A DNA stretch of 50,306 nucleotides from contig DALYDD010000001.1 in NCBI GenBank assembly GCA_031973395.1, positions 10,894 through 61,199 on the forward strand, written 5' to 3'. The notes under the pieces were generated by a model that had not been told where the DNA came from, did not search any database, and was given only the letters and a program-made list of their open reading frames with translations. The stretch comes from Minisyncoccota bacterium. Lineage in GTDB: Bacteria > Patescibacteriota > Minisyncoccia > Phycocordibacterales > CAIZLB01. Numbering within the stretch: position 1 is the first letter of the stretch; each line of letters opens with the position of its first letter. A program made the translations under genes and the position numbers. This document shows, one piece after another, positions 1 to 50,306 of this stretch.

Positions 1-263
1 AACAGGAACCGGCCGAGTGTTGGCATCACTCGCGCATCGTGAGAATGCTGCCAGTACGCATATTCATGACGATTTGCCCCGATGCCATTGCATAGATATC
101 CGTACAAGGCCTTGGACATCTTTGCTTTCCATCGATGCCCGATGAAAGGCCAGAGGACGATACGGGCTAAAAAACTGATGATGCGAATTCGGGCAATCTT
201 CACCGCATAGGGTCCGACAATGATAACAAAACGGTATGTGCCGTAGTGACACCTGATGTTCAT
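1..263 (-). CDS. hypothetical protein, N-terminal part only (ORF runs off the window start)
   Basis: Absent from the ORF track because it has no stop inside the window. ATG at 263-261 has AAGGA 5 nt upstream, followed by 87 sense codons with no stop down to position 1 (MNIRCHYGTYRFVIIVGPYAVKIARIR...). No family recognised. Confidence 0.4.
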   Translation of the reverse strand, partial: MNIRCHYGTYRFVIIVGPYAVKIARIRIISFLARIVLWPFIGHRWKAKMSKALYGYLCNGIGANRHEYAYWQHSHDARVMPTLGRFL

Positions 264-366
264 AGGAATCCTTTCTATGCCGAGCATTGCTCGGGCGGTT
301 GATGTTGAAATGTGAACGTGAGAACTTTTTTACTAGAGTATTCTTCACTCACCAGACTGTCAACTT

Positions 367-2184
367 TTATTCCCCGCTCTTCATCATTTTGAGAAAAACC
401 TCATGTGGAATATTCACATTCCCTTGGCCGCGTTCTTTCATTTTCTTTTTTCCTTTCTTTTGTTTTTCGAGCAACTTTTTCTTTCGAGTGATATCGCCTC
501 CGTATAAATATCCGGTCACGTCTTTTCGCATCGCAGACTTTGTGCGAGATGCAATGATTCGGCCATTAGCCTGCGCTTGGATTTTGGTCACAAACATTTG
601 CTGTGGCAAAACAGCATCCAGTCGATCTACTGCCTTGTTTGCTTCTTCATCGATTCGGCGCTCAGCAATTACTCTTGTAAAGGCTTCGACAGGTTCACCT
701 GCAACCAGAATGTCCATGCGAGTCACTTCTGCCTTTCTTAAGCTTTCAAATTCATATGATAAAGAGGCATAGCCCGAAGAAACACTCTTCAATTCATCAA
801 AAAAGTTTCGCATCAATTCTCGAAGCGGCATCTTGATCGTCATGCTGGTACGGCCATCACCAAACGTCTCTGAATCAACCATTTCTGCCTCATGATCATA
901 AAGTAATTGATATACTGCGCCAACATAACTTGCCGGAGAAATAACATTCACAGACATCCATGGCTCATGCACTTCGATATATTGTCCATGATCTGGAAAA
1001 AGAGACGGTGAATATACAGTCAGATGTTTGCCATCTTTTAATTTCACTTCATAGGTAATACTCGGGGTTGCGATGACAAGATTCAAATTAAATTCGCGCT
1101 TTAATCTTTCGGTGATAATTTCGAGATGGAGCAAACCAAGGAAGCCGCATCGGAAGCCACGGCCAAGAGAACCCGACGATTCTTCTTCATACGAAAAAGC
1201 GGAGTCAGATAATCGTAATCGCCCGAGTGCTTGTTTCAATAATTCAAAATCATCTGCGTCTTCTGGATAAACCGAAGCCCAAACCACGGGCGCAGGATTC
1301 ATATATCCATGGAGTTCAGGCATTGGCTTTCGAGCGAGCGTGATCGTATCTCCTACCGATGCGATACCAGGACGTTTGATGCCTGTCACAATATATCCGG
1401 TCTCTCCTGCAGTGAGCTGATCAATCGGTACATCATCAGGTGTAAAAATTCCAACTTCAAGTGCGGAGAATTTTTCATTAGCAATTTTAAATAAAAGATC
1501 ATCACCCTTTCTCACCGACCCTTCCATAACGCGAATATATACAATCACACCTTTATGGTTTGAATATTGAAAATCAAAAACAAGCGCGCGCAAACTATTT
1601 TGCTTTGCCACTTCTATATCTTCAACAGGAGCTGGAATTGTTTTAATAATTTCCTGAAGCAGGGCCTCAACACCTTGCCCTGTTTTTCCCGAAGTTGCCA
1701 TGATTGAATCTGCGTCACAATTCAAGAGCGTGACCATTTCTTTTTTAATATCATCAATGCGAGCAAGCGGAGAATCAACTTTACTCAGAACAGGAATGAT
1801 CGTGAGGCCGACCTCCTGTGCCATACGAAGCGTTGTCAGAGTCTGAGCTTGTACACCCTGCGTTGCATCAACGAGCAATATACAACCCTCGACAGCTTTC
1901 AAGGCACGAGATACTTCATATGAAAAGTCGATATGTCCGGGAGTATCGATGAGATTGAGTTCATACATCTCATTATCACTAGGATTTTTATAATGCATCT
2001 GCACCGGTCGCATCTTGATAGTGATCCCCTTTTCGCGCTCGAGTTCCATGCTGTCTAAAACCTGATCCATCATTTTGCGCTTTTCGATGGTATGCGTGAG
2101 TTCAAGCATACGATCGGCAAGCGTAGACTTACCATGATCGATATGGGCGATAATGCTGAAATTGCGGATATGAGAGAGTTTCAT
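367..2184 (-). CDS. lepA: translation elongation factor 4 (LepA)
   Basis: GTPase motifs AHIDHGKST and DTPGH, plus a LepA-type C-terminal region. ATG at 2184 gives MKLSHIRNFSIIAHIDHGKST, a typical LepA N-terminus. The track ORF extends to a GTG at 2208. Confidence 0.95.
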   Translation of the reverse strand: MKLSHIRNFSIIAHIDHGKSTLADRMLELTHTIEKRKMMDQVLDSMELEREKGITIKMRPVQMHYKNPSDNEMYELNLIDTPGHIDFSYEVSRALKAVEGCILLVDATQGVQAQTLTTLRMAQEVGLTIIPVLSKVDSPLARIDDIKKEMVTLLNCDADSIMATSGKTGQGVEALLQEIIKTIPAPVEDIEVAKQNSLRALVFDFQYSNHKGVIVYIRVMEGSVRKGDDLLFKIANEKFSALEVGIFTPDDVPIDQLTAGETGYIVTGIKRPGIASVGDTITLARKPMPELHGYMNPAPVVWASVYPEDADDFELLKQALGRLRLSDSAFSYEEESSGSLGRGFRCGFLGLLHLEIITERLKREFNLNLVIATPSITYEVKLKDGKHLTVYSPSLFPDHGQYIEVHEPWMSVNVISPASYVGAVYQLLYDHEAEMVDSETFGDGRTSMTIKMPLRELMRNFFDELKSVSSGYASLSYEFESLRKAEVTRMDILVAGEPVEAFTRVIAERRIDEEANKAVDRLDAVLPQQMFVTKIQAQANGRIIASRTKSAMRKDVTGYLYGGDITRKKKLLEKQKKGKKKMKERGQGNVNIPHEVFLKMMKSGE

Positions 2185-2295
2185 AAGGTAAGGGAGTGAA
2201 GCGAACACTTGTGTCGAGTACCCTCGACGAGGTTTCCCTACTATAACAGAAAAAAGCCCTATGTTAAGGCTTTTTTCTCATGATACTATGTAGCC

Positions 2296-3759
2296 ATGCG
2301 CCTTTCTGTATATAACTTCCTAGAGCTCATCGCTCCTGAAAACATTACCTCAATTTCAAACCCTAATCTATTAAAAGGGTTGGGGTTTGCCGCGACCACT
2401 ACCATAAATAGTATTCTTTCAAATGTTTCGATTGATAGCAGAAATATCACCGCCGAAAGCGTGTTCTTCGCCTTGCCCGGACATCACGTAGACGGACATC
2501 ACTATATTGCTGAGGCATATGACAATGGAGCGATTATTTGCATTGGCTCTTTATCATTAGCTGAATTAGGAGAAAAGAAATGGCTCAATATTGATGTGGA
2601 TATCAAAAATCATCCAGAGCGCGTTTACATCCAAGCCCTTGATCCCACCTCCCTCCTCCACCACATCGCCCAAAATTACCGAGAAAAATATCTGGATAAA
2701 ACCATCATCATTGGTGTCACGGGAAGTGCGGGCAAAACCACAACGAAGGACCTAATCGCCGGCGCATTACGAAGCCTAAAACCAAAAGCCACTGAAGGAA
2801 ATTTGAATAATCATTTTGGTGTACCGCTCACGCTTTTGTCGCTTAATCCCGAAGATGCATATGCCGTGCTTGAGGCTGGCATGAATCATAGAGGTGAAAT
2901 GCGCACACTGGCAGAAATGATGCATCCGGATATTGTAGTAATTACAAATATTGGTACTGCGCATATCGAACATTTGGAAACTCGGCAAGCAATCGCTGAC
3001 GAAAAAGCAGATCTGGCAATTTGTTCGAAGAGAATCACAACTGTCATCATGCCCAAGTTTGATGAATTTACTACATATATACAAAATAAAATTCCAAAGA
3101 CCGTACGTTTTATCGAAGCAGAGCCAATCGAACACATCCCTTTTGAAATCCAAACTCCAGGAAAGCATTCGATGAGTAATGCATGGCTTGCATATCATTG
3201 TGGTTTGTTATTTCAAATTCCATCAAAAGAAATTATTGCCGGCATCCAGAGCGCGAGCATAACGCCGAGAAGATTAGAGATCAGGGCGAAAGCGAATGAT
3301 GTGGTCATTATCGACGACACATACAATGCCAATCCCGACTCAATGCGCGCAGGCCTCTCCGTCTTGCAAGATTTCAGTTTTAAAAATATGGAAAAAGAGA
3401 AAGCGGAACATGGTGGACAAAGCCCGCTCCGCAAGATCGCCGTTCTCGGCGCTATGGGCGAACTCGGTTTTCATTCAAATAAGATGCATCGAGATATTAT
3501 GGTTTTTGCCAATTCCCTTTCCGATATCAATGAAATATTTTTGGTTGGCAAAGAAGCTGAGGCGTATATCGGTCATTCACAGCCACCTGAGCACGAGACC
3601 ACAAAAGAAATTCGTTATTTTGAAACCCACGAAGCTTGCTTGCAATACATCGAGACACATAAAAATAAGTATGCGCAGAACACTGTCTTTTTTGTAAAAG
3701 GAAGTAAGTTTACAAAAATGGGAATTATCGCAGATGCCTTACTTCGGATGTTTCATTAG
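2296..3759 (+). CDS. murF: UDP-N-acetylmuramoyl-tripeptide--D-alanyl-D-alanine ligase (MurF)
   Basis: Mur ligase P-loop GVTGSAGKTTTKD and C-terminal DDTYNANP motif. Length 487 aa. Confidence 0.9.
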   Translation: MRLSVYNFLELIAPENITSISNPNLLKGLGFAATTTINSILSNVSIDSRNITAESVFFALPGHHVDGHHYIAEAYDNGAIICIGSLSLAELGEKKWLNIDVDIKNHPERVYIQALDPTSLLHHIAQNYREKYLDKTIIIGVTGSAGKTTTKDLIAGALRSLKPKATEGNLNNHFGVPLTLLSLNPEDAYAVLEAGMNHRGEMRTLAEMMHPDIVVITNIGTAHIEHLETRQAIADEKADLAICSKRITTVIMPKFDEFTTYIQNKIPKTVRFIEAEPIEHIPFEIQTPGKHSMSNAWLAYHCGLLFQIPSKEIIAGIQSASITPRRLEIRAKANDVVIIDDTYNANPDSMRAGLSVLQDFSFKNMEKEKAEHGGQSPLRKIAVLGAMGELGFHSNKMHRDIMVFANSLSDINEIFLVGKEAEAYIGHSQPPEHETTKEIRYFETHEACLQYIETHKNKYAQNTVFFVKGSKFTKMGIIADALLRMFH

Positions 3760-3765
3760 CCTCAA

Positions 3766-5340
3766 TTAATTCCGCATATGTAAGGCCGCAGTGAACAAAT
3801 CCAAAATTCCATCAAACGATCCATTGCTCATCACGAGGACGACATCACCCGGCGCAATAATCTGCGCTGTAATTTTTACCAACTCCTCAGCCGTCTCGCT
3901 CAAATACACGGTTTTTCCAAGCGCTTCGGTTTCTCTTTTTATAATTTCTGGATTAAGAAGATCCTGCCCTGCATCCACCTCCTCACGATATGGAGGTACT
4001 TTGATTCCGATAATATCTGCCTGTGCTAATGCACCCGGATACGTATGTTCAAATAATTTTCGGCGGCTCGTATTAGAACGCGGCTCAAATAAGGCGACGA
4101 TGCGACGTCCCGGGAAACGATTACGAATACCTTTCAATGTTTCTGAAACCGCAGTTGGATGATGAGCAAAATCATCGATAATTGTTACGGCACCATCGGC
4201 AAACTTTCCAGAAGAGATTTCTTTTACAATTTCTTGTCGACGCTTCATGCCCGGGAAACTTGCGATTGCCTGTTTAACCTCATCGCTCTCAATATCCAAA
4301 CCAATCTGATGCAAAATTCCAAGAACCGCGACAGTGTTCAATGTATTATATTCTCCATACATAGGCGTCACATATTGACCCAAACTTTTTCCCTGCAAAA
4401 ACAATTCGAAATGCTGCCCGCTCGCATCTACGGTACCAAGTACCGGACGAATATCTGCTTTTTCATCCAGACCGTATACCAGGATTTGTGCTGAAGTTTT
4501 TTGGCCAGCTTTTGCCGCAGCAATGAGCTGATTTAATAATGGATATGTATCGGAGACAACCAAACCTTTGCGAGTAACTTCGATCAAATGTTCGAATGCT
4601 TTTCCATATGTCTCAATGTCTGGATAAATATCAATATGATCCCATTCTGCTGAAGTGATAATTGCATAGGCCGGACGATAATGTAAAAACTTTGGTCGCG
4701 CATCAAAATACGCAGTGTCGTATTCATCTCCTTCGAAAACCGTATAATGACCCTTACCCACTTGATGACTTGTTCCCTCTTTGCCCATTTTTGTTTGCAC
4801 GACACCACCAATCAAATATGTAGGATCTTTTCCGAGTGCAGTTAATGTATGAGAGAGCAATCCCGTTGTAGTTGTTTTTCCATGCGTACCAGCCACAACC
4901 AGACTTTCTCGCTCCTCACCTACATAATATTCACCCATCAATTCTGGCATGGACATGAGCGGTTTCTTTTTTTCAATTGCTGCCATAACTTCTACATGCT
5001 GCGGACCACAAGCATTGCCGACAATAACAAGATCAACATCGTCAGAGATATGCACAGGATCCCATCCTTCCTGAATTTCTACGCCTTTTGATTTAAGCAA
5101 AGGGCCCATCGGCGGCCAAAAAGAAACGTCAGAACCTGTCACATGAAAACCAGAATCGCGAAGCATGAGGGCAAAAGTTCCCATCGCCGTCCCAGAAACT
5201 GCGATGATATGAATATGTTTTAGATTTTTGAGACCATCTCCGCCTAGTTTTATACGATCAAAAAAACGCAGCTCGGGGTGCGCCTTGGTGTGCAACTTTG
5301 CATCATAATATTCATTGAACATTTCTTGTGAGAATGACAT
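3766..5340 (-). CDS. mpl: UDP-N-acetylmuramate:L-alanyl-gamma-D-glutamyl-meso-DAP ligase (Mpl-like Mur ligase)
   Basis: IIAVSGTAMG...VTGSD..FWPPMG N-terminus, GTHGKTTTT P-loop, and DDFAHHPTA...EPRSNTS plus VMSNGSFDG C-terminus resemble Mpl more than MurC. Start chosen at ATG 5340; the track ORF starts at 5403. Confidence 0.8.
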   Translation of the reverse strand: MSFSQEMFNEYYDAKLHTKAHPELRFFDRIKLGGDGLKNLKHIHIIAVSGTAMGTFALMLRDSGFHVTGSDVSFWPPMGPLLKSKGVEIQEGWDPVHISDDVDLVIVGNACGPQHVEVMAAIEKKKPLMSMPELMGEYYVGEERESLVVAGTHGKTTTTGLLSHTLTALGKDPTYLIGGVVQTKMGKEGTSHQVGKGHYTVFEGDEYDTAYFDARPKFLHYRPAYAIITSAEWDHIDIYPDIETYGKAFEHLIEVTRKGLVVSDTYPLLNQLIAAAKAGQKTSAQILVYGLDEKADIRPVLGTVDASGQHFELFLQGKSLGQYVTPMYGEYNTLNTVAVLGILHQIGLDIESDEVKQAIASFPGMKRRQEIVKEISSGKFADGAVTIIDDFAHHPTAVSETLKGIRNRFPGRRIVALFEPRSNTSRRKLFEHTYPGALAQADIIGIKVPPYREEVDAGQDLLNPEIIKRETEALGKTVYLSETAEELVKITAQIIAPGDVVLVMSNGSFDGILDLFTAALHMRN

Positions 5341-5432
5341 GCGGATACTATAGCAGATGAGTTCCTGGATGGGAATAAATGAAATCCAGACGCCATTGCA
5401 CACCTGCTTATTCCTCTTCTATTTATTGGTTT

Positions 5433-5478
5433 AAAATCTCTCGCGAGATTTTAAAACGCGCCCCGTTGCAGGAGCGCG
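5433..5478 (-). terminator. two adjacent hairpins downstream of the serine hydrolase gene
   Basis: CGCGC(5457-5461)/GCGCG(5474-5478) stem followed on the minus strand by TTTT, then AAAATCTC(5433-5440)/GAGATTTT(5445-5452). Confidence 0.35.
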
Positions 5479-5502
5479 CTCGTTGTCGACGTCGTAGCGA
5501 AA

Positions 5503-6654
5503 TCACTTGATCTTCGCAGGTTTGTTCCAAAGCAATTTGGCATCGCTCGGGCATTCCCCTGAAAGTAAGCTCATTGCAACCGCATAACGAAATCGATTTA
5601 TCCACTGGGAATTCCCAGTTCTCTTTGGATGGACGTAGTTTGTTAGACTGACGACGGCAGTGTCCAAGACTGGGAAAGCAGCGACCTGTACTCCAGTGAA
5701 ACCATTTTTGAAGATGGCGCCAGCAGAGTAACGAGGATGAATGCTTTCCATTACCCTCGTCATCGGATCATAGCCAGACGCGAACTCGGGCCATATCCCA
5801 AAACCAACACCGAACTCGAGGCCCGTCTGGAATTGGTTTTGACCCATCAGATCGAAGAACCTTTCGGCAATGATTTGCTGACTACCGATCGCACCTTTAT
5901 TCAAGATGAAACGCAGAAGTCGAAGCAAATCCGTACATGTCGCGAAGAGCCCAGCAGCTCCCAGCAGATCATTATTGCGAGTCAGTTCATCGTGCACAAT
6001 GCCATACAGAGGCCTCCCACTATCACCGATTTCAGTGGCAACCACTTTGTCGATGTATTGAGGAGGATTAAAAGTCGCATTCACCCACAGGGGAGCAAAC
6101 AAAACTTTTTGTGTGAGATCAACGAGTGACATCCCTGTCACTTCCTCCAGGATCTGAGCCAGGAGAATTGGTTGATAATTTCCATAGTGCAATTCGCCAC
6201 CAACAGTGACATGCGAAGTGATGATCTTGTGAAGCGCTTCGCCGGGTGCGAATTTGTACGGCTTCTTGAGTTCATCACGATGCAGACGCATGCGGTACGT
6301 CAGTAAGTCCAACACAGTCGGCTCCGTCGAATCAGTTGGTTGAAGTCCCGGAAAGAATTGCCTGATTGGAGTTTCCAATGTAAGCAAACCTTCATGAACC
6401 GCCCAAAAGACGAGAAGTGCGACCGGTAGACTTTTTGTCACAGACGCGACGTCAAAAAGAGAATTTTCATGAGTGGATACAACAGGGTCCCCAGGCAATG
6501 AGGAGTGTCGACCGAAATAGCGAGTGAATACAGAGTCTCCTTTCACGATCCCGAATGCTCCAGCGCTAAAATGCGTCCGAGCAATACAGGCTTGAGTAAA
6601 GAGAACACTTGGATCCACCAATTTCGGATTTGGTGCATAGTATAGCTTTTTCAT
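5503..6654 (-). CDS. serine hydrolase, beta-lactamase/DD-peptidase family
   Basis: SxxK active-site motif (ASVTKS) about 70 aa from the N-terminus. The 383-aa length is typical of class C beta-lactamase-like proteins. Confidence 0.85.
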   Translation of the reverse strand: MKKLYYAPNPKLVDPSVLFTQACIARTHFSAGAFGIVKGDSVFTRYFGRHSSLPGDPVVSTHENSLFDVASVTKSLPVALLVFWAVHEGLLTLETPIRQFFPGLQPTDSTEPTVLDLLTYRMRLHRDELKKPYKFAPGEALHKIITSHVTVGGELHYGNYQPILLAQILEEVTGMSLVDLTQKVLFAPLWVNATFNPPQYIDKVVATEIGDSGRPLYGIVHDELTRNNDLLGAAGLFATCTDLLRLLRFILNKGAIGSQQIIAERFFDLMGQNQFQTGLEFGVGFGIWPEFASGYDPMTRVMESIHPRYSAGAIFKNGFTGVQVAAFPVLDTAVVSLTNYVHPKRTGNSQWINRFRYAVAMSLLSGECPSDAKLLWNKPAKIK

Positions 6655-6715
6655 AGCAGGAACCTCCTGCCCACAAGGATACTAGATAAAGAGAATATGA
6701 CAATCAGACAGCGGA

Positions 6716-7411
6716 TTATGCGTGTCGATTATGTCTTTCCTCTTGTACCACCCCATCTTTCATTACCAAAATACGATCAGCTGCGCTTGTATATTCTTCT
6801 TCATGCGTCACCATCACAATCGTCTGACCTTTTTTATGTAAATCTGAAAAAATATCCAGAATCATGCGCGAACTTTCGGTATCCAGGTTTGCGGTCGGTT
6901 CATCGGCAAAAATTATCTTTGGCGAATGGGCGATGGCTCTTGCAATTGAAACGCGTTGCTGTTGTCCTCCAGAAAGTTTCGCTGGCAAATTATTAAATTT
7001 GTCCCCAAGACCAACTTTAGTGAGTGCCTCCTCTGCCATTTCATATGCATGCTTTGTTGTGTTCCCTTGCATAAGCAAAGGTACCGCAACATTTTCTCTC
7101 GCAGTTAAGTCAGGAAGCAAGGCATAATCTTGAAAAACATAACCAAGTGAATCGAGTCGGTATTTTGTTTTTTCATCATTAGAAAGTGTATGTGTATGCA
7201 CACCATTAATAACCACCTCTCCACTTGTCGGCTCATCCAAAAGACCCAACTGATATAAAAGTGTACTTTTTCCTGCACCGGATCGACCGATCACAGCGAC
7301 AAACTCCCCTTCTTTGATTTCCAAATCAATATCTCGCAGAACGCGTGTGACGCGATCACCGTCAGTGAATGTTTTTACTAGATTTTTTGTTTGAATGATT
7401 GGAGTGTTCAT
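6716..7411 (-). CDS. ABC transporter ATP-binding protein (MacB/LolD-type)
   Basis: Walker A GRSGAGKST, signature LSGGQQQRVSIARA, Walker B IIFADEPT. Confidence 0.93.
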   Translation of the reverse strand: MNTPIIQTKNLVKTFTDGDRVTRVLRDIDLEIKEGEFVAVIGRSGAGKSTLLYQLGLLDEPTSGEVVINGVHTHTLSNDEKTKYRLDSLGYVFQDYALLPDLTARENVAVPLLMQGNTTKHAYEMAEEALTKVGLGDKFNNLPAKLSGGQQQRVSIARAIAHSPKIIFADEPTANLDTESSRMILDIFSDLHKKGQTIVMVTHEEEYTSAADRILVMKDGVVQEERHNRHA

Positions 7412-7511
7412 AAAATTTTTCGTAAGGAAAATTTTTAAATATTAGTTTTTGATTTAGTAATTAGTTGGATTTCTCTTTTCTGTTTTTGGATAAAATTTTC
7501 TCTCGAAAATT

Positions 7512-8768
7512 TTAGCGACCCAAAATAGCATCAAGTGTATTTCTTTTTACAATCATGCGCGCTGGAATGAAGCCTGCGATGACGGATGCGATAAATAATG
7601 CGATGACGCGAGCGATCGACCCGCCAAGCGGTGCATACAAAATACCATCACTAAATGGAAAGTTGATTGGATGGGCATCGATGAATGGTACAAGGAATCC
7701 ATAGAGAACCACCATACCGATCGCCGATCCAATAATCGCATAAAAGACCGATTGGAACACATACGAATATTCGATAGCTTTCGAATGCACACCAATACCC
7801 TTTAGGATTCCAATGAATTTACGACGTGTAATGGCATTTACGAAGACCACAATAAATACCGTGATTGATGCCACAACAAGTCCGATCGAACCAATCATGT
7901 TTCCAAGCAGGCTGAACATGGCTTGGATATCTTTGAGGAACTTCGGCTGAGCCTCCTCAAATGTTTGAATCTTTGCATCGCCATCAAACCCATTGTGAAG
8001 CAAAACGCTTTTCACTTCCAAAATTTCCGAGTTAGGTGCATTCGGGGCGAGCTTCACCGCAATTTCATCGAGATTATAATCCGAGCGGCCGATCAATTTG
8101 CGAAGCTCTGACTGATTCATAATAACTCGAGCATCGATCTGATCGATTTTTGATTTCATGATACCGCGAATCACCACCTCTTTTGAATTTTTACCCACCT
8201 TCAAATTAACTTTTTGCCCGATAGTGATATTTCGTAATTGTTCCAAGCCTGGTGCGTCAATTGGAGTGAGTTCATTGATAAGAAATGCTCCGACCAACAC
8301 TCCATCGCGGTCGTTTTCATCAAGATACAATCCTTCCACTACGAATTTCGACAAGCCAGTAATTTCATCTTCGCGAAGCGGATTAATTCCAGCAATACTT
8401 GCCCCTGCAGCATTCGGCGTTTCATCATCACGCAAAATTCTTCGATAATCTGCATTCAATCGACCACCAGCAATAATTCGTCCAGTCACACTTTCTACTT
8501 GAGGCAAATTATTGAGAACACTCAAAATTTCATTTGAATGTTCGATATATGGATTTTGGCGCAAACTAGTGATGATAATATCTCCAGAATATCTTTCTCG
8601 CGCCGCTTCAACTGAACTTTGAATCAAACCGACCAGAACTCCGCTCACCACAGTGAGGTTCAAAAACGTCAAAGTCATGATGAGAATAATAAGTCCGGTA
8701 GTCCAAATACTGGCATGCTTTATTTGTCTGAGAGCTAGATAGAATGCGACGCGAAGATGGTTTTTCAT
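7512..8768 (-). CDS. ABC transporter permease, FtsX/MacB-type
   Basis: One N-terminal TM helix, a large extracytoplasmic domain and three C-terminal TM helices. Sits between the adaptor and the ATPase. Confidence 0.85.
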   Translation of the reverse strand: MKNHLRVAFYLALRQIKHASIWTTGLIILIMTLTFLNLTVVSGVLVGLIQSSVEAARERYSGDIIITSLRQNPYIEHSNEILSVLNNLPQVESVTGRIIAGGRLNADYRRILRDDETPNAAGASIAGINPLREDEITGLSKFVVEGLYLDENDRDGVLVGAFLINELTPIDAPGLEQLRNITIGQKVNLKVGKNSKEVVIRGIMKSKIDQIDARVIMNQSELRKLIGRSDYNLDEIAVKLAPNAPNSEILEVKSVLLHNGFDGDAKIQTFEEAQPKFLKDIQAMFSLLGNMIGSIGLVVASITVFIVVFVNAITRRKFIGILKGIGVHSKAIEYSYVFQSVFYAIIGSAIGMVVLYGFLVPFIDAHPINFPFSDGILYAPLGGSIARVIALFIASVIAGFIPARMIVKRNTLDAILGR

Positions 8769-8808
8769 AAGGAATGATGTGACTGATTTTTGAGCTGATG
8801 ATTACAGA

Positions 8809-10455
8809 TTATTTTGTTACGGCTTTCGGTACGCGAACAATTATTTTATCCTGTGCAGAAATACCAGAAACAATTTCAATATCACCATTTCGATCAATAC
8901 CACCCGTGGTCACAGGAACAAGTGTTGCTTTACCATCAACTTCTTTGCTCCATTCTACAGATCCAGCCGGAGCAACCTTTACATGCTTTTTCCCTTTTTC
9001 AAGAACGATTGCTGACTGTGGTACTTTTACTACATCCATTCGACGATCTGTTTCTACAATGACATTGGCCGTGAGACCAGATTTGATTCGCTCATCTTGG
9101 CTTATAAATTGCAAACGAGTTCGATATGTCACAACACCATCTTTGATCGTTTCAGATAAATCTACCAAACTCACAGCCGCATCGAATATAACAGCATCGC
9201 CCAAAGCATCTAGGGTCACTTTAGCATTTTGCCCTACCCTCAATTTCGGAACATCATTTTCAGAAACATATGTTTCGATTTCAAATGCAGCATCGCTCAT
9301 GAGAGTAATGACAGGTGTCGCCGCACTTACCGATTCACCGGTCTTATACTCAACCCTTGTCACAATTCCATCAAAAGGTGCGACAATAATTGTTTTACTC
9401 AGTGATGCGGAAGCGCTTGAGATACCCGCCGCAGCGCTTTGTGCCTGTGCACGCTGAGCAGCAATTTCTTCTGCTGTGCTTCCAGATTGTTTTAATGTCA
9501 GTTGCTCTTTTGCACGGACCAAGCTGGATTGATTATTTTTCAAAGTATTTACCGCAGTATTCAATGCCTGAACCGCACTGTTTACACTCGTTCTTGCTGC
9601 AATGATGCCGGTTCGGTAAGTAGCCATGCTCGGATCATTGTTTAGGTTCTCACCCATTGAAGTCATGGCAACATTCAAATCATTGAGGAAAGTCTGAGTT
9701 GCAGTTACATATTTCTTTGCCTCTGCAATTTTCGAATCGTCGATAGTCGCCGGCGTAAGTGTAGTTACCAATTTTTGCCAAACAGGAAATTGTTCTGTGA
9801 GACGGAGGCGCTGCGATTCAACCGAATCTTGCAATCGCGGATTTTGATCGACAAAGAATCTCAACTCCGGATTAACACTTTGTGGTGAATTGAAAACTTG
9901 GTCCGCTTGATTTTTTACCGCGTCTTCAGATAGTGCATACGAATCTTTTGTCTCTTCAATCACCGCCAAAATCGCTTGATCTACATTTTGTTGCGCGAGC
10001 TGTACATCAGATTGCGCAATGGCAATTTCTTGGGGACGTGCACCACGCTGGAGCTCAGCTAATCGCGCCTGCTCACTCTGATAGCTTGCCTGACTTTTAA
10101 CCACACTCGCCTGATAGTCAGCATTTGAAAGTCTCGCCAATGATTTACCTTTCTTTACTCTATCCCCCACCTTTACCTCTACCGAGGCCAATCGGCCAGA
10201 TGTCTCAAATCCCATATCCACTTTTTGGGCTGGAGTCACTTTTCCAGTCACAGAAACTTCTTGGACGAATTCTCCTTTCTCTACAATCTTCAATTCATAT
10301 GTATCAGCAGATGCACCGCCGCCCATACTCATCAAAAGCGCGACGATGATCACAATCGCGGAAACCCAAATACGCTTTTTCTTTTTATTTGTCCAGATAT
10401 ACGTAAAAAGGCTTTTTATTTTGTCGAAGAAGTTTTTGATTTTATTTTTGATCAT
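8809..10455 (-). CDS. HlyD/MacA-family periplasmic adaptor
   Basis: N-terminal membrane anchor, long coiled-coil segment rich in A/Q/L, beta-rich C-terminus. First gene of an adaptor-permease-ATPase operon. Confidence 0.8.
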   Translation of the reverse strand: MIKNKIKNFFDKIKSLFTYIWTNKKKKRIWVSAIVIIVALLMSMGGGASADTYELKIVEKGEFVQEVSVTGKVTPAQKVDMGFETSGRLASVEVKVGDRVKKGKSLARLSNADYQASVVKSQASYQSEQARLAELQRGARPQEIAIAQSDVQLAQQNVDQAILAVIEETKDSYALSEDAVKNQADQVFNSPQSVNPELRFFVDQNPRLQDSVESQRLRLTEQFPVWQKLVTTLTPATIDDSKIAEAKKYVTATQTFLNDLNVAMTSMGENLNNDPSMATYRTGIIAARTSVNSAVQALNTAVNTLKNNQSSLVRAKEQLTLKQSGSTAEEIAAQRAQAQSAAAGISSASASLSKTIIVAPFDGIVTRVEYKTGESVSAATPVITLMSDAAFEIETYVSENDVPKLRVGQNAKVTLDALGDAVIFDAAVSLVDLSETIKDGVVTYRTRLQFISQDERIKSGLTANVIVETDRRMDVVKVPQSAIVLEKGKKHVKVAPAGSVEWSKEVDGKATLVPVTTGGIDRNGDIEIVSGISAQDKIIVRVPKAVTK

Positions 10456-10480
10456 GGGTTTAGGTTTATGAACTTATGGA

Positions 10481-10972
10481 TTATTTTGTATGGTTGATAT
10501 CGGTGCTGTGATAATGATCTGTATTTGTAGAAAGAGATTTTAAAACTTTTTTTAGATGATTCGATAATTGAAGTCGTTTTGGATTTGGTATAGGTTTGAA
10601 AATTCTAGCCAACTCTTTGTCGAGAACGCCCAAGGTCTTGGCCACCATCTTTTTTCCTTTTGGCGTTACCTTGAGCATGACCCGCCGCTTCTCATTTGGA
10701 TCAGATGTCCTTTGTATAAGTTTATCACGCTCTAGAAGTCCTGCCTGCCTACTAATCGCAGCCTCCGAGACCCCCCATAGCTGAGCAATCGCAGTCTGCG
10801 AGCATTCATAACTTTTCTTGCAGTCATGTGCCCGTTCGATTGAAACAAGAATCTTGAATTGGGATAGACCGTATCCCGTATTTTCTTTTATAAAAGAATC
10901 CATGTGCCGATCCAATACCATAGCCGCACAGAGCAGAGGTTCGACAAATTGAATCTTTGGCTTGCGAAGCAT
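10481..10972 (-). CDS. MarR-family transcriptional regulator
   Basis: Winged-helix segment SQTAIAQLWGVSEAAISRQAGLLERDKLIQR...RVMLKVTPKG. Lies directly upstream of the efflux operon. Confidence 0.85.
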   Translation of the reverse strand: MLRKPKIQFVEPLLCAAMVLDRHMDSFIKENTGYGLSQFKILVSIERAHDCKKSYECSQTAIAQLWGVSEAAISRQAGLLERDKLIQRTSDPNEKRRVMLKVTPKGKKMVAKTLGVLDKELARIFKPIPNPKRLQLSNHLKKVLKSLSTNTDHYHSTDINHTK

Positions 10973-11058
10973 AATGCTTAATATGTTAAGTATTTATGGG
11001 GAAAAAGTCAATGACAGGAAGGTGATTTTATGGCTTGAATATTGAGTTTTGGCCGCTC

Positions 11059-11086
11059 TTGACATCCTCACAAAGAGTACTACAAT
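11059..11086 (+). promoter_or_regulatory. sigma70-type promoter of cassette 1
   Basis: TTGACA (11059-11064), 16-nt spacer, TACAAT (11081-11086). The same block recurs at 11662-11689. Confidence 0.6.
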
Positions 11087-11194
11087 TTTAACCATGTTCA
11101 CCTGAAAATGACGACCTCGAGGGAGACATTCGAAGGACGGGAACATCGTAGAAAGAACAAAAACAAAACACCAATAGAGAAAGAAACCGCCGCC

Positions 11195-11491
11195 ATGAAA
11201 GTAACACCACTCGTTGCCCTCACCATCGCAACACTTACCGCCGACGCACTCGCCAAACAGACCAGGGTCTCAGAACGGTTTGCCGTTCCTGAGTTCACCA
11301 GCCTCATGAGAGACGCCAACCTCCCGACCCTGTTCATGCGGGAAGCCAGGATCTGCTACTTCGTCACCATCGAAGGCAAAGTCATGTGTGCGACCAAAGC
11401 CGACGGCCAGTGGGCCTGGAAAGTTGAGGAAGTCTCACCGACCACCAGGATAGCGAAAGCTGCAGGGGCCTACATCGCCGCCCATCCGTAG
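11195..11491 (+). CDS. small secreted hypothetical protein (cassette 1)
   Basis: ATG at 11195 gives a Sec-type signal peptide MKVTPLVALTIATLTADALA. GC-rich relative to neighbours. The track ORF starts further upstream at 11108. Confidence 0.55.
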   Translation: MKVTPLVALTIATLTADALAKQTRVSERFAVPEFTSLMRDANLPTLFMREARICYFVTIEGKVMCATKADGQWAWKVEEVSPTTRIAKAAGAYIAAHP

Positions 11492-11546
11492 CTCGAGACG
11501 ACGCCCAAAAAAACACGGTCTGAAGACCGAGAAGTTTGCCGTTAAC

Positions 11547-11576
11547 GCCCGACTCAGGTTCTAATCCTGGTCGGGC
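11547..11576 (+). terminator. GC-rich hairpin in the conserved 3' block of cassette 1
   Basis: GCCCGAC(T)CAGG / CCTGGTCGGGC, 11 bp with one bulge and a 7-nt loop. No clear T-run. Confidence 0.45.
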
Positions 11577-11661
11577 ATTGCCATCTCTGGACCTTTTTAA
11601 ATAGTCGCATTTGCGTCGAAATAGAGTTTATTTTCATATTATCTTGCAAAAAACGCATCTC

Positions 11662-11689
11662 TTGACATTCCACAAAAGAGTACTACAAT
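11662..11689 (+). promoter_or_regulatory. sigma70-type promoter of cassette 2
   Basis: TTGACA (11662-11667), 16-nt spacer, TACAAT (11684-11689). Near-identical to the 11059-11086 block. Confidence 0.6.
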
Positions 11690-11827
11690 TTTAGATGTTC
11701 AACCTTAATACGCAGGCCATTTCGAGGGGTGCGCATAGAGGACGGGAACAACTAAGCTCCATCCAACCTACATAGGGGTTTAGAAGAGTACCCAACAAAA
11801 AAAACACTGCATCACAGTACCACCGCC

Positions 11828-12439
11828 ATGAAAGCAAACCCGACACTAACCGCACTCACTACAGCAGGCCTTGTCTTGCTCACACCGGCACTACTCAGCA
11901 CCGAAGCTCACTCCGCCGAGATCACACTGGAAATTCCGGATGTCCTCGTTGTCGACGGCTTCTTCAACAAAGAAAACATGCCGGGGCCCGACCCCAGGTT
12001 AATTCCAATCAACATTGACCAGGTCACCAGATTCATATTTACCCAGAGAGACTCCATCGCCAAATACCTCGATGAGCTCCCTGAGCTCGATCGGGTAAGA
12101 GCCTCTGAGGAAGTAACCCGCAAGTTGCTTGCCGAACCGCAAGCACTCGACAGCCACGGTCTGGCCGATGCAGACCCTGCCGAGAACGTATTTGACGACG
12201 GCGAGAAAGGTATTCGTGTCATCACGTGCCGCCCCTTGCTCGTCTATCTCATCACTGACGACGAAGGCGGTGTTGAGTGGTACGAACTCCTCAAAGACAA
12301 GTCAGGAGGGCTCGTTCTGCACAAAATTACCGACAGTCGCGCCTACGAGCACCCTCACGTGCTTACGATCGAGACTCATTCGGATTCGGAGGACGAAAGT
12401 CGCCCACAAGGAGAAGCTGAAGGGGAAATCGACTCCTGA
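11828..12439 (+). CDS. secreted acidic hypothetical protein (cassette 2)
   Basis: Signal peptide MKANPTLTALTTAGLVLLTPALLSTEAHSA and an acidic C-terminal tail. GC-rich: my hand count of 11821-11880 is 33/60 G+C. Confidence 0.6.
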   Translation: MKANPTLTALTTAGLVLLTPALLSTEAHSAEITLEIPDVLVVDGFFNKENMPGPDPRLIPINIDQVTRFIFTQRDSIAKYLDELPELDRVRASEEVTRKLLAEPQALDSHGLADADPAENVFDDGEKGIRVITCRPLLVYLITDDEGGVEWYELLKDKSGGLVLHKITDSRAYEHPHVLTIETHSDSEDESRPQGEAEGEIDS

Positions 12440-12476
12440 GAATCGGCTCGCCAAGCCAAGAGAAGTTCGCCATAAC

Positions 12477-12503
12477 GCCCGACGAGGCTAATCCTCGCCG
12501 GGC
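12477..12503 (+). terminator. GC-rich hairpin in the conserved 3' block of cassette 2
   Basis: GCCCGACGAGG / CCTCGCCGGGC, 10 of 11 pairs with a 5-nt loop CTAAT. Homologous to 11547-11576. Confidence 0.45.
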
Positions 12504-12647
12504 ATTGCCATCCCGAGATCTTCCCACCCCCGACAATTCCCTCTTTACCTTTTTCCAAACTTAACGTATAGTGCAAGTCATATATTACAGGCCTGACCGC
12601 CTTTTATTTTTTACTCAAAATTTACACAAACTGAACCGTTTAATAAT

Positions 12648-14432
12648 ATGCAAATTCGAAATATCGCCATTATTGCCCATGTAGACCACGGCAAAACAAC
12701 TATTGTAGACGCTATGATGCGTGCCTCTGGCGCCGTCAAAGAAGGTGCATCCAGCATGGACTCTAATGCCCTCGAACAAGAACGAGGTATTACTATTTAT
12801 GCAAAGAACGCCTCTCTTACTTACAAAGGCACAAAGATTAATATCATCGATACACCGGGCCACGCCGACTTCGGTTCAGAAGTAGAGCGCGTGCTCCGAT
12901 CTATCGACTGCGTGATCTTGATTGTAGATGCCCAAGAAGGTCCAATGCCTCAGACTCGTTTCGTTCTCAAAAAATCTCTCGAGCTTGGCCTTCGACCGAT
13001 TGTTGTTTTAAATAAATTAGATAAACCAGCTGCTGATCCCCATCGAGTGCACGATGAAGTTCTCGAATTATTTATGGAACTTGGCGCTGATGACAAACAA
13101 CTCGACTTCCCTACCGTGTATGCAGTTGGTCGTGAAGGAAAAGCCAAAATCAAACTCGAAGATGGATTTGTAAACCTCGATCCTCTTTTCGATATGATTA
13201 TTTCTCATATTCCTGCCGCAGCCGCAGATGCAGCCGCTCCGCTCCAGGCACAACCATTCAACCTCGCATACGATAACTATCTCGGACGAATGGCTGTAGT
13301 TAGAATCTGGAATGGTACGATCAAGACGAATGCGAATGTTTTCGTAAAAAAAGCAGACGGTTCCATCAAGACTGGCCGCGTCACCAAGATTTTCGGTTTT
13401 GAAGGAATGGGCAAAAAAGATGTAGCCGAGGCTATGGCAGGTGACGTAGTCATGATCGCCGGTATTCCTGAAATTTATATTGGAGATACCGTCGCAGATG
13501 CTGAGACCACACCCGCATTGCCAACAATCACTGTCGACGAACCAACGATTTCATTGGGCTTCCTCGTAAATGATTCCCCTTTTGCAGGTAAAGAAGGAAA
13601 ATTTGTAACCAGCCGACAAATTCGTGACCGACTCGAAAAAGAGCTCGAGGTAAACGTGGGATTGCAGGTTGATTTCAATGAAGCAGATACATTCAAAGTA
13701 TATGGACGTGGAGAATTACACGTTGCGGTATTGCTCGAACAAATGCGACGTGAAGGTTTCGAACTTCAGGTTTCTCAACCAGAAGTTATTATGAAGGATA
13801 TTGACGGAAAGAAATGTGAACCATTTGAAGAAGTGATCATCGATACACCTGATGAGTTTTCTGGAGTTATTATCGAAAAACTCGGAAAGCGCAAAGGAAT
13901 CATGTCGAATATGATCCAGAAAAACGGCGGTACACGATTGTCATTTGAGATTCCAACTCGTGGACTACTCGGTTACCGAAGTCAGTTCGTTGTTGATACG
14001 CGAGGTGAAGGAATCATGTCGAGCCGTTTCGTAGGATTTAAACCTTATGCTGGCACTATTGAGAAACGTGCAGTGGGCTCGATGATCTCCATGGAAGCGG
14101 GAAAAGCTTTACACTTTGCCCTTGGTGGTCTACAGGATCGAGGAATTCTGTATATCACTCCCGGTACCGAAGTATATGCAGGTATGGTGATTGGCAATAC
14201 ATCAAAAGGTGAAGAAATGGAAGTGAACCCTACAAAAGGAAAACAACTCACAAACATGCGAGCCTCTGGGACTGACGCAACAGTATATTTGAACCCTGCA
14301 CAGGAAGTTACTATCGAGCGAGGACTCGAAATCATGACCGATGATGAATATTTGGAAATCACCCCTTTGAGCTCTCGTCTACGAAAGAAGTATTTGACCA
14401 AGACCGATCGAGATAAGGCCAAGAAAAAGTAA
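12648..14432 (+). CDS. typA: translational GTPase TypA/BipA
   Basis: [14 protein letters not shown] and NKLD motifs. 594 aa with a BipA-like C-terminal domain. Confidence 0.95.
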
Positions 14433-14450
14433 GATCTCAGCAAATCACTA

Positions 14451-14480
14451 AAAACCTCCCTGAAGCCCAGGGAGGTTTTT
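14451..14480 (+). terminator. intrinsic terminator after typA
   Basis: CCTCCCTG (14455-14462) / CAGGGAGG (14468-14475), followed by TTTTT. Confidence 0.8.
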
Positions 14481-14560
14481 AGTTATCCACAGCCCTCCTC
14501 GCATCCAGGAGGATTTCTTCATCTTTATTTCATCTACAATTGTGTATAAATAATGCCAAT

Positions 14561-15229
14561 ATGCGTATATTAATTATCGAGGACGACGAGCATTTGAGAC
14601 TTTCACTGAAGAAGGGTCTCGAATCTGAGATGTACACCGTGGACCATATGGCCGATGGAATTCACGGCTCCTATATTGCCCGCACCCACGAATACAATTT
14701 GATTATTCTTGATTATATTTTGCCAGGCAAAGATGGCTTAGCTATCGTAAAAGAAATTCGCGAGCAAGGCGTGGACTGCCCCATTATGATAATGTCCGTG
14801 CGCGGCGAAATTGACGACAAGGTGAATTTACTCGAATCCGGCGCCGATGACTATATTGTAAAACCTTTTACTTATCATGAATTCCGCGCACGAGTTCATG
14901 CCCTGACGCGTCGAAACTATAAAATAGTCGAGGAAAAACTAATTCTCGATGATCTGACAATTGATATGAAGCGTACAGAAGTCGTCCGAAACGGCGAACG
15001 TGTATATTTAACCCGAAAAGAATTTCTTATTTTGCAGAGCCTAATGCGCAGACGCGGACAAGTTGTAACACGCGGTGAATTACTTGATGAGGTTTGGAAT
15101 CGCGAAAGTGACCCTTTTTCAAACACTATCGAGGCCCATGTCAGAAATTTACGAAAGAAGGTCGAGAGCGGAAAGCGGATTATTCACACTGTTCCTGGAC
15201 GCGGATATAAGTTAGACCAAGGGGCTTAA
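14561..15229 (+). CDS. OmpR-family response regulator
   Basis: Receiver domain (MRILIIEDD...LDYILPGKDG) plus winged-helix trans_reg_C (LTRKEFLILQSL...VPGRGYKL). ATG at 14561; the track ORF starts at TTG 14540. Confidence 0.93.
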   Translation: MRILIIEDDEHLRLSLKKGLESEMYTVDHMADGIHGSYIARTHEYNLIILDYILPGKDGLAIVKEIREQGVDCPIMIMSVRGEIDDKVNLLESGADDYIVKPFTYHEFRARVHALTRRNYKIVEEKLILDDLTIDMKRTEVVRNGERVYLTRKEFLILQSLMRRRGQVVTRGELLDEVWNRESDPFSNTIEAHVRNLRKKVESGKRIIHTVPGRGYKLDQGA

Positions 15230-15645
15230 TTCCCCCAACTTGATCCAGTGTCAGCATCTTTTGTTTCTTCATAAAGATTTTATCTAAAATTGATGAGAAT
15301 TTAATGTCCTGTCTGATATCGTGATGATGTGCGATAAACGTATATAAATATATGCGAAATGCAAAATATCGGCACACGCTCAAACTTATTCACTAATAAA
15401 TATATATGATCCAGAAAATTTTGAACGGAACAATGAGTATCAAAGACTTGGTAACCATGAATCAGCGGAAAATCAATGAGGCTTTGGATTTGCCCTGGAA
15501 ATAGAAGAGGTTGATCCTGAAAACAGGGACCTGAGCCCCAACACATTCGCCCGACGGTCGAATTTGTATTTAAGACGGCTTTTAGTAGAATGATCGGCAA
15601 CAGCTGATTGTTTTACTATTTCAATGGTCAAAAAACCAATACACC

Positions 15646-17046
15646 ATGCTTAAACTAGTCCTAAAGCATTTTGGTCCTCGCTCAACGAACCCAGACATCC
15701 ATAGAAAGGAACTTGTTTTGAACTCTATTCTTGGGTTCTGTTTTTGTCTTATTCTAGTCTTTGAAATTCTTGCCACCAGAGATGATACAGGGAGCAGTCG
15801 CGTAAGTTGGCTATACCTCCTCCTCATCATCTCTCCGTTTTTCGCCTCTTATTACTTCTCGCGGATTGGCAAAGTCACACTCGCCTCGAGTATATTCATC
15901 GCAACATTCTCAGTTGGTATCTTATATGCAATGGCTCTTTGGGGCATTACACTTCCCGCCACCCTCTTATCACTCGTATTAATGACGACACTAACTGGCA
16001 TATTGGTGAGCAGCCGCGCGGGTTTTGTATATGCATTGGGGGCCGGGATTATTTTGGCTAGCTATGTATATCTATTTAATACTGGCGCAGTAGTACCAGA
16101 TTTGAGTTGGAGCAAAGATCATTTAGTATTCCCGGACATCATCGAACTCACCACTTTTCTCCTTTTCATCTCTGGCCTTTCTTGGATTTCAAATCGTCAG
16201 ATGGAATTATCACTTAAGCGTGCAAGAAATTCCGAGCATGAATTGAAACTCGAGCGGGACCAGCTCGAGGTCACGGTGGCCAATCGGACAAAAGCATTGG
16301 AGCAAGCACAGATCGAAAAGATTTCTGAACTTTATACTTTTATTGAATTTGGCAAATTATCCGCCGGCCTCATTCATGATCTTATGAGTCCGCTTAGTGC
16401 GGTATGCATAGAGTTGGAAACAAATAATAATCCCAATGTCCGATCTTCGCTTAATGTCTCGGCCAATAACCTCGTAAGCTCCGGTAGAAAAATTCAAGAT
16501 ATGATCAAAGCAGCAAGACGCCAGATTCAAATCAATTTAAAAGAAGAGTACTTCATTCCTCGAGATATTATCTTGGAAACAATCACTTTGCATAAACATC
16601 GTCTCCAAAAAGCGCAAATTATACTGCATCACAAAATCACCGCCGGCAATACCGTACGCGGATATCCCTCCCTCTTTTCACATATTATTACTAACCTTTT
16701 GAGTAATGCCATCGATGCCTGCGAGGATGCCAGGGTGCAATTCCGTGACAAAGAATACAGGCCCCAGATTTCAATCGATGCACACATGAATGGAAATACA
16801 TTAACTCTATCAATCAAAGATAATGGCATTGGCATTTCTCCAGAGATCGCCTCAAATATTTTCAATCCATTTTTTACGACAAAAGACAATAAGGGCTGTG
16901 GCTATGGCTTGCCAGCCTCAAAACATATAGCAGAAAAATATTTCCAAGGAGATCTCAAACTTATAAAACATTATTCCGTTCCAAAAATTTACCATAAGAC
17001 AAATCAGTTCCGTACTACTTTCGAGCTTATCGCTTCTTTCCATTAA
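15646..17046 (+). CDS. sensor histidine kinase
   Basis: About 5 N-terminal TM helices, H-box LSAGLIHDLMSPL, N-box NLLSNAIDA, G-boxes DNGIGI and GCGYGL. Confidence 0.85.
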   Translation: MLKLVLKHFGPRSTNPDIHRKELVLNSILGFCFCLILVFEILATRDDTGSSRVSWLYLLLIISPFFASYYFSRIGKVTLASSIFIATFSVGILYAMALWGITLPATLLSLVLMTTLTGILVSSRAGFVYALGAGIILASYVYLFNTGAVVPDLSWSKDHLVFPDIIELTTFLLFISGLSWISNRQMELSLKRARNSEHELKLERDQLEVTVANRTKALEQAQIEKISELYTFIEFGKLSAGLIHDLMSPLSAVCIELETNNNPNVRSSLNVSANNLVSSGRKIQDMIKAARRQIQINLKEEYFIPRDIILETITLHKHRLQKAQIILHHKITAGNTVRGYPSLFSHIITNLLSNAIDACEDARVQFRDKEYRPQISIDAHMNGNTLTLSIKDNGIGISPEIASNIFNPFFTTKDNKGCGYGLPASKHIAEKYFQGDLKLIKHYSVPKIYHKTNQFRTTFELIASFH

Positions 17047-17123
17047 GACACTCAATGGGACGAGAAGGTCCGCTTTGTATAGAGCTGTAGAAAGCTGAGT
17101 AATATATTATAATATGGGACTGT

Positions 17124-19628
17124 ATGCCCAAACACCTACCGCACCTCCTTTTTGCATACGTACTCCCAATTCTCCTGATCCTATGCTTTCTTCTACTCTT
17201 CAGCTTTAAATTTTTTGCCATATTCCAATCCCTGCCTTATATAACAGGCTACGACAATCCAACACATTTGGCGACCATTGAGGTATATACCAAGACCATT
17301 TTCCCTTCTCTTTGGGGATGGGTGCCAAACTGGTATGCAGGCATGCCCCTCCCCCTCTTTTATCCTCCTGCGGCATATTATCTAGGAAGCCTTCTTCTAC
17401 CATTTTTTAGTTCTGCTGTTACTTTTTACAAAATATATTCATATCTTCTATATATCCTCGCAGCCATCGTCTCATTTATTGTTTTGAAAAAGATATTTTC
17501 AAAAGAGTTAGAACCTAATGAGCACGAGAAGGCCAAGGTAGCAGGCGCCTCGAATGCCAAAAAATATCTTTCTATTTTTAGCAAGCAGATACCTGTCGTC
17601 CTGGCTGTTGTCACCATTTTTTCGTTTAACCCCGGTGCACCAAGCACAAATGCAATGTCTGATGGTATTTTGAGCCATCAATTCGCGATGATATGGCTCA
17701 TAGTGGGCACATACTGCTTATTCAAACAAAAGCCTTTTTATTATGTGCTCAGCATCATTTCATGGATGATGATTATTTTGTCGAATACACATGCTTTTTT
17801 AACCGGCACTTTATTTTTGTTTTTTTTATGCCTCCTGTGGCCATTTGCATATCCAGATGGACAAAAGGCTCGGCAATTCTTTTTGCAGACTCGGCGTACA
17901 GTCCTGATTCACATCTCAGCCATTCTCGCATCAGCCTGTTGGGTTTTTCCAATGCTGGTATTTTACAGATTCTTTACCGGTATACACATAATGGATCCGA
18001 GCCTGAGCACCCGCTTCTTTGCTTCTTGTTGGATTATTTTGGTTGTCTCAGGATTAGGTATTTTTATCGCTAATTACGAAGACAAGCATAAGCTTCGTCA
18101 AATATATCTAGCAATATTCGCTTCATTTGGTTTCTTATTTCTCATAGAAATAATCCAGCGAGTATGGCACACCAACCTCGGACTACCCATTCAATTATGG
18201 CGATGGTATGAGACCTTATTCTGGCTCTGTTCTATTCCGCTTTGCCACGTCTTTATCTTTTTTATAAAAAGAATTAAATACCTAAGTGTAGGTGTTTTAT
18301 TATTGATTTGTATTATAACGGCAATGCGGCATGTCAATTTTCATGCAATTTACGGCAATTATAGACAAGACCAGATCGACAGACTTGTTCAAAAAGTAGG
18401 AAGTGAAACCGGTGCGCACGACTTGGTATTGGTCCACGGTCGCGGCTATCCAGCTTTTACCAGACTTCGACAAATGACAATTGATGCGCGCCTAGGTGCC
18501 AATGGAAACAGCACAACATTTAGCAATCTTCGTGAATCGAGCATCAATGCGATATTTCTCCGCATCGCCAAGAAATTTGTTTCAAGAGCCGAAGAAGATT
18601 GGGCTTTGATAAATTTTGCTCAAAGCACCACCCTAAAGAAAAGCGATTTGGAGAGACAGGCTGCGCTGCTCGAATTTCTCGGAATTAAAAAGGTTGTTTT
18701 AAGCAATGACGACCTGTCCGCCCCAAGTGATGTAGTAGATATTACCTCTATAAAAAGTTACAAAATCGATAAATCGTTCCCTGGATTTTCTATCCTTACT
18801 TCCAAGAAAGAAATCTCTCGGGCATCGTATATGCAAGGACCACTGACACTACTCTTCCTAAAGGACGGATTCAAAGACCGAGAAAAGATAGATCCGACAT
18901 ATACTCGATTTCAAGAAACTGCTTTTGAAAAAAGCCTCTACCGGAAATCAATATCTTTTGCTCCGAATAATCCACTCATAGAAAATAATGAGAAAGAAAT
19001 CCTCCTCTCTAAATACATTGTCATTGCAAATATACAAACAAAAGATATCGACAAGGTTATAGAGATTTTCCGTCGAGCACTAAAGACTAATCCAGAAAAA
19101 GTTATATATATACTCACAGAAGACACAATCGGGTACAAGACTCTTGCCAAAGTCTTTGCAGATAATAAACAAGTTCAATTCATACGCCCTATCAATGCCC
19201 GTTACCCATTTAATGAGACGGTTGATGCCATAATTAAAAACGAAAAGAATCTCAAGGAATATCCGGCCACAGTAACTTTTATGGACAATGCCTTACATCT
19301 GCGTACCCCTACGAGCACGGCTTTCAAGACAAATAAAACACCTACAGATATATCAAATCAGAAATTTTGGTTTATTCGGCAAAGTTATTTTCCTGGCTGG
19401 AAAGCAATCAATAATAAAGCTGCACAACCAGATACATACCTAGCGAGCCCTGGGTACACAATGGTTTTGCAAGACGACAATGCGCAGGAACTATCGCTTT
19501 ATTTTGAGACGCCGCGCATCGTTATCGTGAGTCATATCATAAGCCTCATTACCCTCCTATCCATCCTAGGCTATGCAATAGCCGCATATATCACATCGAA
19601 AAAGACATCTCCACACAGAAGCCTATAA
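17124..19628 (+). CDS. large polytopic membrane protein, possibly YfhO/GT-C-like glycosyltransferase
   Basis: 834 aa with many N-terminal TM helices, a large soluble domain and one C-terminal TM helix. The family assignment rests on architecture only. Confidence 0.6.
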   Translation: MPKHLPHLLFAYVLPILLILCFLLLFSFKFFAIFQSLPYITGYDNPTHLATIEVYTKTIFPSLWGWVPNWYAGMPLPLFYPPAAYYLGSLLLPFFSSAVTFYKIYSYLLYILAAIVSFIVLKKIFSKELEPNEHEKAKVAGASNAKKYLSIFSKQIPVVLAVVTIFSFNPGAPSTNAMSDGILSHQFAMIWLIVGTYCLFKQKPFYYVLSIISWMMIILSNTHAFLTGTLFLFFLCLLWPFAYPDGQKARQFFLQTRRTVLIHISAILASACWVFPMLVFYRFFTGIHIMDPSLSTRFFASCWIILVVSGLGIFIANYEDKHKLRQIYLAIFASFGFLFLIEIIQRVWHTNLGLPIQLWRWYETLFWLCSIPLCHVFIFFIKRIKYLSVGVLLLICIITAMRHVNFHAIYGNYRQDQIDRLVQKVGSETGAHDLVLVHGRGYPAFTRLRQMTIDARLGANGNSTTFSNLRESSINAIFLRIAKKFVSRAEEDWALINFAQSTTLKKSDLERQAALLEFLGIKKVVLSNDDLSAPSDVVDITSIKSYKIDKSFPGFSILTSKKEISRASYMQGPLTLLFLKDGFKDREKIDPTYTRFQETAFEKSLYRKSISFAPNNPLIENNEKEILLSKYIVIANIQTKDIDKVIEIFRRALKTNPEKVIYILTEDTIGYKTLAKVFADNKQVQFIRPINARYPFNETVDAIIKNEKNLKEYPATVTFMDNALHLRTPTSTAFKTNKTPTDISNQKFWFIRQSYFPGWKAINNKAAQPDTYLASPGYTMVLQDDNAQELSLYFETPRIVIVSHIISLITLLSILGYAIAAYITSKKTSPHRSL

Positions 19629-19648
19629 ACATGCATTGGATTGCATGT
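19629..19648. terminator. hairpin between convergent genes
   Basis: ACATGCA / TGCATGT 7-bp stem with a 6-nt loop. No strong T-run. Confidence 0.3.
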
Positions 19649-19670
19649 ACCCATATTCACAACACCAGAT

Positions 19671-20297
19671 TTAGATCCTCTTAATCCCAAGAACAAATCG
19701 ATACTCACTATCTTTTATTTTCACATTAGACATATTGTCAGGCTGAACTTCAAGTAGGGTGATTTCCAAACCATTTACTTTTACCGATTGGCCAACTTCC
19801 AAAACATTTCCAGCAGTCACTAGCTCCGCTTTTGTATTTGGGTTTAACAAGCGCAAAGCGACACGAATCTTCCCCGCCCAAACACAATCTACATCAGAAG
19901 GACACCTGCTGTCTTCGAGCACCGCCCATGGATATATCAAAACTTGGTCAGCTACGCGAGTGCCACCAACAATGTGACCTTGAGATAAAGGAATTGAGAT
20001 AGGGCTTTGATATCCAGTATTCTGCACCGGTTGTGATGGTTCATTTTGTCCCGAACCGTTCATATCATTCGCTCCAGTATTTGTAGTTGATGTTGGCAAT
20101 TGAGAATTATGTAAAGCTTGAGTAGTCGAGGCAGTACTTGTCGCATAGATATCCGGTGGGATAGGCGGTTCTTCCGAAACTGTTTTGGACCCACTTTTAA
20201 TGAAATACAAAATAAAAATTGCCAAAAGTGCGACAATGAGCACAATGACGAAAATAAACCTATTTGACCCATTCTTTTCCGGAGTCTTTGTTTCCAT
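19671..20297 (-). CDS. membrane-anchored hypothetical protein
   Basis: N-terminal TM helix (FIFVIVLIVALLAIFILYFI), a low-complexity S/T/N/Q linker and a C-terminal beta-rich domain. Confidence 0.6.
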   Translation of the reverse strand: METKTPEKNGSNRFIFVIVLIVALLAIFILYFIKSGSKTVSEEPPIPPDIYATSTASTTQALHNSQLPTSTTNTGANDMNGSGQNEPSQPVQNTGYQSPISIPLSQGHIVGGTRVADQVLIYPWAVLEDSRCPSDVDCVWAGKIRVALRLLNPNTKAELVTAGNVLEVGQSVKVNGLEITLLEVQPDNMSNVKIKDSEYRFVLGIKRI

Positions 20298-20327
20298 AGC
20301 ATAATTATAACAGGTATACTATTCAAT

Positions 20328-21350
20328 ATGAATCCTGATAAAAAAGTTCAGCTCTCCAGGGTCAAGATCGCCATTGCAGGCATTATTGTCTTGGCCCTTA
20401 TTTTAAGCTACTTTTTCTTTCCTCTCGTCTTAAAACTATGGGTTGAAGTGACAAGTCCTACATTTACAGTCGTAGTCCTTCCCGATACCCAAAAATATAG
20501 CCGTTACCTTCCAGAAATCTTTTGCGAGCAAACGGAGTGGATTGTTGATAATCGCCGTAAAGAAAATATTATTTTTGCTGCCCACATGGGAGATATCGTC
20601 GATAGCTGGAGGAATTCGACAAAAGAGTGGGAGGTGGCATCATCTTGCATGAGTAAACTCGATGGCAAAGTCCCCTATAGTATTATTCCCGGCAATCACG
20701 ATACCGATGCACCAGGTGGTCGCGATACAGGTCTTACGACGTACAATACATATTTCCCCGTTTCTCGATATGATAAAAACTCTTGGTATAAAGGAAATTA
20801 CAGAGAAAACGCAAATAATTATCAAATCATCGAAAAACTCGGAGTTCAATTTTTATTTCTAAATCTTGAAATTGAACCTTCTGATAATGCTCTCAAATGG
20901 GCAAATGGTGTAGCAAAGAAATACCCTCGTGCATATATCATCGTATCAACACATAAATACCTACTCGAAGAATCTGGGAGAGACAAAACTCGGTATTATA
21001 GTGTAGCTGGCAATGTGGGCGAGCAAATCTGGGAAAAACTTATCAAGGATAACTGTAATATAGAGATGGTCTGGTCCGGACACTCCTATAGCAAAGATGG
21101 TGAGTTCATGCAGAATTCCGAAAATGCTTGCGGTCAAAACGTACCTCAAATCCTCCAGGATTACCAAGGCCGTGAGAATGGCGGAAATGGCAAGCTTCGA
21201 TTATATACATTCAATCTAAGGAACGCGGAAATAAAAGTGCATACATATTCAACTCACACTAAAACTTCTGAGATCGACATCGATAGTGATTTTACAATTC
21301 CAATCAATTATAAATACCCGAGTAGAGTTTGGACCTTGTGGCCATTTTAA
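20328..21350 (+). CDS. membrane-anchored metallophosphoesterase (calcineurin-like)
   Basis: Motifs VVVLPDTQ, GDIVD, GNHD and GHSY in canonical order, with an N-terminal TM helix. Confidence 0.8.
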   Translation: MNPDKKVQLSRVKIAIAGIIVLALILSYFFFPLVLKLWVEVTSPTFTVVVLPDTQKYSRYLPEIFCEQTEWIVDNRRKENIIFAAHMGDIVDSWRNSTKEWEVASSCMSKLDGKVPYSIIPGNHDTDAPGGRDTGLTTYNTYFPVSRYDKNSWYKGNYRENANNYQIIEKLGVQFLFLNLEIEPSDNALKWANGVAKKYPRAYIIVSTHKYLLEESGRDKTRYYSVAGNVGEQIWEKLIKDNCNIEMVWSGHSYSKDGEFMQNSENACGQNVPQILQDYQGRENGGNGKLRLYTFNLRNAEIKVHTYSTHTKTSEIDIDSDFTIPINYKYPSRVWTLWPF

Positions 21351-21364
21351 GAAAAACCAAGCTG

Positions 21365-23440
21365 CTAACTTTTAAGTATTGTGACAACCCCCAGATCTGC
21401 ATCAACTTCTACGATGTCGCCGTCTTTGATTCGATCTGTTGCAATGCCCATACCGACAATACAAGGGATATCTAATTCTCTACTCACAATAGCCGCATGA
21501 GACATCATGCCACCCTGGTTTGTGATAATTGCCGATGCTTTTTTACAAGCCATGAACAATTCAGGTGAAGTTGTATCTGTAACCAAAATACTTCCTTCGG
21601 GCATATGTTTAATGATTTCTGGAAGACGTTGAAACATATTATCTCCATACTTTATTACAGTAGCTCGACCTTTGGCTTTACCAGAATGCGCTACGATCCC
21701 TTTCAAAACGTTTCCTGAGTCATTTGTGGATTGACTAAAAAAATCATCAATAATTTTTTCAGAGATATCCCCATACAGATACCCAACACTCCCGGCATCT
21801 CCTTGCATTAGATATGACTTTAACCTTTCCTGAACCATTTGCTCTGACAGCCTCTGGCCGTCACATAGAGCAAGTAGATCATTTGTTCCATAGGCCGAAA
21901 CCTCATCTTTTGTTAAATTAAATTGAACGCCGATCTTCGTCATAAATTGCTTTCGATAAGAATCTGGTTGAAAAAACATTTTATTGACTTTAAGGCGGCT
22001 ACCATTTTTAATTTCCTCAAAATCCTTTAGACTCTCCTTAATAACGTCATTTTCTTTAGATACTTTAAATGCTTCGTCAACGTAAAAGAATTCTGTTTTA
22101 GAGTAATGTTTAAAGTTTTCTGTCATTTTCTTCAGGAATAAAACACAATCCTCTCTTGAAATCTCTTCATTGCATAAAATCGATTCAAACACCTTAAAAG
22201 CAGAATCATAGTAGCCAGTGATTTCTTTTTTAAATTCTTCAAAATTTTCTTTATTTCCAAATAATCCAACCCCCTCCTGCAAAGTTTTTTCTATTCTTTT
22301 TTTCGGAAGCCAACTTGTCCATTTATTATGTGCAAAAGTGGTCAGACCATCTAAGTGTTTGTAATATTGAATAAACAAATCAGACATCAGGAAGGACATG
22401 CTATTACCCGAAAATAATTGTTGATAATTTGAATAATCCAATTTGAGTAACTTTTGCTCAGATACCGCTACCTGTGTAGACAAGGTGGTAATCGGCCTAC
22501 TCTGCACAATATAAAACTTACCTGCTTCATATGCCCATTCGATATCGCACGGGAAGCCATAATGTTTTTCAATAGTCATAATAATTTCAGATAATTCCAG
22601 AATCTGCGCTTCGGTCAGAACCTGAGCCTTCCCTTTTTCTCCCAAATCTCGCCACTCACTTCCCCCTTTTTCTACCTGGCCGTTTCCTGCATCTGCAATA
22701 CGATATAAACCCTTCGCCTGCTCAGCTACATTGATATCAATGATTCGGCGAGGATCTTTTTCTACAACATAACTATCTGGAGTGATCTGCCCAGAGACAA
22801 TGGCTTCGCCCAAGCCGAAACCCGCTTCAATAATAAGTTGATTATAATCCTCAGTAACTGGGTGCACAGAAAATGCAATACCGGAAACTTCTGACTCCAC
22901 CATTTTCTGCACCACAACAGCAACTGAAATTTTCGTATTATGTAGACCTTTTTCAAAACGATAGAAAATAGCGCGTGGTGTAAAAAGTGAAGCCCAACAA
23001 TGCTTTACTTTTTCCAAGAGATCAATTTCGGTTGTATTCAAATATGATTCCAGCTGCCCTGCCCAAGCATGATCCTTGCCATCCTCTGCAGTTGCAGATG
23101 ACCTAACTGCTACGAATTGTGCGCCGAGTTCTGCAAAATTTTTCTCAATTTCAGCTTTAATATCCTGTGGCATTTCGCGTGACAGGATTAATTCTTTGAT
23201 CGTTTCTGAAGCTTTTTCTACGGTATGAATTTCGTGATGATTTACCGCATCAATAGCCGCATCTATTTCCTCCACGAGATTTGTCTCGCGGAGGAATTGC
23301 TCAAACGCTTGCGAGAGCACCACAAAACCCGGTGGCACAGGAATGCCAGCTTGGGTCATTTCCCCAAGTGAGGCACCCTTGCCTCCGGCTATAAGAGCAT
23401 TGTCTTTGCCGAGTCTGGTGAAGTTTCGAATAAGTTCCAT
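21365..23440 (-). CDS. PEP-utilising phosphotransferase: PPDK_N ATP-grasp plus swivel phosphohistidine domain, no TIM-barrel domain
   Basis: N-terminus GGKGASLGEM...VAVRSSATAEDG. C-terminus GGMMSHAAIVSRELDIPCIVG. The protein ends about 45 aa after the catalytic His motif. Confidence 0.85.
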   Translation of the reverse strand: MELIRNFTRLGKDNALIAGGKGASLGEMTQAGIPVPPGFVVLSQAFEQFLRETNLVEEIDAAIDAVNHHEIHTVEKASETIKELILSREMPQDIKAEIEKNFAELGAQFVAVRSSATAEDGKDHAWAGQLESYLNTTEIDLLEKVKHCWASLFTPRAIFYRFEKGLHNTKISVAVVVQKMVESEVSGIAFSVHPVTEDYNQLIIEAGFGLGEAIVSGQITPDSYVVEKDPRRIIDINVAEQAKGLYRIADAGNGQVEKGGSEWRDLGEKGKAQVLTEAQILELSEIIMTIEKHYGFPCDIEWAYEAGKFYIVQSRPITTLSTQVAVSEQKLLKLDYSNYQQLFSGNSMSFLMSDLFIQYYKHLDGLTTFAHNKWTSWLPKKRIEKTLQEGVGLFGNKENFEEFKKEITGYYDSAFKVFESILCNEEISREDCVLFLKKMTENFKHYSKTEFFYVDEAFKVSKENDVIKESLKDFEEIKNGSRLKVNKMFFQPDSYRKQFMTKIGVQFNLTKDEVSAYGTNDLLALCDGQRLSEQMVQERLKSYLMQGDAGSVGYLYGDISEKIIDDFFSQSTNDSGNVLKGIVAHSGKAKGRATVIKYGDNMFQRLPEIIKHMPEGSILVTDTTSPELFMACKKASAIITNQGGMMSHAAIVSRELDIPCIVGMGIATDRIKDGDIVEVDADLGVVTILKS

Positions 23441-23452
23441 GTACCATGCATC

Positions 23453-24151
23453 TTAGTTCGTAAACTTGAAAGTAGCAAACATTTGATTAAGTGTTTCAAA
23501 TTCAGGGCGCAAATCTTTTTGCGTATCAGAATCATCATCTGGGGCGACCCGATATTTAACAATATAACATTGGTTATTATGCATAATATGATATTCGCTT
23601 TCTATACTTCCTTTGATCACATCTTTCATGCCAAAAGATTCTTGGTTTTCTTTAACCACAGAAAAAGCATTGCCATTTATCATCTTTATTCCCGCCATTT
23701 TATTTGTGCCGGAAATATTCAGACAATCTTTAATTATAAAATCTTTGTCTCGTGCGAAGATTTCAAAACTATAGTAGGCATTTTTGTCGGAATAAGTAAA
23801 GTGATCAATATTTGATACCTCATTTGAAATAATCGCGCTTTCAAATTTAAAACCGGGAGCAACTTTCATCTCATATTTATAAAGATCACTCACATGTGTT
23901 TTCCAATCAGCCCTGATGACAGGGTTTGTTTTTGTTGTATCAGTACTTTTCACTTGGTTTGGAGTTTGTGCGGAAGTAGAAGTAGAGACAGAGGCGCGCG
24001 TTGTCAAAGGATTTTCTGTAGAACGAGTCCGTGTATCCTCTGCAGTATCATCCCCTTTGCTACCCATATAGGCATATATCCCTACCCCGAATAATACGAT
24101 TGCAACAATCATCAACAAAGCAATCACCGATCCTTTTTGTGAGTTTTCCAT
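23453..24151 (-). CDS. membrane-anchored hypothetical protein
   Basis: N-terminal TM helix followed by an S/T-rich linker. No motif recognised. Confidence 0.6.
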   Translation of the reverse strand: MENSQKGSVIALLMIVAIVLFGVGIYAYMGSKGDDTAEDTRTRSTENPLTTRASVSTSTSAQTPNQVKSTDTTKTNPVIRADWKTHVSDLYKYEMKVAPGFKFESAIISNEVSNIDHFTYSDKNAYYSFEIFARDKDFIIKDCLNISGTNKMAGIKMINGNAFSVVKENQESFGMKDVIKGSIESEYHIMHNNQCYIVKYRVAPDDDSDTQKDLRPEFETLNQMFATFKFTN

Positions 24152-24178
24152 GATGTAAGTATATCAAGTAAAAAAACC

Positions 24179-24997
24179 TTATTCTGTTATTTTCTGCAAG
24201 TGATTAAAAACAGCCTCTTTTTTTAGATGGTTTTCTGCCTCCAAGACAATTTTTTCCATAACAGCCACAGCTTCTATGGGATATTTCCCATTTGCGGTTT
24301 CTTCTGACAACATCACACAGTCAGCCCCTTCGAGGATCGCTTCTACAACATCTGTTACTTCTGCGCGCGTAGGCTCTTGGCTATTTGTCATAGAAAGCAT
24401 CATTTGAGTTGCAACGATCACCGGTTTCCCAACCATTTTACATTTTGAAACAATGTCTGCTTGAACAAAGGGAACTTTTTCTATTGGAATATTATTACCC
24501 AAGTCTCCCCGTGCAACCATGACTGCATCTGCCGAACTGATGATTTCGTCTAAATTTTCAAGGGCGATTGCTCTCTCTATCTTTGCAATCACTTTTTGCT
24601 TCCCGCCATTCTCTTTTATGATTTCCTGGCACTTGATGACATCTTGTGATGTAGCAACAAACGAAACTGCGATGTAATCGACTCCGTGTAGCACACCAAA
24701 CTTTATTAATTCAATATCGTGTTCTGTGATCGCACTCATAGAATCATGATCATATGTGTGGCCATTCGCACCCTGGATTCTTGGACCTGGCAAATCTTGA
24801 ATGATCGGGATCAGGACACCCTTTTCCTTTTCTAACTTGCGAATATTGGCAATATGCTGAGCGTGACTATCTAAAGTATTCCATGAGAAATTTAGCCTAA
24901 TAGCTCCCAATTTTTTTTCAAACATTTCGTTTATAATTTCAGAAGAAAACGAACTTGGTCCCAGCGTTGCAATGATTTGTGCCTGTGCTTTTAACAT
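24179..24997 (-). CDS. pyk: pyruvate kinase, A (barrel) domain only
   Basis: IIATLGP, IRLNFS, IAKIER, MVARGDLG, VIVATQMMLSM and MLSEETANGKYP motifs are collinear with the PK barrel. Only 272 aa. Confidence 0.8.
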   Translation of the reverse strand: MLKAQAQIIATLGPSSFSSEIINEMFEKKLGAIRLNFSWNTLDSHAQHIANIRKLEKEKGVLIPIIQDLPGPRIQGANGHTYDHDSMSAITEHDIELIKFGVLHGVDYIAVSFVATSQDVIKCQEIIKENGGKQKVIAKIERAIALENLDEIISSADAVMVARGDLGNNIPIEKVPFVQADIVSKCKMVGKPVIVATQMMLSMTNSQEPTRAEVTDVVEAILEGADCVMLSEETANGKYPIEAVAVMEKIVLEAENHLKKEAVFNHLQKITE

Positions 24998-25009
24998 ATT
25001 TTCTTTAAT

Positions 25010-25654
25010 TTATGCATGAACAATAGAATCTGTCTTTTTAATATCTTTTGAAATCATATGGCCCTCGTCATCAAGATCGTAGATAACTACTGCTCCAAAT
25101 AACATTTCGATGTTTTTAACCTGATCGTCTGGAACTTTTTCGATATACTTCATAAGCGCACGGATAGCATTTCCATGTGACACCATAAGGACATTACTAC
25201 CTTGCCGGAGATGCGGCAAAATTGTATTACAAAAGAAAGGGACCGTTCTCTTATAGACCATCTCTAGTGTCTCACCATTTGGTACTGGATAATTCCACTC
25301 TCTCCTTACAGCATTCCAACCATCTTCTCCTAGAATCTTTTCCATTTCCCATTTATTTTTTCCCGTATAGTCTCCATAGTCACGTTCATTTAGTGCCGCT
25401 GAATGTTCTACAGGAACATGAAATTGACCTTTTGCCTCTAACATAGAAGAAAGAGTTTCTATTGAACGCACCTGCATTGAAGCAAAAGCATAATCAATTT
25501 TGAATTCTTTAATTAAAAGACCCATCTCTTCAGACTTCTTAAAACCATACTCCGTTAAATGCCTATCTCGAATCCCTGTCCAAAGACCTTTGTGATTCCA
25601 GTCTGATTCGTGATGCCTTACTACTATAAATTTTCCCGGCTTTAATTCATTCAT
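25010..25654 (-). CDS. gpmA: histidine phosphatase family, 2,3-bisphosphoglycerate-dependent phosphoglycerate mutase-like
   Basis: RHHESDWN (RHGE-type catalytic His motif) and a C-terminal SHGN motif. Confidence 0.8.
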   Translation of the reverse strand: MNELKPGKFIVVRHHESDWNHKGLWTGIRDRHLTEYGFKKSEEMGLLIKEFKIDYAFASMQVRSIETLSSMLEAKGQFHVPVEHSAALNERDYGDYTGKNKWEMEKILGEDGWNAVRREWNYPVPNGETLEMVYKRTVPFFCNTILPHLRQGSNVLMVSHGNAIRALMKYIEKVPDDQVKNIEMLFGAVVIYDLDDEGHMISKDIKKTDSIVHA

Positions 25655-25703
25655 TTGTATTTAAATAGATAATACCACAGTTCCACCGTCCCATCACTCT
25701 ACA

Positions 25704-25734
25704 GAAAAACACCCATATGAGATGGGTGTTTTTC
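25704..25734 (-). terminator. intrinsic (bidirectional) terminator after tRNA-Asp
   Basis: ACACCCAT (25709-25716) / ATGGGTGT (25722-25729), flanked by an A-run and a T-run. Confidence 0.6.
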
Positions 25735-25739
25735 TTTTG

Positions 25740-25811
25740 CGCGGCTGATGGGTGCTGACCCCACGGCCTCTCCCGTGACAGGGGAGTGCTCTACCGTTGA
25801 GCTACAGCCGC
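25740..25811 (-). tRNA. tRNA-Asp (GUC)
   Basis: Hand-folded cloverleaf: acceptor GCGGCTG/CAGCCGC, D arm GCTC-AACGGTA-GAGC, anticodon loop CTGTCAC. The T-loop GTCAGCA is atypical. Confidence 0.8.
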
Positions 25812-26012
25812 ATTTTATTTTTGCTTCCCCACCCTCTTTCTGGCTAGAAATAACGGTGATGTGAGACCATTATACATAAAATCATATATTTTCAAAGAGT
25901 CCGACCGTGCAAACTGTAGCCTAAAAAGTAAAGCAAAAGCCGCCGATCCCCACCCTCTCACACATAATGTGAGGGTGAAGCTCGGCGGCTGGGTGCAATA
26001 GTAGGTTTCAAA

Positions 26013-26732
26013 TCAGGCAGCTTGACGCAGGGTCCTCACATCAAACTCAAATGGCTCGTAATAATTGTCATAGACAAGTTGGCCAAGGGCTGCTTTTTCA
26101 GCGACCCACCGGCGATGTCCGTCGAGTACCAGATTTCGAGTCACCAGAGGGCAACACTCGCTGGTGTCGATCACAAGATCGAACATGTCATCCGTCCACA
26201 TGCAGCCCTTGTGGTAGAGCTCTTCGTAGCGGAACACATCGTCCTGATCACGTCGGCGCAAACGGTCTAGCACACGTGAATACCGCTTACCCAATTGAGC
26301 CGCACGACGTCGTGCACAGACTTCAATGGGGCATTTCAGCCGCACCTTGTAATCCCCTAGAAGGACCAGATGTGTAAGACGGCCTTCAAAGACGGCGCAT
26401 CTGTAGGCACCTCGACAATTCATCATCTCGTCGACTGCGTAGTCATGACCCGCTTCGGGATGTTTCCGATTGAAGCGCGCGAATGCCTCAATATCCGGGA
26501 AACCAAGCTGCTGCGCGATCATCCGCATGGTATCCCCTGCGGATACATAGGAGTAGCCCTCGCCGAGAGCCTCTCGTAATAATTTGAGCAGAGTACTACG
26601 ACCGCAGGCTGAAAGTGAACTAATTGAAATCTTGTCGGGGAAAAAGAATTTGGGTGTGATTATTTTTCGGGAAGGTGGCAGTGTCATAGGAAAAAACGGG
26701 GTTAGGGTGGCAGAAAAACAAAAAACACACAT
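26013..26732 (-). CDS. cytidylate-kinase-like / P-loop NTPase-like hypothetical protein
   Basis: ISISSLSACGRSTLLKLL...YVSAGDTMR resembles the CMP-kinase-family N-terminus but has GRST in place of GKST. GC-rich: my hand count of 26101-26160 is 37/60. An alternative start is ATG 26687. Confidence 0.55.
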   Translation of the reverse strand: MCVFCFSATLTPFFPMTLPPSRKIITPKFFFPDKISISSLSACGRSTLLKLLREALGEGYSYVSAGDTMRMIAQQLGFPDIEAFARFNRKHPEAGHDYAVDEMMNCRGAYRCAVFEGRLTHLVLLGDYKVRLKCPIEVCARRRAAQLGKRYSRVLDRLRRRDQDDVFRYEELYHKGCMWTDDMFDLVIDTSECCPLVTRNLVLDGHRRWVAEKAALGQLVYDNYYEPFEFDVRTLRQAA

Positions 26733-26796
26733 TCCTCAAGGAGCGGTGTCTGGGCAAAGAATACAGTCCTAAAACTTATTTAGCAACCCTTAAAGG

Positions 26797-26870
26797 TGTC
26801 AACGGCTGGGATCGAACCAGCGACCTGAGGCTTATGAGTCCTCCGCTCTAACCAACTGAGCTACGTTGAC
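26797..26870 (-). tRNA. tRNA with CAU anticodon (elongator Met or Ile2)
   Basis: Acceptor GTCAACG/CGTTGAC, D arm GCTC-AGTTGGTTA-GAGC, anticodon loop CTCATAA, canonical T arm GCTGG-TTCGATC-CCAGC. Confidence 0.9.
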
Positions 26871-26930
26871 GTGGTATTTTTATAACATAAACTAGGCCTA
26901 AAATAAAGCCTCAGCCGGCTTTGCCGCTCA

Positions 26931-27026
26931 AATAATACATAAGAGAAAATCCTTTGCCTCCGCAGGTTGATAGGGTCACCCTAATCGAAACCGAGGACAG
27001 CAAAGGATTTTCTCTTATGTATTATT
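26931..27026 (+). repeat. extended-hairpin element H1 (conserved core, private 26-bp arms)
   Basis: 26931-26956 is the perfect reverse complement of 27001-27026. The core 26957-27000 is shared with 27210-27264 and 37114-37168. Confidence 0.75.
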
Positions 27027-27100
27027 TGGTTGCGGGGCCAAGAATTGCACTTGGTCCTCAAGGTTATGAGCCTTGCATGCAACTGTTACACCTCCCCGCA
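27027..27100 (-). tRNA. atypical tRNA-Met-like gene (CAU), CCA encoded
   Basis: Acceptor TGCGGGG/CCCCGCA, then A and CCA. Anticodon arm CAAGG-CTCATAA-CCTTG, T arm CCAAG-TGCAATT-CTTGG. The D loop AACAGTT lacks GG. Confidence 0.6.
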
Positions 27101-27190
27101 GATTGCATTACTTCATCAACTTTAGTTAAAATCGAGTGAGTAGCATATATTCTCTACATTTCCGGCACAAAGTCAAGAGTGGTTTTTTGA

Positions 27191-27283
27191 AAAAATTATA
27201 ATCACTTCTGAAGTGCCTCCGCAGGTCGATCAAGTAACCCTAATCGAAACCGAGGACAGTACGAAGAAGTGATTATAATTTTT
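27191..27283 (+). repeat. extended-hairpin element H2
   Basis: 27191-27209 is the perfect reverse complement of 27265-27283. The 55-nt core differs from the H3 core at only 4 positions. Confidence 0.75.
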
Positions 27284-28007
27284 ATATAAAATAAAACTCC
27301 TCGAAAACCCTTCGATAATAATCAATCACTTTTCGAGCTTCGGTATAAGAAAGCTCATAAGCGGAACCTTCATGGGCAATGGTATTTCGAATCTTGTGTC
27401 CTTTCCAAGCTTCATCAAGCGTAGAGAAGAAAGATCGATCCGCAGATTTTAATTTTTCGCCTAAATCTTTACCGGGCAAACCCATTTGCTCCAACATATT
27501 AAATAAAACGATATCTGCCTCAAGAATTGCCAAGCGCCAATCTGCAGGATTTGCAGAATTAATTTTTTGTTCAATATCGAGCCATTGTTCATTTCCACCC
27601 TGTGCCGTTGGTCCATGTATACCCGCACCTGCTCCAGCCAAAGACGGCCCACTCACACCAGGTGGAGCAAACACTGGTGCACGCGCCGCATACCAAGCCT
27701 CAATGATTTGTTTTCGTCTGAGTGAAGCATATGAAATAAGGACGATGAAGAGTAGAGAAATAAAAATAGCAAAGAAAGTATACATAGTGAATACTTTGGC
27801 AACAAAACCAATGAAAGCCTCTTTGAATCGACCTTCACCAGAAAATATTCCTGTATCGACATTGAATGCTCCGAGTACCGCAGGCAAAACCACCAAAGCA
27901 AGCAAGACAAATACGCCCGCCCAAACAACAATGTCTTTTTCAAGAGAGCTTCCCGCGGGAGCGGGTGCCGCTGGTTTTTTGCCTTTATCTGATGGTTTAT
28001 CTGCCAT
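27282..28007 (-). CDS. membrane protein with C-terminal HEPN-like (R-x4-H) helical domain
   Basis: Two TM helices, a Gly/Ala/Pro linker, then ...WKGHKIRNTIAHEGSAYELSYTEARKVIDYYRRVF. ATG at 28007 preferred; the track ORF starts at 28040. Confidence 0.6.
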   Translation of the reverse strand: MADKPSDKGKKPAAPAPAGSSLEKDIVVWAGVFVLLALVVLPAVLGAFNVDTGIFSGEGRFKEAFIGFVAKVFTMYTFFAIFISLLFIVLISYASLRRKQIIEAWYAARAPVFAPPGVSGPSLAGAGAGIHGPTAQGGNEQWLDIEQKINSANPADWRLAILEADIVLFNMLEQMGLPGKDLGEKLKSADRSFFSTLDEAWKGHKIRNTIAHEGSAYELSYTEARKVIDYYRRVFEEFYFI

Positions 28008-28064
28008 AAATATAGATCCATTATACACCTTCACGGGCACGCGTCGCCACTATCGGCACAAAGC

Positions 28065-29525
28065 TTAAGCCAACATTTTTCCAACTTCAAACAAGATACT
28101 CTCACCTCCGTGCGGAGCCATAAACTGTATTGCGAGCGGCAAAGGTTTTCCATCTGATGCATCACCTGTCGTAACGCCAGTTGGCAAAGATATAGCCGGA
28201 ACACCAACTAGGTTTGCGGGTACAGTGAAAATATCTTCAAGATACATTTTGATAGGATCACTCGTATTGGCACCAATTTTGAAAGCGGGACTAGGCGCTG
28301 TTGGCGTAGCAATGACAGAAACAGATTCAAAGGCTTTACGGAAATCTTCGCGAAGCATCTCACGTGCAATATTAGCTTTATTATAATAAGCATCATAGTA
28401 ACCAGCAGATAATACATATGCACCCAATATGATGCGGCGGCGGACTTCTTTTCCTAATAATTGACCTCGAGTATTCATATAATCCGCAAGCAAAGTGTCT
28501 CCTGCTATCCTCGATCCAAAACGTAAACCGTCGTAGCGACCCATATTCGAAGAGACTTCCGCAAACATAACTACATAGTATGTGGCCAATGCATGAGCGG
28601 CCGATGGGAGCGAAATTTCTTTTACCTCAACTCCTTTTGCTTTTAGTGCTTCAATAGTCTGATTGAAATTTGCAATGACTTCAGCATCAAGTCCTCCTTT
28701 ATTGAGAAATTCTGGAACGATACCCACGACAAGTTTTGGAAAATCTTTTGCTCGAGAAACATTGTCATGCGAAGTGCCATCATACTTATCTTTTCCTTTT
28801 ATAATATTAAATAGAAGTTCAACATCATCCACAGAACGCCCTGTTGGGGAAATAACATCGAGAGAAGAACCCATGGCAATCAAACCATGTCGAGGGACAC
28901 TGCCGTATGTTGGCTTGAGGCCAATGACTCCACAATACGCAGCGGGCTGCCGAATTGAACCCCCTGTATCCGACCCAATCGAGGCGAGAGCGGCATCCAT
29001 AGCAACACTTGCAGTTGAACCACCAGAAGTTCCACCTGATACCCGAGTAATATCATGAGGATTTTTGGTTGGGCCGTATGCTGAATTTTCTGTAGAACCA
29101 CCCATAGCGAATTCATCCATATTTACTCGTCCGATAAAGATCGCACCAGCATCACGTAATCTGCCAATAACAGTTGCATCATGAGGCGCCACATAGTCTT
29201 CGAGCATTTTAGAACTCGCGCCAGCAATTTTACCTTTTATCAAAATATTATCTTTTATGGAAAGAGGAAGGCCAAGAAGCGGCTTCACTTTTATCCAAGC
29301 ACTTGTATCTCCCCCATTCGCTACCACAATCTCTGCGCGCTCTGCATCGGCCTTTTGTGCTTCATCCAATACATCACTGAAAACTTCGCGGTATGCATTA
29401 ATTTCGCCGTCGCGCTCTTTTATAACAGATAAATAATATTCCGTGATCTCAACACAAGTAAGTTCGCCAGCGGAAATTAATTCCTGAGCTTTTTTTATAG
29501 TTAAATTTTTGAGAGTTTCTTTCAT
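28065..29525 (-). CDS. gatA: aspartyl/glutamyl-tRNA amidotransferase subunit A
   Basis: Amidase signature GGTSGGSTASVA plus GSDTGGSIRQPA. 486 aa, immediately downstream of gatC. Confidence 0.93.
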   Translation of the reverse strand: MKETLKNLTIKKAQELISAGELTCVEITEYYLSVIKERDGEINAYREVFSDVLDEAQKADAERAEIVVANGGDTSAWIKVKPLLGLPLSIKDNILIKGKIAGASSKMLEDYVAPHDATVIGRLRDAGAIFIGRVNMDEFAMGGSTENSAYGPTKNPHDITRVSGGTSGGSTASVAMDAALASIGSDTGGSIRQPAAYCGVIGLKPTYGSVPRHGLIAMGSSLDVISPTGRSVDDVELLFNIIKGKDKYDGTSHDNVSRAKDFPKLVVGIVPEFLNKGGLDAEVIANFNQTIEALKAKGVEVKEISLPSAAHALATYYVVMFAEVSSNMGRYDGLRFGSRIAGDTLLADYMNTRGQLLGKEVRRRIILGAYVLSAGYYDAYYNKANIAREMLREDFRKAFESVSVIATPTAPSPAFKIGANTSDPIKMYLEDIFTVPANLVGVPAISLPTGVTTGDASDGKPLPLAIQFMAPHGGESILFEVGKMLA

Positions 29526-29528
29526 ATA

Positions 29529-29864
29529 TTACTGTGATCCACCTAAAATCTTTTTTACCTTTACGTATTCTTCTGTATGCTCAGGTGCCGAATTGATCAA
29601 GGTATGCGCATCGGGATTAAGTTCTGTCCCGGTTCCCTTGTCGGCTACATCATCGCGCAACACATTCTTGTGCACATAATTCGCTGAATCCATGCGATGT
29701 GCAGTAATATCAGCACTGCCAGCAACCTCTTGGATTTGACCGACATAGGCCAAAATACCCCCAATCTCCTTGGCAAACCGTTCTTTTTCTTCGTCTGTGA
29801 GAGCCAGTCTCGTGAGTGCAGCCAGCTTTGTCACGTCAGCAACCGTAAATTGAGTATCCGTCAT
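29529..29864 (-). CDS. gatC: aspartyl/glutamyl-tRNA amidotransferase subunit C
   Basis: 111 aa. The LARLALTDEE-type N-terminus (LTRLALTDEEKERFAKE) and its position 5' of gatA fit GatC. Confidence 0.85.
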   Translation of the reverse strand: MTDTQFTVADVTKLAALTRLALTDEEKERFAKEIGGILAYVGQIQEVAGSADITAHRMDSANYVHKNVLRDDVADKGTGTELNPDAHTLINSAPEHTEEYVKVKKILGGSQ

Positions 29865-29877
29865 GGAGGCTATAATA

Positions 29878-32058
<2,181 letters not shown>

Positions 32059-32121
32059 TCATAACCCGAAAACGACCTACGAAATAGACTTCTGAGAGGC
32101 AAAAGATTGCCACAACACAGA

Positions 32122-32769
32122 CTAGAACGTAAGCAAGAGTCCTCTTTCCACTACACGCGGACGTTCGAGATTACAACCCGAACTTCCTGCCCCTCCACCA
32201 TATCCATAACCATACCCACCCGTACCACCAGCAATAAGATCGGTATTATATCCGCGTGAGTCTATAGATGTTGATTCGGCACCAGTTGCGGGATCAAATC
32301 GTTTACCTACAGTTACATATGCACAAGCTCGGTAACTGCTATCATCAGGATCTCGAAAATCAATATAAAAAGTAGAAGTCGCCTCTGTTGCAGAGGGGCC
32401 GCACAAACTATCGTCACAGACCTTACTGAAACCATAGACTTCACCACCTCCATCACCCGTACTACCTGAACCACATACCAAATGCAAATCTGGAGGGGTT
32501 GTGGTACCAAAAGGACTTTCGCTTATAGTGAAGCCACTCGCATCCTTTCTATCCCAAAATAGGGTGCATTCCGCCGCACTATCTGCCGCATAAAAAGCTA
32601 CCTGTGTACCACTCCCCGAACTCGAGAGGAGAAGCTGTTTGATCAAGATATTCCCAACCGAAAATCCAATCGCCAAAAGCAAAGAGGAGACGAGCAGAGA
32701 GACAAAAAGAGTAAATGCCCTATTCTTTCCTTTTATTTTTTCCGCATATGCTTTAACGAGTTTTTTCAT
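32122..32769 (-). CDS. pseudopilin-like membrane-anchored protein with Gly/Tyr-rich C-terminus
   Basis: N-terminus KNRAFTLFVSLLVSSLLLAIGF is pilin-like but lacks Glu5. C-terminus contains GGTGGYGYGYGGGAGSSG. Last gene of the pilin block. Confidence 0.55.
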   Translation of the reverse strand: MKKLVKAYAEKIKGKNRAFTLFVSLLVSSLLLAIGFSVGNILIKQLLLSSSGSGTQVAFYAADSAAECTLFWDRKDASGFTISESPFGTTTPPDLHLVCGSGSTGDGGGEVYGFSKVCDDSLCGPSATEATSTFYIDFRDPDDSSYRACAYVTVGKRFDPATGAESTSIDSRGYNTDLIAGGTGGYGYGYGGGAGSSGCNLERPRVVERGLLLTF

Positions 32770-32784
32770 AATAGATAAAATAAA

Positions 32785-33429
32785 TTAATTTGAAAAACTC
32801 TGGATTTTCCAATTGGTAAGATTCTCTCGCAACTTGAATTGATACATGCCTCCGGTCTGCGCCCATTTCATAAGCACCTCAACGGCTATTTCATGAGTGC
32901 CCGAAGAATCACCTGGCGCTTCGTGAAAGGTAATTTCTCTCGTATAAATCGATGGCTTCAGATTACCAGCCCCTGTTTCGCCATATGTTCCATTGTCAAC
33001 ATTTACATTCAGAAGAGCGCAGGTATTGCTCGGGCAAGCTTCAAGTTTATACCCACCTGCAGTTCGTACTAAAGAATACTTTTGCGGTGCAGGAGTCGAA
33101 GCATTAGCAAGAGCAGGAGCAGTTTCCAAGACCCCAGAGAGATATGTCATTTCCTGAAGCCATTCTGATGCTGAAATATTTCTAAAGGAATTGCGATCGC
33201 GAAGGTTTCTGATATGTTCAATTGATTCTTGGGCCAAATAATATGCAGTCATTTGATCTCGAGCAAAGAATGAGGTCCGTAAAGCCTGTGAGATGATGAC
33301 AATGGGACCAAGGACCGCAATAACAAGGATTGAAATAGCAACCAGGGATTCGACAATGGTAAAAGCTCCTGTTGTGGGTTTTGTGACCTTGTTCGCATCA
33401 GCACCTACTGTGCCTATCTGCAGCTTCAT
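32785..33429 (-). CDS. minor pilin with prepilin-type N-terminal cleavage/methylation motif
   Basis: G-AFTIVESLVAISILVIAVLG class III signal. Start chosen at ATG 33429. Confidence 0.75.
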   Translation of the reverse strand: MKLQIGTVGADANKVTKPTTGAFTIVESLVAISILVIAVLGPIVIISQALRTSFFARDQMTAYYLAQESIEHIRNLRDRNSFRNISASEWLQEMTYLSGVLETAPALANASTPAPQKYSLVRTAGGYKLEACPSNTCALLNVNVDNGTYGETGAGNLKPSIYTREITFHEAPGDSSGTHEIAVEVLMKWAQTGGMYQFKLRENLTNWKIQSFSN

Positions 33430-33473
33430 ATAATATTCTTTGATTTTGAGAATGGGATTTTTCATAAGAATAA

Positions 33474-34121
33474 TTAAATATTAAGCAGACGTTGTGATAC
33501 AAAGGTCTGAATACTGAAATCCGAAATCTGGGTCTTATTAATGTAAGCTGTACCCTTGATCACGATAAAAATACCTGGCTGATCTACACCTTTGTCAGGA
33601 ACGCTCGCATAAAAGTCCAAAGTTTTAATATCAACGTCCGTTGAGGTGATGATAAGTGTTTCATAATTGGCCGGGTTACTACAATCAGTAACATTAGATG
33701 GGCAATAATATTTCATAATTCCTTTTCGACCATTTGCATCGGGATCTGAAAGCCAATACTGAACCGCCCGCGGAGAACCAGAGATAGTCGACATAAAACT
33801 CATGATCCGTTCTGGCGATGAAGGGGTGCAGTTTGGTATCTCATTACCAACAATAATTGTTTGCACACTCATATCACAGGTATATTTAAAGCCGGTTTTC
33901 AAGTCTCTCACCATACTTTCGATAGCAGAACTCAGGTTATTTGATACAGAGTTGATGGCGAGGGTCTTTTTATTTCCGTCAATAATAGAAAGGAGTGCGC
34001 CCAACACAATAACCATAACCACCAAAAACAGAGCTACAGAGACCATGACTTCAATCAAAGTGAAAGCACTTTTGGCTTTGCTATGGAAAAGTTTTATATT
34101 ATTGTACGGAATTTTCTTCAT
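33474..34121 (-). CDS. minor pilin with prepilin-type N-terminal motif
   Basis: KSAFTLIEVMVSVALFLVVMVIVLG. Confidence 0.75.
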   Translation of the reverse strand: MKKIPYNNIKLFHSKAKSAFTLIEVMVSVALFLVVMVIVLGALLSIIDGNKKTLAINSVSNNLSSAIESMVRDLKTGFKYTCDMSVQTIIVGNEIPNCTPSSPERIMSFMSTISGSPRAVQYWLSDPDANGRKGIMKYYCPSNVTDCSNPANYETLIITSTDVDIKTLDFYASVPDKGVDQPGIFIVIKGTAYINKTQISDFSIQTFVSQRLLNI

Positions 34122-34128
34122 ATATTAA

Positions 34129-34800
34129 TTATTGATTGACACATGCTGGATATGGACTGAAAACATTCTCCACATGAATTTGTCCGGTAGATTCAACTAC
34201 AATCGCTCGACAGTTATTGCCCGCCAAAGTATTTACCACGATATAAGCCGGACCTTTGACAATCGGCGGGTTGGTATTTACCACAAACGAAGCCTCTGGA
34301 TTAGGTCGCTTGAACAAAATACTTAATTCAGTCTTAGCGGTATCAGCAGTGCTTGTGCAGGGATGCCCTGCACCCGGAGCATGGGCGGCACAAATTGCCA
34401 CAATCTTACTTCCGTTTTGTTTCTGAAAATCATACGTCGCAAATGTTTCTGCACCGAGATCATATGTCTTGTCATCATCTTTATCATTAAACAAAACCAA
34501 TTGCTCGGGATTATTCATATTTACATAAATACCGAAACCGCCTTTGAAGTCATTTGGATTCCCTGCCCCTATTTCCGCACGCACACCAATACCATAGGCC
34601 TGGGCCTCACGAATAGCTAGAGCAATCTCATATGCAAGATTAGTAATCAGAATATTATTGCTCAATTCTTTTTGATTCCACAAAGCCACAGACATGATAA
34701 CTGTGAATATTCCGATCACAACAATCAATTCCACAATAGTGAAGCCCCTCTTGAGATTTGTGAGAATATTCTTCACTTTAAATAGATTCTTTATACACAT
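34129..34800 (-). CDS. minor pilin with prepilin-type N-terminal motif
   Basis: KRGFTIVELIVVIGIFTVIMSVAL. Start chosen at ATG 34800. Confidence 0.75.
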   Translation of the reverse strand: MCIKNLFKVKNILTNLKRGFTIVELIVVIGIFTVIMSVALWNQKELSNNILITNLAYEIALAIREAQAYGIGVRAEIGAGNPNDFKGGFGIYVNMNNPEQLVLFNDKDDDKTYDLGAETFATYDFQKQNGSKIVAICAAHAPGAGHPCTSTADTAKTELSILFKRPNPEASFVVNTNPPIVKGPAYIVVNTLAGNNCRAIVVESTGQIHVENVFSPYPACVNQ

Positions 34801-34833
34801 AATAGGAAAACATTCAACGCTGTTCAAATTCGA

Positions 34834-35769
34834 TCAAACACTGAATATAAACAAATTATACCCTAAAACATAGACAGTGAGGAGGCCTAAAATGAGAAAA
34901 GGTGCAAAAGGTACCTCGCTTTTGAAATTGAGATTTGGAATATAACCTTTGCGGATGAGATATTTACCATAAGGAGAGCGACTAAACACATAAAAGAGAT
35001 ACAGAGCAGCAAAAACGATGAGGGCATAATAATGAATAAAATAAGCGCTGAGTGCTGCTGTTGTTGCGATAATAGTCAGTCGGCGCAGATGAGAAGTTTC
35101 TGGTCTACAAATAAGTATGAGGATTGAAAAGAGTGCCCCAAACCAGAACCCAAAAATGATAGCTGTTCCCCCGGCCGAGAGCCCGAGCATCCAGCCAATT
35201 CCTAAAGCTAATTTTGCATCTCCCAACCCCATCCATGTGCCACGAGACAAGAGCCAAATCAAGTAAAAAGGCAAAGCGAGGATAATCCCAGCCAATATTA
35301 CCCACCAACTAAGGGCACCTATGATGATTTGTGAGATTAAAGCCAGTAATGCGAATAAAAATACCGCAGGATCCGGAATAATTTTATGTCGGATATCATA
35401 TGCTGTCATTGCAACCAAAAGTGAAACTATGGCACAGTCGACAACCATCTTTATTGCGATAATCAATGCATTATGCTGAATGAGAGGTGCATTATGCCAA
35501 TATACAAAGACGAATAAACAAGCCGTCGCGACTTCTACCAAAATATACTGTACAGAAATCTTTGACTTGCACGTTCGACACCGGCCACCAAAACACAAAT
35601 AACTAAGAGCCGGGATTAGATCAAGTCCACGCAGGGTTCTCCCACAAGAAAAACATTGTGATCTGCCCCCTAAACCTTTGCCTGTATTGTACCTAAGGAT
35701 GACAACATTCAGAAAACTACCGATAATCAAGCCAAGAATAGCAAAAAAGATGATAAGGAATATATCCAT
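34834..35769 (-). CDS. pilD: prepilin peptidase (A24 family)
   Basis: GSFLNVVILRY, a Cys-x2-C...C-x2-C methyltransferase-region zinc motif, polytopic topology, and GLGDAKL containing the catalytic Asp. Confidence 0.9.
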   Translation of the reverse strand: MDIFLIIFFAILGLIIGSFLNVVILRYNTGKGLGGRSQCFSCGRTLRGLDLIPALSYLCFGGRCRTCKSKISVQYILVEVATACLFVFVYWHNAPLIQHNALIIAIKMVVDCAIVSLLVAMTAYDIRHKIIPDPAVFLFALLALISQIIIGALSWWVILAGIILALPFYLIWLLSRGTWMGLGDAKLALGIGWMLGLSAGGTAIIFGFWFGALFSILILICRPETSHLRRLTIIATTAALSAYFIHYYALIVFAALYLFYVFSRSPYGKYLIRKGYIPNLNFKSEVPFAPFLILGLLTVYVLGYNLFIFSV

Positions 35770-35811
35770 ACAGTGTTATTATACCGAAAGCCTGCCGAAT
35801 ACCAAAGAAAA

Positions 35812-36294
35812 CTAGTTACAACGACTGGTAGTCAAATTAATAATCGTTGCCTGTGCTGCCCCCGTACTATCAACACACCAAGCAGAACTATCTCCTAGAG
35901 TTGCTGAAAAAGCCCAACTAGTTGCAGAAATGGCACAACTTGTTGATGCAGTAGAACCGACTTTTGTGTTGATCGAGGTTATGGCATTTCTCAAGGAACC
36001 TGTGACTGAAGTTGAACCGAATAGATTTGTTGTTGTAGCAGTGCCACATTTTGACGTCGCCCCGTAATCTGCCGTGTGAACTGGTCCATACGATGAGCCA
36101 TTGTTTGCATAAAATAATTCAGCCTGACCGCGCATAGATGACATTGTTGATTTAATTGAAGCACTATCCCCTCTTTTTCTTGAAGTACCAAGTGAGGCCA
36201 TTACAATTGCAGCTAACAAACCGATTAGCGCGATAACTACGAGAAGTTCAAGTAAAGTGAAACCTGAAACTTTTTTATTATTTTTTATGAACAT
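35812..36294 (-). CDS. type IV pilin (second paralog)
   Basis: SGFTLLELLVVIALIGLLAAIVMASL. The mid motif MRGQAELFYANNGSSYGP and C-terminal Cys-Asn are shared with 36420-36869. Confidence 0.85.
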   Translation of the reverse strand: MFIKNNKKVSGFTLLELLVVIALIGLLAAIVMASLGTSRKRGDSASIKSTMSSMRGQAELFYANNGSSYGPVHTADYGATSKCGTATTTNLFGSTSVTGSLRNAITSINTKVGSTASTSCAISATSWAFSATLGDSSAWCVDSTGAAQATIINLTTSRCN

Positions 36295-36364
36295 ATCTTT
36301 GATTATACACCAAGCAATTTCTATGACTAGATATTATTCAAAATGCCTGTGTACAAATTATGAA

Positions 36365-36404
36365 AAAATAAAACAGCGCACCGTTAAGTGCACTGTTTTA
36401 TTTT
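36365..36404 (-). terminator. intrinsic terminator after the first pilin gene
   Basis: AAACAGCGCAC / GTGCACTGTTT, 10 of 11 pairs, extended by A/T pairs and followed on the minus strand by a T-run. Confidence 0.7.
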
Positions 36405-36419
36405 CAGACTAAACTGAAA

Positions 36420-36869
36420 CTAGTTACAAGCAGCAACTGATGTTACAAAACTTGAAGTTGAAAGGGCATTTCCTTTACTATCAACACAGAAGTGAGTTGA
36501 TGAACCTGAAGGCATTGGAGATGACACCGCCCATGCAGTCGCATTTGAGTGACATGAAAGACTCATACCTGTTCCGTTCTGAGATTCAGCACCTGCAATC
36601 AATGTAGTCAAAGCAGTCGAAGTTGTAGCTCCGAAGAGGTGGTTACCAGATGTACAGACTGATGCAGTCGGACCATATGAGTTACCGTTACCCGAATAAT
36701 ACAATTCTGCCTGCGCTCGCATGTTTGAGAGCGTTGCCTGAACCGCCGCATCCTGACCCTTTGTTCGAGCTGAAGTAAGGGATGCCAAGACAACAGATGA
36801 GAGAATACCGATGATGGCGATAACCACCAAAAGTTCAATCAATGTAAAACCTTTCTGTAATTTTTTCAT
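36420..36869 (-). CDS. pilA: type IV major pilin
   Basis: KGFTLIELLVVIAIIGILSSVVLASL. 149 aa, with its own long AT-rich upstream region and terminator. Confidence 0.88.
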   Translation of the reverse strand: MKKLQKGFTLIELLVVIAIIGILSSVVLASLTSARTKGQDAAVQATLSNMRAQAELYYSGNGNSYGPTASVCTSGNHLFGATTSTALTTLIAGAESQNGTGMSLSCHSNATAWAVSSPMPSGSSTHFCVDSKGNALSTSSFVTSVAACN

Positions 36870-37094
36870 TTTTATAAATTTATAATTAACGTTAATCTAA
36901 AATTCTAATTTTCTAATCAAACCTACTGATCTCTAAAGATCCCCGTAAGGTTGTCTAATTATAGCAGTTAGATTGCATAATGGATTAAAGTTAAAAATAT
37001 TCTTGTGGATAAATAAATCATTCTAAATATAAAACCTCTTAGAACCTTGCGGAGAAGCTTGGCTTCGAGCAGGAGCAGTATTTTTAGCAAAGAG

Positions 37095-37187
37095 AAAAAT
37101 AAAAACAACCTCTTCGTGCTGTCCTCGGTTTCGATAAAGGTTACTTAATCGACCTGCGGAGGCACTTCAGAGGTTGTTTTTATTTTT
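37095..37187 (-). repeat. extended-hairpin element H3 (core inverted relative to H1/H2)
   Basis: 37095-37113 is the perfect reverse complement of 37169-37187. The core 37114-37168 is the reverse complement of the H2 core. The arm overlaps the pilC stop codon by 1 nt. Confidence 0.75.
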
Positions 37188-38392
37188 TAGAAGCTGGCAG
37201 AAATATTGTAAATAGGAATCAAAACTGATGCGAGGAGAACACCTACTCCCAAACCAAGAAGCACGATCATGGCAGGTTCAATCAAATCAACCAAAGTGTC
37301 TACGGCCTGCATTACTTCTCGCTGATAGAATTTCGCCAATGTCTTCAAAATATTTCCGAGTTCACCGGATTCTTCACCAATTTTCATCATTTGAATCATG
37401 ATACCTGGAATTTCGGGATACTTTGACATCGCATCAGAGAGCGACATACCACCTTTTACATCATCGAGACTTTTTATAATAATATCTTCGAAAATTTTAT
37501 TATCAACAACGGTCGAAGTGAGCTCCATCGATTTGATGACAGGGACACCGCTCGAAAGCATGGTATTGAAGTTATCTGCAATACGTGAGAGGTATAGTTT
37601 TCTAAACAAATTTCCAATATAAGGGAAATGGATCTTGAAGCTCGAAATAGCGTATTTACCTTGGTCTGTAAAGCTATATCTCCAGAGAACGAAGCCGAGA
37701 CCAATCAAGACAATGAGCATTGGAACCCACCAATTAACCATGAAATTACTGAGACCGATAACGATTTTTGTATAGATCGGTATTTCTTGTCCACCATCGA
37801 CGAGAATCTTGCTGATCTTTGGAATAACCACGGTAAGCATAAGGGTCATCACCGCAACGAAGGTAAAGATAACGAAGGCGGGATAGATCAAAGAGTTCTT
37901 TACCTTGCTCGTAACCTCGTAGTTTCGATCCAAATAATCTGCAAGAAATTGGAATGTCTCATCGAGTTTTCCGGATTCTTCTCCGGCTTTGACCATATTC
38001 ACATAGAAGTTTGAAAAAACTTTTGGATGCTTTGCAAGCGCCGCTGAAATCGCACTACCCCCTTGGATATCATCAGAAACTTGTGTCAAAACTATACGAA
38101 GAGGCTTATTTTCAGCTTCAGTTGAGAGTAGGCGAAAAATTCGAAGCGCCGATACCTGAGAAGAAAACAAAGTGGCCATCTGTCTCGAGAGAATCACCAC
38201 ATCCTTCTGCTTTACTCGCTGAAAAAGCCCAAGATCTTTGTTCAAAATCCCCACATCATCTGCAGGATGGATTGAGACCAATGTTAGATTTCTACGCTGA
38301 AGCGAGTTAACAGCAATATCTATAGTTTGTGCATCAATAGACCCATCTTCTTGGACACCGGACTGATTAACGACTTTATATTTGAATAACAT
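37187..38392 (-). CDS. pilC: type IV pilus platform protein PilC (GspF family)
   Basis: Two T2SSF repeats (..MVKAGEESGKLDE.. and ..MMKIGEESGELGN..) and three TM segments. Confidence 0.92.
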   Translation of the reverse strand: MLFKYKVVNQSGVQEDGSIDAQTIDIAVNSLQRRNLTLVSIHPADDVGILNKDLGLFQRVKQKDVVILSRQMATLFSSQVSALRIFRLLSTEAENKPLRIVLTQVSDDIQGGSAISAALAKHPKVFSNFYVNMVKAGEESGKLDETFQFLADYLDRNYEVTSKVKNSLIYPAFVIFTFVAVMTLMLTVVIPKISKILVDGGQEIPIYTKIVIGLSNFMVNWWVPMLIVLIGLGFVLWRYSFTDQGKYAISSFKIHFPYIGNLFRKLYLSRIADNFNTMLSSGVPVIKSMELTSTVVDNKIFEDIIIKSLDDVKGGMSLSDAMSKYPEIPGIMIQMMKIGEESGELGNILKTLAKFYQREVMQAVDTLVDLIEPAMIVLLGLGVGVLLASVLIPIYNISASF

Positions 38393-38405
38393 AGGTATAC
38401 AGAAA

Positions 38406-39479
38406 TTATATCAAACGTTCGAGCACTTTTGGATTAAGAGATCGCTGGTAAGCATTTTCGATACTAATCTCCCCTCTGCGGACGAGATCAGCCAGACAAC
38501 GATTCATGTCTATCATACCCTCGGCAATACCTGTCTCAATCACTGTATTGATTTCATGTGTCCTTTTTTCACGAATCAAGTTTCCAACCGCGGCATTGGC
38601 GACAAGTAATTCATATGCAGGAATCTGGCCGCCAGAAATACGTGGGACAAGTCTTTGTGAAAAGATTCCAGACAAAGCACTAGCAAGCTGTACGCGGATC
38701 TGGTCCTGTTGATTTGCAGGGAATGTATCAATAATACGATCAATGGTCTGGGCCGCAGAGTTTGTATGAAGCGTAGAGAAGACCAAGTGGCCAGTTTCTG
38801 CAGCTGTAATAGCGGCCGCCATTGTTTCGTGATTACGCATCTCACCCACCAAGATCACATTCACATCTTGTCGCAAAGCTTCAACCAAAGCATTTTCAAA
38901 TGTATTAGTGTCGATACCGATTTCTCGTTGATCAATAATACTTTTCTTTTGTTCATATAGATATTCAACAGGATCCTCAATCGTGACAATATGTTCTGAT
39001 CTCTCCTGATTGATGAGCTCAATGAGCGCTGCAAGCGTCGTAGTCTTTCCTTGTCCCACCGGACCAACCACCAAAAAGAACCCTTGCTTCTTTCGGGCAA
39101 AAGATTCGAGAGCGGCAGGTAAACCTAAATCAGTTACATTTTTAATCTGTTTTGGAATAAGTCGAAGGGCTACACCGAAACTTCCTTGCTGAATAAATGC
39201 ATTACCTCGAAAACGAGCAAGGTCTTTGAATTGATATGAAAAATCATGTTCTTTGGACGATATAAACTTCTCAAGACCCGTGTCTCCAATTAAATATCTG
39301 AGCATTCCTTCAATATCTTGGTGCGTAAGCGGGGCTTTTTTTACCAAAGGCAAAAGCATACCAGAGGTTCTAATGGTTGGATGACGGCCTTCTGATAAGT
39401 GAAGGTCGGAGGCACCCTCTTTGTACACAGTGTCTAACAATTCTTCGATAAGTGTTTTGTAATCTGTTTTTTCGCTCAT
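38406..39479 (-). CDS. pilT: type IV pilus retraction ATPase PilT
   Basis: Walker A GPVGQGKTTT, Asp and His boxes, and a PilT-type AVGNLIREKRTHEI motif. 357 aa. Confidence 0.9.
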   Translation of the reverse strand: MSEKTDYKTLIEELLDTVYKEGASDLHLSEGRHPTIRTSGMLLPLVKKAPLTHQDIEGMLRYLIGDTGLEKFISSKEHDFSYQFKDLARFRGNAFIQQGSFGVALRLIPKQIKNVTDLGLPAALESFARKKQGFFLVVGPVGQGKTTTLAALIELINQERSEHIVTIEDPVEYLYEQKKSIIDQREIGIDTNTFENALVEALRQDVNVILVGEMRNHETMAAAITAAETGHLVFSTLHTNSAAQTIDRIIDTFPANQQDQIRVQLASALSGIFSQRLVPRISGGQIPAYELLVANAAVGNLIREKRTHEINTVIETGIAEGMIDMNRCLADLVRRGEISIENAYQRSLNPKVLERLI

Positions 39480-39515
39480 GTGATTTTGTACTATTATTTA
39501 TTTCTTCTATTTATA

Positions 39516-39923
39516 TTATGCCCGCATGCCATGATGCTTATTAGCAAGCATTCGCAAAACCTCGGTCACGACTTCAGACGGAATAGTTGTAGCTTTTACA
39601 ATATACCCATCAATACCGAGCCGCTTGGCTTTTTCTATATCGCTCGATTGTCCTTGATTACTCAAAATCAAAACAGTGGCGTTTTTGGCAAGATCAAGTT
39701 TGCGCATATTTTCGAGCATTTCCAAACCGTCCATAATAGGCATGACAATATCAAGGACGATCGCATCCGGTACTAATCCACCCTTCAATAGATCGAGAGC
39801 GTATTTGCCGTCCCCTGCTGTATTAACCTCAAAATGCTCTTTTTGGAACTTGATTGAATACATGTTCAAAAGAAACTTATCGTCATCTACAATGAGAATT
39901 TTGTATGGTGCACCTTCAGTCAT
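39516..39923 (-). CDS. stand-alone CheY-like receiver protein
   Basis: ILIVDDD..., phospho-acceptor context VLDIVMPIMDG, and conserved Lys in GYIVKAT. 135 aa with no output domain. Confidence 0.88.
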   Translation of the reverse strand: MTEGAPYKILIVDDDKFLLNMYSIKFQKEHFEVNTAGDGKYALDLLKGGLVPDAIVLDIVMPIMDGLEMLENMRKLDLAKNATVLILSNQGQSSDIEKAKRLGIDGYIVKATTIPSEVVTEVLRMLANKHHGMRA

Positions 39924-39987
39924 ATATATTGTTCTTTAGGCTAAGTGTATCATAACCCCGGGCAATTATCCGCAAGGAGCCTGTTGA

Positions 39988-41706
39988 TTACACCTTATTG
40001 ATTTCTTCGAATGGAATTTCTTTTCGAAGAGCCTTGATCATGGCATCTTCTTTCATACTAATCATACCTTTTTCGCGCAATAACTTACCGATAGCCACTT
40101 CTGTCGGTTCTTTAAGGATGATCTTTTCGAGGTCTTTATCCATTTCATATGTTTCCAGTACCGCTTGTCGACCCTTGATACCTTTTGGACATTCAGGGAT
40201 CGGATTGACGCGATACATTTCATTACCTTGTGGAATTTCAGATCGGAATTGCTCTGGTAAATCAGCAAACTGCTTATCAATCATCATTTTAATACTGTCA
40301 TCAACTGGAACAGTCTTTACAGCAGGCTCATATGCTTTACCTACCAGTCGCTGACCCATACCGAGAATCAAAGTTGGCGCAATCAAATAAGGGTCGATGC
40401 CCATATCTACAAGTCGAGGAATAATACCGATTGAAGAATTGGTGTGAATAGTTGAAAGTACAAGGTGACCTGTCAAAGCGGCTTGGATAGCAAGCTGTGC
40501 TGTTTCTTTATCTCGGATCTCTCCCACCATGATGATATCTGGGTCTTGTCGCAATGTTGTACGCAAACCAGTTGCAAAAGTGTATCCAATTTCTGGATGA
40601 ATCTGCGACTGACTCACGCCCTCCATCACATATTCAATCGGGTCTTCGAGTGACAATACATTTTGTTCATTTCTATTGATTTCCTGCATCATGGCATAAA
40701 GCGTCGTGGTCTTTCCTGAACCAGTAGGACCAGAGATCAAGATCAAACCATATGGTCGAGCCAATGCACGCTGAATCATTTCGAGGTTTCTTGGAGAGAA
40801 TCCGAGCTTGTCGAGCTTTTGCACACTTTTGTCTGGATCAAGGATTCGCATTACCACTTTTTCTCCCCAATTTGTAGGAAAAGTAGAAACACGAAAATCG
40901 ATTTTACGAGCATCGATACGAGCAGAGAAACGTCCGTCTTGCGGCTTTCTCTTTTCATCCAATTTCATATTAGAAAGAATCTTGATACGAGCAACCACCG
41001 CATCATGCACTTTTGCGGGCAAAACGATACTGGTATTCAAAATACCGTCTACTCGAAAACGAATACGAACCTTGTCTCTTTGCGGTTCAACGTGAATATC
41101 GGATACATCACCCTCGATGGCATACCGAAGCATGGTGGCTACAATTTTTGTAACCGGCGCATCCTCGATAATATTTGGATTATTGATGCCTTTATTTTGT
41201 TCTGGACCTTCGCGAGTAATCTCCACATCGGCTGCAGCAAATTCACTCTCGAGATCAGTCAGGGCTTTGTTCACTTCTCCGCCTAGACCTTTGTAATATC
41301 CAAGTGCTCGATTGAAATCATCTTCTGAAATAATGAAAACTTTGAACGGTAGATTTATCTTTGAGGAAATAAAGTTCAGTGCATCTCGCGCCTCGATACT
41401 GTCCGGATCTACCACACCCACTTCGAGCACGCCGTCTTTGACAGCAAGTGGAATAAATTTATAGTGCACAGCCGATTCCTCGGGGATATATTTGAGAACA
41501 TCAAAAGGAATGTCTCTCTCGCCGAGAGTTTTGGTTGGAACCTGAAGATATTCGCTTTTGGCTTTGGCAATCTGATCTGCGGTAATACCTCGCTCTCGCA
41601 AGATTTCTTCTATAGGGCGGCCTGCAGCCAGAGATTCTTGCGTAATAAAACTCGCATCATCCTTGGTGATGACATTCTGACGCGAAAGGACATCGAGAAA
41701 ACTCAT
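39988..41706 (-). CDS. pilB: type IV pilus assembly ATPase PilB (GspE family)
   Basis: N-terminal T2SSE_N-like domain and Walker A GPTGSGKTTTLYAM. 572 aa. Confidence 0.92.
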   Translation of the reverse strand: MSFLDVLSRQNVITKDDASFITQESLAAGRPIEEILRERGITADQIAKAKSEYLQVPTKTLGERDIPFDVLKYIPEESAVHYKFIPLAVKDGVLEVGVVDPDSIEARDALNFISSKINLPFKVFIISEDDFNRALGYYKGLGGEVNKALTDLESEFAAADVEITREGPEQNKGINNPNIIEDAPVTKIVATMLRYAIEGDVSDIHVEPQRDKVRIRFRVDGILNTSIVLPAKVHDAVVARIKILSNMKLDEKRKPQDGRFSARIDARKIDFRVSTFPTNWGEKVVMRILDPDKSVQKLDKLGFSPRNLEMIQRALARPYGLILISGPTGSGKTTTLYAMMQEINRNEQNVLSLEDPIEYVMEGVSQSQIHPEIGYTFATGLRTTLRQDPDIIMVGEIRDKETAQLAIQAALTGHLVLSTIHTNSSIGIIPRLVDMGIDPYLIAPTLILGMGQRLVGKAYEPAVKTVPVDDSIKMMIDKQFADLPEQFRSEIPQGNEMYRVNPIPECPKGIKGRQAVLETYEMDKDLEKIILKEPTEVAIGKLLREKGMISMKEDAMIKALRKEIPFEEINKV

Positions 41707-41769
41707 ACTTATATTTTACACTAAATAATCGTAGCTGCGAATGCCAGATAAAGAAAAACCTGTTTAAAA

Positions 41770-42243
41770 TTAACGTCGTGGAGTTGTGCCCCGAGCTGGT
41801 GTAGTTGTTGCTGGTGTCGAAGTCGCAGAGGTTGTCGTCGCAGATGTAGGGACAAAATTACGAGAAGATGTAGGATTACCGCGCAATACAATATCTTCTG
41901 GGAAGAGAATATTATCCACGCCAATATCCAAGAATGGGTTTGGACGACCAACATCTCTTTCGCCCAAAGGTCGACTCTGGTCTACCAACTCTCGATATAT
42001 AGGATCCTGGAAGAAACCAGAATCAAATTTAATATTTTGGATGGCGAGCAATTGCAATACAAAGGCTGCACCAGGATCATCCGCAGCAACACCTCCGGAA
42101 GCCGGATCAACGATGGTTTTTTCAAGTCCAGATCCGCTTGTAGGAGTACTCGGCTTTTTTACCATTCCATAACCAAAGAAAACAAGTATGATGACAATTG
42201 CCCCTATGAACAAACCTTTGTGATGTGAAAAGAATGATCCCAT
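41770..42243 (-). CDS. membrane-anchored pilus-cluster protein of unknown function
   Basis: N-terminal TM helix and a Thr/Ser/Pro-rich C-terminal tail. Lies between pilO and pilB. Confidence 0.6.
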   Translation of the reverse strand: MGSFFSHHKGLFIGAIVIILVFFGYGMVKKPSTPTSGSGLEKTIVDPASGGVAADDPGAAFVLQLLAIQNIKFDSGFFQDPIYRELVDQSRPLGERDVGRPNPFLDIGVDNILFPEDIVLRGNPTSSRNFVPTSATTTSATSTPATTTPARGTTPRR

Positions 42244-42248
42244 AAATT

Positions 42249-42821
42249 TTATTTAAGCCAGTAGGTTTGTATAGTAACACTGAAGTTCGATCGACCAGTT
42301 TTAGCGTCAGGTGCAGCAAATGTAATGCTCGTCACATCTACGAGACGCAAACTTCGCTCGAGTGTCTGAACGAAATCGATAAATTTCTCGTAAGTGGTAT
42401 TAACACTAAATGACATTTTGAGGGATCCAAATTTCTTATTATCAGGACCAATATCTACACCCCCAGATCCCGAGCCAGCCGTTGGAGCAGCAGTAGTTCC
42501 TCCTCCGCCAATACTCGGATTCAAAAGTTCCATGCCTTTGTCCCGAGCAATATTATTGAGTTCGATAATGAGGCCAATATTTTCCACACTGTCAGGAACC
42601 ATTTTGGTGATGCGATTCAGATCTACATCGCTAATATTATTTCGCTCAATCGCCAATTTATCTCGAATATCGCGAAGTTGATTAGCCTTCTTCAAAGCAT
42701 CTGTGATTCGCGCCAATGATGCATTATTATTCTTGGCTTCCTGGTAGGTAGGATTTGTAAAAAATACAAAACTTCCGATTGAAGCGATGAGGAAAAGAAT
42801 TGGAAGGAAAATTCTGGTCAT
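42249..42821 (-). CDS. pilO: PilO-like pilus alignment protein
   Basis: N-terminal TM helix, coiled coil and a ferredoxin-like C-terminus, in the pilM-N-O gene order. Confidence 0.6.
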   Translation of the reverse strand: MTRIFLPILFLIASIGSFVFFTNPTYQEAKNNNASLARITDALKKANQLRDIRDKLAIERNNISDVDLNRITKMVPDSVENIGLIIELNNIARDKGMELLNPSIGGGGTTAAPTAGSGSGGVDIGPDNKKFGSLKMSFSVNTTYEKFIDFVQTLERSLRLVDVTSITFAAPDAKTGRSNFSVTIQTYWLK

Positions 42822-42826
42822 GATAA

Positions 42827-43507
42827 TTATCGATTAGCCGGCGGTGTAGCTGGTAATGTTGGCGTAGTGCCAGCAGGAGTCGCGGCCGCAGGTGCAGCTT
42901 GTGATTGCTTTGCGGCATTTATCCTGTTTTGGTAGTACTCGACCACATACGGATCAATACCTGAGCTAAAGGTAAAAACCACTACATCCTTCTGCTTCGA
43001 GAAATTGCTAAAGATCGGACTACGGAAAGAATTCTGTAATTCTGCTTTAGTGAACTGCTGTGCTTGAAGGGCCATACTTTCATAATCCTGGGCCTCACCA
43101 GACATACTAATGAGGATTTTGCCATTACCCCCATTTGTATAAGAGAAGTTACTGAAGCGAACTGTTCGGAGAGTATTATCCTGAAGTCTTGGGAAAATGG
43201 CTGAAGCGCCGATATGGCTTTTGAGCAACATGCTGGCCACATCGATACGATTATCGAGTCGTGTAAATTCATTTATCGAATTACTGTCAAAAGCATTCTT
43301 ATGATCTTCGAGTTGTTTCTTTCCTTTTTCAATTTGTCCAAGAGTTGTTTTATTCCACGCAAAAACACCGACCGCAGCCGCGCCACTTGCAATCAAGAGC
43401 AGGAAGCTAATGAGAAAAAGAACACCCATGCCACCACGCCTATGTTCTGTCTCACCCGTCACCGGCTGATGAGGAATAAATGAAGTTTGAAATTTAGTTT
43501 CTACCAT
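42827..43507 (-). CDS. pilN: PilN-like pilus alignment protein
   Basis: Short cytoplasmic N-terminus, a single TM helix and a coiled coil. Follows pilM. Confidence 0.55.
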   Translation of the reverse strand: MVETKFQTSFIPHQPVTGETEHRRGGMGVLFLISFLLLIASGAAAVGVFAWNKTTLGQIEKGKKQLEDHKNAFDSNSINEFTRLDNRIDVASMLLKSHIGASAIFPRLQDNTLRTVRFSNFSYTNGGNGKILISMSGEAQDYESMALQAQQFTKAELQNSFRSPIFSNFSKQKDVVVFTFSSGIDPYVVEYYQNRINAAKQSQAAPAAATPAGTTPTLPATPPANR

Positions 43508-43610
43508 TGAACTTTATAATGAAAGTATATCACTTTTGCGGATTTTGACTCAATAGATATGTGTACATAACTATTTTTACCATATCGCTATTGCACATTT
43601 ACAAAAACCC

Positions 43611-44735
43611 TTAACGCTTCTCCTGTAACTTGCGCAATGCAATACCGATCGATACATCGAATTCAAGTCCAGTTGCTTTGAGCACGTCTTCCATGAATGC
43701 AGGTGTTTCTACTTTTGCAAACGGTGCACCAAGCTCGACTTCAGTTTGAAAATTCGCTCGGGCTAATTCAAATACCCCTTTCATGGCACAGCCTCCACCA
43801 ACCAAAATCACTTTTCCTAGTGGCTTATTGAATTTGCGCTGATAGCTCAGTATCACACTATTGGCCTCAGAGAAAATGAAGTCGAGGGTAAGCGAGATAA
43901 CTTCAAATACATTTTTTTCATCTGCCACAACTCCGGTACCTAGGTTGCGCTTGATATGTTCGGCACGATCAAAGGTCACATTCATGCCGCGCATAATACT
44001 CATGGTCACATCCTGTGATCCTTTATTAATGATATGCGAGTAGCGCACAACACCTCTCTCTAATATATAAATTTTGGTAGAAGAAGCCCCCAGGTCGAAA
44101 ATCATAACTGGTGCAGTCTCTCCTGTTAGCAATGCGCGTGTACCACTAAACATTTCAATCTCAAAGAAACCAGTATTTATGCCAGCTTGCTGCACAATCG
44201 AACTATATGTATTTAAAACTTCATTATGAATTGAAACGACGAGGACCTGCGTTTTTGGAATAGCGGTTGTGCGATTACCATCCTCATCGGCAGGTTCGAT
44301 AAAATCCAAATCACCGGCCGCTTCGCGAGGGATCACCCACCAGTCGAGAGTTACTTCGCTAATTGGTACGGGAATATATTTTCGAGCCTCAAGTGGAATC
44401 ATTTCTTTCAGTTGTTTTTCATCGAGCATGGGCAATTCCATGAGGGTCACGAGACTTGATTTAAAAGGAATAGATACACCGGCATTGAGGGTTGTAACAT
44501 TGGCTTCTTTGAGCAAATCCTTGATAGCTTCGGCGATCTTGTCAGCTGGCAGACTGGTTACCTGTCCAACAGAAAGACCGCCATATGGACCAAGAGCAAT
44601 TTCACCGTATGTTTCGAGGATTGCCCTCCCTTTTCGCTTGCGCAATTGAACAACCTTTATTGACGAAGAGCCGATATCGATGCCGATTACGCTTTCTTCA
44701 TTTTTTTTAAAAATATTTTGTAAAAAATTCACCAT
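43611..44735 (-). CDS. pilM: PilM (actin-like ATPase of the pilus alignment complex)
   Basis: IGIDIGSSSIKVV and DLGASSTK phosphate-binding motifs of the actin/FtsA fold. 374 aa. Confidence 0.88.
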   Translation of the reverse strand: MVNFLQNIFKKNEESVIGIDIGSSSIKVVQLRKRKGRAILETYGEIALGPYGGLSVGQVTSLPADKIAEAIKDLLKEANVTTLNAGVSIPFKSSLVTLMELPMLDEKQLKEMIPLEARKYIPVPISEVTLDWWVIPREAAGDLDFIEPADEDGNRTTAIPKTQVLVVSIHNEVLNTYSSIVQQAGINTGFFEIEMFSGTRALLTGETAPVMIFDLGASSTKIYILERGVVRYSHIINKGSQDVTMSIMRGMNVTFDRAEHIKRNLGTGVVADEKNVFEVISLTLDFIFSEANSVILSYQRKFNKPLGKVILVGGGCAMKGVFELARANFQTEVELGAPFAKVETPAFMEDVLKATGLEFDVSIGIALRKLQEKR

Positions 44736-44847
44736 GAGAAAGATATGATGCGGGTCCTGCCGAAAGTCCGGATTGCCAAAAAAGATCCGTACGGCAGACG
44801 TACCGCTTTATTCTATAAGTATATATCACATAACCTATTAAGGAAAT

Positions 44848-45450
44848 ATGAAAGACATATTATATGTTGGAAATATCCACCGAAAGATCACTTGTTTGCA
44901 TAAATACGCAGACGAAGACATAAAATTGATTGTCAGACAGGCAAAATTACTCAATCCTAGTGCAATTATGAAGGTCGCATTAAGTTTTTATGAATTTTTC
45001 TGCACCGAATATCAAACCAAACATCAAACGGAGCAAAACATATCAGCCAAACCGCGCATTTTGCTCTTGCATAGTCCCTCTTCCACCTTCGCTCTGCGCA
45101 AGAGAAAGCGAGATCATTTGAGCTTGGTTCTGGAAAAGATCAAGGATTTATCTAATATGGACAAAAGAATTGAAATCGACATCTGTCCGAATGCTTTTTT
45201 GATTGATATTGATAAAAGAGATCCGCAACATCACAAGAATCGGCAAGGTCGGCTGCACGATACCGGCGCGAGATTCAAAATTTTATATAAATTTGATGAA
45301 AATTTCATCTTGAGTGTGAAAAGATATTCTTGCGTCCACATTATCGATGATGTGACGACGACTGGGGCTACGTTAACCACTCTTCAGAATTTGATGAATG
45401 AATATTTCAGAGAAAAGATACCTGTGCGAGCGTTGGCGTACGCGCATTAA
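44848..45450 (+). CDS. comFC: ComF-family phosphoribosyltransferase-domain protein
   Basis: PRPP-binding loop VHIIDDVTTTGATL near the C-terminus. No N-terminal Cys4 motif. Divergent from pilM. Confidence 0.7.
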   Translation: MKDILYVGNIHRKITCLHKYADEDIKLIVRQAKLLNPSAIMKVALSFYEFFCTEYQTKHQTEQNISAKPRILLLHSPSSTFALRKRKRDHLSLVLEKIKDLSNMDKRIEIDICPNAFLIDIDKRDPQHHKNRQGRLHDTGARFKILYKFDENFILSVKRYSCVHIIDDVTTTGATLTTLQNLMNEYFREKIPVRALAYAH

Positions 45451-45686
45451 TATCCTCCAAGCCACGATGCACCAGAAAAATATCCATGTAAGAGAAAACC
45501 GAAAATAAGTAAAACTACCATGACCCAAAACCAGATAATTTTTGCCCTCTTTCGAATAGCCATCTCTGTCTCTGGATTTGCTGGTGTGTATGGTCTACGT
45601 AATGTTGAGATCGAACTTTTTCCCATTCCCCAAATCAAGAGTGCGATAAGTAGGACAAACACTACATAAAAAAGATACTGTTGCAT
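45447..45686 (-). CDS. small two-TM membrane protein
   Basis: ATG 45686 gives MQQYLFYVVFVLLIALLIWG... plus a second TM helix IIWFWVMVVLLIFGFLL. Confidence 0.5.
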   Translation of the reverse strand: MQQYLFYVVFVLLIALLIWGMGKSSISTLRRPYTPANPETEMAIRKRAKIIWFWVMVVLLIFGFLLHGYFSGASWLGGY

Positions 45687-45717
45687 GATAAATATATTAT
45701 ACACATAAAAAACACAG

Positions 45718-45740
45718 GCCGGTCCCTCATCGGGACCGGC
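45718..45740 (-). terminator. intrinsic terminator after the GC-rich orphan gene
   Basis: GCCGGTCCC / GGGACCGGC 9-bp stem with a 5-nt loop. A T-run lies on the minus strand a few nt downstream. Confidence 0.65.
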
Positions 45741-45753
45741 AGAGCGGTAGTAC

Positions 45754-46074
45754 TTACCTCAGTACACTATATGCCTCACTGTCACCAGTGGGCTCGACCG
45801 CCGCTGCAGACCAGTCGCCGCCGGTCAGTTCATCGACCATGGTGGTACGTGCGAAATCTGTAGCAAGGATAACTTCGCCGATGATTTCATTACCATCGAA
45901 TGGATCGACTTCGCCGTCAGAGACTATGACGCGGTCATTCCGACAGATGAAGATCCCGTATCCGCGCTCGCCCACATCGTCAGGGACGATGATTACAGCG
46001 TCTTCGGGGATCTTGTCAGCGGATATGTCAGATTCGTACTTATGATGTTGAGTGAGTCCAGTAAACTTGTTCAT
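45754..46074 (-). CDS. GC-rich orphan hypothetical protein
   Basis: ATG at 46074, with TTGACA about 80 nt upstream at 46157-46152. My hand count of 45801-45860 is 37/60 G+C. No motif recognised. Confidence 0.5.
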   Translation of the reverse strand: MNKFTGLTQHHKYESDISADKIPEDAVIIVPDDVGERGYGIFICRNDRVIVSDGEVDPFDGNEIIGEVILATDFARTTMVDELTGGDWSAAAVEPTGDSEAYSVLR

Positions 46075-46194
46075 AACAGTGTGGCGGGGATTGGGGTTTT
46101 GACCAGAGAACACGGTCGGATCCAAAAGAACGGGCCTTATTTCTATAATAAGACCCAAGACTTGTCAATAAATATCATTTCCGTCCAATTACAT

Positions 46195-46971
46195 TTAAAA
46201 CTTCAAAAATTCCACTGAATCCAAAACTTCTTCTGCGATATCATTCAATTTCCCCTCTTGTGCTTTGAATGTCCTAAACGCAAACCAATATTCTGTCCGC
46301 CCCACCCTCGTCGAATACCAAATTGTCACCACCGGCTTATCACTCAATGCTCCGAATTGTTCATCCAACATATACCAATAATAATTATTGCCATTCATTG
46401 ATGCATCGCCATAATTGCGAAGCACAGCACTCGTGAGACCAATTGGCTTTCCTAAATCCAAATAGACACGGCTTGAAAAATATTCAACCGCCTGCCCTTT
46501 TGTATGAAAATCTTTGTAAATTGTTGCCGCTTGGCGCGTACATTCCGGTTTGGCAGTTCTGGCCATGGTATTGACGATGACATCTTTGTATACAAATGAG
46601 GCAACTTCATCACTCAGGACTTCTTTGGTATATTGCCAATCCACTATCGGTTCTTCGAGTGCAATATTCAATTTATAAAATTCGCTCTTGATCGTGCTCG
46701 ATTGCCCATCGCGCATCAATCTCGCATCCCTCACATGTGGCTCAAGACTTTGAAGTGGAGCCGTGCAATCTATAGCTTTAGTATCCTTTTCGGCGAGAGC
46801 TTCTACCATGCCACGACGACCGGATGTATTAGAGAGATTTGCCGTAGTTACAGAATCCAATGAAAAAGGATTGGCAATGCGTCCAACAGCGACATATGCC
46901 AAGGGCACCATGACGAAGAGGATGAGAGCGATACCAACCAGTACCCAAATGACGGGCCAGACTTTTTTCAT
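46195..46971 (-). CDS. membrane-anchored hypothetical protein
   Basis: ATG 46971 gives MKKVWPVIWVLVGIALILFVMV as a signal anchor. Confidence 0.6.
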   Translation of the reverse strand: MKKVWPVIWVLVGIALILFVMVPLAYVAVGRIANPFSLDSVTTANLSNTSGRRGMVEALAEKDTKAIDCTAPLQSLEPHVRDARLMRDGQSSTIKSEFYKLNIALEEPIVDWQYTKEVLSDEVASFVYKDVIVNTMARTAKPECTRQAATIYKDFHTKGQAVEYFSSRVYLDLGKPIGLTSAVLRNYGDASMNGNNYYWYMLDEQFGALSDKPVVTIWYSTRVGRTEYWFAFRTFKAQEGKLNDIAEEVLDSVEFLKF

Positions 46972-47090
46972 AATATTCCGACGCTGACTATGACAGTGAA
47001 GCGGGAGTATTATTGAACACCCAAATGGGCTTTTTTTCAAGTTGGAGGTTTGGGATAAAATGTGTTAACGTAATACCGAATTAGGCCAAA

Positions 47091-47184
47091 GGAGACGTGT
47101 CAGAGCGGTCGAATGTGCCTCTTTGCTAAAGAGGTAGGCTGCCTTAAAACGGCCTCGAGGGTTCGAATCCCTCCGTCTCCGCCA
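47091..47184 (+). tRNA. tRNA-Ser (GCU), class II, CCA encoded
   Basis: Acceptor GGAGACG/CGTCTCC, anticodon arm CCTCT-TTGCTAA-AGAGG, long variable arm, T arm GAGGG-TTCGAAT-CCCTC. Confidence 0.93.
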
Positions 47185-47185
47185 C

Positions 47186-47225
47186 AAAATAAAATGACCT
47201 GCACTGCTGCAGGTCATTTTATTTT
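47186..47225 (+). terminator. intrinsic terminator after tRNA-Ser
   Basis: GACCTGCA / TGCAGGTC stem extended by A/T pairs, with loop CTGC and a T-run. Confidence 0.8.
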
Positions 47226-47358
47226 GTCTCGAGAGATGGATGTATGAGAAAGGCGGAAGAGATGCCGAGCCAGCAGGCGAGGCTCTGAGCCGGGGTCGCG
47301 AAAATTTCTGAGCGACGGCGAGGAAATTATTCGTGACCGAAGACCGATGTCTCCGCCA
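47222..47358 (+). repeat. GC-rich structured element A1
   Basis: About 135 nt, nearly identical to 49728-49863. Foldable as a three-way junction. Ends in GTCTCCGCCA, identical to the tRNA-Ser 3' end. Confidence 0.7.
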
Positions 47359-47491
47359 AGAAAACAAAGTATCGAGGATGACTCAAGTGCCCCGAAAGGG
47401 GTATTTGATTTACAATAAGAATTATAGTTATAACTAAAAACTGCTTATAAATGATTGTATTCAACAATTTATCGATTTAACTGTGATTTAT

Positions 47492-48301
47492 ATGGGAAGA
47501 AAAAATAAACAAAATATTACAAGGGTCCAACATTTTATACCACGTTTTATTTTGAGAAGATTTACAAATAAACAAGGAAAAACCAACTTCGTTGACAAGC
47601 GATACGGAAGTAAGGGCAAAGCTCCTGACGGGGCTATGTACAAGGATTTTTTCTACGAACATGATGATTTCAACCCAAACGAGATAGAAGACCTTCTTGC
47701 AAGTAGGGAAAATATTTATGCTCCAATTATCGAGAAGATTTTAAGTTACAAAACCTTAACAATAGATGAGCATAAAATATTGATAGAATTTAGGCATACT
47801 ACTTATTATCGATCAAATGAATTTTTTGGATTTCACAGATTCCAAAAGCGTAGAGGTGAAAATGATTGGATGGAAAGATGGGATTGGAAATCAATTAATG
47901 GTCTTTATAGTTCGGACGACTGGGACAAAGATATAAAAAAGTCTCAGCTCAGGGCTATAAAATCTGTCATTAGCGGAGATGATGCCGCTTATTCTGTTAG
48001 CTTGTGGACGCCCATCTGTTTTCTTTTTACCTCGAAAGGAAAAAAGTTTATGGTAAGCGATAGCGGCTCTCTGTGTAGAGGAGATGAAATGAACGGTATT
48101 GTCATCATCGTCCTTTCTCCTTTGCATGCCATAATGTTTCCACGAACGATAAAAGCCGTCGAATTAATGGAGAAACTAAGAGTAAAAAACGATCAATCTA
48201 CTATTATCTTCGAAGACATATCAGATAAAGATGTAGACATAATTAACAAAATGGTTTTGGAAGATTCATTTGAATATTACATAGATCCAAATATTAACTA
48301 G
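47492..48301 (+). CDS. DUF4238-like protein
   Basis: N-terminal HFIPRFILRRF and central FMVSDSGS match my memory of DUF4238 signatures (HYVPxFYLRxF, ..SDNP..). AT-rich: 17/60 G+C in 47521-47580. Confidence 0.6.
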   Translation: MGRKNKQNITRVQHFIPRFILRRFTNKQGKTNFVDKRYGSKGKAPDGAMYKDFFYEHDDFNPNEIEDLLASRENIYAPIIEKILSYKTLTIDEHKILIEFRHTTYYRSNEFFGFHRFQKRRGENDWMERWDWKSINGLYSSDDWDKDIKKSQLRAIKSVISGDDAAYSVSLWTPICFLFTSKGKKFMVSDSGSLCRGDEMNGIVIIVLSPLHAIMFPRTIKAVELMEKLRVKNDQSTIIFEDISDKDVDIINKMVLEDSFEYYIDPNIN

Positions 48302-48636
48302 CGACCCGCATACCACGGCTTCGCGCCAAGAAAAGCGCCAATATATCCTTACAGGACCTCGAAACCCTGGTACTTAACCCACCTGCTCCGCAAAATTTAA
48401 ATACCCCGGCTTCCCTGCCGCGGTATTTAAATTTCTGAGATGAAGGGTGAGAAAGCCGGACGAAGTTGCGCAATGAGCCGGCATCGTGTAACAATTGCGA
48501 CAACACCCTATCGGCGAAGTGCAACAAGGAGGCGGGGTCGACGGGCTTTTTGCGAAGCAAAAAGAACCGGTGACCGAATCCCTCTGTACTAAGTTCAAAA
48601 AGAAGCGCAACACTTTCTTTACTTTCTTTTAAGATC
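48302..48636 (+). repeat. composite GC-rich non-coding block A3, related to A1/A2
   Basis: Starts with a copy of the A 3' end (..CGCGCCAAGAAAA). Contains a 13-bp perfect hairpin (48393-48405/48422-48434), TTTCTGAG, and a GGGGTCG...GTGACCGAA helix as in A1. Confidence 0.6.
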
Positions 48637-49728
48637 ATGGAGCCGAGAAAAATATTTACCCTAGATGCCAGAGATAATGTCCTGCTCGAAGTCATAAGTC
48701 ATGATGTTGATAAGACAGCTATCTACAAATTCATAAACAAAACCTTCGATGAGATGGTTTCCATACTAGAGCAGAAAGGTATTCAGTATGACGAATTGAA
48801 AAATGCCTTGATACCACATCGCGACAAAAGAGAAGTGGCTTTTACCTTTAATCGAGAAAGTATAGATTCAGGCTGGTATGGAAACGATGTCTTCACTCAA
48901 CTCATTCCGCTTTTAGACAAAAGAAGTTCTCATAGCATTTTGAATGGCGATATGTTGGGCTTTGACAAATATAAAGAAAATATAAAAGAAAAGTTTTTAA
49001 ATAATTTGATTATGGCACGAGATTTTGAATATAAAGTCCAACACCAATTCTATTTGGTGTATCTGAATAATCTCACAGATGAAATGGTGAAAAATATCAA
49101 CGATAGATTATTAAACTACACACCCTATGTCGGTTTTCTTGATCTGACACACAACTCTTTTATGAAAACGTATCTTTCTATGACGTTAGCCAATTGCTGT
49201 CTCAAGTTTAAGGATATGGTCATATTTGGCCATGAGCCAGACCGAGATAATACTGAGAACGTAAACATGTCAGGATATCGGTTTGAGGAAAATGACTATG
49301 TTTGCAAAAGCATTAGTGATGATTATTACGGATTATTTCTTTCGTACAAAATAGAACGGCAAACTTTCCCTAATGAAAAAGATACAGGCTTTTCCATAAA
49401 TGCACTTACTGACGATATTCATCAAGTGCCGGATCTCGATATTATCATAGAGGAACCTAAACTGCTCTACTTACTAAAAGAGAAAGAAGCGAATCTTAAG
49501 CGAGCCGAGCTACTCGGACTTACCACAGAAGAATTAGCCAAGTTCATAAAGAGTAAGATTGAGATGAACTATGTCTACAATCTCACATATCTACCAAAAC
49601 ACAATACCTTGAAGTTTAATGTGATGATTGATGTAAAAGGTAAAAAGATGGACACACAAGTCAAGATTGTGGCCTCTTTAGAGTATCAGCCCCAAAGTAG
49701 GCAGTTGAGGCTTATAACCCTGTTTTAA
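48637..49728 (+). CDS. orphan hypothetical protein (363 aa)
   Basis: Long AT-rich ORF with no TM segment and no motif recognised. Starts directly after block A3. Confidence 0.6.
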   Translation: MEPRKIFTLDARDNVLLEVISHDVDKTAIYKFINKTFDEMVSILEQKGIQYDELKNALIPHRDKREVAFTFNRESIDSGWYGNDVFTQLIPLLDKRSSHSILNGDMLGFDKYKENIKEKFLNNLIMARDFEYKVQHQFYLVYLNNLTDEMVKNINDRLLNYTPYVGFLDLTHNSFMKTYLSMTLANCCLKFKDMVIFGHEPDRDNTENVNMSGYRFEENDYVCKSISDDYYGLFLSYKIERQTFPNEKDTGFSINALTDDIHQVPDLDIIIEEPKLLYLLKEKEANLKRAELLGLTTEELAKFIKSKIEMNYVYNLTYLPKHNTLKFNVMIDVKGKKMDTQVKIVASLEYQPQSRQLRLITLF

Positions 49729-49863
49729 TTTTGTCGAGAGATGGATGTATGAGAAAGGCGGAAGAAATGCCGAGCCAGCAGGCGAGGCTCTGAGTCGAGG
49801 TCGCGCAAATTTCTGAGCGATGTCGAAGAAATTATGCTTGACCGAAAACCGAGGTTTCCGCCG
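49728..49863 (+). repeat. GC-rich structured element A2
   Basis: Near-identical to A1. Closing helix GGCGGAA (49757-49763) / TTCCGCC (49856-49862) is perfect. Confidence 0.7.
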
Positions 49864-50235
49864 GGAGGATATCTTTTCAAAAAACTAATTATATTGAGTT
49901 TTTAGCAATTTAAATTTGATGACTTTGCAATTTCCACAAACGCATTACAAATACACACTTTTATCATCTTTATTTTGAGCCCTTATTTAAATACGGGTAC
50001 TCAAAACTATTGACAACTTTCTGTAAGTGTTTTTAGAGATATTTGTATAACAGTTATCCACTAAAATATCATGTACTCGATGCTATGATAGACACGCCCG
50101 AAAGAGCTCTCTCGACGGCCCACATGCTCCGACTACACCACTAGTCCATTAAATAAGTTTGTAATAGAACCTATGCCATGGCTAATGATGCAAATCGTTG
50201 CTTGTGGTATAGGCTCTTATTTTTTAAGAGTGTAC

Positions 50236-50306
50236 GGCGGGTTGGCAGAGTAGTCGAATGCACCAAGCTTATACCTTGGAAGACTTTTACTGGGTCTCGC
50301 AGGTGC
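50236..50306 (+). tRNA. class-II tRNA-like gene, truncated by the window end; anticodon loop reads UAU
   Basis: GGCGGGT-TG-GCAGAGTAGTCGAATGC-A-CCAAG-CTTATAC-CTTGG, a long variable arm AAGACTTTTACTGGGTCTC, then GCAGG-TGC.. The body resembles the tRNA-Ser at 47091. Confidence 0.45.

Follow-up and report, generated by a model that had tools for sequence, protein, structure and literature searches.

The vsp and vpma genes of Mycoplasma share a highly conserved 5' UTR and signal-peptide region, and their coding sequence beyond this region is without significant homology (PMC2268961). The locus analysed here resembles these systems, and those of the vlp type, in that a conserved 5' UTR and signal peptide precede a divergent mature part at one locus of a host-dependent bacterium with a reduced genome. 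It differs from vsp/vpma in comprising two copies only, without a lipobox cysteine and without tandem repeats in the mature parts, and in the absence of an adjacent Xer-type recombinase and of inverted gene orientation. Unlike vsp/vpma, each copy carries a complete promoter and a conserved 3' module. No sign of phase variation emerged, and the units are associated with neither a recombinase nor a hypermutable switch tract. A likeness also exists to integron cassettes, which are variable ORFs each followed by a 3' imperfect palindrome (attC). The present locus, in contrast, has no attC cores, no integrase, conserved 5' ends, a separate promoter for each unit and two units only, and it brings to light no new mobile or recombination system.

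Attachment to other cells is the presumed lifestyle of CPR/Patescibacteria, and the molecules of this interface are mostly orphans. Metatranscriptomics of cultured Paceibacteria placed signal-peptide genes of unknown function among the most expressed, and roles in host attachment were proposed for their products (bioRxiv 10.1101/2023.08.25.554742). Like those genes, the first unit of the present locus is among the most abundant transcripts seen for its organism; unlike ORF1 and ORF2, which have no detectable domain, the Paceibacteria proteins carry adhesion or peptidoglycan-binding folds. The locus offers, as candidates for a function at this interface, a strongly transcribed pair of orphan, putatively secreted proteins. 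Its set of cis-elements (promoter, 5'-terminal AUG, leader motifs, start context and 3' stem-loop) is an example of an efficient expression unit with neither a Shine-Dalgarno sequence nor a simple leaderless start, and may be useful for future CPR genetics.

The marR-typA slot and its host

The window, that is, the whole 50,306-nt stretch of DNA analysed, contains two tandem units (cassettes 1 and 2) at 11056-11598 and 11659-12556. Both lie in a slot between a marR-hlyD-ftsX-abc operon and typA, which is delimited by the following features.

10481..10972, minus strand: marR-family regulator gene (Pfam MarR_2 1.3e-7, MarR 1.1e-6)
10983..11011, minus strand: marR promoter-like site TTGACT-17-TAACAT (promoter scan)
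12648..14432, plus strand: typA/bipA (Pfam GTP_EFTU and BipA_C), the right-hand edge of the slot, kept by synteny

The marR gene is the first of its operon (6716-10972) and is divergent from cassette 1; the HlyD_3, FtsX and ABC_tran domains assigned by Pfam follow downstream on the same strand. This layout is like that of emrRAB-type loci, where marR heads an operon with an HlyD-type membrane-fusion protein and a transporter and faces a divergent promoter, except that the transporter here is of the ABC/FtsX (MacB-like) type. The marR promoter-like site ends ~10 nt 5' of the marR ATG, a leaderless geometry, and overlaps the palindrome-like conserved TTAATATGTTAAG; its box is kept in four relatives (L004-L007). 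The -35 boxes of marR (11011-11006, minus strand) and of cassette 1 (11059-11064, plus strand) stand back-to-back ~48 nt apart, and close back-to-back promoters are the usual geometry of MarR-controlled divergent genes. No clear palindromic operator is definable in the cassette promoters, a weak CTCTT-N12-AAGAG inverted repeat being the sole palindrome-like candidate. The cassette promoters may be under MarR control.

Because its TypA is 87-90% identical to proteins of Parcubacteria/Paceibacteria-type MAGs, the host is read as a Patescibacteria/CPR bacterium of the Paceibacteria type, an assignment that this similarity supports. SD-like cores in the host occur at background frequency (2/42), and there is a five-fold enrichment of -10 boxes whose end lies 4-11 nt upstream of the start codon. 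Four tRNAs are the only Rfam matches in the window at the gathering score; within 10900-12700 nothing falls below E=6 among matches listed to E<=10, and no conserved structure was predicted for the element upstream of typA. Assembled independently, three riverine runs (X1, X2 and X3) gave exact matches to the segment. Contigs of X1 cover the stretch from marR into cassette 2 and that from cassette 2 into typA; the segment is therefore not an assembly chimera.

The ABC-FtsX-HlyD-MarR-[slot]-TypA synteny is kept in relatives, and the contents of the slot change: a 131-aa orphan in L004, another of 131 aa in L007, an orphan of ~204 aa in L005, and nothing in L006. High GC content and an N-terminal export signal are common to the three orphans. 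The marR-typA site is a variable slot, a fast-changing hotspot, and its synteny allows the turnover of secreted orphan genes to be tracked across related genomes. The promoter of cassette 1 is positionally orthologous to the slot promoters of L004 and L007, and the spacer motif AAGAG is common to the cassettes and L004. Beyond this promoter core, the conserved blocks described below are absent from the slot genes of L004, L005 and L007, an observation that speaks against selection on the blocks. ORF1 is weakly similar to the L004 slot protein (z 3.5), and the set of ORF1 and the L004 and L007 slot proteins gives z values of 3.5 and 4.4; a profile built from these three sequences matches nothing beyond them. 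ORF2 and the L005 protein have similar lengths (203 vs ~204 aa) and signal peptides, but their orthology was rejected at a non-significant z of 1.9.

Elements shared by the two units

The features of the two units are as follows.

11056..11090, plus strand: cassette 1 promoter block, -35 TTGACA at 11059-11064, -10 TACAAT at 11081-11086
11094..11105, plus strand: ATGTTCA of cassette 1, 7 nt past the -10 box; three-codon mini-ORF ATG TTC ACC TGA
11117..11145, plus strand: leader motifs TCGAGGG-N10-AGGACGGGAACA of cassette 1, identical in cassette 2
11156..11171, plus strand: A-rich tract AACAAAAACAAAACAC, ~25 nt 5' of the ORF1 ATG, aligning with AACAAAAAAAACAC of cassette 2
11195..11491, plus strand: ORF1, 98 aa, periodicity p=7e-7, GC3 0.70
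11516..11598, plus strand: cassette 1 3' module, fold z -2.7 to -2.8 vs shuffles
11659..11693, plus strand: cassette 2 promoter block, -35 at 11662-11667, -10 at 11684-11689
11695..11775, plus strand: ATGTTCA of cassette 2, 5 nt past the -10 box; 26-codon upstream ORF crossing the leader motifs
11828..12439, plus strand: ORF2, 203 aa, periodicity p=4e-12, GC3 0.61
12445..12556, plus strand: cassette 2 3' module, fold z -2.0 vs shuffles

Common to both units are the promoter, the ATG after the -10 box, the leader motifs, the A-tract, ACCRCCGCCATGAAAG, the beginning of the signal peptide and the 3' stem-loop. Over 35 nt the 5' blocks (11056-11090 and 11659-11693) have 86% identity, and they include a perfect 19-nt core, AAAGAGTACTACAATTTTA; the degenerate 5' pattern occurs twice, against 0.00 occurrences expected from shuffles. 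Both promoters score 11/12 as TTGACA-16-TACAAT and are of a near-consensus sigma-70 type, with the conserved AAAGAGTAC inside the 16-nt spacer of cassette 1. A preliminary description of this DNA, made from the letters alone, had reported near-identical promoter blocks, leaders, starts and 3' hairpins, and all of its sequence statements hold, with a small correction to the spacing within the 3' module given below. Since the promoter is common to both units, the common regulation that it envisaged is plausible.

The ATGs at 11094 and 11695 sit at the predicted 5' ends of the transcripts, a geometry typical of leaderless genes of the host. The upstream ORFs that they open differ in length and frame, and the leader motifs are therefore not conserved as coding sequence. 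In cassette 2, TCGAGGG occupies 11722-11728 and AGGACGGGAACA 11739-11750, so that the offset from the first motif (11117/11722) to the second (11134/11739) is 17 nt in both units; only 1/10 positions of the intervening N10 match across the cassettes. The A-tract of cassette 2, AACAAAAAAAACAC, spans 11794-11807, and the A8 run of this leader lies outside both the promoter spacer and the coding sequence. ORF1 is preceded by no SD-like core. The start context CC(G/A)CCGCCATGAAAG is found at 11187 and 11820, and the homology between the units runs ~45 nt into the signal-peptide coding region. Neither leader folds better than its shuffles (cassette 1 z +0.40), and a riboswitch-like leader was rejected.

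Mycobacteria have leaderless mRNAs with short upstream ORFs. Here, as there, the predicted 5' end carries an AUG with which a very short ORF begins before the main gene; unlike the mycobacterial case, the upstream ORF differs in length between the units, with 3 codons in cassette 1 and 26 in cassette 2. Any tie of this ORF to the translation of the main gene is a matter of speculation.

The 3' blocks common to both units are GAGAAGTTYGCC (11529/12460), TAACGCCCGAC (11543/12473), CTAATCC and CGGGCATTGCCATC (11572/12499). In cassette 1 the order is a small hairpin CGGTCTGAAGACCG, GAGAAGTTTGCC, the main stem-loop at 11547-11576 (GCCCGAC-T-CAGG, loop TTCTAAT, CCTG-GTCGGGC), ATTGCCATC and CTCTGGACCTTTTT. 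In cassette 2 a small hairpin GGCT..AGCC is followed by GAGAAGTTCGCC, the stem-loop at 12477-12503 (GCCCG-A-CGAGG, loop CTAAT, CCTCG-C-CGGGC) and ATTGCCATC. The gap between GCC and TAAC is 2 bases in copy 1 and 1 base in copy 2, and the inner-stem change from CAGG/CCTG to GAGG/CCTC is compensatory. After ATTGCCATC of cassette 2 lies a remnant of an ancestral terminator, CCCACCCCC (12523-12531), which lacks the right arm when compared with the L004 terminator CCACCCCCC..GGGGTGGGGCTCTTTTCTTTTTC; a T-tract, CTCTTTACCTTTTT, stands beyond it at 12541-12554. The terminator scan called neither 3' hairpin. A U-run starts 14 nt past the inner stem in unit 1 and ~40 nt past the stem in unit 2, and an extended outer stem would place it within 3 nt in unit 1. 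The 3' stem-loop module may end the transcript, stabilise it, or both.

Coding status, products and transcripts

Three-base periodicity is confined to the ORFs and absent in the leaders and UTRs, and the codon-usage score is positive in the annotated frame only. Both ORFs are coding. The signal peptide of ORF1, MKVTPLVALTIATLTADALA|KQ, is predicted to be of the Sec type and consists of MK, LVALTIATLTA (hydropathy 2.13) and ALA|KQ; that of ORF2, MKANPTLTALTTAGLVLLTPALLSTEAHS|AE, consists of MK, AGLVLLTPALL (hydropathy 2.19) and AHS|AE. In this heuristic check both show the features of a Sec (SPase I) signal, namely a short basic n-region, a hydrophobic h-region and an AxA-type cleavage site with small residues at -3 and -1; the preliminary description had likewise named Sec signal peptides. 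Neither protein has a Tat motif or a later transmembrane/hydrophobic segment, and the lipobox [LVI][ASTVI][GAS]C is absent from the first 45 residues of each. Judged from these features, both products are probably secreted. The mature part of ORF1 would comprise ~78 aa (8.8 kDa, pI 9.1, 2 Cys) and that of ORF2 ~174 aa (19.5 kDa, pI 4.4) with an acidic C-terminal tail. An alternative in-frame start at 11108 would extend ORF1 to 127 aa.

The mature proteins are unrelated, as had been proposed: BLASTP of ORF1 against ORF2 gives E=5.3, the mature parts compare at z<0 vs shuffles, and the ORFs at the DNA level at z 0.07. The only significant read-through match between the two regions is the 3' block itself, and no frame-shifted similarity was detected at the DNA level. 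A C-terminal likeness (AYIAAHP*LET vs AYEHPHVLTIET) was considered as a sign of paralogy and rejected as non-significant at the protein and DNA levels. No homolog of either ORF was found among 5.8 billion indexed proteins, from which only the queries returned, and none of ORF2 in an exhaustive phmmer search of 1.84 billion (1.84e9) representatives. Neither ORF has a match in Pfam, NCBIfam, PHROGs or the PDB, a PDB bacterioferritin (E about 0.7) and a PHROG (E 0.16) having been treated as noise. Single-sequence AF2 models reached pLDDT values of 35 and 47 and gave no assignable structure or function; ORF2 is predicted, at low confidence, as a partly disordered protein with an acidic tail. No tandem repeats were found in the units, mature parts included.

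Exact contigs from two wastewater metatranscriptomes cover 11136-11350 and 11375-11515 of unit 1, whose depth is the highest among four exact fragments within 40 kb (47 vs 39, 5 and 3). Cassette 1 RNA is among the organism's most abundant transcripts in these two datasets. The RNA evidence consists of assembled contigs, and the strand, transcription start and 3' ends given here are predicted ones. No RNA of unit 2 was detected in the RNA data searched, although its promoter is near-identical, and no RNA run contains the L004 slot gene. Expression, left as a check by the preliminary description, is thus confirmed for one unit and not for the other.

Abundant RNA from a GC-rich island in an AT-richer genome, with no protein homologs, could also be expected if the units were non-coding RNAs with accidental open frames in T-poor sequence, and at the local composition a 98-codon open frame has p about 0.018 per frame. 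This explanation is extremely improbable, as it does not account for the periodicity of both ORFs and its restriction to them, for codon scores that are positive in one frame, for the canonical signal peptides that open both ORFs, or for a 203-codon open frame (p=2e-4); there is no Rfam match, and the leaders do not exceed their shuffles in structure. The preliminary description had named, as a contrary outcome, ORFs that are non-coding, unexpressed and without homologs; no homologs were found in the searches above, but both ORFs are periodic and one is clearly expressed.

Origin of the tandem units

The whole segment has a GC content of 0.48-0.55 vs ~0.42 in its flanks, in agreement with the GC-rich segment first described. 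GC3 is 0.61-0.70 in ORF1 and ORF2 vs 0.38 in the host, and third-position C/(C+T) is 0.71-0.84 vs 0.27-0.44 in host genes. Such foreign-like composition is also compatible with horizontal acquisition. An islet in which both genes and their regulatory sequences came from a GC-richer donor and were inserted between marR and typA would likewise explain why both genes are orphans and why they carry long leaders, which are atypical in a largely leaderless host. However, the unalignable slot genes of the relatives show the same compositional shift, which is therefore a property of the locus. Acquisition is unlikely also in view of a promoter orthologous by position, and partly by sequence, to those of L004 and L007, the retained remnant of the ancestral terminator and the weak similarity of ORF1 to the L004 and L007 slot proteins. 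Flanking repeats and mobility genes are absent, and donor-like sequence is absent from the 5.8e9 proteins.

Identity between the units is clustered in islands (z 13-14, 0/5000 shuffles), between which it is ~40% with many indels. Identity confined to short islands in this way points to conserved cis-elements rather than to a fresh copy. The preliminary description had suggested a cassette system, possibly with exchange by recombination between the conserved ends; on this model the 5' and 3' blocks would act as recombination handles that swap secreted cargo in the manner of an integron or a shufflon-like locus. Conserved ends around middles without detectable relationship fit this proposal, as do the different genes held by relatives at the same chromosomal slot. 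Further copies of the blocks, which such a system would lead one to look for in the genome and its relatives, were not found. The 5' pattern has 0 matches in GTDB species genomes and in IMG/VR. The 3' pattern has none in IMG/VR and three in JGI metagenomes, which lie inside unrelated coding DNA and were rejected as chance matches. The riverine assemblies that hold the genome contain no third copy (~6x coverage; ~19-nt exact-match sensitivity). No integrase, transposase or other recombinase was identified in the 50 kb window (46 ORFs vs Pfam), and attC cores (RYYYAAC/GTTRRRY) are absent from both 3' blocks on both strands, the only core-like matches being in the 12559 region, within the typA promoter. 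Moreover, the slot genes of relatives are without the blocks, the L004-species slot gene is identical in four assemblies, and short islands amid diverged, indel-rich sequence are poor substrates for homologous exchange. With two adjacent copies only, exchange of cassettes is highly unlikely, and the interpretation offered in the preliminary description is partly supported overall.

The units are a local two-copy duplication, not a genome-wide cassette system. A simple, recent local duplication with blocks found only here had been named as the contrary outcome; the locality stands, but the duplication is neither recent nor simple. On balance we favour a tandem duplication, specific to this lineage, of a single expression-and-export unit in the fast-evolving slot between the marR operon and typA. 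According to this explanation, each unit would be its own transcription unit with a near-consensus sigma-70-type promoter, the position of which, with part of the spacer, would be ancestral to the clade. Transcription would begin 5-7 nt past the -10 box, at the conserved AUG. Because Shine-Dalgarno sequences are essentially unused in the host and many of its mRNAs are leaderless, ribosomes may load either at this 5'-terminal AUG or on the leader, which is unstructured, A-rich and U-poor, and would then arrive at the main AUG, whose context ACCRCCGCC-AUG-AAAG is conserved. Sec export would deliver two small soluble products, a basic protein of ~9 kDa and an acidic one of ~19.5 kDa, and the 3' module would end or stabilise the message. 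The shared blocks would be cis-regulatory elements held constant by purifying selection or short-patch conversion, while the sequence between them diverged to background and the mature part of unit 2 was replaced or diverged beyond recognition. The products may have a role on the cell surface or in interactions with other cells.

Several observations bear on the tandem duplication. The promoter orthology with L004 and L007, the weak ORF1 similarity, the terminator remnant, the islands and the compensatory stem pair argue for it. The undetected RNA of unit 2, the 3' hairpins without a direct U-tract and the weakness of the similarity among ORF1 and the L004 and L007 slot proteins argue against it.

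The homology between the units breaks off within the signal peptide and restarts past the stop codon. A retained promoter, leader, start and signal peptide constitute ready-made expression and export, so that unit 2 could be a copy of unit 1 in which the mature region newly arose or was heavily remodelled by insertions and frame changes. ORF2 is without any relative, even in the exhaustive search, and its low-confidence, partly disordered model with an acidic tail is in keeping with such a birth. Nevertheless, strong codon periodicity and an ORF1-like C3 bias suggest long-standing translation of ORF2, no frame-shifted trace of ORF1 was detected in its DNA, and unit 2 RNA was not found; we consider birth of a gene within the duplicated frame improbable.

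A broader reading is that the slot is an innovation hotspot, where a fixed frame has time and again housed secreted proteins that are new or evolve extremely fast, and where some process specific to the locus holds the transcribed region C-rich and T-poor in several lineages. The window would then show two tandem frames, each with a different orphan that serves in contact with a host or competitor cell. To this reading we assign a small chance. The fixed frame would consist of a strong promoter, an SD-independent leader, a signal peptide and a 3' stabiliser.

The tandem units and the search for further copies

The locus is best read as the outcome of a lineage-specific duplication: two copies of a strongly expressed unit encoding a secreted orphan, located at the variable slot between marR and typA, with the shared cis-elements under constraint. 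The features concerned are:

6716-10972, (-), marR-hlyD-ftsX-abc operon, marR being its first gene
11056-11598, cassette 1 (unit 1), with ORF1 at 11195-11491
11659-12556, cassette 2 (unit 2), with ORF2 at 11828-12439
12565-12617, element upstream of typA (in relatives: L004 ~5865-5915; L005 ~5868-5920; L006 ~5858-5905)

Direct reading of the region confirmed every repeat that the preliminary description had claimed for the leaders, start regions and 3' ends, each at the position given there. The promoter (5') blocks, described there as nearly identical, show 86% identity across 35 nt (11056-11090 versus 11659-11693) with a perfect core of 19 nt, and a degenerate 5'-block pattern occurs twice in the window versus 0.00 expected. 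Both blocks score 11/12 as TTGACA-16-TACAAT promoters and are the top promoter-like sites of the region. TCGAGGG-N10-AGGACGGGAACA, CC(G/A)CCGCCATGAAAG, GAGAAGTTYGCC, TAACGCCCGAC, CTAATCC and CGGGCATTGCCATC are each present once per unit and absent from the rest of the window and from all fetched relatives. The segment is indeed GC-rich (GC 0.48-0.55 versus ~0.42 in the surroundings). The tandem arrangement is not an assembly artefact, because exact matches to the segment are present in independent assemblies of three riverine metagenome runs, and contigs of one of these runs (X1) bridge both marR to cassette 2 and cassette 2 to typA.

The 5' pattern had no match across 185,579 species (one genome each) or in IMG/VR, and the 3' pattern none in IMG/VR; three 3'-pattern matches in JGI metagenomes lie inside unrelated coding DNA and were dismissed as chance. 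Four riverine runs, of which three cover the whole locus (~6x), contained no third copy in their assemblies at a sensitivity of a ~19-nt exact core, and searching with cassette 1 at 80% likeness recovered only the cassette 2 promoter core. The window carries ordinary core functions (LepA, Mur ligases, the ABC-FtsX-HlyD exporter, a two-component system, PPDK, pyruvate kinase, GatCA, LigA and a type IV pilus cluster), with no recombinase, transposase or phage genes, and the units contain no tandem repeats. The earlier proposal of a cassette system is not supported, since no further block copy was found in the collections and assemblies searched, the window lacks a recombinase and no attC core sites occur in the 3' blocks; on the latter two grounds, identity with integron cassettes was also rejected. 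The alternative named at the outset, a simple recent local duplication confined to this place, agrees with the finding of only two local copies, but the copy is not fresh. Identical positions between the units fall into runs of 19, 12, 12, 10 and 7 nt in the 5' region and 14, 11, 8 and 8 nt in the 3' region, a strong clustering (z 13-14) attained in 0 of 5000 shuffles; the other aligned columns reach ~40% identity, and 36 and 74 columns are gaps. Between the two perfect leader motifs, 1 of the 10 N10 positions matches, and a compensatory change (CAGG/CCTG versus GAGG/CCTC) distinguishes the inner 3' stems of the two units. These comparisons point to an aged duplication in which discrete elements have been held constant and the remainder has diverged to saturation. 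Homology between the units reaches ~45 nt into the signal-peptide coding sequence and restarts ~20-35 nt past the stop codons; thus, the mature-protein part has been replaced or has diverged past recognition.

Coding status, products and RNA

As both ORFs are orphans, coding needed demonstration. Nucleotide composition by codon position is non-uniform in ORF1 (p=7e-7) and ORF2 (p=4e-12), with no such bias in the two leaders and two 3' regions (p 0.67-0.99), and a codon-usage score trained on the long genes of the window is positive in the annotated frame only. Both N-termini comprise MK, a hydrophobic stretch of at least 11 residues and small residues at -3/-1 (ALA|KQ; AHS|AE), with no lipobox, Tat motif or later hydrophobic segment in either protein. 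An Rfam search gave no match for either unit. We conclude from these features that ORF1 and ORF2 are genes for predicted exported, soluble proteins. The computed values for the mature products are ~8.8 kDa and pI 9.1 (ORF1), and ~19.5 kDa and pI 4.4 (ORF2). The mature proteins are, as first described, unrelated as far as detectable (BLASTP of ORF1 versus ORF2, E=5.3; mature parts z<0 versus shuffles); the comparison of the ORF DNA gave z 0.07, and a C-terminal resemblance spotted by eye failed testing. No homologs of either ORF were found in 5.8 billion indexed proteins, none of ORF2 in an exhaustive phmmer search of 1.84 billion cluster representatives, and no credible match to either in Pfam, NCBIfam, PHROGs or the PDB. 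Single-sequence AlphaFold models of the two proteins were unusable (pLDDT 35 and 47).

The transcriptome check that the preliminary description called for yielded exact cassette 1 contigs in two wastewater RNA-seq assemblies, covering 11136-11350 (run X4) and 11375-11515 (run X6). In X6, cassette 1 ranks first by depth (47.3), and only three other exact fragments occur across 40 kb of the window, at 38.6 (pilus-cluster gene 32785-33465, without a Pfam match), 5.2 and 3.1, contig depth being a crude measure of RNA abundance and the contigs carrying no strand information. In X4, cassette 1 is the sole fragment. Cassette 2 RNA was not detected in the RNA-seq assemblies, and this unit is apparently silent; the slot gene of the relative L004 was found in no RNA run. 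The locus fits the picture reported for Paceibacteria, in which secreted proteins without known function have been found to be highly expressed (bioRxiv 10.1101/2023.08.25.554742).

Leaders, translation starts and the 3' module

SD-like cores accompany 4.8% of the 42 window gene starts versus 6.2% of random positions, and a strong -10 box ends 4-11 nt upstream of the start codon in 24% of these genes versus 5% at random, a five-fold enrichment. Because SD-like cores are at background and -10 boxes near starts are enriched, the host appears SD-independent and largely leaderless. ATGTTCA is kept in both cassettes 5-7 nt past the -10 box, where it opens a 3-codon ORF (unit 1) or a 26-codon ORF (unit 2). 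The main ORFs start ~100 and ~133 nt further downstream; their starts lack both an SD and a -10 box but have an A-tract and a conserved ACCRCCGCC-ATG-AAAG context. Both leaders are rich in A and poor in T (T 0.11 and 0.17); conserved leader structure, raised earlier for checking, was not borne out, the leaders being unstructured (z +0.4 and -0.6). Ribosomes may load either at the 5'-terminal AUG or along the open leader, with initiation then following at the main AUG. The unit 1 mini-ORF stops at TGA 11103-11105, and an ATG two bases on, at 11108, is in frame with ORF1 (window 11094-11110). This candidate alternative start of unit 1 would, by its stop-restart geometry, yield 127 aa with a charged 29-aa N-terminal extension; the geometry is not kept in cassette 2.

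The 3' module is a stable predicted stem-loop (z -2.0 to -2.8) with no adjoining U-tract, a fold that could serve as a terminator and/or 3'-end protector. Both hairpin loops (11559-11565; 12488-12492) contain CUAAUCC, complementary to GGAUUAG of the universal 16S rRNA '790-loop', and the cassette 1 reverse complement CCAGGATTAGAACC resembles 16S CAGGATTAGATACC. The match is post-hoc and short, and probably due to chance.

The marR-typA slot in relatives and known systems

By its TypA, the organism belongs with Patescibacteria of the Parcubacteria/Paceibacteria type; four MAGs match this protein at 87-90% identity. The order ABC-FtsX-HlyD-MarR-slot-TypA is kept in relatives, and the slot content differs:

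L004 slot, 131-aa ORF
L007 slot, 131-aa ORF
L005 slot, ORF of ~204 aa
L006 slot, ~300 bp without a gene

In L006, a non-coding remnant of ~200 nt (5700-5860) separates the marR promoter region from the element upstream of typA; such a remnant in an empty slot suggests that this lineage has lost the slot gene. In the more distant relatives (L008-L011), marR and the slot gene are missing and hlyD adjoins typA. All slot genes are orphan, encode an N-terminal export signal and exceed their own genome in GC. A profile of ORF1 and the L004 and L007 slot proteins retrieves nothing beyond those three sequences. Similarity is weak between the L004 and L007 proteins (z 4.4) and between ORF1 and the L004 protein (z 3.5), and ORF1 may therefore be orthologous to the single-copy slot gene, in diverged form. 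The position of the slot promoter is conserved, TTGACA...AAGAG...TAC.ATTTTA being common to the window and L004; a decayed copy of the canonical L004-type terminator was found 3' of cassette 2, and four assemblies of the L004 species carry an identical slot gene. On this evidence, the slot is an old, vertically inherited, fast-evolving position, and the unit was duplicated in the lineage of the window. The conserved islands were not found in the orthologous slots of relatives. A C-rich, T-poor slot-gene composition recurs in the window, L004 and L007 though the sequences are unalignable, and is weaker in the GC-richer L005; of the four genomes with a slot gene, three show it in the non-coding leaders as well.

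marR, at the head of the exporter operon, is transcribed divergently from cassette 1; the two -35 boxes stand back to back at a distance of 48 nt. MarR control of both cassette promoters is plausible and would explain the conserved spacer; no clear MarR operator could be defined in these promoters. The operon layout is like that of emrRAB, but the transporter is MacB-type. The element upstream of typA comprises (T/C)GTATAGT followed ~20 nt later by AGGCC-N6-GCC and TTTTATTTTTT, and is kept in L004-L006; the (T/C)GTATAGT box is also present in L007, and the remaining intergenic DNA is saturated. The element may combine the typA promoter with a short attenuator-like hairpin; no consensus structure for it was predicted by RNAalifold.

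The nearest analogy to the two units is the Mycoplasma vsp/vpma type, whose genes share a conserved 5' UTR and signal-peptide region but no significant homology in the remaining coding sequence (PMC2268961). However, the lipobox, recombinase switch, multigene array and repeats that define that family are all missing here, and the locus is therefore not a member of it.

Elsewhere in the window, sizeable ORFs at 17124-19628 (+), 19671-20297 (-), 23453-24151 (-) and 27282-28040 (-), one of 834 aa, gave no Pfam hit at E<=1e-5. The type IV pilus cluster is large (32122-45450) and comprises several N-methyl pilins, a prepilin peptidase, PilC, two T2SSE ATPases and PilM/PilO-like genes. A further GC-rich spot, unrelated to the cassettes (GC 0.53, GC3 0.52), is a cytidylate-kinase-like/AAA_18 gene at 26013-26732 (-), flanked by tRNA genes at 25740-25811 and 26797-27100 and possibly acquired.

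What the first reader, a model, noticed from the sequence alone, without database searches (positions are those of the whole stretch)
26931..27283. Family of roughly 95-nt extended hairpins: conserved 50-nt core, unrelated but perfectly complementary arms (H1, H2; H3 at 37095-37187)
The three cores align almost base for base. H1 is TTGCCTCCGCAGGTTGATAGGGTCACCCTAATCGAAACCGAGGACAGCAA. H2 is GTGCCTCCGCAGGTCGATCAAGTAACCCTAATCGAAACCGAGGACAGTAC. H3 (reverse strand) is GTGCCTCCGCAGGTCGATTAAGTAACCTTTATCGAAACCGAGGACAGCAC. Each core is flanked by private arms that are perfect inverted repeats of 26, 19 and 19 bp with no similarity between copies. The core is itself an imperfect palindrome: CCTC(C)G pairs with CGAGG, there is an internal loop CAGG/AAC, and TCGAT pairs with ATCGA. 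An ACAG bulge is always retained. Two helices change in a compensatory way. The closing triplet is TTG:CAA in H1, GTG:CAC in H3 and GTG:TAC in H2. The apical stem is GGG:CCT in H1 and AAG:CTT in H3. A conserved interior with variable paired flanks is the reverse of a MITE and points to a functional RNA or ssDNA hairpin. Possibilities include a protein-binding site, a processing or stability element, an uptake-signal pair, or a small element that inserts into terminator loops. I cannot match it to any family I know.
Basis: seen in the sequence. Interest (0 to 1): 0.7.

Follow-up and report, generated by a model that had tools for sequence, protein, structure and literature searches.

The report
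Conserved cap module in terminator hairpins
Three long hairpins at gene ends in a tiny uncultured (Paceibacteria/CPR) bacterium share a GC-rich irregular helix at their tip. The same helix occupies the same two gene ends in distantly related genomes, so it looks like an old, selected, undescribed signal built into transcription terminators rather than a jumping element.

Summary
Three ~50-nt cores (26956-27000 +, 27215-27259 +, 37119-37163 -) lie inside private, perfectly complementary arms of 29, 19 and 19 nt, and two independent assemblies reproduce them. The arms look like this genome's ordinary terminator stems (A-tract, GC-richer top, U-tract), and each hairpin abuts a minus-strand gene end.

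The main new result is that the core is not private to this genome. Six related Paceibacteria genomes were compared (neighbouring protein only 55-62% identical). The module recurs there at two orthologous sites: directly 3' of an atypical tRNA-CAU, and directly 3' of a 241-aa HEPN-like membrane-protein gene.

In the sense of the upstream gene it reads 5'-G-UCC-U-C-GG / CC-U-G-C-GGA-3'. That is six pairs, a UxC mismatch, a bulged U and an unpaired G, capped by a variable 9-41-nt tip. Arms are near random between orthologues (42% identity) and the motif is 81% identical.

The pilC copy (H3) is lineage-specific and flipped. No match was found in Rfam, phages or plasmids.

Best reading: a selected cis-acting recognition module on top of a subset of intrinsic terminators, occasionally copied between terminator palindromes. 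The partner is unknown, and whether it acts as RNA or DNA is unresolved.

The parts
26929..27028 (-). H1: whole hairpin directly 3' of the atypical tRNA-CAU. Arms are 26929-26957 and 27000-27028, with the core module between them.
   Evidence: An orthologous hairpin with the same module follows the same tRNA in L020, L022, L032 and L027.
26959..26998 (-). H1 invariant motif. On the minus strand, GTCCTCGG lies at 26991-26998 and CCTGCGGA at 26959-26966, flanking a 24-nt cap.
27191..27283 (-). H2: whole hairpin overlapping the stop codon of the 241-aa gene and lying upstream of the tRNA promoter. The perfect arms are 27191-27209 and 27265-27283.
   Evidence: The orthologous position carries the module in L023, L027 and L033.
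27218..27257 (-). H2 invariant motif. On the minus strand, GTCCTCGG lies at 27250-27257 and CCTGCGGA at 27218-27225.
37095..37187 (+). H3: whole hairpin directly after the pilC stop codon. The module reads in the family's sense orientation on the + strand, that is, flipped relative to the minus-strand genes around it.
   Evidence: It is absent downstream of pilC in relatives L010, L011 and L017.
37121..37160 (+). H3 invariant motif: GTCCTCGG at 37121-37128 and CCTGCGGA at 37153-37160.
27030..27100 (-). Atypical tRNA with anticodon loop CUCAUAA (CAU by my reading). H1 is its 3' hairpin and H2 lies upstream of its promoter.
   Evidence: Rfam tRNA, 50.5 bits. ARAGORN does not call it. It is conserved in all relatives.
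27149..27176 (-). Promoter-like site (TTGACT, 16 nt, GAGAAT) between H2 and the tRNA. It shows that H2 ends the upstream transcription unit.
   Evidence: The same TTGAC...TAGAGAATA block is seen in L023 and L027.
27282..28007 (-). Gene for a 241-aa membrane protein with a C-terminal HEPN-like domain. The ORF can be read back to a GTG at 28040. H2 overlaps its stop codon.
   Evidence: (P0121).
37187..38392 (-). pilC (T2SSF family). H3 starts in its stop codon.
47184..47227 (.). Example of a plain terminator hairpin in the same genome: 20-nt perfect arms, 4-nt loop, no module. Others lie at 14444-14486, 25703-25735, 36365-36404, 2248-2278 and 48393-48434.

Best explanation
H1-H3 are intrinsic-terminator-type hairpins at the 3' ends of three minus-strand transcription units: an atypical tRNA-CAU, a 241-aa HEPN-like membrane-protein gene, and pilC.

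**Anatomy.** The private arms are each terminator's own A-tract/U-tract stem. The shared part is a GC-rich apical module. It forms U-A, C-G, C-G, a UxC mismatch, C-G, a bulged or wobble U, G-C and G-C, with an unpaired G on the 5' side.

**Proposed function.** The module is old and under purifying selection, while the arms and cap turn over. I therefore read it as a cis-acting recognition module for a trans factor not yet identified, most simply a protein that binds the 3' hairpin of the transcript. It sits on top of a subset of terminators. There it nucleates the terminator hairpin and marks these 3' ends for a particular fate. Candidate fates are protection, RNase III-type processing of the 19-29-bp perfect stem, or factor-assisted termination.

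**Origin of extra copies.** Extra copies arise rarely, when an apex unit of about 66 nt is copied from one terminator palindrome into another. Examples are H3 here and a copy upstream of ligA in relative L033. Because the interior lies between perfect inverted arms, it can also flip, which would account for H3's reversed orientation.

**What is shown.** The anatomy, the positions at gene ends, the orthologous conservation, the plain terminators at empty sites, and the absence from known families.

**What is inferred.** Termination itself, a protein partner, action at the RNA level, and the copy and flip mechanisms.
For: 1. **Position.** Every copy abuts a gene end. H1 starts at the tRNA's CCA end. 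H2 and H3 start in or next to stop codons. A promoter-like site follows H2.
2. **The arms resemble the genome's plain terminators.** Six other hairpins in the window have 14-20-nt arms (83-100% complementary, three of them perfect), A-rich on the 5' side and T-rich on the 3' side, with 3-7-nt loops. All 11 family members have a U-rich run after the GC-rich upper stem (sequences).
3. **Orthology at the tRNA site.** The module follows the same tRNA in L020, L022, L032 and L027.
4. **Orthology at the 241-aa gene site.** The module follows the homologous gene in L023, L027 and L033. These genomes share only 53-83% identity in that protein and fall into four deep lineages. Gene order is conserved.
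5. **Selection.** At the tRNA site the 16-nt motif is 81% identical between genomes, while the adjacent arm is 42% identical. L022 and L032 have identical motifs but unrelated 26-27-nt perfect arms.
6. **Structure.** 66 of 66 cells of the six-pair helix are paired. One pair switches G-C to A-U in three sequences. L020's three substitutions are all U.G-compatible. Sliding the partners drops pairing to 36-65%.
7. **The irregularities persist.** The outer arms are essentially perfect Watson-Crick: 262 W-C pairs and 8 G.U, most of which are the conserved U.G next to the unpaired G.
8. **Empty sites hold plain terminators.** L023 and L033 at the tRNA site; L011 at the pilC site.
9. **The family is small.** Covariance model R2 finds only the 11 known members in the window plus about 200 kb of relatives' DNA.
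Against: - No transcript data exist, so termination and the transcribed strand are inferred.
- No partner protein was identified. The window holds no obvious candidate apart from the weakly HEPN-like neighbour.
- Strand-specific signals are mixed. L020 and the H2 cap fold much better in the gene-sense orientation through G.U pairs. The T-for-C change in H1 and a mismatch in the L033 arm favour the opposite strand.
- H3 is in the opposite orientation, which a strictly strand-specific RNA function does not predict.
- Copies within one genome share their cap (3 in the window, 2 in L033). That needs copying or gene conversion, which is behaviour partly like a mobile element.
- Only 11 members from about 4 independent sites are known. 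The motif is nearly invariant, so covariation is statistically weak.
Confidence: 0.5

Rival explanations
1. A small non-autonomous mobile element. A cassette of about 50-66 nt inserts into the apical loop of pre-existing terminator hairpins in either orientation. It would be moved by an enzyme encoded elsewhere, such as a single-strand-DNA (HUH-type) transposase or a loop-specific DDE transposase.
For: - H1-H3 are 91% identical on average over the 54 aligned core columns, inside unrelated arms.
- H3 is absent from the orthologous pilC site of relatives and is inverted.
Removing the unit and one repeat leaves ordinary tetraloop hairpins: CTTC-TGAA-GAAG and CCTC-TGAA-GAGG.
- L033 also has two near-identical copies at different sites.
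- Copies within one genome share caps that differ between genomes.
Against: - Two of the three sites are occupied orthologously across four deep lineages, with the motif conserved far above the flanks. Selfish insertions should decay neutrally.
- Copy density in the sampled DNA is low: 11 copies in roughly 250 kb.
- There are no shared terminal inverted repeats.
- No direct repeat is seen at H1 or in L033.
- No transposase was found in the window. Pfam scans covered 30 of the 50 ORFs, and most of the rest were identified by synteny with annotated relatives' loci rather than scanned.
- Exact-pattern scans of the reference genomes, JGI metagenomes and IMG/VR returned only chance hits. Those patterns were, however, too strict for the shorter variants.
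Confidence: 0.2
2. A DNA-level signal. The irregular hairpin would be extruded as a cruciform or formed on single-stranded DNA. It would be the binding or cleavage site of a DNA protein: REP/RAYT-like, a recombinase, or a replication or nucleoid factor. Its location in terminators would be incidental.
For: - The arms are almost purely Watson-Crick with virtually no G.U, as expected if both strands must fold or if the palindrome is homogenised at the DNA level.
- Fold energies of the two strands are similar and the strand signals are mixed.
- H3 works equally well in this model despite its orientation.
- REP elements are likewise extragenic imperfect palindromes at gene ends.
Against: - No RAYT, recombinase or integrase gene was found in the window.
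- There is no conserved GTAG-type 5' tetranucleotide and no inverted-pair (BIME/REPIN) arrangement.
- In L020 the module pairs only on the gene-sense strand (-32.5 versus -18.7 kcal/mol).
- 10 of 11 copies share one orientation relative to transcription.
- Perfect arms are also a property of the plain terminators, so they are not specific to the module.
Confidence: 0.15
3. Nothing beyond a terminator. The module is only a very stable GC clamp. It is kept similar by slow divergence and by gene conversion between neighbouring palindromes (H1 and H2 are 260 bp apart), and has no specific partner.
For: - All copies fit the sequence definition of intrinsic terminators.
- H1 and H2 are adjacent and in direct orientation.
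- The plain hairpin at 48393-48434 has a loosely similar top: ACC-C-CGG...CCG-C-GGU.
Against: - Terminator stems normally keep their structure and not their sequence. Here 8 + 8 nt, a specific mismatch and specific bulges survive divergence that randomised the arms.
- Gene conversion cannot act between genomes.
- Most terminators in the same genomes lack the module.
Confidence: 0.1

Closest known systems
Intrinsic (Rho-independent) terminators, especially bidirectional A-tract/U-tract ones
   Same: A hairpin with a GC-rich top followed by a U-run and preceded by the complementary A-run. It sits directly after stop codons or tRNA 3' ends. Plain versions occupy the same sites in relatives.
   Different: Ordinary terminators conserve shape and not sequence. 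Here a specific irregular helix (an unpaired G, a UxC mismatch, a bulged U) is conserved across deep lineages and repeated within a genome. The stems are unusually long (19-29 bp) and perfect.
REP/BIME elements with RAYT transposases (REPINs)
   Same: Extragenic imperfect palindromes at gene 3' ends, repeated within a genome, specific to a species or lineage, found in both orientations, and known to affect mRNA stability and termination.
   Different: In REPs the conserved sequence is the paired arms, and copies often form inverted doublets. Here the conserved part is the interior and the long arms are private. No GTAG-type 5' tetranucleotide and no RAYT gene were seen, and copy number appears low.
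Phage T7 RNase III processing signals (R0.3, R1.1 and others)
   Same: A family of homologous intergenic hairpins of about two helical turns, interrupted by a conserved internal irregularity. They define and protect the 3' ends of upstream messages.
   Different: T7 sites are a family within one phage genome and are not embedded in A/U-tract terminators. RNase III cleavage was not tested here and no sequence similarity exists.
MITEs and Correia-type elements
   Same: Short, non-coding, repeated, hairpin-forming and intergenic. H3 shows presence/absence between lineages.
   Different: The architecture is the opposite (conserved interior, private arms). There are no shared TIRs and no consistent target duplication. 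The sites are conserved orthologously.
Integron attC sites
   Same: Found at the 3' ends of genes. They are recognised as a hairpin through conserved irregularities (extrahelical bases) and carry a variable terminal structure.
   Different: There are no R''/R' core sites (GTTRRRY), no integrase and no cassette array. The neighbouring genes are syntenic housekeeping genes.

Membership tests
Intrinsic terminator | A GC-rich hairpin immediately followed by a U-rich tract | tested here: met
   All 11 members have a U-rich run after the GC-rich upper stem (sequences and folds). The simple scanner cannot see them because its loop limit is 8 nt.
Intrinsic terminator | Located at the 3' end of a transcription unit | tested here: met
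   H1 abuts the tRNA 3' end. H2 and H3 overlap stop codons. A promoter-like site follows H2.
Intrinsic terminator | Transcripts actually end there | not testable with these tools
   Needs Term-seq or 3' RACE on a metatranscriptome or co-culture.
MITE | Terminal inverted repeats shared by all copies | tested here: not met
   The arms are private to each copy.
MITE | Target-site duplication flanking each copy | tested here: inconclusive
   A 4-nt GAAG/CTTC direct repeat flanks the H2 and H3 unit only. None is seen at H1 or in L033, and palindromic flanks hide short duplications.
REP/RAYT | A repeated extragenic imperfect palindrome of 20-40 nt | tested here: met
   The core is a 40-54-nt imperfect palindrome, intergenic, with 3 copies in 50 kb.
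REP/RAYT | A conserved 5' GTAG-like tetranucleotide next to the palindrome | tested here: not met
   The 5' flanks are GCUG, CUAAG or CUAGG (alignment).
REP/RAYT | A RAYT (Y1 transposase) gene in the genome | not testable with these tools
   None was found among the window ORFs scanned. The rest of the genome is not available.
Integron attC | R''/R' core sites (RYYYAAC...GTTRRRY) and a nearby integrase | tested here: not met
   No such boxes at the hairpin bases. No integrase in the window.
Any Rfam 15 family | A score at or near a family's gathering threshold | tested here: not met
   Only tRNAs, and group I introns in relatives, reach threshold. The hairpins give only sub-threshold microRNA- or sRNA-like chance hits.
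DNA uptake sequence | A short motif strongly over-represented genome-wide, including inside genes | tested here: not met
   GTCCTCGG and CCTGCGGA occur essentially only in the hairpins. Counts elsewhere are close to chance.
Archaeal-type bulge-helix-bulge motif | Two 3-nt bulges on opposite strands separated by a 4-bp helix | tested here: not met
   The alternative pairing CCUC/GAGG with 4-nt bulges exists only in 'type B' copies, and only with the right handedness on the antisense strand. It cannot form in type A, which has GGAA.
T7-type RNase III site | About 20 bp of dsRNA with an internal irregularity, cleaved by RNase III | not testable with these tools
   The structural prerequisite is present: 19-29-bp perfect stems plus an irregular helix. 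Cleavage is untested.

The most novel reading that the evidence does not exclude
The module is the recognition site of an unknown factor specific to this lineage. It also behaves as an 'apex cassette'. It would be exchanged and flipped between otherwise unrelated terminator palindromes, by recombination or template switching that uses the palindromic arms or 4-7-nt microhomology (TCTTC...CTTCAGA). That would be a way of spreading a cis-signal that needs neither terminal repeats nor its own transposase. A bolder sub-variant links it functionally to the neighbouring HEPN-like membrane protein and the atypical tRNA-CAU, which it flanks in every genome examined.
Probability: 0.2. Interest if true: 0.75.

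Novelty: new variant of a known kind. Interest (0 to 1): 0.55.

Why it matters
CPR/Patescibacteria have very small genomes, and almost nothing is known about their RNA biology or their regulatory signals. A sequence-specific irregular helix that has been conserved on top of particular terminators across deep Paceibacteria lineages implies an undescribed trans-acting factor. That factor would work in 3'-end formation, RNA processing or hairpin-DNA recognition.

The finding also gives a concrete handle for locating that factor. A 16-nt motif and a covariance model are now available for phylogenetic profiling and pull-downs.

Finally, it shows a cis-signal being shared between terminators without the hallmarks of a transposon. 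The very long, perfectly Watson-Crick terminator stems of this lineage are a puzzle in themselves, because they should be RNase III and SbcCD substrates.

Tried and rejected
- I ran exact-pattern scans of the GTDB representative genomes, the JGI metagenomes and IMG/VR.
- Only chance hits came back, in GC-rich coding DNA without arms.
- In hindsight the patterns were too strict, because relatives carry a shorter cap and AT/AU variants.
- Later IMG/VR scans with family-level patterns also gave only chance hits.

**Searches that found nothing**
- BLAST of the core against phage and plasmid collections.
- Rfam at permissive E-values on the window hairpins and on three relatives' loci.
- A transposase or recombinase among the window ORFs scanned with Pfam (30 of the 50).
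- Literature searches for CPR terminator or palindromic elements.

**Ideas considered and dropped after reading the sequences**
- Hammerhead, hairpin, twister or pistol ribozymes: their core motifs are absent.
- SRP RNA domain IV: multi-copy, both orientations, no Rfam hit.
- K-turn: no tandem G.A pairs in position.
- An SD/anti-SD sequestering hairpin: GGAGG is absent from type A.
- Pairing between the motif and the tRNA: GUCCUC is complementary to GAGGAC in the tRNA, but relatives with GAUGAC keep GUCCUC.
- A 16S h45 mimic (AACCUGCGG): unsupported.

**Other tests**
- Homology between the H2 and H3 arms (14/19 identical). I rejected it because plain terminators match H3 at 10-12 of 19.
- Deciding the RNA strand from G.U versus C.A asymmetry: the result was mixed.

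Full report
**1. The observation**

A 45-nt degenerate pattern finds exactly three matches, at 26956-27000 (+), 27215-27259 (+) and 37119-37163 (-), with none expected by chance. Half-patterns with three mismatches, and two covariance models run without filters, find no further copy in the window.

The inverted-repeat scan ranks these three hairpins among the four longest in the window. Their arms are 29 nt (100%), 27 nt (89%, inner 19 perfect) and 19 nt (100%). Each folds 6-12 standard deviations better than shuffled sequence, on either strand.

The sequence is not an assembly artefact. Logan contigs from two other sequencing runs carry identical sequence. L019 holds H2, the tRNA and H1. L009 holds pilC and the start of H3, and it breaks inside the repeated core.

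**2. Context in the window**

All genes around the hairpins are on the minus strand.
- H1 begins at the CCA end of an atypical tRNA at 27030-27100. Rfam scores it 50.5 bits as tRNA, and ARAGORN does not call it.
- H2 overlaps the stop codon of a 241-aa gene. A promoter-like TTGACT-16-GAGAAT site for that tRNA follows it.
- H3 begins in the pilC stop codon and precedes the pilin gene.

The organism is a Paceibacteria-type member of the Patescibacteria (CPR), judging from the names on the pilC homologues.

The same window holds six plain hairpins with 14-20-nt arms (83-100% complementary, three of them perfect). They have an A-rich 5' arm, a GC-richer top, a 3-7-nt loop and a T-rich 3' arm, which is the build of a bidirectional intrinsic terminator. 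The private arms of H1-H3 have exactly this build. H2 and H3 are 14/19 identical in their arms, but unrelated plain terminators match H3 at 10-12 of 19, so the shared build explains the similarity.

**3. The family is wider and older than the window**

Fetching the syntenic loci of relatives through neighbouring proteins was more informative.

*The pilC site.* Downstream of pilC, relatives with 80-84% identical PilC have no module. One of them (L011) has a plain 17-nt-arm hairpin, and the others have none.

*The tRNA site.* Directly 3' of the orthologous atypical tRNA, four genomes carry a long perfect hairpin. Its interior is a shorter version of the core.
- L022: GUGCUGUCCUCGAUGCUUCGCAUCUGCGGAGGCAC.
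- L032: the same, apart from the loop.
- L027 and L020: further variants.
- L023 and L033 have a plain terminator at this site.

*The 241-aa gene site.* Directly 3' of the homologue of this gene, which is the H2 position, L023, L027 and L033 carry a second flavour: (C)UAAGUCCUCGG...CCUGCGGAAUC. L033 has one more copy, upstream of ligA.

*Phylogeny.* In a neighbour-joining tree of the 241-aa protein the genomes fall into four deep lineages, with 53-83% identity. Both sites are occupied in three of the four lineages, so both are probably ancestral. The clade that lost the second site has a glycosyltransferase gene inserted there.

*Family size.* Model R2, built from all 11 members, finds nothing else in the window or in about 200 kb of relatives' DNA.

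**4. Anatomy of the conserved part**

All members share 5'-G-UCC-U-C-GG-[cap]-CC-U-G-C-GGA-3'.

The helix common to both flavours is U-A, C-G, C-G, a UxC mismatch (UxU in L027, U-A in L020), C-G, a bulged or wobble U, G-C and G-C. An unpaired G lies on the 5' side.

On the 11-sequence alignment all 66 cells of these six pairs are standard pairs.
- One pair switches G-C to A-U in three sequences.
- L020's three changes are all to U.G.
- Sliding the 3' partners by 1-3 columns drops pairing to 36-65%.

In the window genome the cap is 24 nt. It is shared by H1-H3, as the two L033 copies share theirs, which shows copying or conversion within a genome.

**5. Selection**

At the tRNA site the 16 motif positions are 81% identical between genomes on average. 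The adjacent 12 arm positions are 42% identical, close to random for this base composition. L022 and L032 have identical motifs and tRNAs but unrelated 26-27-nt perfect arms.

The outer arms of the 11 hairpins contain 262 Watson-Crick pairs and only 8 G.U pairs. Most of those G.U pairs are the conserved U.G next to the unpaired G.

The stems are therefore kept almost perfectly symmetrical, yet the mismatch and bulges of the module persist. I take that as evidence of purifying selection on the irregular helix itself. One inference from established knowledge may explain the perfect arms: quasi-palindromes are corrected by intramolecular template switching. This was not tested.

**6. RNA or DNA?**

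This is unresolved.
- For the gene-sense RNA: L020 folds at -32.5 kcal/mol against -18.7 for the other strand. The H2 cap forms nine pairs with two G.U only in that sense. Ten of 11 copies share that orientation, although they come from only about four independent sites.
- Against it: H1's T-for-C change and a mismatch in the L033 arm are wobble-compatible only on the other strand. Three type A copies fold slightly better as the reverse complement. H3 is flipped.
- The near absence of G.U in the arms fits a DNA-level constraint or homogenisation, but the plain terminators show the same property.

**7. How H3 arose**

H2 and H3 share a unit of about 66 nt (TCTTCGTRC...GCACTTCAGA in gene sense) inside unrelated arms. 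Deleting the unit with one repeat leaves ordinary tetraloop terminators, CTTC-TGAA-GAAG and CCTC-TGAA-GAGG.

That pattern fits three explanations:
- a 4-bp target duplication;
- copying mediated by microhomology;
- the flanks simply being part of the unit.

Three copies cannot separate these. Any sequence between perfect inverted repeats can be inverted by recombination between the arms, so the reversed orientation of H3 does not need a transposase. This too is inference.

**8. Comparison with known systems**

No Rfam family matches. No similar phage or plasmid sequence exists in the collections searched.

The object works like an intrinsic terminator and meets the sequence criteria for one. 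It resembles REP elements in location and repetition. It fails REP architecture, because the interior is conserved instead of the arms, and there are no doublets and no GTAG box. No RAYT gene was seen. It fails the definitions of MITE, attC, uptake sequence and bulge-helix-bulge motif; details are in the membership table.

The closest functional analogy is the family of T7 RNase III sites. These are homologous intergenic hairpins with a conserved irregularity that set and protect upstream 3' ends.

**9. Verdict**

The most likely explanation (about 0.5) is a selected cis-acting module, specific to this lineage, on top of a subset of terminators. It would be recognised by an unknown factor and is rarely copied between terminator palindromes.

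The rivals are a terminator-loop-hopping mobile element (0.2), a DNA-level hairpin site (0.15) and a plain terminator with no added function (0.1).

It is a new variant of a known kind (a conserved structured element embedded in a terminator). It is of moderate to good interest because it points to undescribed RNA or DNA recognition machinery in CPR bacteria and can be tested directly.

Noticed in passing
window 27030-27100 (-): Atypical tRNA. Rfam scores it 50.5 bits as tRNA, but ARAGORN does not call it. By my reading it has anticodon loop CUCAUAA (CAU), a non-canonical T-loop (UGCAAUU instead of UUCGAAU) and an odd D-arm. It is almost identical in all seven related genomes and always has a module-bearing hairpin just upstream or just downstream.
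   Followed up: partly
window 27282-28007 (-) (ORF readable to 28040): Conserved Paceibacteria protein of 241 aa with no Pfam family. The model (pLDDT 81) shows long N-terminal hydrophobic helices (presumably membrane-spanning) and a C-terminal four-helix domain. An R-N-x-I-A-H (Rx4H) motif is invariant in 38 homologues. There are weak hits to HEPN families (Swt1-HEPN, E 0.009) and to HEPN crystal structures (2hsb and 1wty, probability 0.94-0.97 but E about 0.3). It may be an RNase-like or RNA-binding neighbour of the module.
   Followed up: partly
window 47184-47227, 14444-14486, 25703-25735, 36365-36404, 2248-2278, 48393-48434: The genome's plain terminator hairpins have very long (14-20 nt), nearly perfect Watson-Crick arms and almost no G.U pairs. 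Such dsRNA or palindromic DNA should be a substrate for RNase III and SbcCD. What keeps them perfect is unexplained.
   Followed up: partly
window 48393-48434: The top of this plain hairpin (ACC-C-CGGC...GCCG-C-GGU) loosely mimics the module's build: three pairs, a pyrimidine mismatch, then a GC helix. Neither covariance model scores it.
   Followed up: partly
window 25938-25990: A GC-rich 23-nt-arm imperfect hairpin (AGCCGCCGATCCCCACCCTCTCA...) between the cytidylate-kinase-like gene and tRNA-Asp. It is unlike the A/T-tract terminators, and its function is unknown.
   Followed up: no
L027 5269-5577 and L033 13734-14057 (relatives): Group I introns (Rfam 49-54 bits) next to LAGLIDADG-type ORFs, a few kb downstream of the tRNA locus in relatives. 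The whole-window Rfam gathering scan gave no group I intron hit.
   Followed up: no
L023 7860-7895 (relative): A stray 3' half of the module (GCCCTGCGGAGGCA) inside a small hairpin, about 30 nt after the full module-bearing terminator. It may be a remnant of a second copy.
   Followed up: no
L020, L022, L032 versus window 27100-27282: Three relatives have an 843-937-aa glycosyltransferase gene inserted between the 241-aa gene and the tRNA. In those genomes the module after the 241-aa gene is missing.
   Followed up: partly
L011 about 11245-11290 (relative): The plain hairpin downstream of pilC in this relative has a 12-nt loop that shares the 9-mer ATCAAGTAA with the cap of H2. This is probably chance.
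   Followed up: no
L009 end (3748) = window about 37142: A short-read assembly of the same strain breaks inside the repeated core. Elements like this will fragment CPR assemblies and will be under-represented in contig collections.
   Followed up: yes

Follow-up and report, generated by a model that had tools for sequence, protein, structure and literature searches.

The locus studied here raises the question of why two AT-rich genes, bracketed by GC-rich non-coding blocks, stand between two tRNA genes, and whether genes and blocks make up an undescribed defence or accessory module, as an earlier note on the same DNA had proposed. The window, i.e., the whole stretch of DNA that was analysed, comprises 50,306 nucleotides, and the locus occupies positions 47091-50306, with all features on the plus strand.

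Layout and Composition of the Locus

The locus is anchored by a tRNA-Ser(GCU) gene with an encoded CCA (47091-47184; ARAGORN, Rfam tRNA 51.1 bits). It is followed by a perfect 20-bp hairpin with a CUGC tetraloop and A/T runs on either side (47184-47227), recovered by inverted repeat search, which by its sequence looks like a terminator. Homologous CUGC-loop hairpins were found before the repeated element described below in L014, L060, L015, L024, L042, L047, and L099, and since such a hairpin precedes the element at many other loci, it probably belongs to the element unit. Next come an intact copy of the element, copy A (47241-47357), and an AT-rich spacer upstream of ORF1 (47358-47491; G+C 0.284), inside which a small CCCC-GAAA-GGGG hairpin with a T-rich run behind it was read from the sequence (47390-47410). 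ORF1 (47492-48301; 269 aa) is separated from ORF2 (48637-49728; 363 aa) by block B (48302-48636), where an inverted repeat forms an 18-bp hairpin shortly 3' of ORF1 (48393-48434). Element copy C (49746-49862) and an AT-rich non-coding stretch (49863-50235; G+C 0.343) lead to the next tRNA, which belongs to class II with a long variable arm and is represented by its 5' part, being cut by the window end (50236-50306; Rfam tRNA 22.6 bits). Its anticodon loop reads CTTATAC. The tRNA-Ser(GCU), both ORFs, the three GC-rich blocks and the cut class-II tRNA all lie where the earlier note had placed them, and, as it had also stated, no integrase, transposase or other mobility gene is present among the ORFs of 45.5-50.3 kb. 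Scanning the region for promoter and terminator consensus sites gave no higher count than in shuffled sequences.

The G+C content was 0.348 in ORF1 (z -2.3) and 0.359 in ORF2 (z -1.9). The 37 other genes in the window had 0.425 +/- 0.034 with a minimum of 0.362, so both ORFs lie below every other window gene. Hand counts of 17/60 G+C for 47521-47580 and 26/60 for typA at 12661-12720, on which an abrupt change in composition had been claimed, were exact, and the comparison gene was confirmed as typA (TIGR01394, 839 bits). The blocks were rightly called GC-rich, with values in a range from 0.499 to 0.567 (A 0.567, B 0.499, C 0.515). Third-codon-position G+C was within the normal range (ORF1 z -0.8, ORF2 z +0.2). 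The claim of a foreign composition thus stands for the overall G+C, the lowest among the window genes, but not for the third position, which is native-like. The shift concerns amino-acid composition and leaves codon usage unaffected, and "compositionally foreign" is therefore a weak description.

The Two Open Reading Frames

ORF1 had been thought to look like DUF4238, and it matched PF14022 with E 3.8e-26 and 92.6 bits (cut-off 27), its residues 13-261 being aligned to profile positions 2-273 of 281. Homologues numbered 26, with identities of 46-68%, and all three with a source-named organism were Patescibacteria. Judged from these sequences, ORF1 represents a Patescibacteria-specific, divergent DUF4238 subfamily. 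Its AlphaFold2 model had a pLDDT of 80, and searches of the fold against PDB and of the protein by tblastn against 50,697 phage records gave no match. The DUF4238 single-gene anti-phage system was reportedly described by Rousset et al. in 2022 from a P2-prophage hotspot, and later defence surveys list it under the name "DUF4238". By experiment, this single-gene system protects against T7 (PMC9122126). Among the contexts of Patescibacteria DUF4238 homologues were a prophage-like region, a restriction-modification pair and an AAA_13 protein neighbour; the neighbours were different at all five contexts, and no obligate partner was apparent. The nearest homologue (68%) likewise adjoins a tRNA-Ser(GCT) gene, so the arrangement could partly be old. 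ORF1 is a putative abortive-infection-type effector.

ORF2 proved not to be the orphan it had been taken for, since at least 230 full-length homologues (E <= 0.01; identity 39-83%) were found across many phyla. It thus belongs to a widespread uncharacterised family, which had no match among Pfam, PHROG, and NCBIfam models and none by tblastn in the same phage records. The PADLOC check that had been suggested for both proteins gave no model match for either ORF1 or ORF2. The AlphaFold2 model of ORF2 was of high confidence (pLDDT 91, pTM 0.90), and its fold had no significant match in PDB or BFVD; the best Foldseek E-values were 0.02 and 0.003, respectively, and covered a subdomain only. A profile search against PDB sequences for the function of ORF1 or ORF2 came back empty. 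The charged residues R12, E66, D105, K238, E240, and R241 of ORF2 are invariant. Homologues of ORF2 stand alone, with Wadjet, restriction-modification and helicase genes among their neighbours. The neighbourhoods comprised Wadjet JetABCD, a MazG-like protein with an SLFN-type helicase and an EVE protein, an HNH protein, a large methyltransferase with HipA and an integrase, and a helicase with a multiubiquitin protein. These defence islands agree with the defence-type setting that had been claimed for the gene. Because members of the family are found singly, both in defence islands and on plasmids, ORF2 is a candidate second single-gene defence gene.

The Element Copies at the Locus

Copies A and C form a 134-nt direct repeat with 90% identity (0 expected by chance), starting at about 47213 and 49718, and ORF2 reaches with its stop codon into the beginning of the repeat at copy C. 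Their cores are 90.5% identical, and covariance model R1 scored them at 106 bits (E 3e-24) and 95 bits, respectively. Copy A consists of a 5' arm, domain 1 (P2-P3-P4, helix numbers assigned in the present analysis), a long hairpin rich in A and U as domain 2, and a 3' arm. P4 contains GCCGAGCC-AGCA-GGCGAGGC, and the 3' arm ends with GTCTCCGCCA, the final 10 nt of tRNA-Ser. The core of copy A is 98% identical to that of L030, which is located in another genome at a different tRNA-Ser. The fold z-score was -3.3 for copy A and -0.8 for copy C; the latter fits R1 but folds less well, and is thus probably partly decayed. In block B, the stretch 48502-48593 retains domain 2 and a 3' arm, CGAATCCCTCTGT, matching the T-loop and T-stem of tRNA-Ser in the alignment with the L055 element. 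Block B as a whole is a decayed composite of element copies. The blocks had been assigned to one sequence family, which is fully true for A and C, but B reached only 21.2 bits with R1 (E about 1e-3), as a decayed remnant.

The match to the 3' end of tRNA-Ser comprises 10 exact nt in copy A, CGAATCCCTC.GT in B and only CCGCC in C. Copies A and C both carry a tmRNA-type 5' arm although they are situated behind tRNA-Ser, and this, together with the match of only 10 nt in the 3' arm of A, indicates that the local history is not simple. Template and variable repeats of a diversity-generating retroelement were considered for A and C and rejected, as the differences between the copies extend beyond adenines and both copies are non-coding.

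Distribution of the Element Family

One 20-mer of the core was found without mismatch at 29 Patescibacteria genome loci and at most of 80 metagenome loci, and model R1 finds 101 copies. The groups represented are Saccharibacteria, Kaiserbacteria, Paceibacterota, and Minisyncoccia. For 62 copies a tRNA gene lies on the same strand within 110 nt upstream, mostly at 20-90 nt, and these tRNAs belong to 16 amino-acid families; in L014 and L028 the upstream gene is tmRNA. The element is about 110-150 nt long and the typical unit about 150-200 nt, normally with one unit per tRNA. Stacked units behind a single tRNA were observed in L025, L095, and L066, of which the first two hold other core families with the same architecture, and L033 contains a tandem element pair with no tRNA in the locus. 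Genes intervening between tRNA and element were seen for a single copy of about 100, copy C of the window. Core identity was independent of tRNA type (0.605 vs 0.637). Vertical co-inheritance of the core with its own tRNA was rejected, since core identity does not track the isoacceptor.

The window blocks gave chance-level matches only at E <= 10 against Rfam 15, and the canonical copy in L047 gave no match in Rfam. An identity as tmRNA, permuted tmRNA, hammerhead or any other Rfam family was rejected for the blocks, their scores being at chance level. Full-text searches of the literature found no description of the element. It appears to be a previously undescribed family, absent from Rfam 15 and with no paper found. 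The core had 0 matches in IMG/VR (2.9 million viral contigs); with this result and the phage-record searches above, a phage origin of the element, ORF1 or ORF2 was dismissed. The 161 ORFs lying up to 3 kb downstream from 69 distinct copies were clustered, and no family had more than four members; no recombinase, reverse transcriptase or transposase recurred near these copies. The element also accounts for the way in which assemblies of such metagenome bins break off at tRNA genes.

Fold and Arms of the Element

The architecture of the element comprises, often after a CUGC-loop hairpin, a 5' arm, a conserved core of two domains in which tandem G.A motifs abound, and a 3' arm. The 5' arm repeats the T-loop, T-stem and acceptor 3' strand of the tRNA in inverted form, and the 3' arm reproduces the tRNA 3' end directly, from a point within the T-loop onwards. 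On the tRNA-sense strand the arms are predicted to fold as a mimic of an acceptor/T-arm minihelix, closed by the core. The direct repeat with the cognate tRNA had a mean length of 13.8 nt (up to 45) vs 6.2 with non-cognate tRNAs, the inverted match 9.7 vs 5.7, and in L038, L047, L040, L037, and L086 the direct repeat extends past the tRNA end.

Base pairing was found in 97.4% of cells vs 76.6% in shuffles, with changes on both sides at 17 of the 18 pairs. The covariation score was 0.503 on an alignment fitted to the model, against 0.151 in shuffles (0/500 reach the observed value) and at most 0.088 in slid controls; RNAalifold, run on an independent MAFFT alignment, gave compensatory pairs at 11/18. 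There was a clear strand bias, with 50 G.U and U.G pairs vs seven A.C and C.A. Fold z-scores were -3 to -4 at six loci, and in L138 the P4 hairpin is replaced by an AU-rich one with the AGCA loop kept. Family, fold, position, and arms of the element are thereby established. With covariation beyond the controls and strand-specific G.U pairs, the element has the sequence signature of a structured RNA. The G.U asymmetry and the co-orientation with tRNA genes, the only two observations drawn on here, suggest that it acts as RNA and not as single-stranded DNA.

Proposed Origin of the Islet and Alternative Explanations

Relatives of the locus were sought by protein search and contig look-ups. In L055, which has the same upstream gene, tRNA-Ser(GCT) is followed by one element copy and then by the next class-II tRNA, and the two tRNAs have no ORF between them. 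No relative was found in JGI metagenomes with the upstream protein as synteny query. The proposal of a tRNA-adjacent insertion of accessory or defence type gains from these data, as L055 is an analogue of the empty site, DUF4238 is anti-phage, and relatives of ORF2 occur in defence islands. We lean, with slightly better than even confidence, towards a 2.5-kb islet formed by accretion behind tRNA-Ser(GCU), in which defence-type genes stand between stacked copies of a non-autonomous tRNA-trailing element. The genome is that of a Patescibacteria member with probable ties to Saccharibacteria. The GC-rich blocks are element copies, not regulators of ORF1 and ORF2. The element would be transcribed together with the tRNA and would spread by orientation-specific insertion in the T-loop, duplicating the tRNA 3' end. 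Repeated insertions would stack copies behind one tRNA, and ORF1 and ORF2 may have been captured among three such generations, A, B, and C, either as cargo of inserting units or by recombination between copies.

Some observations speak against accretion. The inverted copy of the local target fits no insertion mechanism on record, and we know of none that yields such a copy. Gene "cargo" is a single case among about 100 copies, no recombinase, reverse transcriptase or transposase is linked to the element, the core is absent from IMG/VR, and third-position G+C of the ORFs is native-like.

We find it most improbable that ORF1 and ORF2 together make up a single undescribed defence system of two genes, with the blocks as its structured regulatory or guide RNAs. 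The ORFs are neighbours that share a strand and a low G+C, and a structured block precedes each, but their homologues were adjacent in 0 of 11 other contexts (six for ORF2, five for ORF1), and DUF4238 is already described and effective alone. Nor do the blocks travel with either gene: none stands beside an 83%-identical ORF2 homologue, and the approximately 100 copies are generic in that they trail tRNA and tmRNA genes, and the genes downstream of them are unrelated and for the most part housekeeping. ORF1 and ORF2 are two independent, unrelated stand-alone accessory genes. The earlier note had itself listed homologues that never co-localise and generic repeats as arguments against its module, and this is largely what was found, but the L055 site without ORFs favours an insertion. 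That site also bears on the view that there is no island, with both genes ancestral at the tRNA-Ser locus and the low G+C due to amino-acid composition. The third-position values and the tRNA-Ser(GCT) gene beside the nearest DUF4238 homologue agree with such a view; however, L055 shares the upstream gene and has 0 ORFs between its two tRNAs, the flanks of L138 show no further relationship, each family has a patchy distribution among phyla with members in mobile or defence contexts, and repeats bracket both genes. We judge it very improbable.

The remaining alternatives concern the element itself. A classical tRNA-Ser islet, with A and C as attL and attR, an integrase lost later or acting in trans, and the element as the att-proximal part of integrative elements, appears quite unlikely. 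The T-loop is a known crossover sublocation for tRNA/tmRNA-targeting integrases, reportedly set out by Williams in 2002, and papers on integration into tRNA and tmRNA genes came up in the literature search; direct repeats starting in the T-loop, the targeting of both tRNA and tmRNA, and the 134-nt repeat on both sides of the genes would suit such an islet. On the other hand, there is no integrase in the island and none recurs near the 69 copies, typical units are only about 150-200 nt, the viral contigs gave no match, an att site has no need of a core with compensatory, strand-specific covariation, and the inverted arm matches the local tRNA. That the element is an immobile, vertically inherited tRNA-mimic ncRNA, processed out of tRNA trailers by RNase P, RNase Z and the CCA-adding enzyme, with the island arising by local duplication and unrelated gene insertion, we regard as unlikely. 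It would account for the consistent position downstream of the tRNA on the same strand, for the strong covariation and G.U bias, for arms forming the same minihelix as in the neighbouring tRNA, and for the lack of a linked mobility protein. It leaves without an RNA-level reason the exact duplication of up to 30 nt past the tRNA end, and it is at odds with units of different cores stacked behind one tRNA, with cores whose similarity is independent of tRNA type and which are near-identical across genomes at different tRNAs, and with the tmRNA-type arms of copy A behind tRNA-Ser. A bolder reading than the accretion islet we put forward as a doubtful possibility. The blocks would then be an undescribed mobile class inserting in the T-loop at tRNA and tmRNA genes throughout Patescibacteria, with a structured core and a guide-like arm complementary to the target, which regenerates the tRNA 3' end, stacks, carries genes and serves as an integrase-free platform for defence capture in tiny genomes; ORF2 would stand for a single-gene defence family that is new, as is its fold.

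The value of the locus for defence is modest, with one known anti-phage family and, in ORF2, a good candidate single-gene system whose confident predicted fold has no solved match. The larger value lies in the repeats, approximately 100 copies with a covarying, strand-specific fold tied to tRNA and tmRNA 3' ends. If they are RNA, they would be a new abundant class of tRNA-mimicking RNA in a quarter of bacterial diversity. If they are mobile, the target-copying arms imply an insertion mechanism without known parallel, which could explain the uptake of accessory genes by ultra-small genomes without obvious integrases.

Comparison with Known Systems

ORF1 resembles the DUF4238 defence system in its whole-domain PF14022 match, its stand-alone occurrence and the prophage or defence neighbourhoods of its relatives, and differs from the published DUF4238 in belonging to a divergent Patescibacteria subfamily without a PADLOC, phage-record or solved-fold match. 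The element shares with tyrosine-integrase islands of the T-loop class and with CIME-type accretion the choice of tRNA and tmRNA genes as targets, a direct repeat of the 3' end from the T-loop, stacked units, and accessory or defence cargo. Unlike them, it lacks an integrase, its units are usually about 150-200 nt without cargo, and it has a conserved covarying core and an extra inverted copy of the target.

Similarity to integron cassettes (attC) is seen in genes separated by structured imperfect palindromes and in the importance of strand-specific folding, and the stem of the element has the same duplex as the target site, a feature also of the attP hairpin of CTX phage. Integrons differ in their IntI/Xer association and R/L box consensus, both lacking here, and the core of the element is conserved in sequence, beyond structure alone. 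An integron was rejected, with no recombinase present and genes between copies in one case of about 100. Like the MITE-like repeats Correia, RPE, and REP/BIME, the element is short, non-autonomous, multi-copy, intergenic, hairpin-forming, and probably co-transcribed. In contrast to these, its terminal inverted repeats are copied from the local tRNA and have no fixed sequence, and it is found strictly downstream of tRNA and tmRNA genes in one orientation. A MITE was likewise rejected, the arms being locus-specific copies of tRNA ends and the duplication variable (5-45 nt).

The tRNA-like domain of tmRNA, YrlA Y RNA, mascRNA, and viral tRNA-like structures have in common with the element an acceptor and T-stem helix with a real tRNA 3' end, here formed by the arms, and a hairpin at the place where the D and anticodon arms would emerge. 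The element differs from these tRNA-mimicking RNAs in that it has no Rfam match, bears a large conserved domain in place of the T-loop, and copies whichever tRNA is upstream.

Organization of the region

The region 47185-50235 follows tRNA-Ser(GCT) (47091-47184, found by both ARAGORN and Rfam), which is continued directly at its 3' side by a perfect 20-bp hairpin (47184-47227). It contains two plus-strand genes, ORF1 (47492-48301) and ORF2 (48637-49728), and three GC-rich non-coding blocks, here designated A (47224-47357), B and C (49729-49862). It closes, as the earlier note had proposed, at a tRNA-like gene, namely the 5' part of a class-II tRNA (50236-50306, plus strand), which forms the final 71 bases of the window. 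The anticodon loop of this tRNA, CTTATAC, was read as TAT, with the 3' half lying beyond the window; the anticodon TAT is unexpected in a tRNA with a long variable arm.

The observation in the earlier note was mostly right. All the features it reported were present where it had placed them, and its hand-counted G+C values were exact, the gene taken for comparison being indeed typA. Both ORFs are AT-rich, with a G+C of 0.348 for ORF1 and 0.359 for ORF2, below all 37 other genes in the window (0.425 +/- 0.034, minimum 0.362), while the non-coding blocks have values of 0.50-0.57. The proposal that this shift marks a foreign origin is weak, however, because G+C at third codon positions is unremarkable in both ORFs (z -0.8 and +0.2, respectively).

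Detection and distribution of the element

Blocks A and C form a direct repeat of 134 nt with 90% identity, with no further copy in the window. A 20-mer from the middle of both, GCCGAGCCAGCAGGCGAGGC, was used to scan one genome per species and gave 40 loci, 29 of them in Patescibacteria (Saccharibacteria, Kaiserbacteria, Paceibacterota, and Minisyncoccia). The other 11 were chance matches, ten of which lay in bacterial coding DNA of high G+C and the last in an archaeal MAG. Metagenomes added 80 loci, and IMG/VR contained no match. In the Patescibacteria loci the 20-mer lies within a conserved element of 110-150 nt, and a covariance model trained on 31 copies retrieved 101 copies. Under this model A reached 106 bits and C 95 bits, and nothing in the window outside the three blocks matched. 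That all blocks belong to one family therefore holds well for A and C, but B reached only 21 bits (48502-48593). In B the central hairpin is gone, whilst the second domain and the 3' arm CGAATCCCTCTGT, a copy of the T-loop and T-stem of tRNA-Ser, are kept.

A tRNA gene on the same strand was located at most 110 nt upstream (in most cases 20-90 nt) of 62 copies, these tRNAs belonging to 16 amino-acid families. In two loci (L014 and L028) the upstream gene was tmRNA, adjoining smpB, and in several contigs, among them L018, L024, L040, and L117, two or three neighbouring tRNAs were each trailed by a copy of their own. In the 3 kb downstream of each of 69 distinct copies, no protein family recurred. 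This is a non-autonomous element, linked to the tRNA rather than to any neighbouring gene. It had no match in Rfam 15, and a full-text search of the literature found no description of it.

Fold of the element

In the consensus fold, paired arms enclose two hairpin domains, with helices numbered here P2 to P7. Domain 1 (P2-P3-P4) has symmetric tandem G.A loops and an AGCA loop, and domain 2 (P5-P7) occurs in two variants. In the 101-copy alignment, which was fitted to the model, 97.4% of cells were paired, against 76.6% in shuffles, and 17 of the 18 pairs had changes on both sides. The covariation score was 0.503 versus 0.151 for shuffles, none of 500 reaching the observed value, and at most 0.088 for slid registers. 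RNAalifold, run on a MAFFT alignment independent of the model, recovered compensatory pairs at 11/18 positions, and single-sequence folds had z-scores of -3 to -4. In one contig (L138) A-U pairs replace the otherwise invariant P4 stem, with the loop kept. Since G.U and U.G pairs (50) outnumber A.C and C.A (7), the folded strand is the tRNA-sense strand.

Arms copied from the adjoining tRNA

The 3' arm repeats the 3' end of the adjoining tRNA exactly and in direct orientation. The copy usually begins 18-20 nt before the tRNA end, within the T-loop, and extends 0-30 nt past the gene. The 5' arm repeats the same sequence in inverted orientation, often split into an acceptor part and a T-stem part by a hairpin, frequently with a CUGC loop. 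Direct matches averaged 13.8 nt to the cognate tRNA versus 6.2 nt to non-cognate ones, and inverted matches 9.7 versus 5.7 nt. When folded, the arms recreate the acceptor and T-stem helix of the neighbouring tRNA. In Kaiserbacteria (L033, 5896-6161, also L115 and L134; L016, L032, and L099) copies lie in tandem or behind protein-coding genes and are without tRNA-derived arms, and the CUGC-loop hairpin still precedes them.

Copying past the tRNA end has no RNA-level reason, and from the sequences we count it, together with the serial units behind a single tRNA, as pointing to DNA-level events. Behind tRNA-Pro (L025, 4766-5180) and tRNA-Lys (L095, 5060-5555, minus strand), the series that includes the main element also contains units with unrelated cores. 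These have the architecture of the main element, in which a repeat of the trailer is combined with a hairpin, a T-arm in inverted orientation, a core and a directly repeated tRNA 3' end. This architecture therefore seems to characterize a superfamily with multiple cores. Similarity of cores was independent of tRNA type, the median identity being 0.605 where different genomes were compared at the same isoacceptor, versus 0.637 for all other pairs. Copy A shares 98% core identity with a copy that follows tRNA-Ser(TGA) in another MAG of Saccharibacteria and 88% with Kaiserbacteria copies, but only 90.5% with C.

A second non-coding family was observed in the window at 26955-27002 (minus), 27214-27259 (minus), and 37117-37164 (plus), with no Rfam match at gathering threshold. 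Its conserved core of about 46 nt, CTGTCCTCGGTTTCGATTAGGGT.AC...ATC.ACCTGCGGAGGCA, is the "loop" of long, A/T-rich, locus-specific hairpins, following the same logic as the main element, i.e., a conserved core between locus-specific inverted repeats. One copy is directly behind a tRNA with anticodon CAT (27030-27100, minus; Rfam 50.5 bits, missed by ARAGORN), the T-loop of which is unusual, GTGCAATTC.

ORF1 and ORF2

ORF1 was correctly recognized in the earlier note as DUF4238. This family is a published single-gene anti-phage system, in which one protein encoded at the P2 prophage hotspot made cells strongly resistant to T7, its molecular function being stated as unknown (PMC9122126). Later surveys count DUF4238 among defence systems. 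Judged by its sequence, ORF1 is a member of this known defence family. Its subfamily comprises 26 homologues with 46-68% identity, and all three with a source name are from Patescibacteria. Their contexts included a prophage-like region with S24 repressor, RusA, and ParB-methylase, a Bsp6I-type restriction enzyme with methylase, an AAA_13 protein, and a tRNA-Ser pair. An odd class-II "tRNA-Ser(ACT)" with the anticodon loop TTACTAA adjoins tRNA-Ser(GCT) in relatives (L055, 7558-7647, minus; L138, 5870-5957, plus; L139, 1541-1628, plus), and in the latter two it is 43 nt upstream of the DUF4238 gene most like ORF1. A34 is unusual in bacteria except in tRNA-Arg.

ORF2, taken for an orphan in the earlier note, has 230 homologues at E <= 0.01. 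Among the 119 matches listed, identity was 39-83% and nearly all were full-length. The few named ones came from Bacteroidia, Acidobacteria, Planctomycetota, Armatimonadetes, Campylobacterota, and Sphingobacteria, and also from metagenomes of the candidate phyla radiation (Patescibacteria). ORF2 matched no Pfam, PADLOC, PHROG or NCBIfam model. Its structure model was confident (pLDDT 91, pTM 0.90), and a search of PDB and BFVD matched nothing beyond a ferredoxin-like subdomain. The homologues were solitary genes in the neighbourhoods examined. The 83%-identical one (L003/L004, 9322-15700) has rpoD on one side and several small unannotated genes in a row on the other; after these come a MazG-like protein, an SLFN-type helicase, an EVE protein and, about 3.4 kb further, a UvrD/PD-(D/E)xK protein. 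This is possibly a defence island of a groundwater ultra-small bacterium. Other contexts held an HNH protein; a large N6-methyltransferase, HipA, and integrase; the Wadjet JetABCD operon on a Pseudomonas aeruginosa megaplasmid; and a helicase, a DUF5677 protein, and a multiubiquitin protein on a Robbsia plasmid. By association only, ORF2 is a defence candidate. The two families were adjacent in none of 11 other contexts examined, which leaves the proposed new two-gene system unsupported, and we conclude that ORF1 and ORF2 are two independent single-gene modules. Their products may be effectors of the abortive-infection type.

Proposed history of the island

Among about 100 copies, only C of the window has genes between the tRNA and the element, with a gap of 2564 nt. 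A relative with a common upstream gene (L055, 53% identity) has tRNA-Ser(GCT), the terminator hairpin, one element and the next class-II tRNA, with no ORFs between the two tRNAs. In a second relative (L053, 1-90) the contig end falls exactly within the 3' end of tRNA-Ser. Short-read contigs from the window's own sample (L001 and L002, SRR4000971) are broken within A, close to B, and within C, as expected, since repeated sequence breaks assemblies. Patescibacteria assemblies are probably fragmented systematically at tRNA genes by this family of elements.

Most economically, the island can be read as three stacked generations of the element, A being the newest, then B, then C. ORF1 would then belong to the unit closing with B, and ORF2 to the unit closing with C. 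The genes may have been brought in as cargo of the units as these inserted, or through recombination of one element copy with another. The T-run just before the 5' arm holds the start of the repeat that A and C have in common, and the stop codon of ORF2 therefore overlaps this repeat. Three observations complicate the stacking of generations: the hairpin and 5' arm of A and C are typical of copies trailing tmRNA, the 3' arm of A matches the end of tRNA-Ser over the last 10 nt only, and the closest DUF4238 homologue is likewise beside a tRNA-Ser(GCT) gene, with an element remnant. As to mechanism, the element would be co-transcribed with the tRNA and may spread by orientation-specific insertion into the T-loop, duplicating the 3' end of the gene, and the defence genes would have been trapped between its copies.

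Comparison with known systems

The element has some features in common with classical integrase islands and with integron attC arrays, and is partially like MITEs and tRNA-mimic RNAs, but differs from each of the four in at least one tested defining feature. The island itself is of an ordinary kind, defence genes by a tRNA, in an unusual frame. It is this frame, a structured element that trails tRNA and tmRNA genes throughout Patescibacteria and of which we could find no description, that is most worth pursuing.

Follow-up and report, generated by a model that had tools for sequence, protein, structure and literature searches.

What are the two GC-rich repeats, A1 and A2, that lie beside small genes in this 50,306-nt stretch of a Minisyncoccota genome (hereafter the window)? 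The original prediction saw in them a tRNA-derived RNA folding as a three-way junction, and proposed that it might be a guide, antitoxin or sensor decoy for the neighboring cassettes, a recombination site, or a pseudo-tRNA scar. The repeats themselves are beyond dispute: A1 (47224-47357) and A2 (49729-49862) are direct repeats with 90% identity across 129-134 nt (blastn E = 2e-42), a value that speaks against a chance GC-rich repeat. No further full copy was found in the window by blastn; the suspected third copy, A3, proved genuine if diverged when sought with a covariance model (48451-48578; 26-31 bits, E about 1e-5). Against shuffled sequences the fold of A1 reaches z = -4.4, and that of A2 a less clear z = -2.3. 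The statement that A1 and A2 fold alike did not survive, since A1 has zero broken pairs against the family model (R1) and A2 about seven, with no compensatory difference between the two. A1 is intact, A3 diverged and A2 decaying, and all three stand behind a tRNA-Ser gene.

That gene, tRNA-Ser(GCT) at 47091..47184 (ARAGORN; Rfam RF00005, 51 bits), is not mentioned in the original prediction. It lies on the plus strand, as do all features from here through A2. Its 3' end, from T-loop to CCA (about 47164-47184), is the sequence that the downstream units copy in their 3' arms. Next comes an inverted repeat (47184..47227), a perfect 20-bp palindrome with the loop CTGC followed by a T-run, which from its sequence looks like a terminator; homologous hairpins with compensated stems follow a tRNA or tmRNA gene in L042, L002, L016 and L018 (L-numbers denote related loci in other genomes). 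The leader of A1 and its degenerate "antisense arm" (GAGAGATGGATGTATGAGAAAG; 47228..47251) follow; this arm is homologous to that of the tmRNA-linked L002 and L016, and its pairing with the 3' arm has been lost. The intact A1 core (47249..47341; 101.6-103 bits with R1, E about 1e-22) consists of arm A (47252-47291: GGC / GGA / AGA / bulge GAU / GCC-GA-GCC, loop AGCA, GGC-GA-GGC / UCU / GA / GCC), a junction GG (47292-47293) and arm B (47294-47338), with a conserved G.U pair, an A bulge, a tandem G.A and the loop GACG. The 3' arm (CGAAGACCGATGTCTCCGCCA; 47338..47358) reproduces the tRNA-Ser 3' end in part and in direct orientation, matching at 15/21 positions with the last 10 exact; A1 ends in GTCTCCGCCA, 10 nt identical to those that end the tRNA gene 40 nt upstream.

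Two cassettes follow. A leader at 47359..47412, containing AGTATCGAGGATGACTCAAGTGCCC and a small hairpin (47387-47412), precedes the first cargo gene (47495..48301), which encodes a DUF4238 protein (Pfam PF14022, E = 3.7e-26) with homologues found in Patescibacteria. A hairpin detected by self-match (48393..48434; arms 48393-48410 and 48417-48434) then leads to the A3 core (48451..48578; 30.9 bits with R1, and 26.4 bits with E = 6e-6 in a second scan). Arm B of A3 is conserved (GGGGUCGACGG...CCGGUGACC), and its arm A keeps the closing GCC/GGC and the GGA/GA loop while the inner part is swapped for a longer insert; the A3 3' arm (48575..48589) opens with CGAATCCCTC, a 10-nt exact copy of the T-loop/T-stem part of tRNA-Ser, and then diverges. 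The second cargo gene (48637..49728) encodes a 363-aa protein and is followed by the A2 leader and core (49734..49846, core 49754-49846; 92.3 bits with R1) and the A2 3' arm (CGAAAACCGAGGTTTCCGCCG; 49843..49863), a degenerate copy of the tRNA-Ser 3' end. A3 thus closes the DUF4238 cassette and A2 the 363-aa cassette. Both cassettes are low in GC (35% for the DUF4238 gene and 36% for the second gene, against 42% for the window). These are the only two genes of the array, which holds no integrase, transposase or reverse transcriptase. No match was found for the 363-aa protein in Pfam, for either cargo protein in NCBIfam or PADLOC, or for the upstream gene on the minus strand (46195-47040) in Pfam, NCBIfam or PADLOC; a metagenome scan by protein of the upstream 258-aa gene returned no relatives.

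Is the fold real? For three of the four helices originally drawn it is: P2 (GCCGAGCC-AGCA-GGCGAGGC), P3 (GGTCGCGA/TCGTGACC) and P4 (AATTTC/GAAATT) all carry compensatory changes, with covariation confirmed in 30-45 relatives, and homologs of this kind are numerous. The 3-bp closing stem of arm A covaries as well (GCC/GGC, GGC/GCC, AGC/GCU, GAC/GUC). Pairing is preserved in 90% of cells versus 32-45% in slid controls, in fitted and unfitted alignments alike, and RNAalifold independently recovers the same helices. G.T pairs outnumber A.C pairs by 52 to 14, it is invariably the tRNA sense strand that folds, and in one AT-rich copy every stem has changed with the loops retained. The structure is under selection and strand-specific. 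P1, drawn as GGCGGAA with YTCCGCC, fared otherwise: in the family its GGC pairs instead with GCC at 47289-47291, closing arm A, and a three-way junction closed by P1 differs from the family structure, in favor of which the minimum-free-energy fold of A1 that includes P1 was dropped. Most relatives do have an outer stem, of 8-21 bp, built from other sequence than P1; in A1, A2 and A3 it stands at control level. Because the inverted arm of the window subfamily is degenerate and its outer stem does not rise above chance, A1 itself may be inactive.

How much of this is tRNA? That a conserved, foldable element with a tRNA connection exists here is supported, and "tRNA-derived" is right for the 3' arm, which copies the neighboring tRNA from T-loop to 3' end; the structured body is not tRNA-derived. 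The segment read as a Ser-type acceptor and D-arm, GGAAGAGATGCCGAGCC, is the invariant arm A, found equally beside Gly, Trp, Arg, Lys and other tRNAs. A decayed duplicate of tRNA-Ser would account for the matching 3' end and for the superficial likeness of GCCGAGC to class II D-arms. It is refuted, together with the chance repeat, and we give the two next to no credence: the same core stands beside those other tRNAs and tmRNA, ARAGORN finds only the true tRNA-Ser at the window locus, and the Rfam tRNA model matches none of A1, A2 and A3 even at E <= 10. A search of Rfam 15 at gathering and permissive thresholds covered the window and 8 related loci and gave no match on the element. One permuted-tmRNA match, lying across the 3' end of the tRNA, stayed below threshold (17.8 bits against the 47 required, E = 0.99); tmRNA and permuted tmRNA (RF00023, RF04321) were set aside, the gathering score not being reached. 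A tRNA intron or split tRNA was likewise rejected, the upstream tRNA being complete in every case, as were box C/D, K-turn and hammerhead motifs, whose AUGAGA and CUGA strings are inconstant across the family.

Searches with a 20-nt core motif and the covariance model place the element in Saccharibacteria, Kaiserbacteria and Paceibacterota, as a family of more than 40 members with a core of about 95 nt. A match in Iainarchaeum (L023) and 10 matches in high-GC genomes were set aside as chance or uninformative. A full-text literature search returned no description of such an element, and the family is apparently undescribed. As a rule a tRNA or tmRNA gene on the same strand precedes it by 50-100 nt, and its targets comprise at least 12 tRNA types and tmRNA, with true tmRNA genes upstream in L016 and L002. 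In some 30 other genomes it stands alone directly after such a gene.

These contexts largely refute the idea of an RNA dedicated to the cassettes, as a guide, antitoxin or decoy for the DUF4238 or 363-aa protein, which we now regard as improbable. Each window cassette is indeed bounded by a copy, and the DUF4238 homologue in L044 likewise lies beside tRNA-Ser genes and one family member. Against this, no element lies near the DUF4238 homologues of L046 and L047, A2 is decaying, PADLOC is null for both proteins, and no protein family recurs beside the units at about 30 other loci. The missing constant partner, the PADLOC result and the element-free homologues also led us to reject a type III toxin-antitoxin or defense RNA. 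TIGR-Tas was rejected too, as it uses 36-nt tigRNAs, 9-nt non-overlapping spacers and a Tas gene.

The layout of the family is more informative: tRNA, hairpin, an inverted copy of the tRNA 3' end, the two-arm core and a direct copy of the tRNA 3' end, with the two copies flanking a 93-nt core and the tRNA left complete. The direct copy, 17-23 nt and often exact, begins in the T-loop (CGAWTCC) and ends at the discriminator or 7, 9 or 37 nt beyond it. Of 46 tRNAs in the window and related loci, 22 have their own 3' end repeated exactly over at least 10 nt, in direct orientation, some 150 nt further downstream, and 19 have an exact inverted copy at about 50 nt; controls taken upstream gave 2/45 and 0/45. 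Matches of up to 20-21 nt link the inverted arm to 12 different tRNAs. A terminator-like hairpin separates tRNA and core at 13/29 loci, the window included. Units also occur in tandem, and unrelated cores occupy the same inverted-copy/direct-copy frame (L013, L036, L022, L021).

Repeats of this kind recall the attachment-site duplications of tRNA-gene islands, which measure 15-221 bp with a mode of 20-25 and run from T-loop to CCA (10.1101/2020.11.02.365908). It could then be supposed that the units are inert scars of deleted integrase-bearing islands or prophages, the core being meaningless leftover DNA, and the decay of A2 and of several 3' arms would suit that. Covariation contradicts this reading, which we consider very improbable: three Patescibacteria lineages retain the same core of about 95 nt, its loops conserved and its changes compensatory, and random deletion remnants would not converge on a constant geometry, with the inverted copy near +50 and the direct copy near +150.

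Occupancy is patchy from genome to genome, with a given isoacceptor carrying a unit in some and none in others. Orthologous tRNA-Ser(GCT) genes in the window and L044 carry different core subtypes. In L044, sequence homologous to the DUF4238 leader (47359..47412 in the window) comes directly after the 3' end of a tRNA-Ser gene; in the window and L042 the leader stands behind the 3' arm of a unit about 175 nt long. In this cross-genome comparison L044 resembles an empty site and the other two occupied ones.

Our leading explanation, which we hold at somewhat less than an even chance, is that small insertion units lacking an integrase have stacked up behind tRNA-Ser(GCT), and that A1, A3 and A2 are their conserved ends, acting in cis. 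Among the claims made for the locus at the outset, the recombination site or pseudo-tRNA scar comes closest to it. Such a unit would open on its left with a tRNA 3' end that replaces the original, followed by a hairpin that in many cases resembles a terminator. Any cargo would come next, then the tRNA 3' end in inverted copy and, last, the two-arm core. The unit would enter tRNA and tmRNA genes at the T-loop, probably by site-specific recombination, leaving them intact, while the displaced original 3' end would persist as the direct repeat to the right of the core. The core would fold on the strand carrying the tRNA sense, and in intact copies the inverted and direct copies would pair into a duplex mimicking the double-stranded target site. 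That duplex could present a recombination site to a recombinase acting in trans, much as integron attC or the CTX-phage attP hairpin does, with the folded single strand as the presumed substrate; the folded molecule may be either DNA or RNA. In the window, A1 would be a cargo-less intact unit. The direct and inverted copies downstream of tRNAs, the varied targets, the patchy and comparable empty-like and occupied-like sites, the unrelated cores in one frame, the strand-specific selection on structure and the low-GC cargo all favor insertion units. So does the terminator-like hairpin, as expected of an element that brings its own terminator along with a new tRNA end; co-transcription with the tRNA would account for it less well.

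Several observations sit uneasily with insertion units. No integrase, transposase or reverse transcriptase recurs nearby, and neither an excised or circular form nor a strict same-strain presence/absence polymorphism was obtained, exact-protein look-ups for sister contigs of the strain having yielded only contigs of 1-1.5 kb. The units are presumed to be mobile still. The 20-nt core motif has 0 matches in 2.9 million viral contigs, and the hairpin plus A1 none in GenBank phages by blastn. An ordinary integrase model fails to explain an inverted arm matching 12 tRNAs, the Kaiserbacteria copies have arms that are not tRNA-derived, and the window subfamily has its degenerate inverted arm and chance-level outer stem. 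L006, where cores have diverged strongly within one genome and the arms are each exact to their own tRNA, suits long-resident functional genes at least equally.

The specificity problem would vanish if this were a new, very small mobile element, some 170-200 nt long and carrying one cargo gene or none, whose RNA or single-stranded-DNA core finds tRNA and tmRNA genes through base pairing of the inverted copy, or is itself copied from such genes by template switching. We consider this unlikely. Nucleic acid would then encode the specificity, which could be adapted to any tRNA, and this would explain perfect 17-21-nt matches to 12 tRNAs with no linked protein. L005 suggests that its arm is exactly complementary to the 3' strand of the tRNA and is no copy of the 5' strand; should other loci agree, a templated origin or selection for pairing would gain support over gene duplication.

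The principal rival, which we judge less probable than insertion units and still rather unlikely, is a stable noncoding RNA built on a tRNA-like scaffold. Its antisense and 3' arms would form an acceptor/T-stem minihelix, a stub hairpin would sometimes sit where the D and anticodon arms belong, and the two-arm core would replace the T-loop and bind a putative protein partner. RNase P and tRNA 3'-end enzymes would excise it and it would receive CCA, as with tmRNA and mascRNA, the arms arising by local duplication and later homogenization. Strong covariation, loop nucleotides conserved across phyla and the constant use of the tRNA sense strand are what such an RNA predicts. In L035, L006, L022, L027 and L034 a hairpin splits the 5' arm exactly at the acceptor/T-stem junction, the 3' arm and trailer equal those of the tRNA and should undergo the same processing, diverged paralogues within one genome retain matched arms, and no linked protein is needed. 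It is harder to reconcile with the terminator-like hairpin between tRNA and unit at 13/29 loci, A1 among them, with a 3' arm that is degenerate despite a perfect antisense arm (L010, L036, L034, L003), and with the missing outer stem of A1, A2 and A3. Identity to 12 tRNAs serves no obvious purpose at the RNA level, and unrelated cores in the same frame and patchy occupancy also count against it.

Comparison with known systems sharpens both readings. Islands and prophages integrated at tRNA and tmRNA genes (tyrosine-integrase attachment sites of the T-loop sublocation) share the direct repeat from T-loop to 3' end or beyond, the preserved tRNA, the use of tmRNA, tandem accumulation and, in the window, low-GC cargo. 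The present units differ in being just 130-200 nt, or 1.2 kb with one gene, with no integrase inside them, in having a conserved structured core and an inverted target copy beside the right-hand repeat, and in the use of at least 12 different tRNAs by a single family. Integron cassettes are likewise small, with or without a promoterless open reading frame; they line up in one orientation next to a fixed entry site and have no recombinase of their own. Each ends in a folded, strand-specific site with a stem of inverted repeats, a likeness that the strand bias and the outer stem of most relatives suggest here, though the outer stem is at control level in A1, A2 and A3. Here, however, there is no adjacent intI or attI and the entry site is a tRNA gene; the arms ATCGAAC / GTTCGAT only approximate the R''/R' consensus RYYYAAC / GTTRRRY (6/7 positions each), and the center, variable in attC, is highly conserved and structured.

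CTX-phage attP(+), a single-stranded DNA substrate of XerCD, offers a resemblance of layout only: two inverted target copies about 90 nt apart can fold into a target-mimic duplex, and integration leaves an inverted copy, a spacer and a direct hybrid copy at one end with the host site restored at the other. The family lacks filamentous-phage genes, its target is a tRNA 3' end and not dif, and its spacer is a conserved two-arm structure. Bridge RNAs of IS110 and the omega/reRNAs of IS200/605 also flank a conserved structured scaffold with variable target-matching segments; here these segments are fully complementary to each other, and long direct target repeats are present. Guide-RNA elements of these types and retrons were rejected in view of the missing adjacent recombinase, TnpB/IscB or reverse transcriptase, and an IS200/605-type element also because such elements create no target duplication. 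As for the RNAs processed like tRNA (tmRNA, mascRNA and the tRNA-like domain of bacterial Y RNA), an acceptor/T-stem-like helix whose 3' end is identical to that of a tRNA could recruit RNase P, RNase Z and the CCA-adding enzyme; the family differs in having no T-loop, D-loop or Rfam match, in the loss of the minihelix from the window copies, and in its many copies per genome, each mimicking a different neighboring tRNA.

Patescibacteria make up a large and poorly understood share of bacterial diversity, with tiny genomes in which, to our knowledge, few mobile elements or regulatory RNAs have been recognized. One possibility is that the element serves as recombination site for a cassette system through which small accessory genes such as DUF4238 are gained without island integrases; another is that it is a new, abundant class of RNA that borrows tRNA processing. 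In either case the family is ready for testing, its architecture being clear, its members numbering more than 40 and a covariance model being available. These modules will mislead callers of tRNA-island boundaries and, because spurious open reading frames cross them, gene callers as well. Their target-matching arms raise the possibility that the choice of site is encoded in nucleic acid.

The GC-rich repeats A1 (47224-47357) and A2 (49729-49862) are direct repeats, as had been predicted, with gapless 90% identity (blastn E = 2e-42) and 56% and 53% GC in a window of 42%, the two intervening genes having 35-36%. They belong to an array that begins at a tRNA-Ser(GCT) gene (47091-47184), missed in the original prediction, on the same strand as A1. 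A perfect 20-bp palindrome with a CTGC loop (47184-47227) separates the two, and A1, directly after it, has an intact core and degenerate arms; its final 10 nt, GTCTCCGCCA, reproduce the tRNA-Ser(GCT) 3' end exactly, and over 21 nt the two agree at 15 positions (repeat D3). There follow a leader and a DUF4238 gene (47495-48301; Pfam PF14022), a hairpin and the diverged copy A3 (48451-48578), whose 3' arm includes CGAATCCCTC, an exact copy of part of the tRNA-Ser T-arm, a 363-aa gene without family match (48637-49728), A2 with its 3' arm, an AT-rich spacer, and an incomplete class II tRNA, truncated where the window stops (50236-50306, plus strand; Rfam, 22.6 bits; anticodon loop CTTATAC). Every unit closes with the family core and then a remnant of the tRNA-Ser 3' end. 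Elsewhere in the window, no unit lies downstream of any of the three tRNAs between 25.7 and 27.1 kb; Rfam calls a fourth tRNA at 27030-27100 (minus strand, 50.5 bits) that ARAGORN does not report. A small hairpin 3' of A1 (47387-47412) forms a 26-nt inverted repeat, 88% complementary, with 43764-43789, inside the 3' part of a 374-aa ORF (43611-44735, minus strand).

Relatives, given here as L-numbered loci, were collected by scanning one genome per prokaryotic species with a 20-nt hairpin, GCCGAGCCAGCAGGCGAGGC. The scan returned 40 loci, of which 29 are from Patescibacteria (Saccharibacteria, Kaiserbacteria, Paceibacterota and Minisyncoccia). Ten matches in genomes of 60-75% GC were taken as chance, and the one archaeal locus (L023, from a MAG), only a partial match, was left aside as uninformative. 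A1's closest relative, L042, came from a metagenome scan. A covariance model, the kind of check that had been proposed, was built from 16 copies (R1; 93 positions, 30 pairs) and gave 41 matches at E < 0.03, on E-values that are rough, in the window and 31 loci, with compensatory changes among them. A1 scores 101.6 bits, A2 92.3 bits and A3, the third copy, 26-31 bits (E about 1e-5); multiple copies within 8 kb occur in several genomes (three in L006, two each in L028 and L012, three in tandem in L021). An Rfam scan, likewise proposed, covered the window and eight relatives, and no Rfam 15 family matched the element even when thresholds were relaxed. Nor was the element found in 2.9 million viral contigs or GenBank phages, and a full-text literature search found such an element nowhere described.

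The family core consists of two arms, A and B, joined by a GG junction. Arm A is closed by a covarying 3-bp stem (GCC/GGC, GGC/GCC, AGC/GCU, GAC/GUC), followed inward by a GGA/GA internal loop, a 3-bp stem, a bulge of 2-3 nt (AU) and the apical hairpin GCC-GA-GCC / AGCA / GGC-GA-GGC, which is the predicted helix P2; its apparent conservation is inflated, one exact 20-mer having been used to collect seeds. Arm B comprises the predicted P3 and P4, with a conserved G.U pair, a bulged A, tandem G.A and a GACG-like apical loop, and occurs as type 1, that of the window, or as type 2, with CCCGAG...CGAGAGG. The outer helix P1 is not family structure: its GGC instead closes arm A (47252-47254 with 47289-47291). 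The supposed likeness to a Ser-type acceptor and D-arm dissolves in the same way, the stretch being arm A itself, found beside tRNAs of every kind.

In the alignment fitted to R1, 90.4% of cells are paired, against 32-40% with the partner slid by 1-3 columns; 27 of 30 pairs show changes on both sides, with a covariation score of 0.39 (slid controls at most 0.06). Because a fitted alignment leans towards R1, we repeated the test on a plain MAFFT alignment of the 16 copies: 90.3% of cells paired (slid, 32-45%), 16 pairs changed on both sides, score 0.34 (controls at most 0.09). RNAalifold independently recovers P2 and the complete arm B with 12 compensated pairs, and in the AT-rich member at L044 (38% GC) almost all stems have switched to A-U while GGA/GA, AGCA, GG and GACG are retained. 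G.T pairs exceed A.C pairs by 52 to 14, so the folding strand is the tRNA-sense strand. The claim that both repeats fold alike is not confirmed. A1 breaks no R1 pair and its fold is far better than those of shuffled sequences (z = -4.4); A2 is weaker (z = -2.3) and is decaying, with about seven broken pairs and no compensatory change among its differences from A1. The antisense ORFs across A1 and A3 (47065-47367, 48294-48695 and also 48374-48613, all minus strand; 79-133 aa) are, as suspected, artefacts of GC-rich structured DNA, and the clustering of similar spurious ORFs among relatives reflects nothing but their overlap with the element.

The core follows a same-strand tRNA gene at a distance of 50-100 nt in at least 21 loci, across 12 amino-acid types, and in L016 and L002 it stands directly 3' of a tmRNA gene, which contradicts a pseudo-tRNA origin; the covarying, conserved core is likewise at odds with inert scars. 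Comparison of neighbouring genes found no protein family recurring beside the units, contradicting a cassette-specific guide or antitoxin. What does recur is the neighbouring tRNA's own 3' end. The 3' flank is a direct copy that starts in the T-loop (CGAWTCC), takes in the 3' strands of T-stem and acceptor and extends to the discriminator, mostly exact over 17-23 nt and at times 7, 9 or 37 nt further into the trailer; the 5' flank carries this segment inverted, over up to 21 nt, ending ...GGAATCGAA. In L005 the inverted arm is an exact complement of the tRNA 3' strand and not a copy of the G.U-containing 5' strand. Counting exact matches of at least 10 nt within 300 nt downstream for all 46 tRNAs at hand, 22 have a direct copy (typically about +150) and 19 an inverted one (about +50), against 2 of 45 and 0 of 45 in the upstream control. 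In Kaiserbacteria (L021, L004, L020) the topology is kept with non-tRNA arms; the L021 array of three members (5860-6311; outer arms GCAGTCGC / GCGACTGC) has a long 5' hairpin, and its units 1 and 2 are identical over the first ~70 nt. Unrelated two-arm cores, at least three of them, fill the same frame between inverted and direct copies of an adjacent tRNA 3' end, in tandem with the family core (L013, 4766-5060 and 5284-5430; L036, about 3130-3030, minus strand); one contains TCCCATATTT...AAATGGGAAAC and then a GTACTGA hairpin. Mini-hairpins of the form C-GAA-G or GCGAAGC (ACGAAGTG, GCGAAGCG; window 48461-48466 and 48553-48559) recur in the tRNA-core spacers of many loci, as do CTGC loops on covarying stems; within the unit they may constitute another conserved 5' domain.

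The same isoacceptor can be occupied or empty (Trp in L006 and L031 vs L014; Glu, L005 vs L017; Val, L028 vs L025), and the unit at the orthologous tRNA-Ser(GCT) gene is of type 1 in the window and, in L044, of type 2 and AT-rich. The L044 DUF4238 gene (68% identity) begins 43 nt past tRNA-Ser, after a leader, AGTATCGGAGTTACCTGAGTAC, that is placed after the 3' arm of A1 in the window and of the unit in L042; aligned, L044 looks like the empty site and the other two like a ~175-nt insertion flanked by a duplicated tRNA end. ARAGORN reads that L044 tRNA-Ser (5870-5957, plus strand) with an unusual anticodon, ACT, and it is divergent from a normal tRNA-Ser(GCT). A DUF4238 homologue (62% identity) in L046 and L047 sits in a prophage-like block with S24 repressor, RusA and ParB-methylase, with no family element and no tRNA nearby, so DUF4238 also moves on other vehicles. 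L039 adjoins tRNA-Cys, yet its 3' arm is Trp-like. The window unit is a hybrid: A1 and A2 have an antisense arm homologous to the one in tmRNA-linked copies, and a 3' arm with a tRNA-Ser-like end. A terminator-like hairpin with a T-run stands between tRNA and core in 13 of 29 loci, the window included, and after the 3' arm in 7. Several features together point to insertion at the DNA level, with the T-loop of tRNA and tmRNA genes as the site: the direct repeats are island-like, the targets vary, occupancy is patchy, units stand in tandem, arms are hybrid, a terminator lies internally and the cargo is low in GC.

The main rival, which we consider unlikely, is a stable RNA in which a tRNA-like minihelix scaffold is processed by tRNA enzymes. 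It accounts for the split antisense arm, unbroken in L010, L005 and L014 and interrupted by a CTGC-loop GC hairpin exactly at the acceptor/T-stem junction in L035, L006, L022, L027 and L034, and for the L006 paralogues, whose cores have diverged while their arms match; it is a poorer account of the patchy occupancy, the terminators and those 3' arms that have degenerated. Neither a stable RNA nor insertion explains the inverted arm's perfect match to 12 different tRNAs. That gap leaves room for a target recognised through pairing, or copied via template switching, which we regard as rather improbable.

Insertion at tRNA ends agrees with tRNA-gene islands in direct repeats of the same position and length (10.1101/2020.11.02.365908), but these units differ from ordinary islands in being tiny, in lacking an integrase, in their inverted target copy and in a folded core that is strand-specific and deeply conserved. 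Mechanistically they come closest to integron attC sites and the CTX-phage attP hairpin, where a single strand, by folding, displays the target as a duplex. By that analogy, the best explanation, held tentatively and at somewhat under even chances, is an insertion unit whose core would fold as a single strand and so display a duplex copy of its tRNA 3'-end target.
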